Assembly: GCA_963775315.1 (NCBI GenBank)
Contig: CAVZIN010000003.1
Coordinates: 72,011 to 136,010, forward strand
DNA length: 64,000 bases
Direction of reading: 5' to 3'
Origin: an uncultured Alphaproteobacteria bacterium
Lineage (GTDB): Bacteria > Pseudomonadota > Alphaproteobacteria > MPNO01 > DASWLB01
This document shows, piece after piece, positions 1-64,000 of this stretch. A program made the translations under genes and the position numbers. Positions within the stretch are counted from its first letter, which is position 1; every line of letters starts with the position of its first letter. The notes below the pieces were generated by a model. That model searched no databases. It saw nothing but the letters and a program-made list of their open reading frames with translations, and was not told the origin of the DNA.

Positions 1-197
1 CGTTCGCGCGCTCGAGCATGACGGGCCTTGCGCGACGGCCGAGCATGGCCCCCGGGCCGGACGTACGGACCGAGTCTCCGCCGGCCGAATGAGGGGCGCG
101 CCTGCGTTTCGGCGCGTTCGGCGCCGGCAGTCGTGCGGCGATCAGATGATTGCGGCGCCAGCGATGAAGCGTCTCGGTTGTCCTGCGGCACCAACCG

Positions 198-1121
198 CTA
201 TTCCAAGGCGCTCACCATCAGCGGTGAACTGCGCCCGGTACGAATCATGTCGAGGAAGGCGCGCAGTGCCGCCGGAGGTTGCCGACGTCCCGAATGGTAA
301 AGAAACAGACCTTCGAACGTGGGCGACCAGTCCTCGAGCACCTGGACCAGTTGACCCGAGCGAAGGAAAGGTTCGGCCAACGCCTCAATCGTATAGGCGA
401 TCCCGAGGCCGTCGACGGCGGCGCGCACGCCCAAGTCAGGATTGTTGACGGTGATCCGCCCATCGACCAGGGTTTGTCGCGACACGCCGTCCCGTTGGAG
501 CGGCCATTCGGCAATTTGACCGTCAGCATCCCGCCGGTAGCGTACACAATTGTGCTTGGAAAGGTCATCGGGGCTGCGCGGCGGTCGCCGGCGTGCGAAG
601 TACGACGGCGATCCGACCACCGCGATCCTCACCGGACCCATGACGCGCACTGCGATCATATCGGCATCGACCCGGTTCTGCGGTCCCACCCCGGCATCGA
701 AACCTTTTGCCACGATGTCGATCGGCGCTTCACCGATTTGGACCTCGAGGTGCACATCGGGATAGCTTGAGAGAAATTTATCCCAAATCGGCGCGATCAC
801 GGCCGATGCGGCCACGTGAGTGGCGTAAAGCCGCAAACGCCCGAACGGACGCTCGCGCTCCTGGTTCAGCCCCTCCAGCGCATCAGTGATCTCCGCCAAC
901 GCTGGCCGCAGGCGCTCTACAAGGCGCAGCCCTGCAACGGTAAGGGCGACGCTGCGCGTCGTACGGTGCAGCAGCCGCATCCCGAGACGCTCTTCGATCT
1001 GCCGCATCGCGTGGCTGATCGCGGAGGGGGTAACGCCCAGCCGCGCCGCCGCCGCGCGGAAGCTCAGGTGGTCCGCGACCACCACGAATGTTGCGAGATC
1101 GGCCAGTTCCCCACGCGACAT
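198..1121 (-). CDS. LysR-family transcriptional regulator
   Basis: N-terminal HTH 'MSRGELADLATFVVVADHLSFRAAAARLGVTPSAISHAMRQIEERLG' followed by a LysR substrate-binding domain. The ATG at 1121 (revcomp of cat 1119-1121) fits a LysR N-terminus. The track ORF runs to 1412, but that upstream part is Arg/Pro-rich junk. Confidence 0.85.
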   Translation of the reverse strand: MSRGELADLATFVVVADHLSFRAAAARLGVTPSAISHAMRQIEERLGMRLLHRTTRSVALTVAGLRLVERLRPALAEITDALEGLNQERERPFGRLRLYATHVAASAVIAPIWDKFLSSYPDVHLEVQIGEAPIDIVAKGFDAGVGPQNRVDADMIAVRVMGPVRIAVVGSPSYFARRRPPRSPDDLSKHNCVRYRRDADGQIAEWPLQRDGVSRQTLVDGRITVNNPDLGVRAAVDGLGIAYTIEALAEPFLRSGQLVQVLEDWSPTFEGLFLYHSGRRQPPAALRAFLDMIRTGRSSPLMVSALE

Positions 1122-1123
1122 TG

Positions 1124-1137
1124 ATGAATGTCCTTCA
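1124..1137. promoter_or_regulatory. Candidate LysR T-N11-A box (TGAATGTCCTTCA, TGAA-N5-TTCA dyad) abutting the LysR start codon, in the LysR/efflux divergent region
   Basis: Dyad read directly in the sequence. LysR regulators classically autoregulate through T-N11-A sites in the divergent promoter. Confidence 0.3.
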
Positions 1138-1585
1138 TCATCGTGAGCAACAGATAATGGATTTTCGTTGATTGTACCAAGCGCTATTTTGCCACAGAGA
1201 GAATCAGCCATGGCCTCCCATGTTGGCGGACGAGGAAAGGGTTGGATCGACTTCCATTCCGGCCGAGGCCGTCGGGCGTGAATCCGCCGGTCAGGTTTGA
1301 TGTCCGGCGGCCAAGGCCTTTGGGGGTCGGTCCCCGTTGGCGCCTGACAGCGGCCAGAGGGCGCAATGGCGACGCGCGCGAATGAACTCGGTCGCAGACG
1401 CGGCGGCCTCACCTAGGCGATGACGGTGCGTAACAAGGCACCCACGCCGGAATTTCGAGATCGGCCGCGAGCGACGCGTTCTGTCGGGCGGCATGGGTTA
1501 CTCCTTGTCATCTGTCGCGGAGGGCTCGTACCTGAGTGACAATGTGAACGTTGGTGGTTTTCACCTTCCCGGCATCGGCCCGCTG

Positions 1586-2719
1586 ATGACCTTGGCCTTC
1601 GCGGCGGCGCTCGTTGCAGGCGGTCCCCGGTTGGCCGAGGCCGCGGATGCTCCTCCGCCCGGCGTCGTGGTGGCGCCCGTCGTGGTGAAGGACGTCGCAC
1701 CGGCCACGCACTATATCGGCCATGTGCTCGCGATTCAGTCGGTGAAGCTCGTGCCACGGGTCACCGCGTATATCGACGAGGTCGCCGTGAAGCAGGGCAG
1801 CGCGGTGAAAGCCGGTCAGGTTCTGTTCCGGCTGCAGAGTACCTCCTACGAGGCAGCGCTCCAGAGCGCACAGGCCAGCTTGCAATCCGCTCGGGCGGCC
1901 TACCAGAACGCGCAGCTGGCCTACCAGCGGGCTCTGCGGCTCGGTAAAACCGGGGCGGCCGCGCAAGCGACCGTCGATCAAGCCCTGGCGACGCGAAATC
2001 AGGACCAGGCCGCGATCCTGTCGGCCCAGGCCGATGTCACCCAGGCCCAGCTGAACCTCAGCTACTGCACCATCACCGCGCCCATTGCCGGCCGTATCGG
2101 AACCGCGACCCTCACCAGGGGCAATCTCGTCACGCCGAACACCGCGGCGCTGACAACCATCAACCAGCTCGATCCGATCCGCGTGGTATTCTCGGTCAGC
2201 GACGCCGATATCGTGGATGCCGAGCAGAAGAGCGTAGAAGCGCAGAATGGCGATCTGCAAGGGTTGAAGGCGAGCCTCACGCTGCCGAACGGCAAACCCT
2301 ACGACCAAGCCGGCAGCATCGCCTTCTTCGACAACCAGGTCGATACCCAGACCGGCACGGTGAGCGTCTACGCCGACTTTGCCAATCCGCACCATCTTCT
2401 GCTGCCGGGCTCGTACGTATCGGTGCAATTGCGCAGGGCCAAGCCCCAACTGGTGCCGCTTGTCCCGGTGGCTGCGGTGCAGACGGACCAGCACGGTTCG
2501 TTCGTTCTGACGGTGGGTCGCGACAACAAGGTCAAGCAGCAGCCGGTGAAGCTCGGTCACCAGATCGCCCAGAACGACGTCGTGGAGAGCGGCCTGCGCG
2601 ACGGCGACCGCGTCATCGTCGACGGGCTTCAGAAGGTCAAGCCAGGCGAGGTGGTCAAGCCGACGACCGCGCCCTCCACGGCGGCCGCTGCCGGCCCACC
2701 GCCCGTCCAGGTCGACTGA
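1586..2719 (+). CDS. RND efflux membrane fusion protein (periplasmic adaptor, AcrA/MexA/MdtA family)
   Basis: Signal-peptide-like start 'MTLAFAAALVAGGPRLAEA', coiled-coil Q/A-rich hairpin segment, then lipoyl/beta-barrel motifs ('YCTITAPIAGRIG', 'GSYVSVQL'). The track ORF starts at an upstream ATG at 1493, which is an alternative start. Confidence 0.85.
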   Translation: MTLAFAAALVAGGPRLAEAADAPPPGVVVAPVVVKDVAPATHYIGHVLAIQSVKLVPRVTAYIDEVAVKQGSAVKAGQVLFRLQSTSYEAALQSAQASLQSARAAYQNAQLAYQRALRLGKTGAAAQATVDQALATRNQDQAAILSAQADVTQAQLNLSYCTITAPIAGRIGTATLTRGNLVTPNTAALTTINQLDPIRVVFSVSDADIVDAEQKSVEAQNGDLQGLKASLTLPNGKPYDQAGSIAFFDNQVDTQTGTVSVYADFANPHHLLLPGSYVSVQLRRAKPQLVPLVPVAAVQTDQHGSFVLTVGRDNKVKQQPVKLGHQIAQNDVVESGLRDGDRVIVDGLQKVKPGEVVKPTTAPSTAAAAGPPPVQVD

Positions 2720-2781
2720 GGCCTTTTCGTCTTGCTCTCCAGCTTTTCATCAATCGGCCCAAGTTCGCCATCGTCATCGCG

Positions 2782-5700
2782 GTGGTGATCACGCTGGCCG
2801 GGCTGCTCGCGCTCAATTCCATCCCGATTTCGCAATATCCGAACGTCACGCCGCCGAAGGTGACGATCCTGGTCAACTATCCGGGCGCCAGCGCCCAGAC
2901 GATGATCAACGAGATCGCCGAGCCCATCGAGGAGCAGGTCAACGGCGTCCCCAACATGCTGTACATGCAGAGCACCAGCTCGGGGACGGGGCATTATAAT
3001 CTGTCGGTGACTTTCGCCCTGGGCTCCGATCCCAATATCGACCAGGTCAACGTTCAGAACCGGGTTCAGGAGGCCGTAGCGCAGCTTCCGTCCGAAGTGC
3101 AGCAGGAGGGCATCGCGGTTCGCGCCGCGGCGGATACCTTCGTGCTGGCGGTGAACCTCTATTCGCCTGACAAGAAATACGACCAGCTCTTCATCTCGAA
3201 CTATGCCTACATGCATCTGCAGCAGCAGATCGCCCGCGTGGCGGGTGTCGGCGACACGCATATTTTCGGCGCGCGCGAGTACGCCATGCGGGTCTGGCTC
3301 AACCCCGCCAAGATGACTGCCCTCGGCGTGACCGTCGGCGACGTGACTTCGGCCATCCAGGCGCAGAACATCCAGGTGGCGTCCGGTCAGATCGGCGAGC
3401 CGCCGGTCAGCGGGAACCAGGCCCAGCAGCTCTCCGTGCTCGCCCCTGGAGAGTTGAGCGACCCCAAGCAGTTCAGTGACATCATTATCCGCACCAACAC
3501 CAATGGCGGGGTTCTTCGGCTCGGCGACGTCGCCAAGGTCGAGCTCGCGGCCCAGCAATACGCCAACTCTTCGGCACTGGACGGCCTGCCCTCGTCGACG
3601 GTGGTCATCTATCAGGCGCCGGGCGCCAACGCTCTTGCGGTTTCCGATAGCGTTGCGCGGCAGATGAAGGTGCTGTCGGCGCACTTCCCGCCCGGCTTGA
3701 AGTACCAGATCGTGTACAACGCCACGAACTTCGTGCGCGCCGACATCGCCGAGATCATGCGCACGCTCGTCATCACGCTTTTGCTGGTGGTCGCCGTCGT
3801 CTACGTCTTCCTGCAGGACTGGCGCGCGACGCTGATTCCGACCATCGCCATCCCCGTTTCGCTGATCGGCGTGTTCGCGGCCCTCTACGTGCTCGGCTAC
3901 TCTGCGAATACGATCGATCTTTTCGCCGTCGTCCTCGCTATCACGCTGGTCGTCGACGATGCCATCGTAGTGGTCGAGAACGTCTCCCGGCATCTGGAGG
4001 AAAACCCGGATGTGGACAGGCGGGAGGCTACCGGCGCGGCGATGCGCGAGATCACCGGCCCGGTTGTAGCGACCACCCTGATCCTCGTGGCGGTGTTCGC
4101 GCCGGTCGGTTTCATCGCCGGCATAACGGGCTCGCTATACCGGCAGTTCGCCGTCACCATCTCGGTGTCGGTGGTGATCTCCGCGATCAACGCACTGACT
4201 CTGAGCCCGGCGCTATGCGCCCTGATGCTGCGGCCGCCCTCGGGCCGCCGGATGCGCCTGTTCCGCTGGTTCAACGGGGGCTTCGAATTCACGCGTAACC
4301 GCTACACGAAAGTCGTCGGGGTCCTGTCACGAAGGCTTATCGTCACCACGATCGGCATGATGGCGGTGTTCGGCGCCACCTACTTCGTTTTCGAAGGGAC
4401 GCCAACGGCCTTCCTGCCGGCAGAGGACCAAGGATTCTTCATGCTCAACGTCCAGCTTCCCGACGGTGCGTCGCTGGGGCGGACGAGCAGCGTGGTGGAC
4501 CGGGTCGCCTCCATGCTGCGCAAGCAGCCGAGCATCGCGCACACCCTGGAAATCACGGGCTTCAGCGTTGTCTCCGGATCCCAGGAGTCGAATGGCGCCC
4601 TCGTCATCGCCATCATGAAGCCGTGGGACGAGCGGGGCGCCGACGAGTCCGTGCCCGCCGTGATACGCGCAATGAAACCGAAGCTGGACGCCATCCCCTC
4701 CGCCGATATCGTGGGGTTCAATCCGCCGGCCATTCCTGGCATCAGCACGACCGGCGGGATCAATTTCGTGTTGGAGGCGCAAAGCGGTCAGGCCTACAGC
4801 AAGCTTGCCTCGGTGGCGCGCAGCCTGATCTTTGCGGCGAACCAGAACGACGATTTGTCCTCCGTGTTCACCGCCTTTTCGGCCAACCAGCCGCAAGTGA
4901 TGGTCCACGTCAACAAGCTGAAGGCAGAGATGCTGGGCGTCAGCCCGCAGACGATCTACGAGACGCTGCAAGCCAACCTCGGCGACCAGTTCGTTAACAA
5001 TTTCAACTATCAGAATTTCGTGTTCCAGGTTCTCGTGCAGGCACAGTCGCAGTTCAGGTCCAAGGTGAGCGACATCGAAAGGCTCTATGTGCGCAGCTCC
5101 AACGGATCGATGGTGCCGCTGAAAGGGCTGATCAATGTCAGCATGATCCAGGGTGCCAACGCCCTGACGCTTTACAACTTGTTCCCGGCCGTGCTGATCA
5201 ACGGCGCCGCCGCCCAGGGCCGCAGCGACGGCCAGGCCATCAACGCGATGGAGCAGGTGGCGGCGAAACACCTGCCGCAAGGCTATGGCTACGAGTGGAC
5301 CGGCATGACCTATCAGCAAATCCAGGCCACAGGCCAGGAAGGGGCTGCCTTCCTCGCCGCAGTGGTATTTTCGTATCTCTTCCTCGCCGCCCTCTACGAA
5401 AGCTGGACCCTGCCGCTGTCGGTCATCCTGCCTGTGGCGTTCGCGATGTTCGGCGGCCTGGTGGCCCTGTACCTGCGTGGGATGGCGCTCGACATCTATG
5501 GACAGGTCGGCCTGGTCCTGCTGATCGGCCTTGCCGCGAAAAATGCCATCCTGATCGTCGAGTTCGCCAAGGACCGCCTCGAGCGGGGCGGCGTGGACGC
5601 CGTCGAGGCCGCCGAGGACGGCGCCCACACCCGTTATCGCCCCGTAATGATGACGGCGCTGGCCTTCATCATTGGCGTTGTGCCTCTCGTCATCGCCACA

Positions 5701-5886
5701 GGGGCGGGTGCCGGCGCGCGACAGTCGATCGGCACCACGGTGTTCGGCGGCATGATCATCGCAAGCTTCATCGGCGTGCTGTTCATCCCGGCGCTGTTCG
5801 TCGGGTTTCGGCACCTGTCAGAGGCCTCCTCGCGCCTGCTGGGCCGCCTTGGGGGACATCGCCACGGGCCGGATGCCGCCGAATAG
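2782..5886 (+). CDS. RND multidrug efflux permease (HAE1 family, AcrB/MexB/MdtC-like)
   Basis: 1034-aa 12-TM RND protein. The conserved N-terminal motif continues in frame upstream of the first canonical start ('...QLFINRPKFAIVIAVVITLAGLLALNSIPISQYPNV' is encoded from ~2740). The coordinates here use the first GTG, so the true start is probably upstream and non-canonical, or the sequence has an error (see findings). Confidence 0.9.
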   Translation: MVITLAGLLALNSIPISQYPNVTPPKVTILVNYPGASAQTMINEIAEPIEEQVNGVPNMLYMQSTSSGTGHYNLSVTFALGSDPNIDQVNVQNRVQEAVAQLPSEVQQEGIAVRAAADTFVLAVNLYSPDKKYDQLFISNYAYMHLQQQIARVAGVGDTHIFGAREYAMRVWLNPAKMTALGVTVGDVTSAIQAQNIQVASGQIGEPPVSGNQAQQLSVLAPGELSDPKQFSDIIIRTNTNGGVLRLGDVAKVELAAQQYANSSALDGLPSSTVVIYQAPGANALAVSDSVARQMKVLSAHFPPGLKYQIVYNATNFVRADIAEIMRTLVITLLLVVAVVYVFLQDWRATLIPTIAIPVSLIGVFAALYVLGYSANTIDLFAVVLAITLVVDDAIVVVENVSRHLEENPDVDRREATGAAMREITGPVVATTLILVAVFAPVGFIAGITGSLYRQFAVTISVSVVISAINALTLSPALCALMLRPPSGRRMRLFRWFNGGFEFTRNRYTKVVGVLSRRLIVTTIGMMAVFGATYFVFEGTPTAFLPAEDQGFFMLNVQLPDGASLGRTSSVVDRVASMLRKQPSIAHTLEITGFSVVSGSQESNGALVIAIMKPWDERGADESVPAVIRAMKPKLDAIPSADIVGFNPPAIPGISTTGGINFVLEAQSGQAYSKLASVARSLIFAANQNDDLSSVFTAFSANQPQVMVHVNKLKAEMLGVSPQTIYETLQANLGDQFVNNFNYQNFVFQVLVQAQSQFRSKVSDIERLYVRSSNGSMVPLKGLINVSMIQGANALTLYNLFPAVLINGAAAQGRSDGQAINAMEQVAAKHLPQGYGYEWTGMTYQQIQATGQEGAAFLAAVVFSYLFLAALYESWTLPLSVILPVAFAMFGGLVALYLRGMALDIYGQVGLVLLIGLAAKNAILIVEFAKDRLERGGVDAVEAAEDGAHTRYRPVMMTALAFIIGVVPLVIATGAGAGARQSIGTTVFGGMIIASFIGVLFIPALFVGFRHLSEASSRLLGRLGGHRHGPDAAE

Positions 5887-6361
5887 TCCGCGTTGAGCGC
5901 TGGGGGGCCGACGGACACCGGAACTGCCGTCGTTGAGCCATAGTTAGCGAAATGCGGGGGCATGATCGCGGGAGAGGGTGCGTGGCGTTCGGGTCGGGGC
6001 GCGCCCCGAAGCGGAAGTGCCCATGCGCGTCGGTCTCGCCGCTGAAGCCGTCACCGGGACCAAGGCATGAACGCCACGGCGGTGTTCTTCCGCGCGCTGG
6101 CCCGGTCGGAGGAAGCGAGCCAGCCGGCCGCGCTTGCCGCCACGTGGCGGAACTCGGGCGAAGTGGCGACGCCAGCGGCGCTTGTCTGCATCGAGCAGAT
6201 CGAACACGCACTCGATCGTCTAAGCGCGGAACCGTGAGGCGCCGCTTTCGTCGCCGGACCGGTGACGATCACCTTGACCATGGCAACCCGACCATTCTTC
6301 CAGGGGGTCAGTGGCCCGCCGTGCCGGCGCCACGCCCCTTGGCCGCCTTCCTGCCCGATCT

Positions 6362-6399
6362 CGATTAAAGAAATGGTGCGGCTGTGCGCTTGCGCACAG
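6362..6399 (-). terminator. Candidate rho-independent terminator on the minus strand (8-bp GC stem CTGTGCGC/GCGCACAG followed by AUUUCUUUAAU) downstream of the ATP-grasp gene
   Basis: Perfect palindrome at 6382-6399 with a U-rich tract at 6362-6372 on the minus strand. On the plus strand it is not followed by a T-tract. Confidence 0.35.
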
Positions 6400-6452
6400 A
6401 GGGCGGCGCGTCTTCGCGCCATGATCGGGTGTTTCCTCCCTTAAGCGAACTC

Positions 6453-6527
6453 GCGGTGCGGACTCCTTGGGGCCGCACCGCTTCTTTTTGCCGCGATGGC
6501 GCCCGGTCGATGTCACCCGATGTGGCT
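6453..6527 (-). repeat. Conserved intergenic element, copy 1 (hairpin CGGTGCGG-loop-CCGCACCG, then ...GCCGCGATGGCGCCCGGTCGATGTCACCCGATG)
   Basis: About 85% identical over ~70 nt to 9588..9657, in the same orientation. It contains an 8-bp stem whose loop carries AAGGAG. Confidence 0.6.
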
Positions 6528-6634
6528 TCTCGCGCAACGGGCAATCGAGTTCCGCCTATCCACTCGGCGGCGAAGCCATCCTCAAAGCTGTCCGAAAAAT
6601 ACCTTTTTCGGCAGTCTGGAGCTTCTCGCGCTCC

Positions 6635-7897
6635 TCAGTTGGTCGCTCGGCCGACAACCCGGTGTTGAACATGGCGTTGCAGCATGTTCCCGAACGCGCG
6701 AAAGATCGTGTCCATGTGTTGCCGCTTGTAAGGGAAGATCTCCGGCGGATCCAGATCGTGGACAACCATGGCGTTTCCGGCCTCGAAGACGAGAAGCCGG
6801 CCGTCTGGCATTTCGGCGCAGTCGACCGCGAAGTAGTCCAGGCGAACGCGTTCGGCAATGGCGTCGATGGCGGCTTTGTGCCGGACGGCGAAGCCGAGAT
6901 CGAACTCGGCCATGAACTTCGCCTCTTCCGCCCGTCGCTCGGCGCGAGTGAGCATCCCGGCATTGACGTAGTGGATCATCCAATCTGACGAAATCGCCAT
7001 GTGACACGGATAGGCTTGTCCATCGATAAACACGATCCGGAATTTCCGGAACAACCCATCTCGGCTTCGGTAATCGATGAACGGCGATATATAAAATTCG
7101 TCTTCAGACCTTTGCGTCAGGAAGGCAGCCACTTCCGCCGCGTCTTCGATTTTCGAGAGGCCTTCCCCGGCGTGCGAATCTCTGGGGCGCCCAATGAGGG
7201 GAAATGCGGCCCCGTCGAGGATCGAGCCAGGCAAGATTTCCCCGCGAGCGATCCGTGACAGCGTCGCGCGTCCGATACTCGCCGTCGGCGGGATCGTTAC
7301 GCCGGGCGCCTTTGCGAGCAGTACGGACACGGCGTCCCGGGTCAATCCGACGATGCGGTTTGGTGCATTGAGGACCGGGCGCTCCCAGCCCGCCAGTCTC
7401 GGCGTCAGCGCCCGCAGGACCCGTTCGTTGTTCTTGGATTCGGCGATCGTGACGAAGGCGAGGTCATGGTCCGGAAGGCGCGGCGGAAGCGGCGCGTCCT
7501 CCGTCACGTAGGCGATATGGAGCGACACGTCGAGATCGTCGAGCAGGAGCTCCAAGGGCGTGTTCGCCATGAAACTGCCAGGTACCATGAATGCCAGGAG
7601 TCGGAGGCCTTGGCGCTCGGCAGTCCGTGAGGGATGGCGGTATACGCGGCTGAGCTTCAGTGCCTCCCGCTGCAAATCGGCGCGGAGCGAGCCCTTGTCG
7701 CAAATCTGTGCGATCGTCGAGAGATCGATAAGGCAAGCCCCATCGGCCGGGTTCCGATCCCGCTGCTCGGCCAGCGACTTCCATACCGGCACCAGATCGG
7801 CTCCCGCATATGCCATTCCGAGGAGGGCCGAAAATCCGTAGGACAGCGCCGGAAAGGCGTCGGTGGACCGGTTCGGGAAAACGCTCCGCTTACTCAT
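6635..7897 (-). CDS. ATP-grasp domain protein (RimK / glutathione-synthetase-like ligase)
   Basis: C-terminal ATP-grasp signature 'FIDYRSRDGLFRKFRIVFIDGQAYPCHMAISSDWMIHYVNAG...LLVFEAGNAMVVHD'. It sits 12 nt downstream of the decarboxylase stop with an AAGG SD, so the two are co-transcribed. Confidence 0.75.
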   Translation of the reverse strand: MSKRSVFPNRSTDAFPALSYGFSALLGMAYAGADLVPVWKSLAEQRDRNPADGACLIDLSTIAQICDKGSLRADLQREALKLSRVYRHPSRTAERQGLRLLAFMVPGSFMANTPLELLLDDLDVSLHIAYVTEDAPLPPRLPDHDLAFVTIAESKNNERVLRALTPRLAGWERPVLNAPNRIVGLTRDAVSVLLAKAPGVTIPPTASIGRATLSRIARGEILPGSILDGAAFPLIGRPRDSHAGEGLSKIEDAAEVAAFLTQRSEDEFYISPFIDYRSRDGLFRKFRIVFIDGQAYPCHMAISSDWMIHYVNAGMLTRAERRAEEAKFMAEFDLGFAVRHKAAIDAIAERVRLDYFAVDCAEMPDGRLLVFEAGNAMVVHDLDPPEIFPYKRQHMDTIFRAFGNMLQRHVQHRVVGRATN

Positions 7898-7909
7898 GCT
7901 TCTGCCTTG

Positions 7910-9373
7910 CTACGCTACTTTTCTGGGCGCCCGCGCCCGGCCGAGCGCCACCACGCGATCGACCAGCATGTCGACGTCGCGCTGGTCGGTGCGATGGTTG
8001 ACGATCGCCGCGCGGATTGCGAGGGATGCGCCGATCCGCGTCGTCGACGGGGCACAAAGTCCCAATTCCTGGAGTTCAACTACGATTTCCGAATTGACCC
8101 GGTCGGGATCGAGTGCGCGGTATCGGAAGCACACGATGTTGAGCTGGACGGGAGCAAGCAGCTCGAGCTCGGGGGTGGCAACGATCCGGCTTTCGAGATG
8201 GCGCGCCAGGGCGCACGTCCGCGACATCGCGGCGCCCAGCGCTTCGGTCCCGTAGACCTTGAGCGTGAACCATGTCTTCAGCGCGCGGAAGCCGCGGGAA
8301 AGGTCGGGTCCCAGGTCGCACGGCCAGGGCGATCCGGCAGCGAGCCCTCGGCACTCGCGTTGCAAATAGCTGGCCGGTGAAGCGAAGGCTTTTTGGTGCA
8401 GCTCGCCGTCGCGCACCAATATGAAGCCCGCGTCGTATGGCACCTGTGCCCATTTGTGGAAATCGAGCGCGATCGAGTCGGCACGCTGGATGCCGTCGAG
8501 CCTCGGCGCAAGGTCAGGGGCCATTATCGCGACGGCGCCAATCGCACCGTCGACGTGGAACCACAGCTTGTTGCGTTCGGCAATCGTCGCCAATGCCGAG
8601 AGATCGTCGAACGCACCGATATCGACGGTTCCTGCCGTCCCGACGATCAGGAAGGGAGTGAAGCCTTCCTTGCGGTCGCGATCGATTGCAGCCGACAGCG
8701 CGTCGATGTCGATCTGGTGATGATCATTGATCGGAATGACGCGAAGGGCGGCCGTGCCGAAGCCGGAAGCGTCCATGGCCTGCGCGATGCATCCATGCGC
8801 CGCAGCGGAAGTGTAAGCGACCAGCCGCGTGGCGCGGGAGGCGAGCCCGTCCTGCCGCACTTCCGCTCCCAACTCCCTGGTGCGGGCGATCAAGACGCCG
8901 ATCAGGTTCGCCATCGACGAGCCGGTGACGAATATGCCGCTTGCTGCGCTCGGGAACGCAAAGAGCTGGCTCAGCCAGCGGACCACCGAACGCTCCACCT
9001 CGATCGGGATGTGGTCGCGCCCTCCGAGATTCGCGTTGAGGCCGGCGGCCAGCATTTCGGCCAGCATGCCAACGACGTTGCCGCCGCCATGCACCCAGCC
9101 CATGAACCCCGGATGGGAATTGCCCGTGGCGTAGGGAAGGACATAGCGCATGAACTCGTGATGCACCTCCGCCAGGTCGGTCGGATGAACCGGCACCGGC
9201 TCATGGAAGTGCGCGCGAACGTTCTCCGGGATCGGCTGCCAGACGGGACGGTCCCGGAGATGCTCGACGTAATCGAGGATGTCGTCGAGCATGCGATGCC
9301 CCTGTGACCGGAGCTGCGCCCAATCGGACGGATCGAGGCCGACGGCGGGGTGGGGCGGCGAGTGATTTTTCAT
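7910..9373 (-). CDS. Pyridoxal-phosphate-dependent group II amino-acid decarboxylase (DDC/GAD/CSAD family)
   Basis: 'SIALDFHKWAQVPYDAGF' PLP-lysine motif (xHKW) and overall group-II decarboxylase layout. ATG at 9373 ('MKNHSPP'). The track uses a TTG at 9394 ('MADTGYGM'), an alternative start. Confidence 0.85.
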   Translation of the reverse strand: MKNHSPPHPAVGLDPSDWAQLRSQGHRMLDDILDYVEHLRDRPVWQPIPENVRAHFHEPVPVHPTDLAEVHHEFMRYVLPYATGNSHPGFMGWVHGGGNVVGMLAEMLAAGLNANLGGRDHIPIEVERSVVRWLSQLFAFPSAASGIFVTGSSMANLIGVLIARTRELGAEVRQDGLASRATRLVAYTSAAAHGCIAQAMDASGFGTAALRVIPINDHHQIDIDALSAAIDRDRKEGFTPFLIVGTAGTVDIGAFDDLSALATIAERNKLWFHVDGAIGAVAIMAPDLAPRLDGIQRADSIALDFHKWAQVPYDAGFILVRDGELHQKAFASPASYLQRECRGLAAGSPWPCDLGPDLSRGFRALKTWFTLKVYGTEALGAAMSRTCALARHLESRIVATPELELLAPVQLNIVCFRYRALDPDRVNSEIVVELQELGLCAPSTTRIGASLAIRAAIVNHRTDQRDVDMLVDRVVALGRARAPRKVA

Positions 9374-9400
9374 TCCGTACCCGGTATCGGCCAAATTCGT

Positions 9401-9416
9401 TAACGGTCCTTAACCA
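9401..9416. promoter_or_regulatory. Near-palindrome GTTAAGGACCGTTAAC (as read on the minus strand), 28-43 nt upstream of the decarboxylase ATG; candidate operator
   Basis: Inverted repeat TTAAGG-ACC-GTTAA read directly; it contains a GTTAAC core. Confidence 0.25.
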
Positions 9417-9587
9417 GAAGGGCAGGGAGCGAAGAAATTTTTGCGGAGAATTTTGGAGCTCGGACAGGCGGTTTGGCCGGTGGACGCCCAGATTCGTGGC
9501 TAAATGACCTTCGGCCAATTGACCGGTGTGGCGCCCTTGAAGCGATCCATCCGGTAGGTGGACTGCTGGCCTGTAAGGGGGATGGGG

Positions 9588-9657
9588 CGGTCGGTGCGGA
9601 CCTTGGGGCCACACGCTTCTTCTTGCCGCGATGGCGCCCGCTCGACGTCACCCGATG
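9588..9657 (-). repeat. Conserved intergenic element, copy 2 (5' leader of the decarboxylase/ATP-grasp operon, overlapping the SDR 3' end)
   Basis: 'CGGTCGGTGCGGACCTTGGGGCCACACGCTTCTTCTTGCCGCGATGGCGCCCGCTCGACGTCACCCGATG'. The hairpin survives between copies through a compensating change (G-U wobble). Confidence 0.6.
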
Positions 9658-10301
9658 CTGACGTACCAGGCGCCGTTCATGTGGATGGTCTCGCCGGTGA
9701 TGTAGCGCCCGTTCGGCCCGACCAGGAAGCGCACCATCGCCGCCACCTCCTCCGCCGTGCCGGCGCGCCCCACCGGGATCGGCTTCTCGCGGAAATGCGC
9801 CGACATGCCGCCGGGCTCGGAGGGCCGCTCGAGATGGCCGGGCGCGATACAGTTGACGGTGACGCCCTGGGGCGCGAGCTCGACCGCGAGGGCGCCGGTG
9901 AAGCCGGCGAGCCCCGCTTTCGCCGCGGCGACCGCCGTGCGGTTCTTCACGCCGGCGTGACCCGAGACGCCGCCGATATTGACGATGGCGCCCGTGCCGT
10001 GGGCGAGGAGGTGGGGCAGCGCCGCGCGGGTGCAGAGGAAGGCCGCGTCGACGGTGGAAGCCTGCACCTCGCGCCACTCGGCGAACGAGGTCTCGCCGAT
10101 CGGCTTCGCGACGCGGTTGGAGATGTTGTTGACCAGCACGTCGAGCCGACCGAACGCCTCGGCCGCGGCGGCGACGAGCCCCTCCGCCGCCTCCGGCACG
10201 GTGAGGTCGGCGAGGTGCACGATGGCCTTGCCGCCCCTGGCCCGCACCTCGTCCGCCACCGCCTCGGCCGCTTCGCGCGACGTGCGCGCGTTGATCGCCA
10301 C
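9648..10301 (-). CDS. Short-chain dehydrogenase/reductase (SDR) family oxidoreductase
   Basis: SDR catalytic region (NNISN..., 'SGHAGVKNRTAVAAAKAGLAGF' with YxxxK-like S-K, 'PGHLERP'). Coordinates follow the track's GTG start. The Rossmann motif 'LTRELEGRAAIVTGSAQNLGRT' is encoded in frame upstream (to 10400) with no ATG/GTG/TTG, so the real N-terminus probably starts at a CTG at 10400 overlapping the upstream TGA, or the gene is damaged. Confidence 0.7.
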   Translation of the reverse strand: MAINARTSREAAEAVADEVRARGGKAIVHLADLTVPEAAEGLVAAAAEAFGRLDVLVNNISNRVAKPIGETSFAEWREVQASTVDAAFLCTRAALPHLLAHGTGAIVNIGGVSGHAGVKNRTAVAAAKAGLAGFTGALAVELAPQGVTVNCIAPGHLERPSEPGGMSAHFREKPIPVGRAGTAEEVAAMVRFLVGPNGRYITGETIHMNGAWYVSIG

Positions 10302-10396
10302 CGAGGCGCCCGCGTCGGCCAGAGCCAGCGCGATCGTCCGGCCGAGATTCTGCGCGCTGCCGGTGACGATGGCGGCGCGGCCCTCGAGCTCGCGCG

Positions 10397-10903
10397 TCAG
10401 GCCGCCACCTCGTACTTGTCGCGCCGCATCCCCGCCAGGTTGATTCCCTCGATGCGGATCAGCCGGGTGGTGGATTCGCGCCGCGGCGAATGCAGGTCAC
10501 CCTCGTTGTAGACATGTGCGACTCCGGGGGTGAGGTCGTAGGTCCGCACCTTCGCGACCTTGCCTGGCCCGCCGCTCGCCGGCTTGGCGACGCAGCGCCA
10601 GTCGGTCATCTCGGTCACGCCTGCGGCCTGGCCGTAGATCGCCCAGCTCGGCCCGTGGTCGTGCGGGTTCGACCCGCGCGCGCCCTTGAACACGTGCGCC
10701 AGGATGCAGAAATGCAGGTCCGGATCCTCGTACAGGATCTTCCGCTCGTCCTCATTGTCGGGGCCGAGATAGGCGGCGACGAACTCGGGGTCGGCGCAGG
10801 CCTTCTCGACGTACCTGCGCACCTCCTCGCGTCCGGCCGGGCCGGGATCCTTCAAGAGCGCCTTGCGGCAATCTTGCGAGAACTGTTCCAGCGTGTAGCT
10901 CAT
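10397..10903 (-). CDS. Cupin thiol dioxygenase, cysteine-dioxygenase type I family (CDO/MDO-like)
   Basis: 'YEDPDLHFCILAHVFKGARGSNPHDHGPSWAIYGQAAG...PGVAHVYNEGDLHSP' matches the CDO 3-His cupin pattern (HDH...H). ATG at 10903 ('MSYTLEQ') has a GGAGGA SD 7 nt upstream. The track ORF's longer N-terminus is unlikely to be real. Confidence 0.8.
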   Translation of the reverse strand: MSYTLEQFSQDCRKALLKDPGPAGREEVRRYVEKACADPEFVAAYLGPDNEDERKILYEDPDLHFCILAHVFKGARGSNPHDHGPSWAIYGQAAGVTEMTDWRCVAKPASGGPGKVAKVRTYDLTPGVAHVYNEGDLHSPRRESTTRLIRIEGINLAGMRRDKYEVAA

Positions 10904-11058
10904 CGCGCTCCTCCGTCGCTTCGCATGGGCGGCAACGGCCGGAAGTCTAGCACCATCGGGCGCCTCGAACACAAGCGTGGATCGGCCGGAGCCTGGTCAC
11001 GGAACCCGCCGCCCGACAGCTCCGTTCGCCCATCGTATCGATGGCGAGGGAGAGGATC

Positions 11059-11349
11059 ATGGCCAGCCACGAGGCGCAGACGACGACCGACCACCAGACG
11101 ATCCGGCGCTGGGCCGAGGCGCGCGGCGGCAAGCCGGCGGCGGTTTCCGCGACGCACAAGGGCGACGACGCGGGCATCCTGCGGATCGATTTCGACGCGC
11201 CGGAGGAAGGGCTCGAGCCCATTTCCTGGGATGCGTTCTTCGAGAAGTTCGAGGAGAGCCGGCTCGCCCTCCTCTATCAGGACAAGACCCAGTCGGGCGA
11301 GACCAGCCGCTTCTTCAAGCTCGTCCGCCGCGACGACGCCAGCCATTAG
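11059..11349 (+). CDS. Small conserved hypothetical protein (~96 aa)
   Basis: ATG at 11059 is preceded by GGGAGAGGA. The composition is not Arg/Ala-biased: 'MASHEAQTTTDHQTIRRWAEARGGKPAAVSATHKGDDAGILRIDFDAPEEGLEPISWDAFFEKFEESRLALLYQDK...'. It converges on the MTase gene, and their stop codons overlap (TTAG). Confidence 0.55.
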   Translation: MASHEAQTTTDHQTIRRWAEARGGKPAAVSATHKGDDAGILRIDFDAPEEGLEPISWDAFFEKFEESRLALLYQDKTQSGETSRFFKLVRRDDASH

Positions 11350-12158
11350 GCCGGCGTTCGCCGCGTCCCGCCCGACCAGGCGCGGCCGGTGGCGGCGGAC
11401 CATTCCTCGACGCGGCCGAACGGGCGCGCGTCAGGATCGGAGGCACAGACATAGATCTCGTGGCCGGGCCGGGCCAGGATGCGAAAGCCGGCGGCGCGCA
11501 GCATCGCCTCGACGGCCGCCTCGTTGGCCGCCCACCACACCGTGGGGTCGCCCGCGAAGTCGCCCTCGACGAAGCTGAGCCGGGGCCAGCCGGGCGCCGC
11601 CATCGCCTGCCGGGTCTGGAACTCCAGCCGGTCAGGCGCCGGCGCGGAAGTTGGTTCGCCCGGCACCGTCAGGGTTTGGAACACCATCAGCCGCGGCGCG
11701 AGGCGCGCCATTGTGTCGAGCGCCAGCATCGGGTACCGCAGATGGTAGGCGACGCCCATGAAGAACACGAGGTCGTAGCGCGTCCGGCTGCGCGCCAGCG
11801 CGTGGATCTGGCGGCGCTGGAACCGAACCCGGCCGGCGAGCCCCATCCGCCGCGCCGCCCAGCGCGCCTGCTTCAGATAGTGGTCGTCGCAGTCGATGCC
11901 GGTGACGCGCGCGCCGCGCCTGGCCAACTCGAAGGCATAGAACCCGGCGTTGCAACCGATCTCCAGCGCGCGCCAGCCGTCGAGGTCGCCGGGCAGGTGC
12001 GGTGCGATCTCGCGCCATTTCCAGGCGGGGAAGTCGCCGAACGGGTGGTCGGGCCGCGTCTCGCGCCCGTCCGGCAAATGCAGGTTCTGGAACCACGGCC
12101 CCAGCGCGGCGATGGCGTCGCGCTCGACGGGATCGGCCCGGCGCTCGGCCACGGTCAC
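11346..12158 (-). CDS. Class I SAM-dependent methyltransferase (last gene of the glycosylation operon)
   Basis: Motif I 'LEIGCNAGFYAFELARRGARVTGIDCD' with downstream MTase fold motifs. GTG start at 12158 overlaps the upstream TGA (GTGA), and a GGAGG SD sits upstream. The track ORF's long N-terminal extension is Arg/Ala junk. Confidence 0.85.
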   Translation of the reverse strand: MTVAERRADPVERDAIAALGPWFQNLHLPDGRETRPDHPFGDFPAWKWREIAPHLPGDLDGWRALEIGCNAGFYAFELARRGARVTGIDCDDHYLKQARWAARRMGLAGRVRFQRRQIHALARSRTRYDLVFFMGVAYHLRYPMLALDTMARLAPRLMVFQTLTVPGEPTSAPAPDRLEFQTRQAMAAPGWPRLSFVEGDFAGDPTVWWAANEAAVEAMLRAAGFRILARPGHEIYVCASDPDARPFGRVEEWSAATGRAWSGGTRRTPA

Positions 12159-13240
12159 GCCTCCGCGGGGCTCGCGGCCCGGCAGGAAAGCAGCAGCGTC
12201 TCGAGCTCCGCGGCGCGGCAGGCGGCGGTGTGCTCGGCCATTACGCGCCGCCGCGCCGAGTTCGCGATGGCGTTGCGCGTCGTGTCGGGCGTGTCGCGCA
12301 GGATCGCCACCGCCTCGTCGGTGTCGCGCGCGATCAAAATGTCGCGCCCGGGCGTGAAGAACTGATCGATCCCGTCCCACCGGTCGCTGACGATCGGCAC
12401 GCCGCACGCGGCCGCCTCGAACAGCCGCACGCTCGGCGACCAGCCGGCTTCGGTCATCGCTTTCCGCGTGATGTTCAGGGTGAAGCGCTGGGCCGAGTAG
12501 AAGGCGCGGTGCGCGCCGGGCGCGACGTGCTCGATCCGCTCGACGTTCGCCGGCCACTGGATGTCGGCCGGGTATTGCGGGCCGCCGACGACGAAGCGCG
12601 CGTCGGCCATCTCGCCCGCCGGGCCGAGCAGCAGCGCGTCGAGACCCGGCTGGCGGTCGTCGCTGTAGGTACCGAGATAGCCGAGCAGCCAGCGGCGATC
12701 GACGCGCTCCGGGTAATGCAGCTCGGGATCGACGGCGCAGTAGAGCGCCGCAGCGCGCCTGGCGCCGAACCTTCGCTCGATGCGGGCGAGCATCGGACCG
12801 CCGGTGAAGGAGAGGTAGAGATCGAAGCGCGGCACCAGCGCGCGAGAGAGATAGGCGCAGTCGCCGGTCTCCAGCGCCGCCACCGTGATCGGCGTGTCGA
12901 TATCGTAGAATGCGGTTGCCCCGCGCGTCGTATCGCACACCCAGCCCGCCACTGCGATCCCGTCCGGCACGTAGGAGCCGACGATCACCGCGGCCGCCTC
13001 GCGCACCAAGGCCGAGAATCGGTCGCGAAGCTCCTCGGTCGAGCCGTAGAGGTGCGTTCGCCCATAGGGCGGGTCGGGCAGGTCGCGGTTCGCTGCGTAC
13101 CATTCGACATCGCGCTCGAGGAACGTCACCTCGTGGCCGCGCCGGACAAGCTCGCGCACCAGCCCGCGATAGGTGGTCGCGTGCCCGTTGCCCCAGGACG
13201 AGGTGATCGAGAGCCCGCAGATGACGATGCCGAGACTCAT
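12155..13240 (-). CDS. CgeB-like glycosyltransferase (DUF3880 / Glyco_trans_1_2 type), paralog C
   Basis: 'MSLGIVICGLSITSSWGNGHATTYRGLVREL...' N-terminal motif and a C-terminal GT-B half ('FEAAACGVPIVSD'). 361 aa. Its ATG overlaps the upstream stop (ATGA). Confidence 0.85.
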   Translation of the reverse strand: MSLGIVICGLSITSSWGNGHATTYRGLVRELVRRGHEVTFLERDVEWYAANRDLPDPPYGRTHLYGSTEELRDRFSALVREAAAVIVGSYVPDGIAVAGWVCDTTRGATAFYDIDTPITVAALETGDCAYLSRALVPRFDLYLSFTGGPMLARIERRFGARRAAALYCAVDPELHYPERVDRRWLLGYLGTYSDDRQPGLDALLLGPAGEMADARFVVGGPQYPADIQWPANVERIEHVAPGAHRAFYSAQRFTLNITRKAMTEAGWSPSVRLFEAAACGVPIVSDRWDGIDQFFTPGRDILIARDTDEAVAILRDTPDTTRNAIANSARRRVMAEHTAACRAAELETLLLSCRAASPAEA

Positions 13241-14322
13241 TCGGCCGCCGATATTTCGGCCTGGCCGTAGAGCAGCGCCTCGACCAGCGCCGCGCGCTGC
13301 GCATAGGTGTGGTGGGCGAGGACGCGGGCGCGGGCCGCGCGGCCGATCTCGGCGGCGGCCTGCATGGTGGTGCGGCCCAGATGCGCGGCGACGTCGGCGC
13401 CGTGGGCGGCGACCAAAATCTCGCGTCCCGGCTCGAGGAACGTCTCGATCCCCTCCCACGCGTCGGAGATCAGGCAGGCGCCGGCGCCCGCCGCCTCGAA
13501 CACGCGCGTCGCGGGCGAGAAGCCGAACCGGGCCATCAACTCGCGGCTGATGTTGAGGACGCAGCGCGCCGAGCAGTTGATGACGTTGTGGTCGCGGGTG
13601 AAGACGTGGCCGATGGCGCGTACGTTGGGTGGCACCTCGGCGCCCGGCCAGCCGTTCCCGCCCAGAAGAATGCGGTCCTCCGGTCGGCGGCGCGCCGCTT
13701 CGAACAGGAACGCGTCGACCCTCGCCTCGCGATCGGGCAGCCTGTTGCCGACGAAGGCGAGGTCGGCGGCGAAGCTTACCGACGGCGGAACCGGATGGTG
13801 CGTTTCTGGATCGACGGCGTTGTAGATCGGCGTGCAGGCGCGCGCGCCGAGCGCCCGATAGGCGCGGCATACCGGCTCGCCGCCGCCATAGGTCAGCACC
13901 CGGTCGAAGCGCGGGATCAACGAGCGCAGCCGGTCGTTCGGATCCGCCGCGATGGATTCCAGCGTCGCCGGCGCATCGACGTCCCAGAAGATGGCGGCCC
14001 GGTGCGGGACGCGTAGCGCGACCACCGCTGCCTCCAGCTCGGCGTCGAGCACGCCGACACCCGATGCCTTCACCACCACGTCCGCCGATGTCGCCTCGTC
14101 GAGCGCGCGTTCCATCCCGTCCGCGGTCGGCGCGTAGACCACGACGCGCGCCCAATCCGGGTCGGGCATGTCGCGATGGGCCTGACGTTCGAACGCGTCG
14201 GGCTCGTAGAACGCGATCTCGTGTCCGCGCGTGGCCAGCGCCTTCAGAAGGCCGCGATAGTAGGTGGCGGCGCCGTTCCAGTAAGCGGAGACGAGGCTCG
14301 ATCCGAAGAACGCAATCCGCAT
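13237..14322 (-). CDS. CgeB-like glycosyltransferase, paralog B
   Basis: 'MRIAFFGSSLVSAYWNGAATYYRGLLKAL...FEAAGAGACLISD'. 361 aa, with an ATGA overlap to the upstream gene. Confidence 0.85.
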   Translation of the reverse strand: MRIAFFGSSLVSAYWNGAATYYRGLLKALATRGHEIAFYEPDAFERQAHRDMPDPDWARVVVYAPTADGMERALDEATSADVVVKASGVGVLDAELEAAVVALRVPHRAAIFWDVDAPATLESIAADPNDRLRSLIPRFDRVLTYGGGEPVCRAYRALGARACTPIYNAVDPETHHPVPPSVSFAADLAFVGNRLPDREARVDAFLFEAARRRPEDRILLGGNGWPGAEVPPNVRAIGHVFTRDHNVINCSARCVLNISRELMARFGFSPATRVFEAAGAGACLISDAWEGIETFLEPGREILVAAHGADVAAHLGRTTMQAAAEIGRAARARVLAHHTYAQRAALVEALLYGQAEISAAE

Positions 14323-15461
14323 CAGACGAGGCTCCCGGCAAGTACGGGCCGTGGTTCCGGCGCGCGCCCCAGCGCATTGAGAATGTCCATCAGCTCGTCC
14401 ACCCGGTGCGCGCACGTATGGCGCGCGCGGATGGTGCGAAGGCCGTTGGCGGCGAGCTGCGCCGCGAGCGCGTCGTCGGACGCGACGGCCTTGAGGTGCG
14501 CGGTCATTTCCGCGCCGTCGCGCGCGCGGAGATAGTCTTCGTGACCGAACAGCCCCTCGGCGTCGTCCCACGGCGCGGACACCAGCGGAATGCCGCAGGC
14601 CAGCGCCTCGAACATGCGGATGGTGGGGATGCCGGGCAGGGCGCGGGCGTAGGGCCGGCGCGGCACGTGCACCGTTACCCGGTGCGCGGCGAAGGCGTCG
14701 GGCACGCGATGGTTGGCGATCCAGCCTTCGTAGCCGATGCCGTGGTGGCGCAGCAGCTCGCGCGCGTGGCGCGGGTACCGCACGCCATGCACGCGTGCGG
14801 GCAGGCCCAGCGCATGCGCCGGCTCGACCAGGAAGGTGCGCAGCTCGCGGCTCCGCTCGCCGTCGCCCCAATTGCCGATCCAAATCAGACCGGCGCGCGC
14901 TTCCGGCTTCGGCGCGCCGGCGGGATCGGGGCGGAACACCGCCGTGTCGGCGGCCTCGTGCCAGGTCCAGGCGCGGCGGCCCCAGCCGCGAGCGCGGTAG
15001 GCCTCCGCCAGCACCGCGCCGAAGGCGAGCACGCCGTCGTAATCCTCGATGCCCATGGCGTCGAGCTCGTCCGGCGCCGTGAGGGCACGGTGGTGGGTGT
15101 CGTGGAACAGCAGGCGGAAGCGGCCGCCCGCGGCGCGTCGCCGCCCGATCGCCCGTGCCAGCGCGGGGTCGGTCCATTCGTGCACGATCACAAGCTCGGC
15201 GCCGTCGAGCGCGGCGTCGAGTTCGAGCGTCTCCGAGTCGTAGAGCCACGGGCGGAGATGGGGAAAGCGCAGCTCGACATCGGCAAGCGCCGCCGGACCC
15301 TGTTCCGCCAGCAGGTGCGTCCGGCTCCACCCGTCCTCCGGCTCGAACACCGCGAGATCGTGGCCGCGCCGCATCAGCTCGCCCGCGATGCCGCGCATGA
15401 AGTGGGCGTTGCCGTGGTTCCAGTCCGAGAGGATGGAATGGCAGAAGAGCGCGATCTTCAC
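14322..15461 (-). CDS. CgeB-like glycosyltransferase, paralog A
   Basis: '(V)KIALFCHSILSDWNHGNAHFMRGIAGEL...FEALACGIPLVSA'. 379 aa, GTG start with a GTGA overlap to the upstream gene. Confidence 0.85.
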   Translation of the reverse strand: MKIALFCHSILSDWNHGNAHFMRGIAGELMRRGHDLAVFEPEDGWSRTHLLAEQGPAALADVELRFPHLRPWLYDSETLELDAALDGAELVIVHEWTDPALARAIGRRRAAGGRFRLLFHDTHHRALTAPDELDAMGIEDYDGVLAFGAVLAEAYRARGWGRRAWTWHEAADTAVFRPDPAGAPKPEARAGLIWIGNWGDGERSRELRTFLVEPAHALGLPARVHGVRYPRHARELLRHHGIGYEGWIANHRVPDAFAAHRVTVHVPRRPYARALPGIPTIRMFEALACGIPLVSAPWDDAEGLFGHEDYLRARDGAEMTAHLKAVASDDALAAQLAANGLRTIRARHTCAHRVDELMDILNALGRAPEPRPVLAGSLV

Positions 15462-16591
15462 AGCGCGGGCTCCAGCCGCCGGGTACGGGCGCGCCCGCCG
15501 GTCAACGCCGCGTACGCGTCGCAATAGAGATCGACCATGCGTGGCGCCGAGAAGCGCCGCGCATGCAGCCGGGCGGCCTCGCCCAGCGCGCGGCAGCCAT
15601 CCTCGTCCGCCATCAGCCCGGAGAGGGCGCGGGCCAGGAGATCGGGCCGGGCTGGATCGACGAACATGGCCGCGCCGTCCCACAGCTCGCGGAGCGTTGG
15701 GATGTCGCCGAGCACCAGCGCCGCGCCCGCCATGGCCGCTTCGAGCACCGCCAGCCCGAACGGCTCGTAGCGCGCGGGGTGTGCGAAGATCGCCGCCTCG
15801 CCGAGCCAGCGCGCAAGTTCAGGCTCCGCGAGCCTCCCGAGCCAGGTGACGCTGTCCGGCGGCACGTCCCCTCCGCCGCCGTCGGGCGCGGCGACGTCGC
15901 CCGCCACCAGCACCGGCCAGGGCAGGTCGCATCCGGCCTCGGCCATTGCGCGGACGTTCTTCGCCTCGTCCCACAGGCGTCCGCAGCCGAACACGCAGCG
16001 CCGCTTCGGCAAGGGCGGGAAGCGCCGCCCGTCGCGCCCGTTCGGGATGACGGCACACCGTCCCGGTGCGCCGTAGATCGCCGCGATCTCGGCGAGGAAC
16101 GCGCGCGTCGGCGCGACCAGCAGCCCGGCGGCGGCAATTCCCTCGGCAACGCGGCTCCGGTAGATGTCCCATTCCGCTGGCGCGTCGCACCCGCGGCAGG
16201 CACGCCACCACGAGGCGACGCAGGAATGGGCCACCGCGACGGTCGGCGCGCGCCAGCCCAGCGCCGCATGAGCGTACCCGTTGAGATGCACCAGGTCGGG
16301 CCGCACGCGCCGCTCGAGCGCGAGCAGCCATTCGCCCTGGCGGAGCACGTCGCATTCGGCGCCCGGCATCCATTCGAGCCGCCCGCCCAGTGTCTCGACC
16401 ACGAGGCGCGGGATCGACTGCGCCTCGGCGCGCTGCGCCGCGCTGGGTGCCGGGCCGAGCGCGCAGAGCGTCACCTCGGTGCCTCGGGCGGCGAGGCCCC
16501 GCGCCAGCTCGATCGCGTAGGTCCAGACGCCGCCGACCGCGTCGGTGGTCATCAGCACGCGCCGCGGCGCATCGGCGACGGACGGCCTCAT
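15458..16591 (-). CDS. Family 4 (GT-B, RfaB-like) glycosyltransferase
   Basis: GT4-type C-terminal domain ('EPFGLAVLEAAMAGAALVLGDIP'). 377 aa, with an ATGA overlap to the upstream gene. Confidence 0.85.
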   Translation of the reverse strand: MRPSVADAPRRVLMTTDAVGGVWTYAIELARGLAARGTEVTLCALGPAPSAAQRAEAQSIPRLVVETLGGRLEWMPGAECDVLRQGEWLLALERRVRPDLVHLNGYAHAALGWRAPTVAVAHSCVASWWRACRGCDAPAEWDIYRSRVAEGIAAAGLLVAPTRAFLAEIAAIYGAPGRCAVIPNGRDGRRFPPLPKRRCVFGCGRLWDEAKNVRAMAEAGCDLPWPVLVAGDVAAPDGGGGDVPPDSVTWLGRLAEPELARWLGEAAIFAHPARYEPFGLAVLEAAMAGAALVLGDIPTLRELWDGAAMFVDPARPDLLARALSGLMADEDGCRALGEAARLHARRFSAPRMVDLYCDAYAALTGGRARTRRLEPAL

Positions 16592-17703
16592 GGCGCAGCG
16601 CGCTCCAAATCGGCGAGCGGCGCCGGCGCCTCGTCCTGAATGTCGCTAAAGGCGCCGAACCGGTCGCGATAGTAGTCGACCGCCCGCTCCCAGGCCCGCG
16701 CGTCGGGCTCGCCCCAGAGCCGCCGGTAGTCGGGCGTGCCGGGATAGGGGAACAGCGGCACCGGGTCGTTGGCCCAGATGCCATGGGCCCGCACCCGCTC
16801 GCGCCAAGCGGCGACCTCGCGCGAATCGTCCTCCGGCGTCAGGATCAGGTTCGCCTGCACGAAGGGCACGTGGCGCTTCGCCTCGATCAGCAGGCCGGTC
16901 AGCGCCTCGGTGTCCACGCGGCAGTCCTTGGACAGCCAGTCACGGCCGGCTTCGGTCAGGCTCTCGACGCCGGCCTCGATCGAGACGCACCCGGCGCGGC
17001 CGAGCAGCGCGATCGTGTCCGGCTTCCAGAGATCGAGCCGCGTCTGCACGCCGAACTTCAGCCCGCGCCCGACCAGCGCCTCCAGCAGCGGCCGGTTCGG
17101 CAAAAAGATTTCGTCGACGAAATAGACGTACTCGACGCCCTGGTTCTGCAGGCGCGCGATCTCGGCGTCGGTCCAGGCGAGCGGCGGCAAATCGACGAAT
17201 TTCGTCGCGCGCGGCCCGCCGCGCCGCCGGATCCGCCCGTCGCGCTTGAAGCAGATGCCTTGCACCTCGGCGTCGCCGCGGGCCAGCTCGGCCAGCGTCT
17301 CCTCGCACTCGCCCATCACCACGATGTCGGCGCCGAGCTTCGCGAGGGCCGGTTCGGGCGTGGTCGAGCCGTGCGGCCCGACGGCGACGGTGAGGCCGGC
17401 GACGTCGCGCACCGCCGCCAGCGTCGCCTGCGGCACGCGCAGCTCGGGCGGTGGGCAGCGCCAGAACAGATAGGTCGGTGCAGTGGTGACGACGGTCATT
17501 TCCGGCCGGAAGGTGGCGAGGCGGCGGGCGAGGGCGGCACCGTCGAGCCCTTCGGCATGGGCGTCGATCAGGGCGACCTCGTGGCCGTCGCGCTGCAGCA
17601 AGGCGCGGGCGCAGCCGAGCTCGAGCGGCAGATGGCGCTCGCGGCAGCCGAAATAGATGCTGCGCGCGAAGGTCCAGTCGGGATTGACCAGCGCGATCCT
17701 CAT
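16588..17703 (-). CDS. B12-binding-like / radical-SAM-like TIM-barrel protein lacking the CxxxCxxC motif
   Basis: N-terminal Rossmann-like B12-binding-type domain ('MRIALVNPDW...IVVMGECEE'), followed by radical-SAM-fold motifs ('YFVDEIF', 'GCVSIEAGVESL', 'LILTPEDD...LFPYPGTPDY'). No Cys triad is present. 371 aa, with an ATGA overlap to the upstream gene. Confidence 0.75.
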   Translation of the reverse strand: MRIALVNPDWTFARSIYFGCRERHLPLELGCARALLQRDGHEVALIDAHAEGLDGAALARRLATFRPEMTVVTTAPTYLFWRCPPPELRVPQATLAAVRDVAGLTVAVGPHGSTTPEPALAKLGADIVVMGECEETLAELARGDAEVQGICFKRDGRIRRRGGPRATKFVDLPPLAWTDAEIARLQNQGVEYVYFVDEIFLPNRPLLEALVGRGLKFGVQTRLDLWKPDTIALLGRAGCVSIEAGVESLTEAGRDWLSKDCRVDTEALTGLLIEAKRHVPFVQANLILTPEDDSREVAAWRERVRAHGIWANDPVPLFPYPGTPDYRRLWGEPDARAWERAVDYYRDRFGAFSDIQDEAPAPLADLERAAP

Positions 17704-19766
17704 GCGACCCGCCCCGTCGGCTCGGGCAGCGCCTCCGGCGTCGGTGCGCCGAGGGGCCCGGGCGCCGTCAGCGGCGCGGTGGCCAGAGGGAAGGCCGGCG
17801 CGCCGGTCAGCCAGGCGTGCAGCTTGGCGACGCCTTCGTGCGCCTTGACGTGCGGCCGCCAGCCCGTGGCCGCGCGGAACCGGCGGGTGTCCGAGGCGTA
17901 CCAGACCTGGTCGCCGGGCCGCCACGCGGCGTAGTCGATGTCCGGCGTGCGGCCGGTCAGCTCGCCGATCCAGCCGACGAGGTCGCGCAGGCTGATCGCG
18001 TTCTCCGGCCCGCCGCCGAGGTTGAATGCGCGTCCGGCGACTGCCTGCGTGTTCTTCAGCGCCAGCAAATAGGCCGCGACCACGTCGTCCGCGTACAGCA
18101 CGTCGCGCACCTGGCAGCCGTCGCCGTAGATGGTGATCGGCCGGCCGGCGAGCGCCGAAATCAGGAAATGCGCGACCCAGCCCTGGTCCTCCGTGCCGAA
18201 CTGGCGCGGGCCGTAGAGGCAGCTCATGCGGAACACGGTGGCGGGCACGCCGAACGTGCGCGCGTAATCCAGGATGTACTGGTCGGCGATGCCCTTGGAG
18301 CAGCCATAGGGCGTGCGCAGATCGAGCGCACGGCCCTCGCCGACGCCGTGGCGGGCGAGGTCCGGGTCGGTCGGCAGGTACCTGTCGCCGCGACGCGCGC
18401 TGGTTTCCGCGTCGAGCAGCGCGCCGTAGACCTTGTTGGTCGAGGCGAACAGGACGGGCGGCGGGCTCGGCCGGTGGCGCAGCGCCTCCAGAAGGTTGAG
18501 CGAGCCGCGCGCGTTCACCTCGAAATCGTCGATCGGCGCGGCGAGGCTCGTCGTCACCGCCACCTGGGCGGCGAGATGGACCACGGCCTTGGCGTCGCGC
18601 GCCGCCGCGCGGAGCGCGTAATAGTCGCGCACGTCGCCGACCTCGACCGCGATCCGCGAGGGGTAGCGCGCGCGCAGCCATTGCAGGTTCTCCTCGACCC
18701 GTGCGCGGGCGAGGCTGTCGAACACCACGACCTGCTCGCCCGTCTCGGCGAGGCGCGCGGCGATGTTGCTGCCGAGGAAACCGGCGCCGCCGGTCACCAG
18801 CACGGCGGGGCGGGCGCGGCGGACGTTCGCCGCCTTCACCTCGCGCGCGAGGCGCTTCGCGCCCGCGAGCCCGCCGGAGGCGAGGGCGCGGTGCACGAGC
18901 TTCGGCTGGCCGTCGGCACGCACGATCCCGGTGTGGTAGTGGCGCTCGTCGAAATGAAAGCCTTCCTGGCTTTCCAGCTCGGGATCGAGGTCCTGGTAGG
19001 AATACCAGTAGACGCGCTCGGCCGGGGCAGCGAGGGCGTCGAGGAACAAGGCGAGCTGGCGCCCTTCCTGGTGGCGCCAGGTGGAGTGGCCCGCCTCTGT
19101 GATCCACACCTCGGGCGTGCAGCCGTGCCGCGCCAGCACCTCGCGCACACTCTCGATCTCGGGCTCCCACCCCTGCCACTGGGCGTTCCAGGTTTCGGGG
19201 AAGCCGTGCACCCCGACCGCGTCGATATGGGCCATGACGCCGCGCCGGCACATCAGCGCCAGCCAGTTCGAATCGGTCGGGCACATGCCGCCCAGCACGG
19301 TGCGCTTGCCCCGCTCCTTCATCCAGTAGGCCGCGCTGCCGACCATCTCGGAGAAGGCACGCCACTCGGCGTCGAGGTGCCAGTTCCAGTCGTTGAGGTT
19401 GTTCGGTTCGTTCCAGAGCTCGACCCAGTCGAAATGACGGCCGTGGCGGCTGACGAACACGTCGAGGAAATCCGCGTAGGACTTCGGGTCGCGCGGCGGC
19501 GCGGTCGTGGTGCCGTCGAGGCTGAGAGACGGCGGGGTGTAGTGGAAGCAGGGCAGTACCTCGAGCGTGCGCGCCAGCTCGGGCAGCAGCCAGCCATACC
19601 ACGCTTCGCCGTCCGGCCGGTGCCAGTCGGCCCACGACACGCCGATGCGCACATGCCGCGCGCCGATGGCGGAAAGCCCGTCGATCATCCTTAAGGCGCG
19701 CTCTCTCTCGCCCGGCCGCAGCCATTCGACGACACCCCATGGGCGCTCGATGCGGGACCGCGCCAT
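17700..19766 (-). CDS. Fusion protein: clan GH-A glycoside-hydrolase TIM barrel (GH5/GH39-like) + NAD-dependent sugar epimerase/dehydratase
   Basis: N-terminal half carries 'VELWNEPNN' (acid/base NEP) and 'VWITEAGHS' (nucleophile TE). C-terminal half carries 'VLVTGGAGFLGSNIAARL', 'YGCSKGIADQY' (YxxxK) and 'YGDGCQVRDVLYADDV'. ATG at 19766 ('MARSRIERPW'). Confidence 0.85.
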   Translation of the reverse strand: MARSRIERPWGVVEWLRPGERERALRMIDGLSAIGARHVRIGVSWADWHRPDGEAWYGWLLPELARTLEVLPCFHYTPPSLSLDGTTTAPPRDPKSYADFLDVFVSRHGRHFDWVELWNEPNNLNDWNWHLDAEWRAFSEMVGSAAYWMKERGKRTVLGGMCPTDSNWLALMCRRGVMAHIDAVGVHGFPETWNAQWQGWEPEIESVREVLARHGCTPEVWITEAGHSTWRHQEGRQLALFLDALAAPAERVYWYSYQDLDPELESQEGFHFDERHYHTGIVRADGQPKLVHRALASGGLAGAKRLAREVKAANVRRARPAVLVTGGAGFLGSNIAARLAETGEQVVVFDSLARARVEENLQWLRARYPSRIAVEVGDVRDYYALRAAARDAKAVVHLAAQVAVTTSLAAPIDDFEVNARGSLNLLEALRHRPSPPPVLFASTNKVYGALLDAETSARRGDRYLPTDPDLARHGVGEGRALDLRTPYGCSKGIADQYILDYARTFGVPATVFRMSCLYGPRQFGTEDQGWVAHFLISALAGRPITIYGDGCQVRDVLYADDVVAAYLLALKNTQAVAGRAFNLGGGPENAISLRDLVGWIGELTGRTPDIDYAAWRPGDQVWYASDTRRFRAATGWRPHVKAHEGVAKLHAWLTGAPAFPLATAPLTAPGPLGAPTPEALPEPTGRVA

Positions 19767-20884
19767 CACGCGACCAGCCCCCGGCTGACCAGCTCCTCCG
19801 TCGCACTGTCGACGCGGTCGGTCGCGATCTGGTCGGCCAGCCATTCGACGAGGTCGGCGAGCCCGGCTTCGAGCGAGACGCGCGGGCGGTAGCCGAGCGC
19901 CTCGGCGGAAACGCTCACGTCGGCGAAGTTGTGGCGGATGTCGCCCGCGCGATAGCGCCCGGCGATCTCCGGCGCGATGTGCGGCTTGCCCATCAGCGCC
20001 GCCATCCGCCTGGCGATGGTGGCGATGGAATGGTCCTCGCCGCTACCGATGTTGAACGAGACGCCGCTCACCTCCGTCGCCTCCAGCGCCAGCCGGAAGG
20101 CGCGCCCCACGTCGCGCGCGTGGACGAAGTCGCGCCGCTGCTCGCCGTCCTCGAAGATCAGCGGCGCGCGCCCGTTCAGCAGGCGCGAGGCGAAGATGGC
20201 GAGCACGCCGGTATAGGGGTTGGAAAGTGCCTGGTTCCGCCCGTACACGTTGTAGAGGCGGAGCGCGACCGTGCCCATGCCGTAGGCTTGGCCGACCACG
20301 TGGCACATCTTCTCCTGCACGTACTTGCCGAGCGCGTAGACCGAGGCGAGGTCGGGCCGCTTGGTCTCCGGCGTCGGGATCGGAACGAGCGGCCGGCCTT
20401 GATCGTCGCGGAGCTCCCATTCGCCGCGATTGAGCTGTGCGGCACCGCGCGGGGCCGGCTCGTGGGGATTGCCGTCGGCGTCGCGGCAGAGCCCCTCGCC
20501 GTAGATGCTCATCGACGAGGCGATAACCATGCGCTCGACCGGCTGGCGCGCGATCTCCTGAAGAAGAATCGCAGTGCCGAGGTCGTTGACGGCGGTGTAG
20601 TCCGCAATCTGGTACATGCTCTGGCCGACGCCGACGCGCGCGGCAAGATGGATGACGGCGTCGGCGCGGGCGAGCGCGCGGGCGACGGCCTCGGCGTCGC
20701 GCACGTCGCCCGGGATCAGCTCCGCCTCGCGCGCCAGGTAGTCCGGCCGCGCCCGCGTCTCGCCGTGAATTTGTGGAAGAAGTGAGTCGAGTATGACGAC
20801 CTCGTGCCCGGCCGCCAGCCGCTCGTCAGTGATGTGTGTTCCGATGAAACCAGCGCCCCCCGTCACAAGCACTCGCTTCGGCAT
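19766..20884 (-). CDS. NAD-dependent epimerase/dehydratase (extended SDR), first gene of the operon
   Basis: 'MPKRVLVTGGAGFIGTHI', YxxxK 'YALGKY'. ATG at 20884 is preceded by GGGGAGAG. The track start (TTG at 20899) is less likely. Confidence 0.85.
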   Translation of the reverse strand: MPKRVLVTGGAGFIGTHITDERLAAGHEVVILDSLLPQIHGETRARPDYLAREAELIPGDVRDAEAVARALARADAVIHLAARVGVGQSMYQIADYTAVNDLGTAILLQEIARQPVERMVIASSMSIYGEGLCRDADGNPHEPAPRGAAQLNRGEWELRDDQGRPLVPIPTPETKRPDLASVYALGKYVQEKMCHVVGQAYGMGTVALRLYNVYGRNQALSNPYTGVLAIFASRLLNGRAPLIFEDGEQRRDFVHARDVGRAFRLALEATEVSGVSFNIGSGEDHSIATIARRMAALMGKPHIAPEIAGRYRAGDIRHNFADVSVSAEALGYRPRVSLEAGLADLVEWLADQIATDRVDSATEELVSRGLVA

Positions 20885-20977
20885 TCTCTCCCCTTCCAAA
20901 ACGCGTTGGGTACAAGTTCACGGTGAACGTAAGAATGTTGCATTCGTTCCGGCCGCGCGGAACGGGCGGAGCGGATG

Positions 20978-21913
20978 TCACGGACGCCCGCGCGGCGCAC
21001 CAATTCCACCGGCTTCGATAAAAATATGCCGCACGCTCGGATGCGATGTCCGGATGCGTTTTTCGATGCGCGCGACGGCGGCGACGACGGCCTCGCCGGT
21101 GAGGCCGGGACGGAAGCGCAGCTCCATGTTAAGCAGCACCTGGTCGGGACCGAGCTGCATGGTGAGCGGGGTTCGGGCGCTGGCCACCGCGGCATCCATG
21201 CGTGCGATACGGCAGGCGGCATGGACCAGCGCCGTGTCGGCGCGCTCGCCCATCAGGAGGGCGCGCGTCTCGATCACCAGGATCGTCGCGACGCCGATCA
21301 GGATCGCGCCGATCGCCAGCGAGGCGGCACCGTCGATCCACGGCGCGTCCAGCCGCTGCGACAGGTACACCCCGGCGAAGGCGGCGAAGATGCCGGCGAC
21401 CGCCGCCGTGTCCTCGGCGACCACGACGAAGACGGACGGGTCCTTGCTCGCGCGGAAGGTGCGGTAGAGCCCCTGGTCGCGGTCGCGCTTTTTCATCAGC
21501 TGTCGCAGCGCGATGGTGAGGGAGGTCGATTCCGCGCCCAGTGCGATGCCGAGCACCGCGTAATTCCACGACGGATCGGTCAGCGTCTCCGGTGTCATCA
21601 CGTGCCGGTAGCCCTCGAGCAGCGACAACCCTCCGCCGATGCCGAACAGCAGCATGGCGACCACCAGGCTCCAGAAATAGAGCTCCTTGCCGTAGCCGAA
21701 CGGGTGCACCGCGCTGGGCGGGCGGGCGCTCGCGCGCATGCCGACCAGCATCAGACATTCGTTCCCGGTATCGACAACCGAATGGAACGCCTCGGACAGC
21801 ATCGACGCGCTGCCGGTCATCCAGGCGGCGCCAAACTTCGCCAGCGCGATGATCATGTTCGCCCCGATCGCGGCGAATACCGCGACGCGGCCGCTCTGCG
21901 AACCGGAGGCCAT
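20978..21913 (-). CDS. Cation diffusion facilitator (CDF) family metal efflux transporter (CzcD/FieF-like)
   Basis: Six-TM CDF layout with the 'HSVVDTGNE' and 'DxxSS' region, and a C-terminal cytoplasmic domain. Confidence 0.85.
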   Translation of the reverse strand: MASGSQSGRVAVFAAIGANMIIALAKFGAAWMTGSASMLSEAFHSVVDTGNECLMLVGMRASARPPSAVHPFGYGKELYFWSLVVAMLLFGIGGGLSLLEGYRHVMTPETLTDPSWNYAVLGIALGAESTSLTIALRQLMKKRDRDQGLYRTFRASKDPSVFVVVAEDTAAVAGIFAAFAGVYLSQRLDAPWIDGAASLAIGAILIGVATILVIETRALLMGERADTALVHAACRIARMDAAVASARTPLTMQLGPDQVLLNMELRFRPGLTGEAVVAAVARIEKRIRTSHPSVRHIFIEAGGIGAPRGRP

Positions 21914-22062
21914 GACTAGCCTACGCCGGCAGGGCCGGCCGGTTCCGGTTTCCGCGACGCGCGCGTTCAGGCGGCCCGCGCCGCCGGCGATTCACCGCGA
22001 ACGCATTTCCGGCCGAACGATCCGGTGCCCGCCTCGTTGACCGAAGGTAACGAAACGAGCGC

Positions 22063-23290
22063 ATGTCCGAACTCAATCTCGTTCTCGCCGTGCTCGGCGG
22101 GGTGACGCTGGTCCTCAGCCTCAGCGTCGACTACGTGCGCGGCCGGCTGCTGCCGCTGTCGGAGCCGCTGCTCGCCACCCTGGCCGGCGTCGCCGCCGGG
22201 CCGGTCGGGCTCGGCTGGATCGCGCTCGACCACTGGGGTCGCCGCGCACGCTGCTCGAGGAGGTGGCGCGGGTCATCGTGGCGCTCGCCGTGATGGGCGC
22301 GGCGCTTCGCCTACCGCCCGCCTATTTCCGCCGCCAGTGGCGGGCGATGGCGGTCGCGCTCGGTCCGGTGATGATGGTCGGCGCCGTGGTGGCCGGCATC
22401 GCCGGCTGGAAGATCCTCGGCGTGCCGTTCTGGCAGGGGGCGCTGATCGGCGCGATCCTCACCCCGACCGACCCGGTGGTGGCTGGTGCGATCGTCGCCG
22501 GCCCGCTCGCCGGGGAAACGTTGCCGACGCGCCTCCGGCGCCTGATCTCGGGCGAGTCGGGCGCCAACGACGGCATCGCCTACCCCATCGTGTTCCTGCC
22601 CGTGCTCATGCTGGTGCATCCGGCGAACGAGGCGCTCGGGCTCTGGGTCGGCGACCGGGTGGTGTGGGCGACGCTTGGTGGGGCGGCGCTCGGCGCGGCG
22701 GCGGGCTACGTCGCGGGGCGGGCGCAGATCCTCGCCGAATCGCACGGCTTCGCCTCCGGCCACGCGCTGGTGACCGGCGTCACCGCGTTCGGGCTCGCGC
22801 TGCTCGGGCTGCTCGGGCTCGCCGGCGCCGACGGAGTGCTCGGCGTGTTCGTCGCGGGGCGCCTGTTCGGCCACGTGGTCGAGACCGAACGGGTGACAGA
22901 GCAGGGCGAGCTGCAGGAGATCATCCGCTGGCTGTTCACCATCCCGAATTTCGTGCTGTTCGGCGCCGCGCTGCCCTGGGCGGGCTGGCACGCGCTCGGT
23001 TGGCCTGGGGTTGGCCTCGCCGTCGCGGTGCTGCTGCTCCGCCGCGTCCCGGTGATCCTGGCTGCGCGGCGCAGCCTGCCGCTCGACCGACCGGCCGACC
23101 TCCTGTTCTACGCCTGGTTCGGTCCGCTCGGCGTCGCCTCGATCTTCTACGCGACGCTCGCGACACGGCTCACCGGGCTCGACGTGGTGTGGCAGGCGTC
23201 GAGCCTCGTCGTCGCGCTCTCGATCCTGGTGCATGGCGCGACGGCGACGCCGTTCCTCCAGCTCTACGCCCGCAAGGTTCCCCGCGAACT
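22063..23290 (+). pseudogene. CPA1 (NhaP-type) Na+/H+ antiporter, frameshifted
   Basis: The N-terminus ('MSELNLVLAVLGG...GWIALDHWG') lies in frame 1, and the remainder ('PRTLLEEVARVIVALAVMGAALRL...') lies in frame 3 from ~22239. This is an apparent 1-nt deletion in the GGGG run at 22235-22238. There is no stop codon before the topoisomerase ORF. Confidence 0.6.
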
Positions 23291-23363
23291 CCGGAACGGA
23301 GGAAGGCGCCGGCCGTTGAGAGCCTGCGGATCATCGAGTGTCTGGCGTGGTGCGAGTGGTGGC

Positions 23364-24695
23364 ATGACGGTGGCGCGGGCGAGAGGCGGATTGCGGCAGG
23401 TTGGGCCCGAGGCGCTTGTGTTGCGGCGCCGCCGCGCCGGGCGCGGGTTCGTCTATCTCGACGAGAAGGGCCGCCAGGTGCGCGACCGCGCGACCCTCGC
23501 CCGCATCCGGAGCCTCGCCGTGCCGCCCGCCTACGAGGACGTGCAGATCGCGCGCGACGCCGACGCCCACCTGCAGGCCGTCGGGCGCGACGCGGCGGGG
23601 CGCGTCCAGTACCGCTATCACCCCGCCTGGACCGAGGAGCGCGAGGCGCGCAAGGTCGAGCGGCTGGGCGCGCTTGCCGCTGCCCTGCCGCACCTCCGCC
23701 GCAGCGTCGCCCGCGACCTCGCACGGCCCGAGCTGTGCCGTCGCCGGGTCCTCGCCGCCGTGATCTCGCTGATCGACAAGACCCACGTCCGCATCGGGTG
23801 CGAGGACTACGTCCATACCGGGCGGAGCCGCGGCGCGGCGACGCTCCTCAAGCGCAACGTGCGGGTCGCTGGCGACCGGGTAGCACTCGACTTCCGCGGC
23901 AAGGGCGGGCGGGCGATCGAGTGCGCGGTGCGCGCGCCGGCGCTCGCCCGCACGGTCCGCGCGCTCAAGCGCCAGCCGGGACCGCGCCTGTTCCGCTTTC
24001 GCGGCGAGGACGGCAGGCTGCACAACCTGACCGCCGCCGACGCCAACGCCTATCTGCAAGAGGTGACGGGCGAGGGGGTGACGGCGAAGGACTTCCGCAC
24101 GCTCGCGGCGACCGCGACGGCGGCCGAGCGGCTCGGCGCGCTCGAGCCGGGCCCCAGCGCCACCGCGCGGCGGCGCCAGATCAACGGCGTGATGCGCGAG
24201 ATCGCCGAGATGCTGGCCAACACCCCCGCCGTCACGCGTAAGAGCTACGTCCACCGCCGGCTGGTCGACGCTTTCGAGCGGGGCACGCTTGCCTCGCTCG
24301 TTGCCGGCTGCGACCGGCCGCGCGGCCTCGCCTGTGGCGAGGCGGTGGTCGCCGCCCTGTTCTCGCCGACGGGCGGGACTGACCGCCCCGGAACCCGTTC
24401 CTGCCGCGCACGTTGGTGGGGCGATCCGGGTTGCTGGAAGGGAACGAGCCATGCCCGCGAAGTCGAAGAAGCAGCAGATGGCCGCGGGAGCGGCGCTCTC
24501 GGCCAAGCGCGGCGAGCGCAAGAAGTCGAGCCTCCGCGGCGCCTCCGAAGGGATGGTCGAATCGATGAGCGAGAAGGAGCTCGAGCGCATGGCGAGCACC
24601 AAGCGCAAGGGAAAGCCGACGACCGCGAACAAGACGTCGAGCGCGAAGTCGACGTCCTCGAAGAAGAAATAGCCGGCCTCAGATCTCCTTCATGA
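23364..24695 (+). CDS. DNA topoisomerase IB (poxvirus/eukaryote-like TopIB)
   Basis: 'GFVYLDEKGRQVRD...IRSLAVPPAY...LQAVGRDAAGRVQYRYH...TAKDFRTLAAT...NTPAVTRKSYVHRRL' includes the catalytic Tyr context SYVH. Its ATG is at 23364. The homologous part should end near ~24390, but the frame has no stop until 24695, so the 3' end is uncertain. Confidence 0.6.
   Translation: MTVARARGGLRQVGPEALVLRRRRAGRGFVYLDEKGRQVRDRATLARIRSLAVPPAYEDVQIARDADAHLQAVGRDAAGRVQYRYHPAWTEEREARKVERLGALAAALPHLRRSVARDLARPELCRRRVLAAVISLIDKTHVRIGCEDYVHTGRSRGAATLLKRNVRVAGDRVALDFRGKGGRAIECAVRAPALARTVRALKRQPGPRLFRFRGEDGRLHNLTAADANAYLQEVTGEGVTAKDFRTLAATATAAERLGALEPGPSATARRRQINGVMREIAEMLANTPAVTRKSYVHRRLVDAFERGTLASLVAGCDRPRGLACGEAVVAALFSPTGGTDRPGTRSCRARWWGDPGCWKGTSHAREVEEAADGRGSGALGQARRAQEVEPPRRLRRDGRIDEREGARAHGEHQAQGKADDREQDVEREVDVLEEEIAGLRSPS
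24451..24672 (+). CDS. DUF3008-family small basic protein
   Basis: 'MPAKSKKQQMAAGAALSAKRGE...SEKELERMASTKRKG' matches the characteristic DUF3008 start. GGAAGGGAA lies upstream. Confidence 0.8.
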   Translation: MPAKSKKQQMAAGAALSAKRGERKKSSLRGASEGMVESMSEKELERMASTKRKGKPTTANKTSSAKSTSSKKK

Positions 24696-25575
24696 TCTGG
24701 GCGTAGGAGAGGAGCGCGAACAGCGCGGTGCCGCCCACCACGTTGCCGGCGAGCACGGGGGCGGTGAAGGCCCACAGCATATGGCCGAGCGCGAGCTCGC
24801 CGTTCACCACCAGCAGAAACGCTTCCACGCTGCCGGCCACGATGTGGGCGAAGCCTGCCGCCGCGATCAGATAGGTGATCACGGTGACGACGTGGAACTG
24901 GGTCTCGCGCGCGCTCGGGATCAGCCACACCATGGTCGCGATCAGGAATCCGGCCGCGATGGCCCGGAAGAACATGCTTGGCCAGTCGTGCGCCATGCCG
25001 TGGCGGCTGATCTCCAGCATGCCGGCCTTGAGTTCGGGCGAGACGACCGGGGTGAAGGTAATGAAGCAGGCCGCGACCAGCGTGCCCGTCATGTTGGCGA
25101 GGAAAACGATGGTCCACATGCGGCCGAGCTTGCCGACGTTGGTCCAGGTGAAGTCGGCCATCACCGGCAGCACGACGGTCACCGTGTTCTCGGTGAAAAG
25201 CTGCTGGCGGCTCAGCACCACGATCAGGAAGCCGACCGAATAGCCGAGGCTCGATACGCCTCGTTCCCACGGCGCGTCGGGCAGGTAGCTCCGCAGCACC
25301 GCCTGGGCGAGCAGCGAGAAGCTGATGGACAGCCCGGCGGCGACGCCGGACCACCAGAGCGAGGTCGCGGGGCGCTGGATCTCCTCGTCGCCATGGCGGC
25401 GGACGATTTCGTAGATGACCGGCGTGCGCGGCGCCGAAAGCTCGTCGATCTCCTCGAGCTCCTGCTCGGTGATGGGCGAGCCCTCGACCGGCCGCTCCGC
25501 GCCGCGTTCCGCGTCGCCGTTCCCGGCACCGCGCTCCTTCGCCGGCCGCCGCGACAATTCGAAGCCTTCCGCCAA
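24679..25575 (-). CDS. Formate/nitrite transporter (FNT) family channel
   Basis: FNT fold with 'QQLFTENT' and multiple TM segments. It has an N-terminal cytoplasmic extension of about 70 aa. Confidence 0.8.
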   Translation of the reverse strand: MAEGFELSRRPAKERGAGNGDAERGAERPVEGSPITEQELEEIDELSAPRTPVIYEIVRRHGDEEIQRPATSLWWSGVAAGLSISFSLLAQAVLRSYLPDAPWERGVSSLGYSVGFLIVVLSRQQLFTENTVTVVLPVMADFTWTNVGKLGRMWTIVFLANMTGTLVAACFITFTPVVSPELKAGMLEISRHGMAHDWPSMFFRAIAAGFLIATMVWLIPSARETQFHVVTVITYLIAAAGFAHIVAGSVEAFLLVVNGELALGHMLWAFTAPVLAGNVVGGTALFALLSYAQIMKEI

Positions 25576-25587
25576 CTCAGTCGCGGC

Positions 25588-26067
25588 TCACGCCGGTTCG
25601 CGCTCGCGCACCGGCGGGGCGTGGAGGGCCGCCTTGCCGTCGGTCGCGACCAGCCGCCGCGCGAGCGCCTCGACCGCGCTCGTCACCGTCTCGACCCCGC
25701 GCCGCCCGTCGGCCGCGATCAGCAGCAGCCGCGGCGCGCCCCCGCCGAGCTCGTGGACCAGTTCCAGCATGGCGCGCGGATCGAGGCCGGGCGCGCGCGG
25801 CGCCGGCCGTCCGGGACGTGGCGGCAGCGCCGCCTCGGTGACCGCGAGGGGATCGGCCGGCGTGTCGCGGGTCGTGCCGTGGACCAGCACGACCGCGTCG
25901 TACCCGTCCGCGGCGGCATAGGCCAGGTCAACCTCGCGCACGCCGAAATCGACCACCTCCACGCCTTGCGGCTGGGGGCGGCGGGCAAGCCGGCGCGCGA
26001 CCGCGACGCCAAACGCCTCGTCGCCGCGCGGCGGCTCGGCAATACCGGTGATCAGGATGCGGCACAT
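25588..26067 (-). CDS. Hydrogenase maturation protease-like protein (HyaD/HybD/HycI superfamily)
   Basis: 'MCRILITGIAEPPRGDEAFGVAVARRL...GVEVVDFGV' resembles the HybD N-terminus (GxxxxxDE(A)xG), though the second metal ligand appears substituted. The ATG has a GAGGGA SD upstream. Confidence 0.55.
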   Translation of the reverse strand: MCRILITGIAEPPRGDEAFGVAVARRLARRPQPQGVEVVDFGVREVDLAYAAADGYDAVVLVHGTTRDTPADPLAVTEAALPPRPGRPAPRAPGLDPRAMLELVHELGGGAPRLLLIAADGRRGVETVTSAVEALARRLVATDGKAALHAPPVREREPA

Positions 26068-26173
26068 CGGGTCCCTCGCTGAGTACGGACCCTGCATGCT
26101 CCGCCGGCCGGCGGGAAGCGGCACTAACCTTGGCTAAGCGGGCGCCGCCGGCACGCGCCGGCGGCGCCGTCGC

Positions 26174-27052
26174 CTACGAAAACAGCTCGCTGTGGCCGGC
26201 GTGGTCGTGGTCGAGCGCGACGCGCAGCTTGTCGAGCGCCTTGCCTTCGATCTGGCGGATGCGCTCCTTGGTGACGCCGAAGCTCGCGCCGATCTCGGCG
26301 AGAGTCGTGCGACCGTCGCCCAGGAAGCGCGCCGCGATGATCTGGCGCTCGCGCGGGGTGAGCGAGTCGAGCGCCTCGTTGAGCCAGCGCGAGCGCACGC
26401 TGCGGTCGTGCCGGTCGGTCACGACCTCTTCCGGGCTCGGCCCGTCGTCGGCCAGGAAGTCCTGCAGCTCGTCCGTGTCCTCGTCGCCGATCGAGGCGTT
26501 GAGCGAGCGGTCGGGCCGCGACAGGTGTGCCTCCATCCGCTCGACCGCCGCGAGCGGCACGCCGAGCGCCTGGGCGATCGACTGGCGCTGCTCGTCCGTC
26601 ATCGAGGTGGCCGTGGCGCCGCCCAGCTTGGCGCGCAGCCGGCGCAGGTTGAAGAACAGGCTCTTCTGCGCGGGCGTCGTGCCGATGCGGACGATCGAGG
26701 CGTTGCGCACGATGTATTCCTGGATCGCCGCCATGATCCACCAGGTGGCGTAGGTCGAGAAGCGGACCTCGCGCTCCGGGTCGAACCGGTTGGCGGCTTC
26801 CATCAGCCCGACATTGCCTTCCTGGATCAGGTCGTTCAGCGGCAGGCCATAGCCGCGGAACCGGCCGGCGATCCGCACCACGAGGCGGATGTGGCTGGTG
26901 ATGATCTCGTGCAGGGCCTTCTGGTCGCGCTCGTCGCGCCACCGGCGGGCGAGATCGACCTCGTGCTCGCGCTCCAGGAGGGGCGCGTCCATCGCCTGCG
27001 AGATGTAGCGCCGATCGTTGCGGTCGGGTGTTCCGGGGTTCGCATATGCCAT
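26174..27052 (-). CDS. rpoH: RNA polymerase sigma-32 factor RpoH
   Basis: Sigma-70 regions 2-4 plus the RpoH box 'QKSLFFNLRRLRAK'. Confidence 0.9.
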   Translation of the reverse strand: MAYANPGTPDRNDRRYISQAMDAPLLEREHEVDLARRWRDERDQKALHEIITSHIRLVVRIAGRFRGYGLPLNDLIQEGNVGLMEAANRFDPEREVRFSTYATWWIMAAIQEYIVRNASIVRIGTTPAQKSLFFNLRRLRAKLGGATATSMTDEQRQSIAQALGVPLAAVERMEAHLSRPDRSLNASIGDEDTDELQDFLADDGPSPEEVVTDRHDRSVRSRWLNEALDSLTPRERQIIAARFLGDGRTTLAEIGASFGVTKERIRQIEGKALDKLRVALDHDHAGHSELFS

Positions 27053-27209
27053 TTGCAGTACTCCGTCCCGGGGCTGGCGTCCGGGGACCTGAGGCGGCGC
27101 GTGCGCCGCACCATTTGCTATCGAGTCGATAATATAATTTGACCCCGCCCCGTTTGCAACCAGTTACCCATGCGCTATATCGCTCCGATACCAAAGGAGG
27201 AAGCACCGC

Positions 27210-27788
27210 TTGGCCAACTCGCGACACGTGGCGGATATGCTCGACCGGCTGGCCCGGATCGCGCACGGCGCCCAGTTCTGCGCGGGGCTCAACCCGGCCC
27301 AGTGGGAGGCGCTGCGCTTCCTCGCACGCGCAAACCGCTATTCCCGCTCGCCCGGCGCCATCGCCGACTATCTCGGCGCCACGCGAGGCACCATCTCCCA
27401 GACGCTTATTGCCTTGGAATCGAAGGGTTATATCCGGCGCAGCCGGTGCTCGGCCGACAAGCGCGGGGTCGACGTGGCGCTGACCGAGGCGGGGCGCGCG
27501 GTGCTTTGCCAGGACCCGCTCACCGTGCTCGGTGCTTCGGTGGCGGCGCTCGGCGAGGAGGAACGCGGCGTGCTCTCGCGCGTGATCGACCGGGTGTTCG
27601 AGCAGGTCCAGCAGGCCAAGGGGATTTGCGCCTTCGGCCGCTGCCGCGACTGCTGCCACCTGAAGCCGGGCGAGGGCGAAACGGCCAAGATGGAAGCCAC
27701 CGCCCCCGGCGCCTGCCGCTGCGGCGTCACCGGCGATTCGCTGAAATCCGACGAACTCAACCAGATCTGCGTCGATTTCCGGCCCTGA
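27210..27788 (+). CDS. MarR-family transcriptional regulator with C-terminal cysteine-rich extension
   Basis: MarR winged helix ('LNPAQWEALRFL...GTISQTLIALESKGYIRRSRCSADKRGVDVALTEAG'). The tail 'CAFGRCRDCCHLKPG...ACRCGV' carries 7 Cys in about 35 aa. Confidence 0.85.
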   Translation: MANSRHVADMLDRLARIAHGAQFCAGLNPAQWEALRFLARANRYSRSPGAIADYLGATRGTISQTLIALESKGYIRRSRCSADKRGVDVALTEAGRAVLCQDPLTVLGASVAALGEEERGVLSRVIDRVFEQVQQAKGICAFGRCRDCCHLKPGEGETAKMEATAPGACRCGVTGDSLKSDELNQICVDFRP

Positions 27789-27917
27789 CGCCGGCCCGGC
27801 CGATCTTCGCGGTATCATAATACCGCGCCCTTAATCCCCTGCCGTACAATGCATTTTTACGGTTGACCTGCGCGTGCGGCGTGGCATATTCCGCCGTCGC
27901 CGAAAGGACCCTGAACG

Positions 27918-28382
27918 ATGAAAACCTATTCCGCCCGGGCACAGGACGTGACCCGCAAATGGGTGGTGATCGACGCCGACGGGCTGGTGCTCGGGCGTCT
28001 CGCCAGCCTGGTCGCCATGCGCCTCCGGGGCAAGCACAAGCCGATCTTCACGCCGCACGTCGATTGCGGCGACAACGTGATTATCGTCAACGCCGAGAAG
28101 GTGCGGCTGACCGGCCACAAGTACGAGGACAAGGTCTTCTACTGGCACACCGGCCATCCCGGCGGCATCAAGGGCCGCACCGCCCGCGCGACGCTGGAGG
28201 GGGCGCACCCCGACCGGCTGATCACCAAGGCGGTGGAGCGCATGGTGCCGCGCAACAATCTGGGCCGCGACGTGATGCGCAAGCTGCACGTCTATGCCGG
28301 TCCGAGCCATCCGCACGAGGCCCAGAAGCCCGAGCCTCTCGACATCGGCGCGATGAACCGCAAGAACAGAAGGAGCGCCTGA
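27918..28382 (+). CDS. rplM: 50S ribosomal protein L13
   Basis: '[30 protein letters not shown]...' is a canonical L13. Confidence 0.95.
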
Positions 28383-28384
28383 GC

Positions 28385-28828
28385 ATGGCCACCGAATTCG
28401 GCGCCGCCGCCGCGCCCCTGCACGAGCGGAAGGTCGACGGCCAGGGCCGCGCCTACGCGACCGGCCGCCGCAAGGACGCGGTCGCGCGCGTCTGGGTCAT
28501 GCCCGGCAAGGGCAAGATCACCGTCAACGGGCGCGAGAGCAACGTGTACTTCGCCCGCCCGACCCTGCGGATGCTGATCAACCAGCCGTTCCTGGTGGTC
28601 AACCGCGACAGCCAGTACGACGTGTACTGCACCGTCACCGGCGGCGGCCTCTCGGGCCAGGCCGGCGCGGTGCGCCACGGCATCTCGCGCGCGCTCACGC
28701 ACCACGATCCGGCGCTCCGGCCGATCCTCAAGAAGGCCGGATTCCTGACCCGCGACCCGCGCGTGGTCGAGCGCAAGAAGTACGGCAAGCCGAAGGCGCG
28801 ACGCAGCTTCCAGTTCTCCAAGCGCTGA
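28385..28828 (+). CDS. rpsI: 30S ribosomal protein S9
   Basis: '...[25 protein letters not shown]...[16 protein letters not shown]'. AGAAGGAG SD upstream, 2 nt after the rplM stop. Confidence 0.95.
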
Positions 28829-28908
28829 CGCGCGACGCCTTTCCGTGTTCGAACGGGCGTCCCGCTTCGGCGGGGCGCCCGTTTCATTTCCGGCCTCGAT
28901 TCCTTATT

Positions 28909-29973
28909 GTGGACGCCATCATGGCCACCAAGCCCAACACCATCCGGACCGCCATTCTCGGCGCCAGCGGCTATACCGGCGCCGAGCTGGTGCGCCTGCT
29001 GCTGCACCACCCGTCGGTCGAGCTCTCGGCGTTGACGGCGGACCGCCACGCCGGCAAGCCCTACGGCGCCGTCTTCCCGCACCTCGGCGACCGGGGATTG
29101 CCCGACCTCGTGAAGATCGACGCCGTCGACTATTCCGGCATCGACCTGGTGTTCTGCTGCCTCCCGCATGGCGAGACGCAGCGCGTGATCGCCGCGCTGC
29201 CGGGCCATCTCCGCGTCATCGACCTGTCGGCGGATTTCCGCCTGGCCGATCTGGCCGCCTACGCCGAATGGTACGGCCACGATCATCACGCGCCCGAGCT
29301 GCAGAAGACCGCCGTCTATGGCGTGACGGAGCTCGCGCGCGAGGCGGTGAAAAGCGCGCGGCTGGTCGCCAACCCTGGCTGCTACCCGACCTCGGCAATC
29401 CTGCCGCTCTTCCCGCTGATCGAGGCGGGCGCGGTCGAAACCGGCGAGATCATCGTCGATTCCAAGTCCGGCATGACCGGCGCCGGCCGCGCGGCCAAGG
29501 AGGAGATGCTGTTCTCCGAGGTGTCCGAGGGCATCAACGCCTACGGCATCGCGCGCCACCGCCACACGCCGGAGATCGAGCAGGAGCTGGGCCGTGCCGC
29601 GGGCGCGGCGGTGCGGGTCGCGTTCACCCCGCACCTCATGCCGATGAACCGCGGGATCCTCTCCACCATCTATGTGCGGCTCGCCAACGGCGCCGACGCC
29701 AGGGCGCTGCGCGTGACCCTCGCCAAGCGCTACGCGGGCGAGCCCTTCGTGCGGCTCGTGCCCGAGGGGATGGCGCCGGCGACGCGCCACGTGCGCGGCT
29801 CCAACCACTGCCTGATCGGGGTGTTCGCCGATCGGCTGCCCGGCCGCGCCATCCTGGTTTCGGTCATCGACAATCTGGTCAAGGGCGCGTCGGGCCAGGC
29901 GATCCAGAACATGAACGCGATGTACGCCCTGCCCGAGACCACCGCGCTGCAGCAGGAGCCTTTGTTCCCGTGA
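28909..29973 (+). CDS. argC: N-acetyl-gamma-glutamyl-phosphate reductase
   Basis: 'AILGASGYTGAELVRLL...NPGCYPTS...' is ArgC with the active-site Cys. Confidence 0.95.
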   Translation: MDAIMATKPNTIRTAILGASGYTGAELVRLLLHHPSVELSALTADRHAGKPYGAVFPHLGDRGLPDLVKIDAVDYSGIDLVFCCLPHGETQRVIAALPGHLRVIDLSADFRLADLAAYAEWYGHDHHAPELQKTAVYGVTELAREAVKSARLVANPGCYPTSAILPLFPLIEAGAVETGEIIVDSKSGMTGAGRAAKEEMLFSEVSEGINAYGIARHRHTPEIEQELGRAAGAAVRVAFTPHLMPMNRGILSTIYVRLANGADARALRVTLAKRYAGEPFVRLVPEGMAPATRHVRGSNHCLIGVFADRLPGRAILVSVIDNLVKGASGQAIQNMNAMYALPETTALQQEPLFP

Positions 29974-30509
29974 CCGGCTTGATCCTGCCCTATGGCAACC
30001 ACACGCCGCTGATCCACAAGACCGCTTTCGTCGCGCCGAACGCGACCGTCATCGGCGACGTCGAGATGGCCGAGGATGCGAGCCTCTGGTTCGGCTGCAT
30101 CGTGCGCGGCGACGACGAGCCGATCCGCATCGGCGCGCGCTCGAACATCCAGGACGGCTCGATCGTCCACGTCTCGTCGGGCGTCCAGGGCACCTATATC
30201 GGCGCCGACGTGACCGTGGGCCACATGGTGCTGCTGCACGCCTGCACCCTGCAGGACGGATCGTTCGTCGGGATGGGCGCGACGCTCCTCGACGAATGCG
30301 TGGTCGAAACCGGCGCGATGGTGGCGGCGGGCTCCCTCGTGACGCCCGGCAAGATCGTCAAGGCAGGCGAGATGTGGGCCGGGCGCCCGGCCCGCAAGAT
30401 GCGCGACATGGGCCCCGACGAGATCGCCTACGGGAGGGAGATCGTCGCCCACTACGTCAAGCGCGGGCGCGAATACACCGACATCCTGGCGCGGCGAGCC
30501 AAGGGCTGA
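29970..30509 (+). CDS. Gamma-class carbonic anhydrase family / hexapeptide-repeat protein (PaaY/YrdA-like)
   Basis: Left-handed beta-helix repeats ('IGDVEMAEDASLWFGCIVRGD...IGARSNIQDGSIVHV'). GTG start overlaps the argC stop (GTGA). Confidence 0.8.
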   Translation: MTGLILPYGNHTPLIHKTAFVAPNATVIGDVEMAEDASLWFGCIVRGDDEPIRIGARSNIQDGSIVHVSSGVQGTYIGADVTVGHMVLLHACTLQDGSFVGMGATLLDECVVETGAMVAAGSLVTPGKIVKAGEMWAGRPARKMRDMGPDEIAYGREIVAHYVKRGREYTDILARRAKG

Positions 30510-30515
30510 GCCAAA

Positions 30516-30577
30516 CTGTCATCCCGGGCGCTGCGCAGCGTGAAATGGTGCGCCGCAGACGCGGGACCCATCCGGCC
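30516..30577 (+). repeat. REP-like palindromic intergenic element (TGTCATCCCGGGCGC...GCGCCGCAGAC.CGGGA.CCATC family), copy A
   Basis: About 85% identical to 31702..31765. It has an internal stem GCGGCGCAG/CTGCGCCGC. Confidence 0.6.
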
Positions 30578-30665
30578 GTTCCCCCGCCCCTGGACTTTTG
30601 CCGCCCGAGGGGGCTAGCATTCGCGATCTTCCACCGTTGGGGCGCGGCCACGGCCGCGAGGCATC

Positions 30666-31685
30666 ATGACCATCGACATGCACCACCACTGGATTTCCAA
30701 GGGTTTGTCCGAGGTCCTTCGCAAGCGTACCGAGATGCCGCGCATCTACAAGATGGACGACGGGCGCGAGTACCTGGATTCGCCCATCGCCGGCTTCCCG
30801 CTGACCGAGGGGTTCGACTCGCCCGAGAAGCGCATCGAGGAGATGGACAAGGGCGGCATCAGCCGCGGCGTGCTGTCGATGATCGGGCTCGGCATCGAGA
30901 ACATGCCGCTGGAGATTTCGCTGCCGCTGCTCCGCGCCTATAACAACTCGGTGTCCGAGACCTGCCGGAAATATCCCGACCGGTTCTCGGCGCTCGCCGC
31001 GATCCCCTATACCGACATGACGGCTGCGGTCGCCGAGTTCGAGCGGGCGATGGACCTGCCCGGCTTCGTCGGCGCCCAGCTTCCTGGCGACGGGTTCCTG
31101 TCGAAGAGGCGCGCCGAGCGCTGGCGGCCCGTGTTCGAGGCTGCCAACCGCCGCCGCGCGCACTTCCTCGTGCATTACGGCAAGCAGGCGAACGATCCCG
31201 AGGCGCCGCGCCCGGACCTTTCGGACCTCGCCACGCCGCGCCGCGGCACGCTCGACATGCAGTCGCGCCTGTCGTCGGCCATGCTGACCTTCGTGATGAC
31301 CGACTTCCTCAAAGACTTCCCGAACGTGTCGGTCCAGACCCACAACCTCGGCGGCAACATCCCGCTGGAGGTCGAGCGGCTCGACCATCGCCACATGATC
31401 TCGCACCCGAACGAGGAGCTGCCCTCGGCCAAGTTCCGCAACATGAAGATGGTGGTCGACTGCAACTCCTACGGCGCGCGCGGCATCGAGCTCGCCGTCG
31501 CGGTCTATGGCGCGGACAAGATCGTCGCCGGCACCGACGGCACGCTGTTCGGCATGGAGTGGACCGAGAGGGCGCTGGGCGAGGCGAACATCTCCGAGGC
31601 CGAGAAGGAGATGATCCGGTCGGGCAACGCGCTGCGCGTCCTCGCGCCCAACCTGCCCGGGGCCACCCGCGCCGCCGCGGAGTAG
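30666..31685 (+). CDS. Amidohydrolase-2 family metal-dependent hydrolase/decarboxylase (ACMSD-like)
   Basis: 'MTIDMHHHWIS' HxH metal motif and the TIM-barrel amidohydrolase-2 layout. Confidence 0.85.
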   Translation: MTIDMHHHWISKGLSEVLRKRTEMPRIYKMDDGREYLDSPIAGFPLTEGFDSPEKRIEEMDKGGISRGVLSMIGLGIENMPLEISLPLLRAYNNSVSETCRKYPDRFSALAAIPYTDMTAAVAEFERAMDLPGFVGAQLPGDGFLSKRRAERWRPVFEAANRRRAHFLVHYGKQANDPEAPRPDLSDLATPRRGTLDMQSRLSSAMLTFVMTDFLKDFPNVSVQTHNLGGNIPLEVERLDHRHMISHPNEELPSAKFRNMKMVVDCNSYGARGIELAVAVYGADKIVAGTDGTLFGMEWTERALGEANISEAEKEMIRSGNALRVLAPNLPGATRAAAE

Positions 31686-31701
31686 GGGCGCCAATAAGGA
31701 C

Positions 31702-31818
31702 GTTGTCATCCCGGGCGCGGCGCAGCAGCGAATTCTGCGCCGCAGACCCGGGATCCATCTCGCCACCATCCCGGATCGGTAGCGCAGAATTCGCTGCTGC
31801 GCGGCATCCAGGATGACA
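31702..31818. repeat. REP-like element copy B (31702-31765, direct) plus inverted partial copy C (31775-31818), forming a large palindrome
   Basis: 'TTGTCATCCCGGGCGCGGCGCAGCAGCGAATTCTGCGCCGCAGACCCGGGATCCATC' followed by its reverse complement, '...GCGCAGAATTCGCTGCTGCGCGGCATCCAGGATGACA'. Confidence 0.6.
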
Positions 31819-31836
31819 TCTTGTGGGGATGACATC

Positions 31837-32799
31837 ATGGACGGCACCAACGCCCGGGCGACGCTGCTGGTCACCGTCCGCGATTCGGTCAGCCTCTGCG
31901 CCATCGACATCGAGACCGGGGAGACGGTCGGCGTCGCGCGGACGGGCGAGGAGGGCGTCGCCAAGCCGCACGAATTCGCGCTGACCCGCAACGGGCGGAC
32001 GGCGTTCACCTCGATCTACGGCAACCGCGGGTACGGCACCAACGACAAGCCGGGCAAGGCGCTCGGCATCGTCGATATCGAGACCATGACCACGGTGGGA
32101 CAGGTCGACCTCGACCTCTACCGCGCGCCGCACGGCATGGATACCGACCGCGACGGCATGATCTGGGTGACCGCCGAGGTGAACCGCTGCGCGCTGGTGA
32201 TCGACCCGGACGCGCGGCGCATCGCGCGCTCGGTGTGGATGGAGGCGCCGGTCCATTTCATCGCCCAATCGAAGGACCGGGCACGCATGTACTTCTCGCA
32301 CAAGGAGGTGCCGTTCGTGTCGGTGGTCGACGTGGGCGAGAAGTGCGTAACCGGCCGCATCCCGCTGCCCATCGGGTCGCAGTCGCTCTCGGTCTCGCCC
32401 GACGACCGGCGCGTCTATATCGGCGATTTCAACCGGCCGCTGCTGCACGTCGCCGACGCCGCGACCAACCAGGTCATCGAGACTGTCCCGCTCACCGCCG
32501 TGCCCGGCTGGCCCTACGCCACGCCGGACGGCAAGTACGTCATCGTCACCACCTATGACGAGCCGAACGACCGCGGCTATGTCGAGATCCTCGACGCGCG
32601 CGACCTCGCGAAGGCGCGTGTGATCGAGATGGGCGCCGAGCCGTTCCATGCCCTTGCCGCGGGGGATGGGCGCCACCTCTACGTCGCGCTCGGCGACGGG
32701 CGGATCCCGAAGATCGACCTCGACCGAGCCGTCATCGCCGAAGACCGCATGCGCGCCAATGGCACCGGCGCCGAAAAGCTGATGATCGTCGCGCGGTAG
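31837..32799 (+). CDS. Beta-propeller repeat protein (YVTN/lactonase-like fold)
   Basis: Repeated blade-like segments. I prefer the ATG at 31837 over 31813, which lies inside the REP element. Confidence 0.7.
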   Translation: MDGTNARATLLVTVRDSVSLCAIDIETGETVGVARTGEEGVAKPHEFALTRNGRTAFTSIYGNRGYGTNDKPGKALGIVDIETMTTVGQVDLDLYRAPHGMDTDRDGMIWVTAEVNRCALVIDPDARRIARSVWMEAPVHFIAQSKDRARMYFSHKEVPFVSVVDVGEKCVTGRIPLPIGSQSLSVSPDDRRVYIGDFNRPLLHVADAATNQVIETVPLTAVPGWPYATPDGKYVIVTTYDEPNDRGYVEILDARDLAKARVIEMGAEPFHALAAGDGRHLYVALGDGRIPKIDLDRAVIAEDRMRANGTGAEKLMIVAR

Positions 32800-32816
32800 G
32801 CGCGGCCGGAGCGGCG

Positions 32817-33008
32817 CTACCTCTTGAACAAGGCCTCGGCGCCCGAGCGGATGCGGTCCTTTTTCGCGATTTCCGCGCGCGCGCGGGCGATCTCGCCCTC
32901 CAGCTCGGCGATATAGGCGTTGAGCTCGGCCACCGACATGGGGTCGAGGTTCTTCGGCTGCGGCTTGGCCTTGAGCGGCCGGAGATCGTCCTCGTCCATG
33001 CCTGGCAT
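32817..33008 (-). CDS. DUF1192-family small coiled-coil protein
   Basis: 'MDEDDLRPLKAKPQPKNLDPMSVAELNAYIAELEGEIARARAEIAKK' is the DUF1192 signature common in Alphaproteobacteria. Confidence 0.75.
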   Translation of the reverse strand: MPGMDEDDLRPLKAKPQPKNLDPMSVAELNAYIAELEGEIARARAEIAKKDRIRSGAEALFKR

Positions 33009-33095
33009 TCTCCCGCGATCGGCGCTTGTCAGTCTGGGACCAACCGGTTATGCCTGCAAGTCGCTCCCGCAACCTTTCGCCCTGGCAAGGAACCC

Positions 33096-34097
33096 ATGGC
33101 CGTTCTGCCCGAAAGCATGACCGCGATCGAGATCGCCGCGCCCGGCGGCCCCGAGGCGCTGCGCCCGGCGCGGCGCCCGACGCCGCGTCCCGCTTCGGGT
33201 GAGGTGCTGATCAAGGTCGCGGCGGCGGGGGTGAACCGGCCCGACGTGCTGCAGCGCCAGGGCAACTACCCGCCGCCCAAGGGCACGACCGACATCCCCG
33301 GGCTCGAGATCGCCGGCACGGTCGCCGCGGTCGCGCCGGATGTGACCTGCCTCAAGGAGGGCGATCCGGTCTGCGCGCTGGTGGCCGGCGGCGGCTATGC
33401 CGAGTACTGCGTCGCACCCGTCCAGTGCAGCCTGCCGGTGCCCAAGGGGCTCTCGATGGTCGAGGCGGGGGCCCTGCCCGAGACGTTCTTCACCGTGTGG
33501 GACAATCTGTTCATCCGCGGCCGCCTTGCGGCGGGTGAATTCTGCCTGATCCACGGCGGGGCGTCCGGCATCGGCACCACCGCCATCCAGCTCGCCCACG
33601 CCCTCGGCGCCAGGGTGTTCGCCACGGCCGGCACGCCCGAGAAATGCTCCGCCTGCGTCGAACTCGGCGCCGAGCGCGCCATCAACTACCGCACCGAGGA
33701 CTTCCTCGAGGTGGTGCGCGAGGCGACCGGCAATCGCGGCGTCGACGTCATCCTCGACATGGTCGGCGGCTCCTATTTCGCCCGCAACCTCGACGCGCTG
33801 GCGGTCGAGGGGCGGCTCGTGTTCATCGCCACGCTCGGCGGCGCCACCGCCGAGCTTCCCATCTTCCGCCTGATGATGAAGCGCGCCACCGTCACCGGCT
33901 CGACGCTTCGCGCCCGCAGCGTGGCGCAGAAGGTGCCGATCGCCGAGGCGCTGCGCGCCCAGGCGTGGCCGCTGATCGAACAGGGCCAGGTGCGCCCGCG
34001 TATTCACGCCACCTTCCCCCTGGCCGAGGCTGGCGCCGCGCACGCGCTGATGGAGGCGGATACCCATATCGGCAAGATCGTGCTGACCAATGGCTGA
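33096..34097 (+). CDS. qor: NADPH:quinone oxidoreductase (zeta-crystallin/MDR family)
   Basis: 'GVNRPDVLQRQGNYPPP', a Rossmann 'GGASGIGT' motif, and the MDR layout. Confidence 0.9.
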   Translation: MAVLPESMTAIEIAAPGGPEALRPARRPTPRPASGEVLIKVAAAGVNRPDVLQRQGNYPPPKGTTDIPGLEIAGTVAAVAPDVTCLKEGDPVCALVAGGGYAEYCVAPVQCSLPVPKGLSMVEAGALPETFFTVWDNLFIRGRLAAGEFCLIHGGASGIGTTAIQLAHALGARVFATAGTPEKCSACVELGAERAINYRTEDFLEVVREATGNRGVDVILDMVGGSYFARNLDALAVEGRLVFIATLGGATAELPIFRLMMKRATVTGSTLRARSVAQKVPIAEALRAQAWPLIEQGQVRPRIHATFPLAEAGAAHALMEADTHIGKIVLTNG

Positions 34098-34172
34098 GGC
34101 GCGCCGGCCTTTCCCGGCGCCCTCCGTGCGCCTATGCTTGATGCTTGGCGCGGCCGCGGAAAAGGAGGGTTC

Positions 34173-34961
<789 letters not shown>

Positions 34962-34984
34962 GGCTCTGTCGTGCCCGTTCGAAT

Positions 34985-35025
34985 ATCCTCGTCCGTCGAC
35001 AGGCTCAGGATGAGGATATTGATTT
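34985..35025. terminator. Bidirectional hairpin (AATATCCTCGTCC...GGATGAGGATATT) between the convergent DUF1013 gene and pepN
   Basis: 13-bp imperfect inverted repeat with AT-rich flanks. Confidence 0.35.
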
Positions 35026-35091
35026 CGGCCTCACCCTGAATTTGTCGGAGGGCGAGGCCGCGGCACCGTGATCCAGCTTTGCTGGAGGCGT

Positions 35092-37746
35092 CTAACTGTC
35101 CCGGCCGAGCGACTTCGACGCGATCTCGTACACGTCGCGCGACAGGCTCGGCGCCGCAAGGATGCGGGATAGCTCTGCCTTCATCCGGTCCTGCCGGCCC
35201 GGATCGTAGCGCCGCCAGCGGCCGAGCGGGGCGAGAAGCCGCGCCGCCACCTGAGGGTTGATCGCGTCGAGCTCCAGCGTGCGGTCGGCGTGGAAGGCAT
35301 AGCCCGACCCAGCGGCCGCGTGATAGCGCAATGGATTGGCGGCGGTGAACGCGCCGATCAGCGCGCGCACCCGGTTCGGGTTGCGCATCGAGAAGGCGGG
35401 GTGGTCCATCAGCGCCTTCACCCGGTCCAGCGTGTCGGGCAGCGACGACACCGCCTGCAGGCTCAGCCACTTGTCCACGACCAGCCGGTCGTCCTTGAAG
35501 CGCTCGAAGAAATCGCCGAGCGCCTGCTCGCGCGCCGCTCCCGGAATGTCGACCAGAAGGCGCAGCGCCGCCATCCGGTCGGTCATGTTGTCGGCGGTGC
35601 GATAGCGCCGCGCGACTCGCTCCAGCATCGCGGGATCGCCTTCCGCCAGCGCGGCGAGATAGGCGAGCGCGGCATTGCGAAGCGCGCGCCGTCCCGCCTG
35701 CGCCGCGTCCGGGCTGTAGGGCTCGGCCGACGCGGGCGCGTCGGCGATGCGGGCGAGCTCGGCGGTCAGTCCCTCGGCGACGGCGCGGCGCAGCGTCTCG
35801 CGCGCCTGGTGGATGCCGGCGGGATCGACGACGGTCATGCGCTCGGCGAGATAGTCCTCGCTCGGCATGCCGATGGCGACGGCGACATAGGCGGGCTCCA
35901 GCGCCCCGTCGCGCAAGATGTCGGCGATCGCGGCGACGAAGGCGGGATCGGCCGCCGTCGTCCGGCCCGCGCGCAGCGCGTCGACGCCGCGAAGGATCAG
36001 GTCGGTCGCGAACTGCTGGCCCGCCTCCCACCGCGCGAACGGATCGGAATCGTGCGCCATCAGGAAGGCGGCTTCGGCCCCGTCGCGCGCCACCTCGACA
36101 TGGACCGGCGCCGAAAATCCCCGGTTGAGCGACAGCGCCTTCGGCTCGGGCGTGTTGACGAAGCGGAAGGTCTGGTGCAGCTCGGTGACGGCGAGGACGC
36201 GCCCCTTGGTCGCGGCGCCCTCCGGCTCGCCGTCGAGGCGCAGCGCGATGTCCTGCCCCTGAGCGTCGAGAAGCCCGACCGCGAACGGGATGTGCAGCGG
36301 CGCCTTGGTTTCCTGTCCCGGCGTCGGCGGGGTCGATTGCGCGACGGTCAGCTCGTAGGCCCCCGCCTTTGCATCGTAGCGCCCGGCGACATCGAGGCGT
36401 GGCGTGCCGGCCTGGGCGTACCAGCGCCTGAACTGGGCAAGGTCGGCGCCGTTCGCATCCGCCATGGCGGCGACGAAATCGTCGCAGGTCGCGGCGGTCC
36501 CGTCGTGGCGCTCCACATAGAGCTTCATGCCCTTCTGGAAGCCCGCCTCGCCGAGGATCGTGTGCATCATGCGGATCACCTCGGCGCCCTTCTGGTAGAC
36601 CGTCGCGGTGTAGAAATTGTTGATCTCGATGTAGGAATCCGGCCGCACCGGGTGGGCGAGGGGGCCGGCGTCCTCGGGGAACTGGCGGTCGCGCAGGCTC
36701 CGCACCTCCTCGATGCGCTTCACCGGGCGGGCGCGCATGTCGGACGAGAACTCCTGGTCGCGGAAGACGGTCAGCCCCTCCTTCAGCGACAGCTGGAACC
36801 AGTCACGACAGGTGATGCGGTCGCCCGTCCAGTTGTGGAAGTACTCGTGCCCGACCACGGTCTCGATGCCGGCGAAATCGGCGTCGGTCGAGCTTTCCGG
36901 GTCCGCCAGGATGTAGCGGTCGTTGAACACGTTGAGGCTTTTGTTCTCCATCGCCCCCATGTTGAAGTCGCTGACCGCGACGATGTTGAACCGGTCGAGG
37001 TCGTACTCCAGCCCGAACCTTTCCTCGTCCCAGCGCATGGCGCGCTTCAGCGCATCCATCGCGTAGCCGGTGCGGTCCTCCTTGCCGTGCTCGACATAGA
37101 TGCGGAGGTCGATTTTGCGGCCCGAGCGCGTCGTGAAGCTGTCGGCGCGGTGGGCGAGATCGCCCGCGACCAGCGCGAACAGATAGCTCGGCTTGGGGAA
37201 CGGGTCGTGCCACACCGCGAAGTGCTGTCCGCCCTCCAGCGCGCCTTCGGCCACCAGATTGCCGTTCGACAGCAGAACCGGGCATGACGCCTCGTCGGCG
37301 CGGATCGTGGTGCGGAAGGTCGCCATCACGTCCGGCCGGTCGAGGAAATAGGTGATGCGGCGGAATCCTTCCGCCTCGCACTGGGTGCAGTAGACGCCGG
37401 ACGAGACGTAAAGGCCGGTGAGCTTGGTGTTGGCCGCGGGCGCGGTCAGCGTCTCGATCTCCAGGATGAACCGCTCCGGCGGGTGCGGGATGGTGAGGGT
37501 CGTGGCATCGAGCGCGTATTCGCCGAGCGCGAGTTCGCGCCCGTCGACCGCGACGCGCACCAGCTCGAGCGCCTCGCCGTCCAGCACCAGGTCGGGCCCG
37601 GCCTCGCCGTCGGCGGCCGCGACCGCGAGGCGCGAGGTGACGCGGGTCCGCTCCGGCGCCAGGTCGAACACGAGGTCGACGGTCTCGATCCGCCAGGCGG
37701 GCGGGGTGTAGTCGCTGCGATGGATGACACGTTGCGCTTGGCTCAT
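35092..37746 (-). CDS. pepN: Aminopeptidase N (M1 family)
   Basis: 'HEYFHNWTGD' zincin motif with 'GAMEN'. ATG at 37746 ('MSQAQRVIHRSDYTPPAWRIETVDLVFDL') matches the PepN N-terminus. Confidence 0.95.
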   Translation of the reverse strand: MSQAQRVIHRSDYTPPAWRIETVDLVFDLAPERTRVTSRLAVAAADGEAGPDLVLDGEALELVRVAVDGRELALGEYALDATTLTIPHPPERFILEIETLTAPAANTKLTGLYVSSGVYCTQCEAEGFRRITYFLDRPDVMATFRTTIRADEASCPVLLSNGNLVAEGALEGGQHFAVWHDPFPKPSYLFALVAGDLAHRADSFTTRSGRKIDLRIYVEHGKEDRTGYAMDALKRAMRWDEERFGLEYDLDRFNIVAVSDFNMGAMENKSLNVFNDRYILADPESSTDADFAGIETVVGHEYFHNWTGDRITCRDWFQLSLKEGLTVFRDQEFSSDMRARPVKRIEEVRSLRDRQFPEDAGPLAHPVRPDSYIEINNFYTATVYQKGAEVIRMMHTILGEAGFQKGMKLYVERHDGTAATCDDFVAAMADANGADLAQFRRWYAQAGTPRLDVAGRYDAKAGAYELTVAQSTPPTPGQETKAPLHIPFAVGLLDAQGQDIALRLDGEPEGAATKGRVLAVTELHQTFRFVNTPEPKALSLNRGFSAPVHVEVARDGAEAAFLMAHDSDPFARWEAGQQFATDLILRGVDALRAGRTTAADPAFVAAIADILRDGALEPAYVAVAIGMPSEDYLAERMTVVDPAGIHQARETLRRAVAEGLTAELARIADAPASAEPYSPDAAQAGRRALRNAALAYLAALAEGDPAMLERVARRYRTADNMTDRMAALRLLVDIPGAAREQALGDFFERFKDDRLVVDKWLSLQAVSSLPDTLDRVKALMDHPAFSMRNPNRVRALIGAFTAANPLRYHAAAGSGYAFHADRTLELDAINPQVAARLLAPLGRWRRYDPGRQDRMKAELSRILAAPSLSRDVYEIASKSLGRDS

Positions 37747-37912
37747 GACCTCACCGTGCGATGGGAACGGGTTCTCTGCACGATATGGCACGAGCGGGGC
37801 CGGATCGGGAGTCCGTATCTCGCGGCGCGACGGCGTGCCGCCACATTCCGGAACCTCCGCGCGATCTCGCCCGTTTCATCTTTGTCCATTGGGACAAAGG
37901 GACGCAAAGCGA

Positions 37913-38382
37913 TGGCAGAGCAGGACCAAGCCGCGCAAGGCGGCAACGGCCACCACAGCCCGGGGGAGGCGGCGCGAAGCGCGGCCCGCCGGCTGCGCGC
38001 CGACGGCGTCGACCTCTACGAATCGGCGAAATCGGCGGTCGTCGATTCCGCCGAGGAGCGCAAGGCGGAGGCTGGAACCTATTTCCGCGACGTCGCCGGC
38101 GCGCTGGAGGCGGGCGCCGAGACGCTCGACGGGCGCGGGCGCGAACGCACCGCGTCGTGGGCCAACTGGCTCGCCGACGAGGTTTCGCACCTCGGCGAGA
38201 GCATGTCCGGGCGCGGCATCGACGAGTTGTGGGACGAGGCCGAAGCGTTCGCGCGGCGCCGCCCGGCGGTGGTCGCGGGCGCGGCGCTGCTCGTCGGCTT
38301 CGGGCTCGTTCGCTTTCTGATGTCGACCGCGGAGCCGGACGAGCCGAGGCCGGGCAACGGCAACGGCGGCACGACGGAGTGA
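37913..38382 (+). CDS. DUF883/ElaB-like membrane-anchored protein
   Basis: C-terminal 'RRRPAVVAGAALLVGFGLVRFL' anchor. AAAGGGA lies upstream of the ATG. Confidence 0.65.
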
Positions 38383-38388
38383 GATGAC

Positions 38389-38775
38389 ATGGCTGTTGAA
38401 GACAAATCCTTCGGCGGACTGATCCGCGAGCTCCTGACCGAACTCCGCGCCCTGATGCGGGCGGAGCTCAACCTCGCCCAGGCCGAGACGCAGGAGAAGT
38501 TCGAGCAGGTGCAGTCCGGCGCGATCCTTCTCGCGGTCGGGCTGCTGGGCGGATTCTGCGGCTTGCTGCTGATGCTGGCGGCCTGCGCCATCGCGCTTGC
38601 CCGCATCATTCCGCCGGCCGCCTCGTTCGGAGCGATCGGCGCGTTCGTCGCGCTGTGCGCCCTCGGCTTCGTCCTCAGGGGGCGCGCCAACCTGAGAGCC
38701 CGCAACCTTCGTCCGGACCGCACCCTGCGCTCGCTGCAGGATGTCGGCCGCACAGCCCGTGAGAGAACCACATGA
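38389..38775 (+). CDS. Holin-X-like (Phage_holin_3_6 family) small membrane protein
   Basis: Two-TM small protein 'LRALMRAELNLAQAE...ILLAVGLLGG'. This is the typical partner of DUF883 and DUF3618. Confidence 0.65.
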   Translation: MAVEDKSFGGLIRELLTELRALMRAELNLAQAETQEKFEQVQSGAILLAVGLLGGFCGLLLMLAACAIALARIIPPAASFGAIGAFVALCALGFVLRGRANLRARNLRPDRTLRSLQDVGRTARERTT

Positions 38776-39659
38776 CCAAGCATTCCCCTTCCCCCGACCA
38801 GCTCGAACACGAGGCGCGCGCCCATCTCGACCGGGCCGTCGCCGCAGCCGAGGCCATCCGCGACCGGGTGACCGGCCTCAACATCGCCGGCAACGCGCTC
38901 GACGTCACCAAGGAGGCGGGCGGCGCGTTCGCCGTCAATTTCGGCCGCGCCGTGCGCGACAACCCGGTGCCGGCCGCGCTGCTCGGCATCGGGCTCGTAT
39001 GGCTCGCTGCCGCCGGGCGCAACGGAAACGGCGTCGAGGACGACGAGTCCGAGGGCCCGATCTACGAGGCGACGCCGGTCGGCTATGAAGCCCATCCGGG
39101 CGGGATCTACGATGCGACCGAGATCCCGGAAGAGCCCGTCGCGCGCTCGCTCGGCGCCGCCGCGGTGAACGAGCAGGCGGCACGCTTCGCCGACGCCGCG
39201 GCCGAGCGCGCCCACCGCGCCCGCGAGGCGGCCGAGGATTTCGCCGACGACGCCGGCGGTCGCGTCCGCCGCAGCGCGCGCCGCGTCGCCTCGGTCGCGG
39301 GCCGCGCGGCCGAGGATGCCGTCGAGTACGGCAAGGCGCACCCGGTCTGGGTGGCGGTCGGAGCGCTCGCGGTTGGCGCCGCCGTCGCCGCCCTGCTCCC
39401 GCGCACGAGGCGCGAGAACCGCACGATGGGCGAGGCGGCCGACGACACCCGCCGCTACGTCCGCGAGCAGGCGGAAGAGGCGGCGGCACGCGCCAAGGAC
39501 GCCGCCCGGCGCGCCGCGGGCGCCGCGCGCGAGACCGTCGAGACCGAGGCGGCGCACGTCGCCGACGTCACCGCCGACGCCGGCCACCGCGCCGCCGAGA
39601 CGGTGCGAGAGGAAATCAAGGACACGACCGGCCACGGCCACGACGACGAGCACTCGTAG
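38772..39659 (+). CDS. DUF3618-family protein
   Basis: Ala/Glu-rich segments around a central TM region ('VPAALLGIGLVWLAAAG'). It overlaps the previous stop. Confidence 0.65.
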   Translation: MTKHSPSPDQLEHEARAHLDRAVAAAEAIRDRVTGLNIAGNALDVTKEAGGAFAVNFGRAVRDNPVPAALLGIGLVWLAAAGRNGNGVEDDESEGPIYEATPVGYEAHPGGIYDATEIPEEPVARSLGAAAVNEQAARFADAAAERAHRAREAAEDFADDAGGRVRRSARRVASVAGRAAEDAVEYGKAHPVWVAVGALAVGAAVAALLPRTRRENRTMGEAADDTRRYVREQAEEAAARAKDAARRAAGAARETVETEAAHVADVTADAGHRAAETVREEIKDTTGHGHDDEHS

Positions 39660-39688
39660 CGCGCGACCTTCATCGGCGCAAAGACGCG

Positions 39689-39720
39689 ATGCCCGGCCAG
39701 GCGCCGGGCATTTCGTTTGC
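39689..39720 (+). terminator. Rho-independent terminator (GCCCGGCCAGGCGCCGGGC + UUUCGUUUGCGCUAUUUCUUCUUUU)
   Basis: 7-bp GC stem followed by a T-rich tract, directly after the DUF3618 gene. Confidence 0.5.
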
Positions 39721-39721
39721 G

Positions 39722-40642
39722 CTATTTCTTCTTTTCCGGCGGCGGCGGGCGGGTGTGGTCGGCGACGTAGGCCTCGCGCATCCCCTCGGGCCGGGCGGGG
39801 CCGACCGTCGAATCGATGTGGGTCTGCATCTCGAGCTCCGAATTGATCTCGGCGCCCATGATGACCACGAACGCGCTGATATAGAGCCACATCAGCAGCA
39901 CCACGACCGCCGCGACGGGGCCGAACGTGCGGTCGTAGCTGCCGAAATTCTGCACGTAGAAAGCGAAGGCGAGCGAGGCGAGCAGCCAGAGCGCGCAGGC
40001 GGTCGCCGCGCCCACCGATACCCAGCGGAGCTTCGCCCGGCGCCGGCACGGCGCGAAGCCGTAGAGCGTGGCGAGGGCGATCATCACCAGCACGGCGAGG
40101 ACCAGCCAGCGGCCCGCCATCAGCACCGAAGCGATCAAGGGCGGCACGGGGAGCACGCCGATCGCGGCGGGGATCGCCGCGATCAGGGCGAGCGAGAGGA
40201 TGACGAACACCACCGCCCCGACGGTCAGCGCCAGCGCCCAGAGGTTGCGCTCGATGAAGCCGCGCCGTTCGGCCTCCTCGTAGGCAACGTTCATCGCCGT
40301 CATCAGCGCGGTCACGCCCTTGGTCGCGCTCCACACCGCGATGAGGATCGAGACGATCAGCCCGATGCTGAGGCTCGAGTTGCTCTTTTTCGCAACCGAG
40401 GTGAGCTGGTCGGTGACGAGCTGGTACACCGACTGCGGCACCAGCCAGGAATACTGGTCGAGCTGGGCGTGCACGTCGAACGGGCTGAACATCAGCCCGT
40501 AGACCAGCACCAGCGCGATCAGCGCGGGGAAGATCGCGAGGAAGCCGTAGAACGCGACGCCTGCCGCGATGATCGAGGCACGGTCGCGCGACACCTCGTC
40601 CTTGACGCGCACCAGCACCTCGCGCCAGGCGCGCCACGGCAT
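39722..40642 (-). CDS. YihY/BrkB-family inner-membrane protein
   Basis: 'AAGVAFYGFLAIFPALIALV' and multiple TMs. Start chosen at ATG 40642 ('MPWRAW') to avoid overlap with the upstream gene. In-frame ATGs at 40756 and 40801 are alternatives. Confidence 0.7.
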   Translation of the reverse strand: MPWRAWREVLVRVKDEVSRDRASIIAAGVAFYGFLAIFPALIALVLVYGLMFSPFDVHAQLDQYSWLVPQSVYQLVTDQLTSVAKKSNSSLSIGLIVSILIAVWSATKGVTALMTAMNVAYEEAERRGFIERNLWALALTVGAVVFVILSLALIAAIPAAIGVLPVPPLIASVLMAGRWLVLAVLVMIALATLYGFAPCRRRAKLRWVSVGAATACALWLLASLAFAFYVQNFGSYDRTFGPVAAVVVLLMWLYISAFVVIMGAEINSELEMQTHIDSTVGPARPEGMREAYVADHTRPPPPEKKK

Positions 40643-40700
40643 GGCGAAGGGCGAGGGCGCGTACTCGCCGCGCGCGCCGACGACCGGCCGCTCGATGCGG

Positions 40701-41423
40701 TCAACCGTGGGTGCCGTACCCGTCGTCGTGCCCGCGCGCACCGTGGTCGCTTTCATGTTCGTGGTCGTGCCGCTGTTCGAACGCGCCCTGGTCGTGCTCA
40801 TGGTCGTGCCTGCGATCGCGCGCCCCCGGTGTCACCCTGAGCTGGGAGAGGAGACGCGGCGTGATCTCGGGACCGGGCGGCAGGTGCGCGTCGCGCCGGT
40901 AGCGGACGATGGCGCGGCGCGTCGCGGGGCCGAGCACGCCGTCCGGCGGCCCCGCCCGATAGCCGCGCCGGTCGAGCGCCTCCTGCACCGCGCGCACCCG
41001 GTCGCGCGCGACGATCCCGCCGGGGGCGCGCCGCTCCGCCCGTCGGTTCTGGTGGCGCAGGTCGCGCCGCTCCTCACGCCGCTCGTCCTGCCGCGCCGCG
41101 GGGCCATTGCCTTCGATCCGCGCCAGCAGCTCGCGAGTCGGCCGGCCGGTGACGCGAAGCCCGTGCGACCTCTGGTAAGCCTCGATCGCGCGGCGGGTGT
41201 GGAATCCCATCACCCCGTCGGCCGGGCCGGCGTTGAACCCTTGCCGGTCGAGCGCGGCCTGCAGGCGAGCGACCAGCCCGCCATGCGAGCCGGCCTCGCC
41301 GGCGCGCCCGACTGGGGCGGGGGCGAATTCTGGCGACGCGGGAAAGGCGTGCGCGGCCGGGGCGGCGGCCGCGAGGGCCAGCGCGGCGGACGCACAGAGG
41401 ATCGGCAGTCGAGCGCGGGACAT
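40701..41423 (-). CDS. Secreted protein with two peptidoglycan-binding (PG_binding_1) domains and His-rich C-terminus
   Basis: Signal peptide 'MSRARLPILCASAALALAAAAPAAHA'. Two 'LQ.ALDRQGFNAGPADGVMG'-type repeats. The tail is 'DRRHDHEHDQ...HDHEHESDHG'. Confidence 0.7.
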   Translation of the reverse strand: MSRARLPILCASAALALAAAAPAAHAFPASPEFAPAPVGRAGEAGSHGGLVARLQAALDRQGFNAGPADGVMGFHTRRAIEAYQRSHGLRVTGRPTRELLARIEGNGPAARQDERREERRDLRHQNRRAERRAPGGIVARDRVRAVQEALDRRGYRAGPPDGVLGPATRRAIVRYRRDAHLPPGPEITPRLLSQLRVTPGARDRRHDHEHDQGAFEQRHDHEHESDHGARGHDDGYGTHG

Positions 41424-41610
41424 GGCGTTCTCCAGTCGATTCGGTGACGGGGTGTGACCCGCCAACGTCCCGCCGGCCGGTCGGGTTCCCCGAATGGCGG
41501 GCAGGGATCGCCGACCGTCAGCCGCCCGAGGGCCGGCCAGCCGCCGCTATCGATCGTCGAAACGCCGGGAAAGCGGGCGGAAGCGCGGCGTTCGACGCCG
41601 CGCGCGCCCT

Positions 41611-42795
41611 CTAGCCGAACAGCTTGGTCTGCGCGGCGGCCACGGCGCCGCCGGTCTTGATGCCCTTCGCGCCCTTCAGCAGATGCTCGAACGCGGCGAG
41701 GAACAGCGTCACGTGGATAGGCGACGCCGACTGCCCCAGGAGCCCGACGCGCCACACCTTGCCGGCCAACGCGCCCAGCCCGGCGCCCACCTCGATGTCG
41801 TAGTCGTTGAGCAGGGCGTTCCGCACCTTCGCCTCGTCCACCCCCTCGGGCACCACCACCGTGTTGAGTTGCGGCAGGCGGTAGGGCTCGTCGACCAGAA
41901 GCTTCACGCCCATCGCGTCGAGCCCGGCCTTCAGCGCCTCGTGGCACTTCTTGTGGCGCGCCCAGGCGTTCTCGATCCCCTCCTCCATCACCATCACCAG
42001 CGCCTCGTGCAGCGCGTAGAGCGGGTTGATCGGGGCGGTGTGGTGGTAGACGCGCGCGCCGGCGCCGGTCCAGTAGCTCATCACCAGGCCGAGGTCCATG
42101 AACCAGCTCTGGACCTTGCGGTTGCGCTTCTTCACCACGTCGGCGGCACGCGGGCTGAAGGTCAGCGGCGCGAGGCCGGGCATGCAGGACAGGCATTTCT
42201 GCGAGCCGGAATAGACCGCGTCGGCGCCCCATTCGTCGACCTTCACCGGGATGCCGCCGAGCGAGGTGACGCAGTCGACGATCGAGAGCGCGCCGTTCTT
42301 CTGCGCCATCGCGCACAGCGCGGCGGCGTCGGACTCGACACCGGTCGAGGTCTCGGCATGGACGAAGGCCAGCGCCTTCACACCAGGGTTCTTCTTGAAC
42401 GCGTCCTCGACCTTGCCGAGGTCGGTGGGCTTGCCCCAGTCGTCCACCACCATGATCGCCTCGGCGCCGCAGCGCTCGACGTTCTCCTTCATGCGGCCGC
42501 CGAACGCGCCGTTCTGGCAGACGATCACCCGGTCGCCCGGCTCGACGAGGTTGACGAAGCACGCCTCCATCCCGACCGAGCCCGGTCCCGACATCGGGAT
42601 GGTCAGGTCGTTCTTGGTCTGGAAGGCGTAGCGCAGCATCTCCTTCAGCTCTTCCATCATCGCGGAGAAGGTGGGATCGAGATGGCCCACCGTCGGCCGG
42701 CCGAGTGCGGCCAGCACGCGCGGATGCAGATCGGACGGGCCCGGCCCCAGCAAAAAGCGGCGCGGCGGGTTGAACGAGCGTGGCGCGGTGGGCAT
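41611..42795 (-). CDS. Serine--glyoxylate / alanine--glyoxylate aminotransferase (class V PLP aminotransferase)
   Basis: 'SGSQKCLSCMPGLAP' PLP-lysine region and the class V fold. Confidence 0.9.
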   Translation of the reverse strand: MPTAPRSFNPPRRFLLGPGPSDLHPRVLAALGRPTVGHLDPTFSAMMEELKEMLRYAFQTKNDLTIPMSGPGSVGMEACFVNLVEPGDRVIVCQNGAFGGRMKENVERCGAEAIMVVDDWGKPTDLGKVEDAFKKNPGVKALAFVHAETSTGVESDAAALCAMAQKNGALSIVDCVTSLGGIPVKVDEWGADAVYSGSQKCLSCMPGLAPLTFSPRAADVVKKRNRKVQSWFMDLGLVMSYWTGAGARVYHHTAPINPLYALHEALVMVMEEGIENAWARHKKCHEALKAGLDAMGVKLLVDEPYRLPQLNTVVVPEGVDEAKVRNALLNDYDIEVGAGLGALAGKVWRVGLLGQSASPIHVTLFLAAFEHLLKGAKGIKTGGAVAAAQTKLFG

Positions 42796-42899
42796 GGCGG
42801 CTCCCTATCTCTGACGCGATTTGGCGCGGCTGGCGGCGCGTTTCGGGCCTTTTCCTACACGGATTCCCGGCACGGCGTAAGGGGGCCGGGACGCTCCGG

Positions 42900-43826
42900 T
42901 CAGCGGGTCGCGGCGCGGCGCAGCCGGTCGTTGATCGCGCGGCCGAGTCCGGTGTCCGGCACCGGCATCACGGCGATCCCCGCGAGCCCGGCCCTGTCGA
43001 GCGCGCGCATCATGGCGAACAGGTTGGCCGCCGCCTCGCGCAGATCGCCGGTCGGGCTGAGGTTGCGCGTCTCGGCCGCGCCCTCGGGCACGGCGGGACC
43101 GAAGGCGAGCAGCGCCTCGTCCCCGCGCGGGTCGGCGACGTCGAGGCGGAGCGGCAGGCGTGTGGCATAGTGCCGCGCGAGCTGGCCGGGGCTCCGCACC
43201 CCCGCGCCCGGCGGGGCCAGCGGGCCGGCGATCTCCGCGATCTCCTCCTCGGTCACCGCGCCGGGGCGCAATATCGTCGGCCGCGCGCCGGTGAGGTCGA
43301 GCACGGTGGATTCGAGCCCGAGCGCGCATGGACCGCCGTCCAGCACCAGGTCGCAGGGCGCGTCGACATGGTCCGCCGTGGTCGGGCTCACCGCGCCCGA
43401 CCGGTTGGCGGACGGCGCGGCGATCGGCCGGCCCGCCGCCGCGATCAGCGCGTGCGCCACCTCGTGCGACGGCGCGCGCACGGCGAGCGTTTCGAGCCCC
43501 GCCGCGGCCAGAAGCGAGACCGGCCCGTCCGGCCGGCGCGGCAGCACCAGCGTCAGGGGGCCGGGCCAGAACTTCGCGGCAAGCGCGTCGGCGCGCGCAT
43601 CGAACCGGACGAGGTTCGCCGCCGCGTCGCGCCCGCCGACATGGACGATCAGCGGGTTGAAGCTGGGCCGGCCCTTCAACTCGAAGACGGCGGCGACGGC
43701 CCGGTCGATGGTGGCATCGCAGCCGAGCCCGTAGACCGTCTCGGTCGGGAAGGCGACCAGCCGCCCGGCGCGGATCAGCCGCGCTCCTTCGGCAATGCTC
43801 TCCGGCGTGGCGGGGACGATGTTCAT
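42900..43826 (-). CDS. L-threonylcarbamoyladenylate synthase (Sua5/YrdC/TsaC family)
   Basis: 'LVAFPTETVYGLGCDA', 'SANRSG' motifs. Confidence 0.85.
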   Translation of the reverse strand: MNIVPATPESIAEGARLIRAGRLVAFPTETVYGLGCDATIDRAVAAVFELKGRPSFNPLIVHVGGRDAAANLVRFDARADALAAKFWPGPLTLVLPRRPDGPVSLLAAAGLETLAVRAPSHEVAHALIAAAGRPIAAPSANRSGAVSPTTADHVDAPCDLVLDGGPCALGLESTVLDLTGARPTILRPGAVTEEEIAEIAGPLAPPGAGVRSPGQLARHYATRLPLRLDVADPRGDEALLAFGPAVPEGAAETRNLSPTGDLREAAANLFAMMRALDRAGLAGIAVMPVPDTGLGRAINDRLRRAATR

Positions 43827-43837
43827 GGCGATGCCCC

Positions 43838-43990
43838 GGGTCTCCGCCCCTCACCCTGTCCCTCGAGGAGAGGGGACCTTGAAAAGGCAGCTTCTTTGTT
43901 TTCCGAACATCGGGTCGTGCCCGGAGAGGCGGAACAGAAGTCGAGGCGTTCCCTCTCCCTGCGGGAGAGGGACAGGGTGAGGGGACGGCA
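43838..43990. repeat. Large palindromic intergenic element: perfect 18-bp inverted arms (CCCCTCACCCTGTCCCTC / GAGGGACAGGGTGAGGGG) separated by ~102 bp, each flanked by a secondary local palindrome
   Basis: Arms at 43847-43864 and 43967-43984, read directly. Confidence 0.7.
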
Positions 43991-43998
43991 CGGCCGCG

Positions 43999-44778
43999 TC
44001 ACCGCTCGCGCCCGCGGGCGATGAACTCGGGGTTGAGGAAGCCGGGCTTGCCGTAGGCGAGCTCCGCCCCGTCGAGCGTGCGCACGCTGCCGCCGGCGGC
44101 GGCGAGGACGGCGTGGCCGGCGGCCGTGTCCCACTCCATCGTGGCGCCGAAGCGCGGGTAGAGGTCCGCCGCGCCCTCGGCCACCAGGCAGAACTTCAAC
44201 GAAGACCCGGCGGTCGCGAAATCTGCGACCTTGATCTCGCCCAGCATCGCATCGAGTCTCGCCTGGTCGCCGTGGCGCCGGCTCGCCACCACCACGACGC
44301 CCGCCTCGGGCGCCGCGCGACAGGCAATCGGCTCGGAGGCGCCCGATGCACGCTGGCGCGTGGCGGTGCCGGGTCCCGCGGCGGCGTAGGTATCGCCCCG
44401 CGCCGGCACGTGGACGACGCCCAGCACCGGCTGGCCGGATGCGATCAGGGCGATGTTCACGGTGAACTCGTCGCTCCGGTCCAGGAACTCGCGCGTGCCG
44501 TCCAGCGGATCGACCAGCCAGAACGGCCCGCCCGCCACGTCGACCTCGGCGCCCGCCGACATCATCTCCTCCGCCACGGCGGGAACGCCGGGCAGCAGCG
44601 CGGCGAGCGCCGGCAGGATGACGGCCTCGGCCGCCTCGTCCGCCTCGGTGACGGGCGAGGAATCCGCCTTGTGCCGCACCGCGTAGTCGCCGCGGTAGAG
44701 CTTCATGATCTCCGCCCCCGCCGCCCACGCGGCTTCGCGCACGCGGTCGAGCAGGTCGGCCGGGGGCGGCAGGGTCAC
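43999..44778 (-). CDS. cysQ: 3'(2'),5'-bisphosphate nucleotidase / inositol monophosphatase family
   Basis: 'WLVDPLDGTREFL' IMPase motif. GTG at 44778 ('MTLPPPADLLDRVREAAWAAG'). The track ORF's longer N-terminus is Arg-rich junk. Confidence 0.85.
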   Translation of the reverse strand: MTLPPPADLLDRVREAAWAAGAEIMKLYRGDYAVRHKADSSPVTEADEAAEAVILPALAALLPGVPAVAEEMMSAGAEVDVAGGPFWLVDPLDGTREFLDRSDEFTVNIALIASGQPVLGVVHVPARGDTYAAAGPGTATRQRASGASEPIACRAAPEAGVVVVASRRHGDQARLDAMLGEIKVADFATAGSSLKFCLVAEGAADLYPRFGATMEWDTAAGHAVLAAAGGSVRTLDGAELAYGKPGFLNPEFIARGRER

Positions 44779-44786
44779 GGTCAGCC

Positions 44787-45959
44787 CTACCCCCACAGGC
44801 GCTTGGAGGCGATGCGGGCCCCCTCGACCAGCGCCTCGAACTTCGCCCAGACGATGGTGGGGTGGATTTCGGGATGCGCGCTCGCCTGGGTGCCGAAGCC
44901 GCAATCGGCGCCGGCGATGACGTTCTCGCGCCCGACGAGCCCGGCGTAGCGCTCGATCCGGTCGGCGACGAGCTCCGGATGCTCGACGAGCGGCGAGGCG
45001 TGGGTGATGCAGCCGGGAATCAGGATCTTCCCCTCGGGCAGCTTCGTCTCCTCCCACAGCCGCCACTCGTGGTCGTGGCGCTGGTTCGCCGCCTCGAACG
45101 AATAGCTGCCCGCATTGATCTTCAGGATGATGTCGAGCACGTGCTTGAGCTCGAGGTCGTGCACGCGGGGGCCGATATTGATGCCGTAGCAGGTGTGGTA
45201 GCGCACCTTCTCCGCCGGGATGTCGCGGAGCGCGTAGTTGAGCGCCTCGATGCGGCTCTCCGCCCACTTGCGCACTTCCGGGATGGTGATGCCCGGGTTC
45301 GACACGTAGTGGCTGGCGAGGCGCGGGTCGTCGATCTGGACTAGGAAGCCCGCGTCGACGATCGCCTTGTATTCCTCGCGCAGCGCGTCGGCGATGGCGT
45401 AGAGGAACTCCTCCTCGGTCTTGTAGTACTCGTTCTTCTGCGCGTTCGCGACGTCGATGGGCGAGATCGAGGGCATGAACGCCTCGGTCGCGCCGGCGGC
45501 GTCCACCGCCTCGCGCAGGTTCTTGATGTCGCGGTCGAGCGCGGCGCGGCCGCTGTAGGTGACGGGCGCGGTGCAGATCATCTGCAGCGTCGCCGCCGAG
45601 CCGACGCGCCCGGCGAAGGTCGCCGATTCCTCGCCGTAGAACTCGGGGAAGGCCAGCGCCTCGCGCGAGCCCGCCCAGGGCGAGTTGCGCGGCACCGACT
45701 TCGCGGTGTAGCCGCCGAGCCGCTGGTTCGCATAGACCGAGAAGCCGGGCTTGGAGAACTCGCCGTCGTCCACCACGTCGATGCCGAGGGCGACCTGGTG
45801 CTTCACGACCCTGGCCACCTCGCGCTTCAGCATCGCCTCGTAGCCGGCGCGGTCGGTGGACGAGCCGTCGTCGAGGGCGCGCATCGCGGCGAACAGCTCC
45901 GGCGGTCGCGCCAGGCTTCCGACATGGGTGGTGAGGATGCGGTCGGTCGAGCGTCTCAT
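44787..45959 (-). CDS. Cobalamin-independent methionine synthase (MetE) C-terminal-domain-like, UroD/MetE family short form
   Basis: Zn-ligand contexts 'RYHTCYGIN', 'GADCGFG'. ATG at 45959 with an AAGGGAG SD. Confidence 0.85.
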   Translation of the reverse strand: MRRSTDRILTTHVGSLARPPELFAAMRALDDGSSTDRAGYEAMLKREVARVVKHQVALGIDVVDDGEFSKPGFSVYANQRLGGYTAKSVPRNSPWAGSREALAFPEFYGEESATFAGRVGSAATLQMICTAPVTYSGRAALDRDIKNLREAVDAAGATEAFMPSISPIDVANAQKNEYYKTEEEFLYAIADALREEYKAIVDAGFLVQIDDPRLASHYVSNPGITIPEVRKWAESRIEALNYALRDIPAEKVRYHTCYGINIGPRVHDLELKHVLDIILKINAGSYSFEAANQRHDHEWRLWEETKLPEGKILIPGCITHASPLVEHPELVADRIERYAGLVGRENVIAGADCGFGTQASAHPEIHPTIVWAKFEALVEGARIASKRLWG

Positions 45960-46050
45960 GTGATCATCTCCCTTTACGCCGGCGGGGCAGCATAGCGGGT
46001 TCGCGCGCCGCCGTGCTAGCATTCGCCGAACGCGAATTCGGGAGGCGACG

Positions 46051-46974
46051 ATGGCGGATACGGGCGTGGCCGGGGACAAGGCAGCGGAAGTCGCGGGGCG
46101 CATCCGCGCGCTCGGGCGGCGCTTCGACCCCGAGGTTCTGCAGGCGAGCTATGCGATCTTCAAGCCGCTGCAGGAGAAGGCGCCCAAGTCCGGCGTCCGC
46201 GTGCTGAAGGACAACGCCTACGGCGACCATCCGCGCCAGCGCGTCGATCTGTTCGTGCCCGAGACGCGTCCGGCGAAGCCCGCGCCGGTCGTGGTCTATT
46301 TCCACGGCGGCGGCTACGTGCAGGGAGAGCGGAGCCCGCTGCCCGGCCTGATCTACGACAACGTCGCGACGTTTTTCGCGCGCCACGGCGCGATCGGCGC
46401 CAACGCGACCTACCCGCTGGCGCCCGAGACGAAGTGGCCCGAGGGCGGGCGCAACATCGGCCGCGTCGTCGCCTGGCTGAAGGCGAACGTCGCCGCGCAT
46501 GGCGGCGATCCCGACCGCATCTTCGTCATGGGCCAGTCGGCGGGCGCGAGCCACGTCGCCGCCTGGACGTTCGATCCCCGCGTGCATGGGGCCGCCGGGC
46601 CCGGCATCGCCGGCGCCATCCTGCTGTCGGGCGTGTATGCGACGCGCGACGACACGTTCAGCCCGGAGCGGCGGGCGGTTCCCAACTACATCCAGTATTT
46701 CGGCGAGGACCAGGCGAGCTGGGACGACAAGGCGACGCTGGCCCAGGTGAAGGCCGGCCACCCGCCGGTCTTCCTCTGCGTCACCGAGTTCGACCCCTAT
46801 CCGCTCTCCTGGCCGACCATCGCCCTCGCCGCCAAGCTCACCCAGGTCGACGGCCAGATCCCGGTGTGGTTCCGGCTGATGCGCGACAACAACCATGTCT
46901 CGTCCGCGCTGCAGATCAACTCGGAGGTCGATGCGCTCGGGCCCGACCTCCTCGAGTTCGTCGCGCGCGTGTGA
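46051..46974 (+). CDS. Alpha/beta-hydrolase fold-3 esterase/lipase
   Basis: 'VVYFHGGGY' oxyanion motif and 'GQSAG' nucleophile elbow. Confidence 0.85.
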   Translation: MADTGVAGDKAAEVAGRIRALGRRFDPEVLQASYAIFKPLQEKAPKSGVRVLKDNAYGDHPRQRVDLFVPETRPAKPAPVVVYFHGGGYVQGERSPLPGLIYDNVATFFARHGAIGANATYPLAPETKWPEGGRNIGRVVAWLKANVAAHGGDPDRIFVMGQSAGASHVAAWTFDPRVHGAAGPGIAGAILLSGVYATRDDTFSPERRAVPNYIQYFGEDQASWDDKATLAQVKAGHPPVFLCVTEFDPYPLSWPTIALAAKLTQVDGQIPVWFRLMRDNNHVSSALQINSEVDALGPDLLEFVARV

Positions 46975-46981
46975 GGTCGGC

Positions 46982-47794
46982 ATGATCACGCTCTACCAGT
47001 TCGGCAACTCGGTCTGCTGCCAGAAGGTCCGCATCACCATGGCGGAGAAGGGGCTCGACTGGGAGACGGTCGAGATCGACCTCTTCAAGTCCGAGCAGTA
47101 CGACCCGAAATACCTCGCCCTCAACCCGAAGGGCGTGGTGCCGACCATCGTCCACGAAGGCAAGCCGGTCATCGAATCCACCCTGATCTGCGAGTATCTG
47201 GACGAGACCTTTCCCGACCCGCCCTTGATGCCGCCCGATCCGTGGGGCCGGACCAAGATGCGGCTCTGGTCCAAGATGGTGGACGAGGGGCTGCACGAGG
47301 GCGTCACCGAGATCAGCTTCTCCGCCATGTTCCGCGAGCGGATGAAGGCGATGCCCGAGCCGATCCGTGAGGCGCGGTTCCGCAATGTCGGCGATCCGCG
47401 CCGGCGCGACCGGTTCCGCTCGACCTACGAGCTGGGCGCGGACTCGCCCTTCGTCGTCCACGCCGTGTTCGCCTACGAGAAGGCGTTCAAGACGCTCGAG
47501 GCGGCGCTCGGCGAGGGCGGGCCGTGGATCCTGGGCGCGAAGCCGACCCTCGCCGACATCAACCTCATGCCCTACGCGGCGCGGCTCGCCTATCTCGGCC
47601 TTCTCGACGTCTGGACCGCGGACCGGCCGCGGAGCCGCGCGTGGTGGCAGCGCGTGCAGGATTGGCCGTCCTTCCGGAAGGGCCTGTCCGATCCGCTGAC
47701 AAAATCCGAGCGCGACGAGATGGCGACGCACGGGCCCACGATCCGCGACACGCTCGCCCGCCACCGCGCCGCCCTTCCCAAGATGCCGGTGTAG
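46982..47794 (+). CDS. Glutathione S-transferase
   Basis: N-terminal thioredoxin-like 'MITLYQFGNSVCCQKVR...VPTIVHEGKPVIES' and a C-terminal helical domain. Confidence 0.85.
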   Translation: MITLYQFGNSVCCQKVRITMAEKGLDWETVEIDLFKSEQYDPKYLALNPKGVVPTIVHEGKPVIESTLICEYLDETFPDPPLMPPDPWGRTKMRLWSKMVDEGLHEGVTEISFSAMFRERMKAMPEPIREARFRNVGDPRRRDRFRSTYELGADSPFVVHAVFAYEKAFKTLEAALGEGGPWILGAKPTLADINLMPYAARLAYLGLLDVWTADRPRSRAWWQRVQDWPSFRKGLSDPLTKSERDEMATHGPTIRDTLARHRAALPKMPV

Positions 47795-47908
47795 GTCTTC
47801 GCAAGGATTTGCCGTCGCGGGGACCGGCCACCGATCCTCCCGTGCGGCATTTTGGCGGGGGGAGCTTTCGCGCTACACTCCCCGGGCGGCCAAGGGAGGA
47901 CTCTGACG

Positions 47909-48949
47909 ATGCAGGCGCTTCGGAACCAATGGTATTGCGCGGCCTTCGGCCATGAGCTCGGCACCGCGCCGATGGGCCGGACCTTCCTCGACCAGGCGGT
48001 GGCGCTCTACCGCAAGGCGGACGGCACCCCGGTCGCGTTCGAGGATCGCTGCTGCCATCGCCGCGCGCCCTTGTCGAAGGGCGCGGTCGAGGGCGACAAC
48101 CTCCGCTGCGGCTATCACGGGTTTCTCTACGACCCCACCGGCGCGGTCGTCTGGGCGCCGGGCACCGAGCGGCTGCCGCCCGGCGCGCATGTGCAGACCT
48201 ACCCGGTGGTGGAGAAGCACGGCTGGGTCTGGATCTGGATGGGCGATCCGGCGCTCGCCGATCCCGCCAAGGCGCCCGACTACGTCTATTACGACCATCC
48301 CGACTGGGCGTCCTACGACCAGCTCATCCCGGTCAAGGGCAACTACCTCCTGATCGTCGACAATCTGCTCGACCTTTCGCATCTGCCGTTCCTGCACGCC
48401 AACACGATCGGCAGCCCCGAGGACGTCAACCCCGACCTGACGTGGGAGCGGGGCGACGATTGGGTGAAGGGGGTGCGCCAGGCGCGCGGCCTCTCGCCCT
48501 CGCCGTCGAACAAGAGCCAGGGGCTCGACTTCAAGTTCGACCGCAAGCAGATCATGCTGTTCGAGCCGCCGTCGCAGGTGACGATCGACATCTATCAGAA
48601 CGAGTACGGCAAGGAGTTCGGCGCGCCCGACGACCGCATGCGCCGGCGCATCGTCATCTACGACACGGTGACGCCCGAGACCGATACGAGCTGCTTCTAC
48701 TTCTGGGCCATCGCGCGCGACTACCGGGTGGATGACAAGGAGCTTTCCCAGGTGCTGCGCGCCTCCACGGCCGCGGCGTTCGACGAGGACACGCAGATGA
48801 TCGGCGCGCAGCAGCGCACGATCGACTTCGACCCGCACACGCCGCAGGTGGACGTGATCGGCGACCACGGCTCGCTCCAGGCGCGCCGCATCATGGAGCG
48901 GCTGCTCGCCGCCGAGCGCGCCTCCGCCCCGCGCCAGGCAGCGGAGTAG
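47909..48949 (+). CDS. Rieske [2Fe-2S] non-heme-iron oxygenase, alpha subunit (VanA/phthalate-dioxygenase-like)
   Basis: Rieske motif 'CCHRRAPLS...CGYHGF' and a mononuclear-iron domain. AAGGGAGGA SD upstream. Confidence 0.85.
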   Translation: MQALRNQWYCAAFGHELGTAPMGRTFLDQAVALYRKADGTPVAFEDRCCHRRAPLSKGAVEGDNLRCGYHGFLYDPTGAVVWAPGTERLPPGAHVQTYPVVEKHGWVWIWMGDPALADPAKAPDYVYYDHPDWASYDQLIPVKGNYLLIVDNLLDLSHLPFLHANTIGSPEDVNPDLTWERGDDWVKGVRQARGLSPSPSNKSQGLDFKFDRKQIMLFEPPSQVTIDIYQNEYGKEFGAPDDRMRRRIVIYDTVTPETDTSCFYFWAIARDYRVDDKELSQVLRASTAAAFDEDTQMIGAQQRTIDFDPHTPQVDVIGDHGSLQARRIMERLLAAERASAPRQAAE

Positions 48950-48991
48950 GGACGGGGAAGGGCGTCGTCCCGCCCTCCCTGCCGGACCATC

Positions 48992-49849
48992 ATGGAGCGG
49001 CCGGTCGAATTCCCGTCCGATGGGCTCGCGCTTCGCGGCGTTCTGCACGTGCCGAACGGCGCGGCGGGACCGCGCCCGGCCCTCGTCCTCTGCCACGGCT
49101 TCGGCGGAAGCTGCCGCGGCGCCGGCCATCCGCAGCTCGCGGCCGCGCTCGCCGGCGCGGGCTATGTCGTGCTGCGGTTCGACTTCCGCGGCTGCGGCGA
49201 AAGCGACGGCGAGACGGGCAGCGTCATCTGCGAGGAGGAGGTGGCCGACCTTCGCCACGCGGTCGATTTCCTGGCCGCGCGTCCCGAGGCGGCACCCGAC
49301 CGCATCGGCGCGATCGGGGCGAGCCTGGGGGGCTCGGTCGCCGTCGCCGCCACCGCCGCCGACCCGCGCCTCAAGCTCTGCGCCGCCAACGGTGCGATCG
49401 GCGACGGCGAGCGCCGCTTCCGCTTCCAATACCCCGCCCAGGACGCGTGGCGCGCCTTCCTCGACCGGCTCGACGCGGCGAGGCGGCAGCGCGCGGCAAC
49501 CGGCGAGGCGACGATGATCGGCCGGTTCGACATCGTGCAGATTCTGGAGTCGAACCGCGCGGGCCTGCCGCCGGGCGCGGTGATGGAGTTCACCGCCGAG
49601 ACGGCGGAAAGCATGCGGAATTTCCGCCCCGAGCGCGTCGCCGGCCGCATCGCGCCGCGTCCGCTGCTTCTCATCCATCCGCGCGAGGACCAGGTCGTGC
49701 CGTGCGCGGAGTCCGAGGCGCTCGCCGCCGCCGCGGGGCCGAACGCCGAGCTCCACATCATCGAGAGCCGCGACCATTTCGGCTCCGGCGGCGCGATGCT
49801 CACCGGCATCACCCTCGACTGGCTCGCCCGCCACCTGCCGGCGCGCTGA
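48992..49849 (+). CDS. Alpha/beta hydrolase (dienelactone-hydrolase-like)
   Basis: 'LCHGFGG', 'GASLGG' nucleophile elbow, and a C-terminal His. Confidence 0.85.
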   Translation: MERPVEFPSDGLALRGVLHVPNGAAGPRPALVLCHGFGGSCRGAGHPQLAAALAGAGYVVLRFDFRGCGESDGETGSVICEEEVADLRHAVDFLAARPEAAPDRIGAIGASLGGSVAVAATAADPRLKLCAANGAIGDGERRFRFQYPAQDAWRAFLDRLDAARRQRAATGEATMIGRFDIVQILESNRAGLPPGAVMEFTAETAESMRNFRPERVAGRIAPRPLLLIHPREDQVVPCAESEALAAAAGPNAELHIIESRDHFGSGGAMLTGITLDWLARHLPAR

Positions 49850-50006
49850 ACTGGCGTATACGCCACCGGCACCGCCGCGCCCCATCCGTGATACTGTTGC
49901 CGAATTCGAAACAATTCCCATTGGCCCCGCTTCGGCGGAGGCGTAGGATCGGGCGAGGCCCAGCCATAAGGGCCAGGAGGTCGAGGCGTTCAGGGAGGCC
50001 GGCCGG

Positions 50007-50519
50007 ATGGGCCGCGTCGCAGCCGCTTATCTGCACCTCATCAACCTGCTGAAGACGCTGTCCGGCGTCATCATCTTCTGCGTCTTCCTGCTTATCGTAT
50101 CGGACGTGCTGATCCGGCTCGTGGGCCTCAACCCCTGGATCTATTCGACCGTGCTGGTCGAGTACGGGCTCCTCTGGTTCACCATGCTGGCCGCGCCCTG
50201 GCTCGCGCGTACCAAGGGCCATGTTTTCATCGACGCGATCACCCAACTCCTGCCGCCCGGCGTGCAGCGCGTGATCGCCAAGTTCGCCTATCTCGTCTGC
50301 ACGGCGACGTCGCTGTGCTTCGCCTACTACTCGGGACGACTGCTGATCAGCGCGATTGTCGGGCACGAGTTCGACACGCGCGCCGTCGACATGCCGATGT
50401 GGACGCTGCTCGCACCGCTGCCGCCCTGCTTCCTGATGGTGGCGATCGAGTACCTGCGATTCCTGGTCGGCATCGACTCGATGTACTCGTCCCGCACCGA
50501 GGTGAGGGACAGCGTGTAG
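50007..50519 (+). CDS. dctQ: TRAP transporter small permease
   Basis: Four-TM DctQ-like protein directly upstream of the large permease. Confidence 0.85.
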   Translation: MGRVAAAYLHLINLLKTLSGVIIFCVFLLIVSDVLIRLVGLNPWIYSTVLVEYGLLWFTMLAAPWLARTKGHVFIDAITQLLPPGVQRVIAKFAYLVCTATSLCFAYYSGRLLISAIVGHEFDTRAVDMPMWTLLAPLPPCFLMVAIEYLRFLVGIDSMYSSRTEVRDSV

Positions 50520-50521
50520 CG

Positions 50522-51838
50522 ATGGAATGGTACTGGGCCTTCGCGCTGCTGCTCGGGATGATCGTCGCGCTGCTCGGGCTCGGCCTGCCGGTCGCGCTCG
50601 CCTTCCTCGCCACCAACATCCTCGGCTGGCTCTACTTCAACGGCTGGAACCCGGAGGCGGTGATCCAGGTGGCCGACAACTCGACCATCCTGATCTCGCG
50701 CTTCACGCTCGGCCCGGTGCCGATGTTCATCATGATGGGCTCGCTGTTCTTCCACACCGGGCTGGCGGTGAGGGTGTTCGACGGGCTCGAGGTGCTGTTC
50801 GGCCGGCTGCCGGGGCGGCTCTGCTACCTGACCGTCGCGGGCGGCGCGCTGTTCGCGACGCTGACCGGCTCGTCGATGGCGAACACGGCGATGCTCGGCT
50901 CGCTGATGGTGCCGGAGATGCAGCGCCGCGGCTACAACTGGCGCATGTCGATGGGGCCGGTGCTGGGCTCGGGCGGGCTCGCCATGATCATCCCGCCGTC
51001 GGCGCTCGGCGTGCTGCTCGCCGCGGTTGCCGGCATCGACGTCGGCCAGCTTCTGGTGGCCGGCTTCGTGCCGGGCTTCGTGCTGGCCGGCCTGTTCGCG
51101 CTGCTGATCCGGCTACAGCTCTGGCTCGATCCGTCGGGCGCGCCGGAATACGACGTCGAGCGGACGACGCTCGCCACCAAGGCGCGGCTCTTCGCGGTGA
51201 ACATCCTGCCCATGGGCGTGGTGGTGTTCATGGTGGTCGGCTTCATCGTGCTCGGCTGGTCGACGCCGACCGAGGCCGCCGCGCTCGGCGTGCTCGGCGT
51301 GATGATTCTCGCCGCGCTGTTCCGCAAGCTCACCTTCAAGGCGATCGGCGTCTCGGTCGAGGGGACGGTGCGCGTCGCCGCGATGGTGTTCTTCATCCTG
51401 ATGAACTCGACCGTGTTCTCGCAGCTCCTCGCCTTCTCGGGCGCGTCGTCGGGCATGCTGGAATGGGTCGGCGGGTTCGACGTGTCGCGCTACTGGGTGC
51501 TCGCCGCGATGTTCGGCGTGCTGATCCTCCTCGGCATGTTCATGGACGGCGTGTCGATGATGCTGATCGCCGTGCCGATCTTCTTCCCGCTGGCCAAGCA
51601 TCTCGGCTTCGACCTGATCTGGTTCGGGCTGTTCGTGCTGCTGACGATCGAGATGGGCGGGACGACGCCGCCCTTCGGCCTGCTGCTCTACGTCATGCTG
51701 GGGATCGCGCCGCCGGGAACGACGCTGTTCCGCGTCGCGGGGGCGGCGCTGCCGTTCCTCGCCTGCGATGTGGTGCTGATCCTGCTGCTGGTCGCCTTCC
51801 CGGGGCTCGCGCTTTACCTGCCGCGCCTGATGTTGTGA
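50522..51838 (+). CDS. dctM: TRAP transporter large permease
   Basis: 'MEWYWAFALLLGMIVALLGLGLP...' DctM 12-TM layout. ATG lies 2 nt after the dctQ stop. The track ORF's upstream extension is out-of-frame junk. Confidence 0.9.
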   Translation: MEWYWAFALLLGMIVALLGLGLPVALAFLATNILGWLYFNGWNPEAVIQVADNSTILISRFTLGPVPMFIMMGSLFFHTGLAVRVFDGLEVLFGRLPGRLCYLTVAGGALFATLTGSSMANTAMLGSLMVPEMQRRGYNWRMSMGPVLGSGGLAMIIPPSALGVLLAAVAGIDVGQLLVAGFVPGFVLAGLFALLIRLQLWLDPSGAPEYDVERTTLATKARLFAVNILPMGVVVFMVVGFIVLGWSTPTEAAALGVLGVMILAALFRKLTFKAIGVSVEGTVRVAAMVFFILMNSTVFSQLLAFSGASSGMLEWVGGFDVSRYWVLAAMFGVLILLGMFMDGVSMMLIAVPIFFPLAKHLGFDLIWFGLFVLLTIEMGGTTPPFGLLLYVMLGIAPPGTTLFRVAGAALPFLACDVVLILLLVAFPGLALYLPRLML

Positions 51839-51847
51839 GGCGCGGGC

Positions 51848-53029
51848 CTAGCCGGCTGTCTCCGCCGTTTCGGCCCAGTCGCCCAGCCGGGCGAGGAAGG
51901 CGCTGCAGCGCTCGATCTGCGCGATTTCGACATACTCGTCCGGCTTGTGCGCCTGGGCGATGTGGCCCGGACCGCAGACGACTGCCGGCATGCCCGCCTC
52001 GGTGTAGAGCCCGGCCTCGCACATGAACGACGCGGTGTGCGATTCGGTGACGCCGGCGAGCCGGCAGGCGAGACGCTCGGCCGGCGAGTCCGCGACCCGG
52101 GCGAGCGGCGGCGAGGCGACCTCGAGCCGGGTGACCACCGACGCGGCGGGGTCGACCGCGCGCATGCGCGGCAGGATGTCGGTGGCGACGAACTCCGCGA
52201 GCCGGCGGACGATGCCGTCGGCGTCGGCGCCCGGCACGGGGCGGAACTCCCAATGGATGTCGCAGCGCCGCGCGACGATGTTGACCGCCGTGCCGCCCTG
52301 GATCGTGCCGACGTTCAGGGTGGTGCCCGGCGGGTCGAACGGGTCGTCCGGCGCCGCCTCGGCGGCGAGCGCGTCGGCAAGGCGGCCGAGGAAGCCCACG
52401 ATCTCGGCCGCGAAGGCGATGGCGTTGACCCCCGCGGCGGGGCGCGACGAATGGCCCTCGCGCCCGGTGACGGTGGTGGTGAGCACGCGGATGCCCTTGT
52501 GCGCGCCGACGACGCGCATGCCGGTCGGCTCGCCCACCAGCACGAGGCGCGGGCGGGGCAGCGCGCGCCCGATCTCGCCCAGCATGCGCCGCACGCCGAG
52601 GCAGCCGACCTCCTCGTCATAGGTGAGGGCGTAGTGGACCGGTGTCCGCAGCGGCCGCGACGCGAAGTCGGGGGCGAGCGCGAGGGCGCAGGCGATGAAC
52701 CCCTTCATGTCGGCCGCGCCGCGCCCGTAGAGCCTGGCGTCGCGCTCGGCGAGGGCGAACGGGTCGGTCGACCAGTCCTGCCCCGCGACCGGCACCACGT
52801 CGGTATGGCCGGAGAGCGCCACCCCGCCCGCCGAGTTGGCCGGCCCGAGCGTCGCGAACAAATTGGCCTTGGTGCGCGCCTCGTCATGCACCAGCTTCAC
52901 GCGCGCGCCGTGACTTTCGAGGTATTCGGCCGCGAATGCGACCAGCGCTAGGTTCGACTTGGCGGAGACGGTGTCGAACCCCACCAGCCGCTCCAGCATC
53001 GCGCGCGCGCCGATCCGCCGTCCCGCCAT
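51848..53029 (-). CDS. M20-family peptidase (acetylornithine deacetylase ArgE / DapE-like)
   Basis: 'LSGHTDVVP', 'GAADMKG', 'GEPTGM' metal-binding motifs. ATG at 53029 with a GGGAGA SD. Confidence 0.85.
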   Translation of the reverse strand: MAGRRIGARAMLERLVGFDTVSAKSNLALVAFAAEYLESHGARVKLVHDEARTKANLFATLGPANSAGGVALSGHTDVVPVAGQDWSTDPFALAERDARLYGRGAADMKGFIACALALAPDFASRPLRTPVHYALTYDEEVGCLGVRRMLGEIGRALPRPRLVLVGEPTGMRVVGAHKGIRVLTTTVTGREGHSSRPAAGVNAIAFAAEIVGFLGRLADALAAEAAPDDPFDPPGTTLNVGTIQGGTAVNIVARRCDIHWEFRPVPGADADGIVRRLAEFVATDILPRMRAVDPAASVVTRLEVASPPLARVADSPAERLACRLAGVTESHTASFMCEAGLYTEAGMPAVVCGPGHIAQAHKPDEYVEIAQIERCSAFLARLGDWAETAETAG

Positions 53030-53274
53030 CGAATCTCCCGCCTTCCGCCCGATGGTCGGGCAAATCGGCCCGCCTGTCCATCGCGGGCGTCCGCTCGCGC
53101 GGCTTCGGGCGGCTGGGGACACGGCTCATCGCACCCCGCGGTCAGCGCGTCGCGGGGGACCGGATCGCAGCATAGGAACGCAATAGGAACATCTACTGTG
53201 AACGTCGCGTGAAATTTGGCTTGGCCCAGCGCGCCATGCCGCTATGTTGGCGCGAAGTCCGAGGGGAGCGCACC

Positions 53275-53619
53275 ATGGCGGCCAAGACCAGCTTCGAGGG
53301 GTTTTCCCGCACCAAGTACGAGTACGAGCTTGCCGACCCGGCAAGCCTCGCCAGCCTGCCGGCGCAGGCGGGGAACTTCATCTTCGCCCGGCGCGTGGCG
53401 GGCGCGCCCGACATCGTGCTGGCGGGCGAGACCGAATCGCTGCGCGGCGGGCTGGCCAACCACCCGCGCTGGCGCGAGGCGCAGAACCGCCACCAGGCGC
53501 AGTTCATCTTCTACCATCTGAACCCGGTGGCCGGGCGCCGCCGGCTCGAGCTGCACGACCTGGTGCGCCGCCACGCCCCGCCGATGAACCCGCCGCCCCG
53601 CGTCGAGGAGGAGGACTGA
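53275..53619 (+). CDS. Hypothetical protein (114 aa)
   Basis: ATG at 53275 is preceded by GAGGGGAG. No family recognised. Confidence 0.5.
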   Translation: MAAKTSFEGFSRTKYEYELADPASLASLPAQAGNFIFARRVAGAPDIVLAGETESLRGGLANHPRWREAQNRHQAQFIFYHLNPVAGRRRLELHDLVRRHAPPMNPPPRVEEED

Positions 53620-53630
53620 CCGGCCGGGCC

Positions 53631-53903
53631 ATGGCCGATCTGCCGCCGCTTCGGTTTACCGTGCATGCGCGCACGGCGTTGGGCGAGCGCCGTATTCCGG
53701 AGGAGTGGGTTCGGCGCGTGCTCGACCGGCCGGAGTGGGCCGAGCCGGACCCGAGCTGGGCTGGCAACACGCTCGCCTTCGGGCGAGTTCCGGAATTCGG
53801 AAACCGGCTTCTTCGTGTAGTATATCGGGATGCTGCGGGTGAGCGCCGCGTGATCACGGCCTTTTTCGACCGCACCCGCGCAAGGCAGGGACGCGCGCCA
53901 TGA
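53631..53903 (+). CDS. DUF4258-family putative toxin
   Basis: 'FTVHARTALGERRIPEEWVRRVL...LRVVYRDAAGERRVITAFF' is the DUF4258 pattern. Confidence 0.65.
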   Translation: MADLPPLRFTVHARTALGERRIPEEWVRRVLDRPEWAEPDPSWAGNTLAFGRVPEFGNRLLRVVYRDAAGERRVITAFFDRTRARQGRAP

Positions 53904-54100
53904 GAGTCCGCTTCGATCGCGAGGAAGACGCGCTATACATCCGCCTCGACGATTCGCCCGTCGTCGAGTCCGAGGAGGTGCGCCCTGGTGTGGTCTTCGA
54001 CTATGACGCCCAGAACCGGGTCGTCGGCATCGAGGTGCTCAACGCCCAGGAGCGCCTCCCGACCGCGAAACTCGGCCAGGTCGATTTCGAAGTGGCATAG
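53900..54100 (+). CDS. DUF2283-family putative antitoxin
   Basis: 'MRVRFDREEDALYIRLDDSPVVESEEVRPGVVFDYDAQNRVVGIEVL'. ATGA overlap with the preceding gene. Confidence 0.75.
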   Translation: MRVRFDREEDALYIRLDDSPVVESEEVRPGVVFDYDAQNRVVGIEVLNAQERLPTAKLGQVDFEVA

Positions 54101-54195
54101 CCCGCGCCCGGCCGGGCCGCCTGCCCCGGCTTGAGGCGGCGCGGCCTCCGGGCGCATCATCGCGGCGGCACGGGGCGGACCGGGCGGAGGGGGCG

Positions 54196-54534
54196 ATGAC
54201 CCACAAGGAGCTGCTGCATTACGAGACGGGCCTTCTGGTCACCTCGGTCGCGCTGGTCGCGGCGGGGTTCTCGGCCCTGCCGGACGCGTGGGAGCTCGCC
54301 GACTGGAAGGGGCCGCTGCTCTCCTTCGTCGCCTGGATGGCGGTGACCGTGATCCTGGCGACGCTCGCCGCCTTCGTCCTCCAGCTCCGCAAGACGGACG
54401 GCGCGGGCACCGCGCGGACCGCCGCCAAAAGCTGGGAGGCGGTGATCGCCTTCGTGCCGGTCCTGCCCGGCCTCGCCGCCGCGTGGCAGCTCATCCGCCT
54501 CGCCTGGTTCACCGCCGGCGTGCCGCTGTTCTGA
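54196..54534 (+). CDS. Hypothetical membrane protein (3 TM)
   Basis: GGAGGGGG SD upstream, with hydrophobic TM segments. Confidence 0.5.
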   Translation: MTHKELLHYETGLLVTSVALVAAGFSALPDAWELADWKGPLLSFVAWMAVTVILATLAAFVLQLRKTDGAGTARTAAKSWEAVIAFVPVLPGLAAAWQLIRLAWFTAGVPLF

Positions 54535-54643
54535 GGGGCGTGCGGCGCTTTCATTAGCCTTCCACGTCCTGAGTTTGTCGAAGGATGAGGCTGGCGAAGG
54601 ATGAGGCCATTCCGGCGGCATAGCCGCTCGTGCCGCCGCCGCC

Positions 54644-54700
54644 TCCCGATTGTCATCCCGGCCAAGCCGCAAAGCGGCGCGAGCCGGGAGCTATCCATCC
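54644..54700 (+). repeat. REP-like element copy D (TTGTCATCCCGGCCAAGCCGCAAAGCGGCGCGAGCCGGGAGCTATCCATCC)
   Basis: Shares the TGTCATCCCGG...CCGGGA.C.ATCCATC termini with copies A and B. Confidence 0.5.
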
Positions 54701-55110
54701 ACGCCTCGGACGCCGCGACATGGGCCCCGGCTCGGCGCGCTCCGCTCGCCGTCCGGGGTGACAAGCGGACATTGGGCGCCAGCCGACCCACGCACTGCTT
54801 TGGCCTGCATCCATCGAGAGTGCAGCCGCCGCAAGACGCGCGGGACCATGCTTACGATGCACTAAAAACAGCGACGCGTTAAATGTTGAGATGATGGAGA
54901 ACGCTCTTTTCCAAATCAGAGATATCTGATTTCGTCTTTTGAATTATCGAATTTATGCAAGACCCGCAGTATAGGGGTCGAGCGGTAAACCCGCTTTTCA
55001 TTCTCGGAATCTGAAAACACCGTTCACCCGTAATTATCTTCTTATCACAACGGTCGCACGTTGTGGCTCGTCCGCAAGTATGAGGAGCAGGAAAACCGGC
55101 AATTATCCGG

Positions 55111-55139
55111 TTGACGTACCAAGCCCCATCCCCTATATT
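55111..55139 (+). promoter_or_regulatory. Near-consensus sigma-70 promoter (TTGACG-17 nt-TATATT) preceded by dyad AACCGGcaattatCCGGTT
   Basis: Read directly; it lies inside a low-GC (~45-50%) segment. Confidence 0.4.
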
Positions 55140-55165
55140 CCCTTCAAGACGAAGGGAACACGGTT

Positions 55166-55411
55166 ATGGCCAAGCTTGATCTGACAAACCCGATCTTCCA
55201 CGACGACGCCAATGGGCCGCCTATCGTTGCCTCTTCCGACAAGACGCCCCGCTTTCTCCAAAAGCACTTTTGTCAATTCGTCACATCAAGAGACTCGAAT
55301 AGGCCTTCCTTAATAGTAAGATTTGGGGCGACAATGAGCACACGACCGTGCGCTATTCCAAATGGCGCGATGGCTGCGAGACCAGATTTTCCGCATCCCA
55401 CAGGGATCTGA
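55166..55411 (+). CDS. Small ORF of unknown function (81 aa) driven by the consensus promoter, antisense to the helicase fragment
   Basis: GAAGGGAA lies 7 nt upstream of the ATG. No homology recognised, so this could be non-coding. Confidence 0.25.
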   Translation: MAKLDLTNPIFHDDANGPPIVASSDKTPRFLQKHFCQFVTSRDSNRPSLIVRFGATMSTRPCAIPNGAMAARPDFPHPTGI

Positions 55412-55704
55412 ACGATGGCAGCATGATTTCCCTTCTTAAAGAACTCGTATAATGCTTGATATGCCTCAATCTGCGGCTCCCGCAATTGGAGGTTTTCCTC
55501 GATGTGCGCAGGTGTCTTTATAAAAAAATTTTCGATAGGAATATTGGAACGGACCCATGCATCAAGGTCCTTCTTGCTGAACAGCCATTTGCTGCCGACC
55601 TTGTTGGAGGGGATGCTGCCGTCCCGCGCCAAATCGTACAGGGCGGTTTTGCCCATCTGGAGGTATTTCGCCGTCTCTTCGATCGACATCCACTCTTCGG
55701 ACAT
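55273..55704 (-). pseudogene. Truncated remnant: excisionase-type HTH fused to the N-terminal fragment of a ResIII/DEAD-like helicase (Walker A 'PVGCGKSG'), in a low-GC island
   Basis: 'MSIEETAKYLQMGKTALYDLARDGSIPSNKVGSKWLF' (excisionase/MerR-like HTH), then 'QIEAYQALYEFFKKGNHAAIVQIPVGCGKSGLAAIAPF'. The ORF stops after ~100 helicase residues and has no continuation in any frame. Confidence 0.6.
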
Positions 55705-55869
55705 GGCCCGCTCTCCCGTTTATCAAATTCTATCATCTGACATCATATGATGCAAGCAGCCGTCCGCCCAGTTGGCCTCGACCCGAAGAACCTGTCGTCT
55801 CGAGTTGGCCACCGGCACCCCCCACCCCGCATTGACGCCCCCGCCTTATGCCCCTAACATCCCCTGGCG

Positions 55870-56005
55870 TTCCTTGGGGTGCCCCGGCAGGGGGCTGAGA
55901 GTCCACCGGGTTCGCTCGCGCGGCGGCCGTTGGCGGCCAAGCGCGGGTCGGGCGGCGTGGAGACCCTTCGAACCTGATCCGGGTCGTACCGGCGTAGGGA
56001 CAGGA
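55870..56005 (+). promoter_or_regulatory. TPP (THI-box) riboswitch in the thiC 5' leader
   Basis: 'GGGGUGCCC...GCUGAGA...ACCCUUCGAACCUGAUCCGGGUCGUACCGGCGUAGGGA' contains the conserved THI-element blocks. Confidence 0.85.
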
Positions 56006-56143
56006 ACATCGGGGGCTTTCCCCCTCGCGTTCCGCAATCTCTCCCCTTCCGCCGGCCCGTCCGGGTCGCACCGCTCCGCGCGGGTCGCGGCGCCGCCCCC
56101 TGGCGCCGCCTGCGTCCCGCCTCCGCCGTATCCGCGTCCCTAA

Positions 56144-58006
<1,863 letters not shown>

Positions 58007-58010
58007 CCAG

Positions 58011-58592
58011 GTGGCCGCGCGGGCGAAAGCGGCCAAGCCGAAGGGGAGGGCGCGGCGCAGCCTGCCGCGCCTCACCCATCTCGGCATCAACGTCACCGAC
58101 CTCGACAAGGAGGTCGCGTTCTACACCAGGCTGCTCGGGCTCAGGGTGTCGGACACCGGCTTCTCGAAGCGGCTCGGCTACCGCCTCACCTTCCTGACGG
58201 GCAGCGAATTGAACCACCACCAGCTCGTCATGGCCGAATGCCGGGCCAAGGGCGCGCCGTCGACGGTGAACCAGATCTCGTTCACCCTGGGCTCGCTCGA
58301 CGAGCTCCGCGCGCTCGACAAGAAGCTGCGCCGGCGCGGCGTCGAGACCACGCCGGTCGACCACGGCAACGCCTGGTCGATCTACTTCCCCGACCCCGAG
58401 GGCAACGTGATCGAGTGCTATCTCGACGCGCCGTGGCAGGTGCACCAGCCGCACGGCGAGAGGCTCGACCTCACGCTCTCCGACGCCGAGATCCGCAAGC
58501 GCACGCGGGCGCGCATCAAGGACGAGCCCAGCTTCCTGCCGGCCGGCCGGTGGAAGGCCGAGATGAAGCGGAAGCTCGCCGCCGCGCGCTGA
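58011..58592 (+). CDS. VOC (glyoxalase/bleomycin-resistance/extradiol-dioxygenase) family protein
   Basis: 'LTHLGINVTDLDKEVAFYTRLLGL' βαβββ module repeated twice. Confidence 0.8.
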   Translation: MAARAKAAKPKGRARRSLPRLTHLGINVTDLDKEVAFYTRLLGLRVSDTGFSKRLGYRLTFLTGSELNHHQLVMAECRAKGAPSTVNQISFTLGSLDELRALDKKLRRRGVETTPVDHGNAWSIYFPDPEGNVIECYLDAPWQVHQPHGERLDLTLSDAEIRKRTRARIKDEPSFLPAGRWKAEMKRKLAAAR

Positions 58593-58598
58593 GGGCGC

Positions 58599-59720
58599 TT
58601 ACGCCGGGGTGTAGTGGGCGAGCGACTCGTCGATTTTGCGCGTGTCGGCCGCGTCGGTGTCGCCGAAATCGATCGTGTCGCAGCGGAACGGCTCGTTGTC
58701 GGGATCGAGCGGGCGGAGCTTCGGCGCCACCTCCTCCATGAACAGGCTCATCGACCGGTCGCGCTTCTCAGGCGTGGCGTAGTCGCGCCCGGCGTGGAAC
58801 ATCAACAGGCCGAACCCGCCGGTGACGTCGTAGAACTCGCGGATGCGCTGGTACACCGTGTCGGGCGAGCCGATGAACAGGTTCTTCGTCTCGATCAGAT
58901 AGTCGTAGGTGATGTCTTCCAGCGTGCCGCCCGGCGGGATGCGCTCGACCTGGTGGTGGGGGGTGTTCTTGATCTCCCACTTGATGGTCTGGGTGTAGGA
59001 TTCGCGCATGTCCTCGACCGCCTGCTTGTCGGTCTCGGCGACGTAGATCACCCGGGTCGTGCTCATCGGGTTGCGCGACGGCGTCTTGCCGGCGGCGCGC
59101 TGCGCCTCGACCAGCGCGTTGCCGAATTTCTGCAGCCGCGGGATCGGGATGAAATCGCCGGTCAGCACCTGGTAGCCGCGCTGCGCGGCGAGCTCGATGG
59201 TCGACACCGAGTTGGCCGCCGCCACCGCGACCGGCGGGTGCGGCTTCTGCACGCAATCGGGCTTCACGAACATCTGCTTGCCCTTCCAGAAGGGCCCGTC
59301 ATAGTCGATCGGCTCGTCCGCGGCCCAGAGCCGCTCGATCAAATCGATCGAGGCGTGCATCATCTGGCGGGTCTTGGAGAAATCGAGCCCGCGCCGCTCC
59401 ATGTGCGCGGCGTAGAACCCGAACCCGATGCCGAGCCGGTAGCGCCCGCCGGTGAGCTGGTCGCAGGCGTTCGCCTCGATCGCCACCTGCATCGGGTGGT
59501 GATAGGCGAGCGGGCGCACGGCCGAGCCCAGCGTGATGTTCCTGGTGACCGCCGCGGCCTTGCAGATGATGAGCTCGGCCGGCGAGTCGTGCTCGCTGAT
59601 CCAGGCCTCGTCCATGCCCAGCCGGTCGGCCGTCTCGATCTCGTGGATGTCGAGGTCCCACTGCACGCCGGTCGACGGCTGGTTGGGACGGCGGCTGTTG
59701 GAAAAGAGGCCGAATCTCAT
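58599..59720 (-). CDS. LLM-class (luciferase-like) flavin-dependent oxidoreductase
   Basis: 'MRFGLFSN...', TIM-barrel LLM motifs. ATG at 59720 with a GGAGGA SD. The track extension upstream is unlikely to be real. Confidence 0.85.
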   Translation of the reverse strand: MRFGLFSNSRRPNQPSTGVQWDLDIHEIETADRLGMDEAWISEHDSPAELIICKAAAVTRNITLGSAVRPLAYHHPMQVAIEANACDQLTGGRYRLGIGFGFYAAHMERRGLDFSKTRQMMHASIDLIERLWAADEPIDYDGPFWKGKQMFVKPDCVQKPHPPVAVAAANSVSTIELAAQRGYQVLTGDFIPIPRLQKFGNALVEAQRAAGKTPSRNPMSTTRVIYVAETDKQAVEDMRESYTQTIKWEIKNTPHHQVERIPPGGTLEDITYDYLIETKNLFIGSPDTVYQRIREFYDVTGGFGLLMFHAGRDYATPEKRDRSMSLFMEEVAPKLRPLDPDNEPFRCDTIDFGDTDAADTRKIDESLAHYTPA

Positions 59721-60199
59721 GCGCGTTCCTCCGCACTTGGCCGCCGTACCGGCGGCCCTGCCACATCGTTGGTCGGTCGAGGATACAACCATCGCGTGGG
59801 GGACGAAAGGCTGGCGGCCGCGCCGGCCGGGCCGATGGGCGACCGTCGCGCCCGCGTCGCCCGAACGCCGCCTCGATCAGGCCCCATGTCGCCGCCATGT
59901 CTCCTCGAAGTCTCCTCGATGTCGCCTATGTCTCCCCGCAAACGCTTGACCGGAAACGAACGTCGCCTCGGGCGGGCCGAAAATCCGATCTGCGACATCC
60001 CGACCGACCGCGCCGCGTCCGTTTCCATGGTCGCGGCCCTCGGGGGCCGACCGCGACGACGCGATCCGCTGCCGCCAACGCCGCGCGTCTTCTATAGGAT
60101 TTTCCTCCTCGTGTCAAGCGAGCTTTCGGCGCATCAAGCGCGGAAAAGGGTTGCCCCGATTCAGTCGCCAGGGGAACTTGGGGCCCAAAAGGGGATCGA

Positions 60200-62863
60200 G
60201 TGTTGGCTGCAACGGTGACCCTGCCCGAGATCGTTTCCCGATTCGGCGCATCGGCGAAAGCCAAATTGTCGAACAAGGCGGTCAGCGGGGCTCCCGAGGA
60301 TCAGCTTCGGGCCCCGATGGAGGAACTCATCGCCGGCTTCGCCGTGCTCGCCGGCCAGCCGGCGGGCGCCGTCGTGGCGGTGGGAGAATCCTCCTTGTCC
60401 GATATCAAGACGCGCCCCGACTACGCCATCACCCTGCACAACGCCTTGATCGGATTCATCGAGCTCAAGGCGCCAGGGAAAGGCGCGGACCCGCGGAAAT
60501 TTCATGACCCGCACGACCGGGAGCAATGGGACAAGCTCAAGTCGCTGCCGAACCTGATCTACACGGACGGGAACGCCTTCAGCCTCTGGCGAGACGGCAA
60601 GCTGGAAGGATCGATCCTACGATTCGAGGGCGATATCGAAACAGCCGGAGCCTCGCTCGCGGCAACATCGGCGTTGACCGCGCTATTCGGAACGTTCTTC
60701 CAATGGCAACCCATCCCTCCCCGAAACGCCCCGCAATTGGCGGAGGTCAGCGCGCGCCTCTGCCGATTGTTGCGGGACGAGGTATCGGAGCAACTGGCGC
60801 TTGGAAGCAAATCCCTCACCAGCCTGGCGCAAGACTGGCGAAAACTCCTGTTTCCGCAGGCTTCCGATGCGGTGTTCGCCGATGGCTACGCGCAGGCGGT
60901 AACGTTCGGCTTGCTGATGGCACGAGCGCAGGGAATTTCGCTCGCCGAGGGGCTGGACCATGTCGCGCGCGACCTGCAAAAGACGAACTCGCTCATCGGC
61001 ACCGCCCTCAAAGTTCTCACCGATCAAGCGGAGAACCAGGCGACGTTGAAGACCTCGCTGGCCACGCTTACGCGTGTCTTGGATGTGGTGGATTGGGCGA
61101 AGGTGAGCAAGGGCGACCCGGAGGCTTGGCTCTATTTTTACGAGCGCTTCCTGAGCGTCTATGACAACGACCTCCGCAAGAAGACGGGCTCGTACTACAC
61201 GCCACCCGAAATCGTCAACGCCATGGTCCGTATGGTGGACGACCTGCTTCGCGACCCCAACCGCTTCGGGCTGACGGGCGGACTGGCTTCTCCTGACGTT
61301 ACGCTCGCCGATCCCGCGATGGGGACAAGGGTCTTTCAAGGGGTGCAGCAGCCGGTTTGCATCGTGATCGCGTCTCGCATGGCCGACACGGACCCTGAAA
61401 CTCCGGCGCGGGTTCGGTTTCACTCGCTTCCGAACGGTCGGCGCGAGGAAAAGTTCGAGGCGATTTCCAAGCTGTCGGTGGGCGGTGCGGCCTGGACGGA
61501 CTGCCCCGCCGAATGGCGCGCTCCCTTCCTGCCGGCGCCGGTAGGTGCGTGGGCGTCCTTCCCCAGCCTGGAGGATTTGTTCGTCTATGACGGGTCGGGC
61601 GTCATGCCGGGCCGGACCTGGGTGATCGCACCTGACGCAGCGTCCCTGCGCGACCGATGGGATCGATTGGTGCACGAGAGGGATCCCGAGGTGAAGGAGA
61701 ACTTGTTCCATCCACACATTGTTGGCGGGCAACCGGCGGATAAGCATTCACGGAAGGCTGCTAAATCCGGCCTGTCCGGACACGAATACCGGGCACCTTC
61801 CGTTGCGAACGATCGAGGCCCAATCGTAAATCCCACGAGGTATGGCTTCCGTTCGTTTGACCGACAATGGGTAATTCCAGACAATAGGCTGCTTAACCGA
61901 TCTAATCCAACACTGTGGAAAGAATACTCAGGTTCGCAGATTTATCTGACCGCGCCGCATGACAGGTCAGCGACAGCTGGTGCAGCATTGACATTCACCG
62001 AGCTCATTCCAGATTTGCACCATTACAACGGGAGGGGCGGCCGCGTGTTCCCTCTGTGGTTCGATGGCAAGGCCACGGTTTCCAATATCAAACCGGCGCT
62101 GCGGCAGGTCCTATCGGATCGATTGGCGAATCCCGTTTCCGGCGAGGATGTCTTCGCGTACGTCGCCGCAATTGCGGCCCATCCCGGTTATGTGGCGCGG
62201 TTCAAATCCGATCTGGTTCAGCCGGGCCTTCGGATTCCGATCACTTCGGACCCGAAGCTGTTCCACGAAGCGGTCCGGCTTGGGCGACAAATCGTATGGC
62301 TTCACACGTTCGGCGAGCGGTTCGTCTCCGCCGAAGAAGGTCGGCCGCCGGGCCCGCCTCGCCTGCCGGAAGGCAAAGCTCCGCGAATACCCGCAGCAGG
62401 CGCGATTCCATCGGCACCGGACAAGATGCCGAACTCGATTTCCTATGACGAGAACAAGCGGCGTCTGTTCGTCGGCGACGGCTACATCGACAATGTGGCG
62501 CCGGGCGAATGGACCTATGAGGTCTCCGGAAAGCAGGTGCTGGTACAATGGTTCAGCTACCGCCGCCGCGACCGCGAGCGGCCGATCATCGGTGATCGGC
62601 GACAGCCGTCGCCCTTGAACGACATTCAGCCGGACCACTGGGTCGCGGAATACACCACCGAGTTGATGAACGTCCTGAACGTGCTCGGTCGATTGGTGGA
62701 GCTCGAGCCGGCGCTGGCGGACCTGCTCGACCGGATTTGCAAAGGGCCGCTCCTGTCCGCCGACAGCCTTCGGGCCGAAGGCGCCTTCGACGTTCCGGCG
62801 GATTTCGGAAGCCAACTTTTGTCCAAATCGACGGACGAGCGTCAAGGCGAGCTTCTGGAATAG
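60200..62863 (+). CDS. MmeI/type-ISP-like restriction-modification family protein: PD-(D/E)xK nuclease-like N-terminus, N6-MTase motifs X/I (GSYYTPPEIV, DPAMGT) but no NPPY motif, type-ISP-like C-terminal specificity domain
   Basis: 'RPDYAITLHNALIGFIELKAP' (D...ExK), 'YERFLSVYDNDLRKKTGSYYTPPEIVNAMV', 'LADPAMGT', and a C-terminal 'NPTRYGFRSFDRQWVIPDN...'. The GC content is visibly lower than the surrounding sequence. Confidence 0.65.
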   Translation: MLAATVTLPEIVSRFGASAKAKLSNKAVSGAPEDQLRAPMEELIAGFAVLAGQPAGAVVAVGESSLSDIKTRPDYAITLHNALIGFIELKAPGKGADPRKFHDPHDREQWDKLKSLPNLIYTDGNAFSLWRDGKLEGSILRFEGDIETAGASLAATSALTALFGTFFQWQPIPPRNAPQLAEVSARLCRLLRDEVSEQLALGSKSLTSLAQDWRKLLFPQASDAVFADGYAQAVTFGLLMARAQGISLAEGLDHVARDLQKTNSLIGTALKVLTDQAENQATLKTSLATLTRVLDVVDWAKVSKGDPEAWLYFYERFLSVYDNDLRKKTGSYYTPPEIVNAMVRMVDDLLRDPNRFGLTGGLASPDVTLADPAMGTRVFQGVQQPVCIVIASRMADTDPETPARVRFHSLPNGRREEKFEAISKLSVGGAAWTDCPAEWRAPFLPAPVGAWASFPSLEDLFVYDGSGVMPGRTWVIAPDAASLRDRWDRLVHERDPEVKENLFHPHIVGGQPADKHSRKAAKSGLSGHEYRAPSVANDRGPIVNPTRYGFRSFDRQWVIPDNRLLNRSNPTLWKEYSGSQIYLTAPHDRSATAGAALTFTELIPDLHHYNGRGGRVFPLWFDGKATVSNIKPALRQVLSDRLANPVSGEDVFAYVAAIAAHPGYVARFKSDLVQPGLRIPITSDPKLFHEAVRLGRQIVWLHTFGERFVSAEEGRPPGPPRLPEGKAPRIPAAGAIPSAPDKMPNSISYDENKRRLFVGDGYIDNVAPGEWTYEVSGKQVLVQWFSYRRRDRERPIIGDRRQPSPLNDIQPDHWVAEYTTELMNVLNVLGRLVELEPALADLLDRICKGPLLSADSLRAEGAFDVPADFGSQLLSKSTDERQGELLE

Positions 62864-62985
62864 CCGCTCGCCGGCCTGCCGGTGGCCGCTGTCCTCGCGC
62901 CGGTGACCCCGGGCGGCCCCATCTTGGCCACTGGCCGGGGCGGCGCGCGGGGGGCACAGTCCCGGTCCGGGAGCGGGGGCTGGCC

Positions 62986-63489
62986 ATGCCGCAATTCCGC
63001 GAACTCCACGAACTCCACGATTTCCTGCGAAGGGCGCTCGCCGGCCGGCGGCGAAGGCAGCGCCTCGCCGCGGTTGCCGTGTGCGCGGTGGCGCTCGGCG
63101 GGGTCGCGATCGCGGCGACCCCCGCGCCCGACCGGCGCCCGTTCGACTGGCTCAGGATCGCCGGAAAGTGCATGGAGCGCCCGGACGGGAGCTGGGCCGG
63201 CTATCGCGGCGAGGTGGTCGCGCGCAACGCCGCGCACGGCACCGGCGTGCGCATCTACGGCAAGGTGCTGCAGAACGACCTGCCCGAGATCACGCGCGGC
63301 GCGGTCGTGACGGGCGGGACGGGCCCCTTCGCCGTGGTCTTCCCCAGTCTGCGCCCCGCCCAGGTGGCCGGCACGCGCCTCCGTCTCGAAGGGGTGAGCG
63401 AACATCTCGGGCTCGACAAGGCGGCCCAGCCGATCCGCGGCCAGGCCGTCTGCGACCTCACCGTCGTCCAGCGCCGGCCGGTGGAGTAG
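62986..63489 (+). CDS. Hypothetical secreted/membrane-anchored protein
   Basis: ATG at 62986 is preceded by GGGAGCGGGGG. It has a hydrophobic 'LAAVAVCAVALGGVAIAATPA' segment. Confidence 0.45.
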   Translation: MPQFRELHELHDFLRRALAGRRRRQRLAAVAVCAVALGGVAIAATPAPDRRPFDWLRIAGKCMERPDGSWAGYRGEVVARNAAHGTGVRIYGKVLQNDLPEITRGAVVTGGTGPFAVVFPSLRPAQVAGTRLRLEGVSEHLGLDKAAQPIRGQAVCDLTVVQRRPVE

Positions 63490-63498
63490 GGGCGGCCC

Positions 63499-64000
63499 CT
63501 ACGCCGCCGCCATCGCCCGGTCGAGATCGGCGATGATGTCGTCGATATGCTCGATCCCGACGGCGAGGCGGACATAGCCCGGGGTCACGCCGGTCTGGGC
63601 CTGCTCCGACACGGAAAGCTGCGAATGGGTGGTCGAGGCCGGGTGGATGGCGAGCGAGCGCACGTCGCCGATGTTCGCCACGTGGTAGAACATCTTGAGC
63701 GCGTCGATGAAGCGGCGCCCCGAATCGCTCCCGCCCGCCAGCTCGAACCCGACCAGCGCGCCGTACCCGCCCTTGAGGTAGGCGTCGGCGCGCCGGCGCG
63801 TCTCGCCCGATTGCTGGCCCGGGAAGATGACCCTGGTCACCTTCTTCTGCTGGGCGAGCCAGTCGGCGACCTTCGCCGCGTTCTCGCAATGCTGGCGCAT
63901 GCGGAGCGCCAGCGTCTCGAGCCCCTGGATGAACATGAAGGCGTTGAACGGCGACATCGCCGCGCCCAGATCGCGCAGCAGCGTGACGCGCGCCTTGATG
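63499..64000 (-). CDS. metY: O-acetylhomoserine / O-succinylhomoserine sulfhydrylase (Cys/Met-metabolism PLP enzyme), C-terminal part; the gene continues beyond the window
   Basis: '...AIHPASTTHSQLS...GVTPGYVRLAVGIEHIDDIIADLDRAMAA' is the C-terminus of the MetY/MetZ/MetB family. Confidence 0.8.
   Translation of the reverse strand, partial: IKARVTLLRDLGAAMSPFNAFMFIQGLETLALRMRQHCENAAKVADWLAQQKKVTRVIFPGQQSGETRRRADAYLKGGYGALVGFELAGGSDSGRRFIDALKMFYHVANIGDVRSLAIHPASTTHSQLSVSEQAQTGVTPGYVRLAVGIEHIDDIIADLDRAMAAA

Follow-up and report, generated by a model that had tools for sequence, protein, structure and literature searches.

The window, the whole 64-kb stretch of DNA analysed here, encodes on its forward strand an 887-aa protein with full-length homology to the single-chain Type IIG/IIL restriction-modification (RM) enzymes of the DrdV-like clade (PADLOC PDLC03631). 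The reading frame at 60200-62863 is open across all 2661 nt. With the GTG codon at 60200 as the start, the N-terminus lines up with those of the homologs; the database gene call for the same sequence (P0001) begins 39 codons further in, at M40. A scan for promoters and terminators returned nothing above shuffled expectation, such a scan being uninformative in a high-GC genome. The locus comprises the following features:

60119..60199, no strand assigned: interval within which the lineage-specific (acquired) DNA begins on the left, from comparison with sister contig L007
60190..60195, + strand: Shine-Dalgarno-like AGGGGA, read from the sequence, 4 nt upstream of the GTG start
60200..62863, + strand: whole ORF (887 aa plus stop, GTG start), a DrdV-like Type IIG/IIL restriction-modification gene with an internal in-frame deletion
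60200..60709, + strand: N-terminal PD-(D/E)xK endonuclease domain, residues ~1-170
60419-60421, 60461-60463 and 60467-60469, + strand: nuclease catalytic residues D74, E88 and K90, respectively
60710..61186, + strand: helical connector, residues ~171-329
61187..61216, + strand: methyltransferase motif X, GSYYTPPEIV, kept (residues 330-339)
61298..61324, + strand: truncated motif I strand VTLADPAMG (residues 367-375), with the G-x-G-T/F continuation gone
61322..61330, + strand: deletion junction ggg|aca|agg (G375-T376-R377), where ~720 nt (240 codons) are gone
61325..61573, + strand: C-terminal remnant of the methyltransferase domain, residues 376-458, from TRVFQGVQQPVCIV on
61574..62671, + strand: complete target-recognition domain (TRD) of the Type_ISP_C kind, Pfam PF18135, residues 459-824

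The domains follow one another in the order nuclease, connector, methyltransferase and TRD, and no motor is present. The nuclease motif PDYAITLHNALIGFIELK occupies residues 73-90, and D74, E88 and K90 are invariant in both a 10-sequence and a 65-sequence alignment of the family. The nuclease part is ~70-72% identical to the homologs. The connector aligns without gaps to intact homologs and has its counterpart in the helical connector of DrdV (bioRxiv 10.1101/2021.01.06.425610). Motif X aligns to G302-V311 of DrdV, including F304, which contacts the flipped adenine in that enzyme (bioRxiv 10.1101/2021.01.06.425610). The Type_ISP_C domain is matched with E = 7e-73 over profile positions 1-341 of 342. 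An AF2 model is confident over the nuclease (residues 1-170, with an alpha/beta fold) and the TRD, and places helices in the connector at residues 177-329 with pLDDT mostly 78-90, while the methyltransferase remnant is modelled with low to moderate confidence (pLDDT 41-79) and the junction residues 370-383 fall below 50.

When aligned with 9 or with 119 intact homologs, the latter ~1110-1125 aa long, the protein shows one seamless in-frame gap with a median length of 240 aa between G375 and R377. The protein reads DPAMGT at residues 371-376, where homologs have DPAxGTGT[FY]L; the remnant from residue 376 on aligns with the homolog columns past CSPEGHQP, and R377-V378-F379 are the counterparts of N560-V561-F562 of DrdV. 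T376 is assignable to either side of the gap and was placed differently by two MAFFT alignments. At the nucleotide level relatives have GGG ACA GGN ACN at the left breakpoint and ACN CGN GTC TTT at the right, and there is no repeat tract at the junction. A Thr codon available on either side would imply a microhomology of 3-5 nt at the junction.

The profile searches agree with this placement. The N6_Mtase match covers residues 313-375 only, corresponding to profile positions 9-56 of 311, and lies exactly at the cut-off, whereas in intact homologs used as controls it extends over positions 9-138. The PADLOC model REase_MTase_IIG (PDLC03631) is matched with E = 1.2e-304 in two stretches that flank the missing profile segment. 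Motif IV is absent, with no [NDS]PP[YFWH] anywhere in the 887-aa protein. The gamma-class N6-adenine methyltransferase is accordingly incomplete, motif X being present, motif I cut after DPAMG and motif IV missing. The deleted segment corresponds to residues ~344-558 of the methyltransferase domain of DrdV (295-635) and contains the equivalents of N448 and Y451 (NPPY), N458, K486, K488 and Y396, as well as the motif I G-x-G and the AdoMet pocket. In DrdV, these six residues serve to keep the flipped adenine in place, occupy the space left vacant, read bases or touch the partner subunit (bioRxiv 10.1101/2021.01.06.425610).

The features that the first-pass annotation had read from this gene were all confirmed by these searches, namely the PD-(D/E)xK nuclease-like N-terminus, the gamma-class motif X/I region, the type-ISP-like C-terminal specificity domain, the lack of an NPP[YFW] motif IV, for which the alignments disclosed no overlooked intact copy, and the absence of a helicase. 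The unusually short segment that it had noted between motif I and the C-terminal domain proved to be a real, single gap relative to intact homologs. Its assignment to MmeI- or type-ISP-like RM proteins held for the single-chain architecture, which lacks a motor, but the nearest characterised relative is DrdV (Type IIL), and of the profiles it had proposed for the search PF18135 was matched in full and N6_Mtase in part, while the MmeI_* models were not matched.

The family is large, with 5525 homologs at E <= 1e-10, the best of which are 56-67% identical. Even towards the closest, at ~67%, synonymous sites are saturated. DrdV is the top PDB match both by sequence profile (E = 2.7e-27) and by full-length fold (Foldseek E = 2.4e-18). 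It shares with the window protein the N-terminal PD-(D/E)xK nuclease, helical connector, gamma-class N6A methyltransferase and C-terminal TRD in the same order, and is a solitary gene like the intact relatives of the window protein. However, identity in the structural alignment is merely ~13-14%, DrdV residues ~344-558 are without counterpart in the window protein, and intact members of the clade are ~90 residues longer than DrdV. Cleavage by DrdV requires several target-bound protomers whose nuclease domains act in trans (bioRxiv 10.1101/2021.01.06.425610). The MmeI family (Type IIL/IIG; PDB 5HR4) likewise combines a D...ExK nuclease, motifs in the gamma order X-I-IV and a TRD in a single polypeptide; MmeI methylates one strand, and its cleavage requires AdoMet and Mg2+ (PMC2582602). 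The TRD of the window protein is, in contrast, of the Type_ISP_C kind, none of the Pfam MmeI_* models matches the protein at E <= 1, and MmeI is absent among its sequence-profile and fold matches. The intact homolog P0009 has an MmeI_Mtase match below threshold (E = 0.056, 13 bits against a cut-off of 27), and the other intact homologs have none.

The Type ISP enzymes LlaGI and LlaBIII (PDB 5FFJ, 4XQK) have homologous methyltransferase and TRD modules and the Pfam Type_ISP_C domain in common with the window protein, and are matched with E = 1e-19 to 1e-25 by sequence profile and ~1e-10 by Foldseek, the alignment with LlaBIII being confined to its methyltransferase-TRD part (residues 846-1201). 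Unlike the window protein and its intact homologs, these enzymes of 1400-1600 aa carry an ATP-dependent helicase-like motor between nuclease and methyltransferase; Pfam, NCBIfam and PADLOC searches of the window protein detected neither a helicase nor a ResIII/DEAD domain. A relationship to the BREX methyltransferase PglX (BrxX) was not indicated, as no PglX model is among the PADLOC matches. None of the BREX genes brxA/B/C, pglZ and brxL is found among the window neighbours. The window protein possesses an N-terminal nuclease, which PglX is not known to have. A match to the NCBIfam model MADS2 (E = 0.047, 12 bits against a cut-off of 720) was discarded, because it reflects the common motif X only.

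The truncated form is unique in the family. In 204 members that span the junction, 192-269 aa separate its two sides, and no spacer falls below 150 aa, as against 0 in the window protein. These members include 83 of the best 150 representatives obtained when 1.84 billion cluster representatives were searched exhaustively. Apart from P0001, which is the same sequence, the database has no short entry. Several proteins 850-930 aa long that matched in two stretches were considered as recurrent forms without a methyltransferase, but all of them keep GNPPY (GNPPH in P0171) and are merely truncated at an end, with which their spacers agree.

The missing segment was not found elsewhere in the 64-kb window by tblastn with 119 equivalents of the deleted segment (best E = 0.065, noise), and a split or relocated gene was rejected for this stretch. 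The window also contains no second copy of the gene and no paralog or orphan methyltransferase. Another low-GC stretch (~600-7000), considered as a possible source of a partner methyltransferase, consists of a LysR regulator and an RND efflux operon. The partner gene in trans that the first-pass annotation had suggested looking for thus did not materialise within the window. In all three contexts examined the intact relatives are solitary among housekeeping genes, as expected of a self-contained enzyme that needs no separate methyltransferase or specificity gene. The neighbours of the window gene are thiC, a glyoxalase-family gene, a luciferase-like monooxygenase and a PLP enzyme; the flanking monooxygenase has Stellaceae-labelled matches at ~71% identity, a loose pointer to Alphaproteobacteria.

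The composition of the gene sets it apart from these neighbours. Its GC content is 0.617 and its GC3 0.735, as compared with a GC3 of 0.935-0.969 in the thiC, glyoxalase-family, monooxygenase and PLP-enzyme genes. The gene-sized segment beginning at 60201 has the lowest GC of the 64 kb, and 0.2% of such segments are equally low. Collinearity with the sister contig L007, at ~89% nucleotide identity, extends through thiC, the glyoxalase-family gene and the monooxygenase, with weak similarity continuing to about position 60118 of the window; beyond this point nothing in L007 resembles the RM gene. The possibility that L007 has a clean empty site was considered and rejected: homology ends ~80 nt before the start of the RM gene, but the remaining 627 bp match neither this gene nor its downstream flank, and the tblastx matches there are compositional noise, so that L007 shows absence of the gene only and not a two-flanked insertion. 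The low GC3 relative to the neighbours and the absence of the gene from the sister contig together support horizontal acquisition of the RM gene, as the first-pass annotation had proposed from the lower local GC content.

The remainder of the gene shows no sign of accelerated decay. At 321 alignment columns that are at least 95% conserved it has 5 mismatches, as compared with 4.1 +/- 2.9 in intact homologs, and 41 of the 119 homologs have at least 5. Since the 647 retained residues show no excess loss at conserved positions, either the deletion would be very recent or the remainder would still be constrained by purifying selection; the two fit the alignment equally well. Decayed copies occur elsewhere in the family: one (L002) is split by an IS630-like element, and another member (P0141) is frameshifted. 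Decay is common in the DrdV-like family, and the window gene together with these two copies fits rapid turnover after horizontal acquisition.

Taken as a whole, it is very likely that the gene is the dead remnant of a horizontally acquired, solitary DrdV-like Type IIG/IIL enzyme, which was probably inactivated recently. According to this scheme, a solitary gene for a single polypeptide composed of a PD-(D/E)xK nuclease, a connector, a gamma-class N6-adenine methyltransferase and a Type_ISP_C domain would have arrived by horizontal transfer and then suffered one in-frame deletion of ~720 nt, probably through slippage or microhomology-mediated joining at the Thr codon. The ~240 residues lost run from the G-x-G of motif I up to just before the conserved TR[IV]FQGVQ strand and comprise the Rossmann core that binds AdoMet, the catalytic NPPY loop and the methyltransferase residues that contact target DNA. 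In this class of enzymes, the methyltransferase and recognition domains form the DNA-recognition cleft jointly, and the nuclease is licensed only after specific engagement of the target. The single deletion is predicted to abolish both the site-specific m6A methylation and the fixed-distance cleavage that mark the class, because cleavage depends on this cleft and, in MmeI, needs AdoMet. With both activities lost at once, the cell would have survived the loss of its protective methylation.

The first-pass annotation had offered two readings, an internally deleted, inactive remnant or a specificity/nuclease-only derivative. The internal deletion was borne out, with exact breakpoints, and its singleton occurrence and the decayed relatives favour the inactive remnant; positive evidence for the derivative did not emerge. 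A repurposed derivative would consist of the nuclease, connector and TRD without a methyltransferase core, would be expressed and would be kept by selection; it might serve as a methylation-independent DNA binder or nuclease, or as a subunit in multimers with, or regulator of, an intact paralog elsewhere in the genome. The open reading frame, the intact D74/E88/K90, the complete TRD and the Shine-Dalgarno-like site are what such a protein would be expected to have, no relaxation is detectable at conserved positions, and a defective protomer could in principle join DrdV-type multimers, which cleave with nuclease domains in trans. We nevertheless consider this very unlikely. The allele is a singleton, with a comparable gap in 0 of 204 junction-spanning relatives, and the 64-kb window holds no paralog, orphan methyltransferase or relocated segment with which the product could act. 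Target recognition is itself unlikely to have survived, because the deletion takes the residues for base flipping and base-specific contacts, and a nuclease that was still active and sequence-specific without cognate methylation would be self-toxic. The absence of decay is explained equally well by a recent event. Were a protein without the methyltransferase domain nevertheless functional, nature would have produced a Type IIL derivative that retains DNA engagement, and it would offer a naturally occurring test of how far the licensing of the nuclease relies on the methyltransferase domain.

It is also very improbable that the gene is really intact, or intact in most cells, and that the 720-nt gap arose in assembly or stems from a minority deletion variant that entered the consensus. 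The sequence does come from one assembly, and P0001 lies on one contig and forms a cluster of one, but the junction is seamless and in frame, and the gene is situated inside a contig of 188,523 bp (P0001) with normal flanks. Assemblers collapse sequence at long repeats, whereas the possible microhomology around the missing segment amounts in relatives to no more than 3-5 nt. An ancestral or alternative architecture that never had a full methyltransferase domain can be regarded as extremely improbable. It would account for the open reading frame and nothing further, while the sequence on either side of the gap matches, position by position and at 56-72% identity, proteins that all have the domain, motif I is half kept (DPAMG) and cut in its middle, and the short form is absent from the 204 other junction-spanning members.

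The reading as a dead remnant bears on how such genes are annotated. Pipelines call this ORF a restriction/modification enzyme or a DNA methyltransferase, although it is predicted to be inactive as both; it should be left out of tallies of active defence systems and not be invoked to explain a motif in a methylome. Inactivation by internal deletion is an ordinary kind of gene decay. In a fused Type IIG/IIL enzyme, one lesion in the methyltransferase domain can abolish methylation and restriction alike, and the host is spared the post-segregational killing that protects two-gene systems. A similar case is the phase-variable Type IIG enzyme of Campylobacter jejuni NCTC11168, where one mutation inactivates the fused RM gene and the host survives because both activities reside in one polypeptide (PMC4889913). 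The lesion described here differs in being an irreversible in-frame excision of the catalytic core, as opposed to a reversible frameshift in a repeat tract.

The restriction-modification (RM) gene is a single long ORF, with an SD-like AGGGGA 4 nt upstream of its start codon. The features concerned are listed below, residues being those of the encoded protein.

58599-59792, minus strand: luciferase-like monooxygenase gene, adjoining the RM gene on one side
60200-62863, plus strand: RM gene, GTG start, 887 aa
61322-61330: deletion junction, ggg aca agg
Residues 73-90: PDYAITLHNALIGFIELK
Residues 330-339: GSYYTPPEIV
Residues 371-376: DPAMGT

A homolog database search with this protein returned 5525 matches. 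Almost all of the best 120 of these are 1100-1160 aa long and carry PF02384 and PF18135, and the one short entry among them (P0001, 848 aa, 100% identical, from one contig) is the RM gene itself, called from a later start codon. The P0001 call begins at M40 (window position 60317), and starting at the GTG at 60200 regains 39 N-terminal residues, of which L8, F15, K22, L23 and others match positions conserved in the homologs. In the public annotation the N-terminus is probably too short.

Alignments with 9, and then with 119, homologs revealed one seamless gap, at which the protein passes straight from ...VTLADPAMG to (T)RVFQGVQQPVCIV where the homologs carry a median of 240 residues, as expected from the shortened segment between motif I and the C-terminal domain described in the first-pass annotation. 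The absent segment includes GTGT[FY]LL (the rest of motif I), GNPPYK (motif IV), WRWATWKVF and CSPEGHQP. Relatives read GGG ACA GGN ACN at the left breakpoint and ACN CGN GTC TTT at the right, so that a Thr codon is common to both sides, and the simplest history would be the deletion of ~720 nt across 3-5 nt of microhomology. The in-frame outcome had a one-in-three chance and by itself carries no weight as evidence.

The motif strings quoted in the first-pass annotation were all located in the protein, and the absences that it reported were borne out: there is no [NDS]PP[YFWH] motif IV in the entire sequence, and Pfam, PADLOC and other profile searches detected no helicase domain. In the HMM search that it proposed, the Type_ISP_C recognition domain was complete (Pfam, residues 459-824, E = 7e-73), and the N6_Mtase match was a stub lying exactly at the cut-off (residues 313-375, profile positions 9-56 of 311); in three intact homologs used as a control, the N6_Mtase match covers positions 9-138 and so takes in motif IV. 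The PADLOC Type IIG model PDLC03631 was matched in two stretches (E = 1.2e-304) that leave its central part uncovered.

Among solved structures, the family profile matched DrdV (7LO5, E = 2.7e-27), LlaBIII (4XQK, E = 1.3e-25) and LlaGI (5FFJ, E = 1.2e-19). The AlphaFold model of the protein (mean pLDDT 84.3) is confident for the nuclease, connector and target-recognition domain and weak for the methyltransferase remnant (~residues 320-450), with pLDDT below 50 at junction residues 370-383; in a Foldseek search with this model, DrdV was a full-length match (E = 2.4e-18) and ranked above the Type ISP enzymes. DrdV numbering was counted through a HMMER alignment and checked against the published N448 and Y451 in NPPY. 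G375 corresponds to DrdV G343, and R377-V378-F379 to N560-V561-F562; the deletion therefore spans DrdV residues ~344-558, ~63% of the methyltransferase domain (residues 295-635). In the cryo-EM structure of DrdV, the DNA target lies in the cleft between the methyltransferase domain and the target-recognition domain, and the methyltransferase active site is the location of AdoMet (bioRxiv 10.1101/2021.01.06.425610). The segment missing here holds N448 and Y451, which grip the flipped adenine, N458, which helps to occupy the space left by it, K486 and K488, which make base-specific contacts, and Y396, which touches the partner subunit (bioRxiv 10.1101/2021.01.06.425610). The AdoMet-binding motif I loop is severed, and only the equivalents of DrdV F304 (Y332), F562 (F379) and K567 remain.

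The RM gene is by ancestry a single-chain Type IIG/IIL gene whose nearest characterised relative is DrdV. The earlier label, MmeI/type-ISP-like, holds in part: the architecture is common to this protein and MmeI, but the Pfam MmeI-specific models were not reached, and the protein, lacking a motor domain, does not belong to the Type ISP enzymes. Nor is it a BREX PglX, since it has no PglX profile match and no BREX operon surrounds the gene. A complete methyltransferase domain, one of the features that define the Type IIG/IIL family, is lacking, and the gene is therefore to be described as a defective allele, not as a working member.

The distance between two anchors either side of the junction is 192-269 aa (median 239, never below 150) in all 204 available junction-spanning family members, and 0 in this protein; the deletion is thus a singleton among them. 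When 1.84 billion cluster representatives were searched exhaustively with HMMER, 5463 matched. Some of these, 850-930 aa long, could have represented a recurring short architecture, but each keeps GNPPY or GNPPH and is cut at one end. That the protein is a natural short isoform is effectively refuted, and an assembly or population artefact, by which the gap would not belong to the gene, is quite improbable. Equivalents of the deleted segment from the 119 homologs found no match in the window (best E = 0.065), so the segment has not moved within it. As to a partner gene acting in trans, a possibility raised in the first-pass annotation, no methyltransferase was found near the RM gene, and the 64-kb window holds no second copy of it. 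On each of three long contigs examined, the intact homolog stands alone amid unrelated housekeeping genes, indicating that the family requires no partner.

The retained columns were compared with those of each of the 119 intact homologs by leave-one-out. The protein had 5 mismatches in the 321 columns conserved at 95% or more (4.1 +/- 2.9 in intact proteins, 41 of 119 of which have at least 5), and on average it is 64.4% identical to the family (61.5-71.8% in intact members); the remainder therefore carries no detectable decay. Either the deletion is very recent or the remainder is still constrained; both fit equally well, as no relative is close enough to isolate the branch that follows the deletion. 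MmeI, however, requires AdoMet as well as Mg2+ for cleavage (PMC2582602), and DrdV cuts only once several target-bound protomers assemble, its nuclease domains acting in trans on the DNA of other protomers; in the model proposed by its authors, the nuclease of the apo enzyme is sequestered until specific recognition (bioRxiv 10.1101/2021.01.06.425610). These three points shift the balance towards a dead gene and make a functional derivative devoid of the methyltransferase unlikely. With the deletion, the pockets for AdoMet and for base flipping would be lost along with some of the recognition surface, so that the protein would not engage its target and could neither methylate nor perform licensed cleavage. 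In a fused enzyme, one lesion would end both activities together and the unmethylated host genome would escape attack, which would explain the viability of the host. The single seamless gap and the mechanistic knowledge of MmeI and DrdV thus favour an internally deleted, inactive RM remnant, one of the alternatives offered in the first-pass annotation, as the best explanation and a rather probable one. A decayed RM gene will not surprise specialists; this is a tidy example, in which the catalytic core alone was cleanly excised and the nuclease and recognition domains were left intact, and the annotation of the gene needs correcting accordingly.

The clade also shows decay of other kinds. In contig L002 (CAVXTC010000009.1, MAG of an uncultured proteobacterium), the gene's closest genomic relative is split at ~residue 770 by an insertion of ~1.17 kb (12325-13499), which bears ORFs for HTH and DDE-transposase proteins in the opposite orientation and looks like an IS630-like element; here a family member was inactivated independently. 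In P0141, a 758-aa member from the representative library, the sequence from motif X to the WRWATLKVF region, across motifs I-IV, is scrambled in a way that frameshifts out of and back into the reading frame could produce; P0141 is a pseudogene or the result of a sequencing error.

The RM gene has a GC content of 0.617 and a GC3 of 0.735, compared with a GC3 of 0.935-0.969 in the adjacent monooxygenase, PLP-enzyme, thiC and glyoxalase-family genes, and the gene-sized interval at 60201 has the lowest GC of the whole 64 kb, in agreement with the lower GC noted earlier. GC is also moderately lower (~0.63) over a broad region at ~200-7000, which holds an efflux operon with no relation to the RM gene; its products are a LysR regulator, an HlyD-type membrane-fusion protein and an AcrB-family RND transporter. 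On the side away from the monooxygenase lie a small unannotated ORF and then the Cys/Met PLP enzyme; thiC and the glyoxalase-family gene lie farther upstream. The window contains no tRNA, and no integrase was found near the RM gene. A 250-aa ORF (62737-63489, plus strand, GC 0.71-0.77), which has no Pfam or PADLOC match, shares ~127 nt with the RM gene at the 3' end of the latter; more plausibly, translation begins at an internal Met (MPQFRELHEL...) and gives a shorter product that has a hydrophobic segment.

The sister-organism metagenomic contig L007 is collinear with the window up to ~60118, with ~89% identical DNA across the monooxygenase, glyoxalase-family gene and thiC, and a monooxygenase 94% identical in protein. 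The 627 bp that it carries past the common intergenic spacer do not resemble the RM gene (best E = 0.99 when an intact homolog was used in tblastn) and match nothing elsewhere in the window. This absence, together with the GC3 contrast, shows that the RM gene was acquired specifically in this lineage, as the earlier proposal of horizontal transfer had it, and the locus varies between close relatives beyond the presence or absence of this gene. A clean empty site is not definable in L007, which is too short and too diverged past ~60118. The 627-bp stretch (positions 1-627 of Ga0673031_0089737, JGI metagenome 3300081965) has a GC of 0.68 and no called gene.

A low-GC patch at ~54800-55750 (GC 0.46-0.52, ~0.70 in the flanks) contains a 143-aa ORF (55273-55704, minus strand) with an HTH_17 domain (E = 1.2e-14), after which a ResIII/DEAD helicase begins (Walker A PVGCGKSG) but breaks off at a stop after ~65 positions; the ~400 nt beyond hold no ORF longer than 47 aa. 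Its PADLOC matches are mad1 (HTH only, E = 3.7e-10) and typeIV_DinG (E = 4e-5). Lying ~4.5 kb from the RM remnant, it resembles a second such relic, of a helicase or defence gene that was acquired horizontally and has been truncated. Two adjacent small ORFs, neither with a PADLOC match, encode DUF4258 (53625-53903, plus strand, E = 9e-7) and DUF2283 (53900-54100, plus strand, E = 3e-20) proteins; the stop of the former overlaps the start of the latter, and they may form a toxin-antitoxin-like pair.
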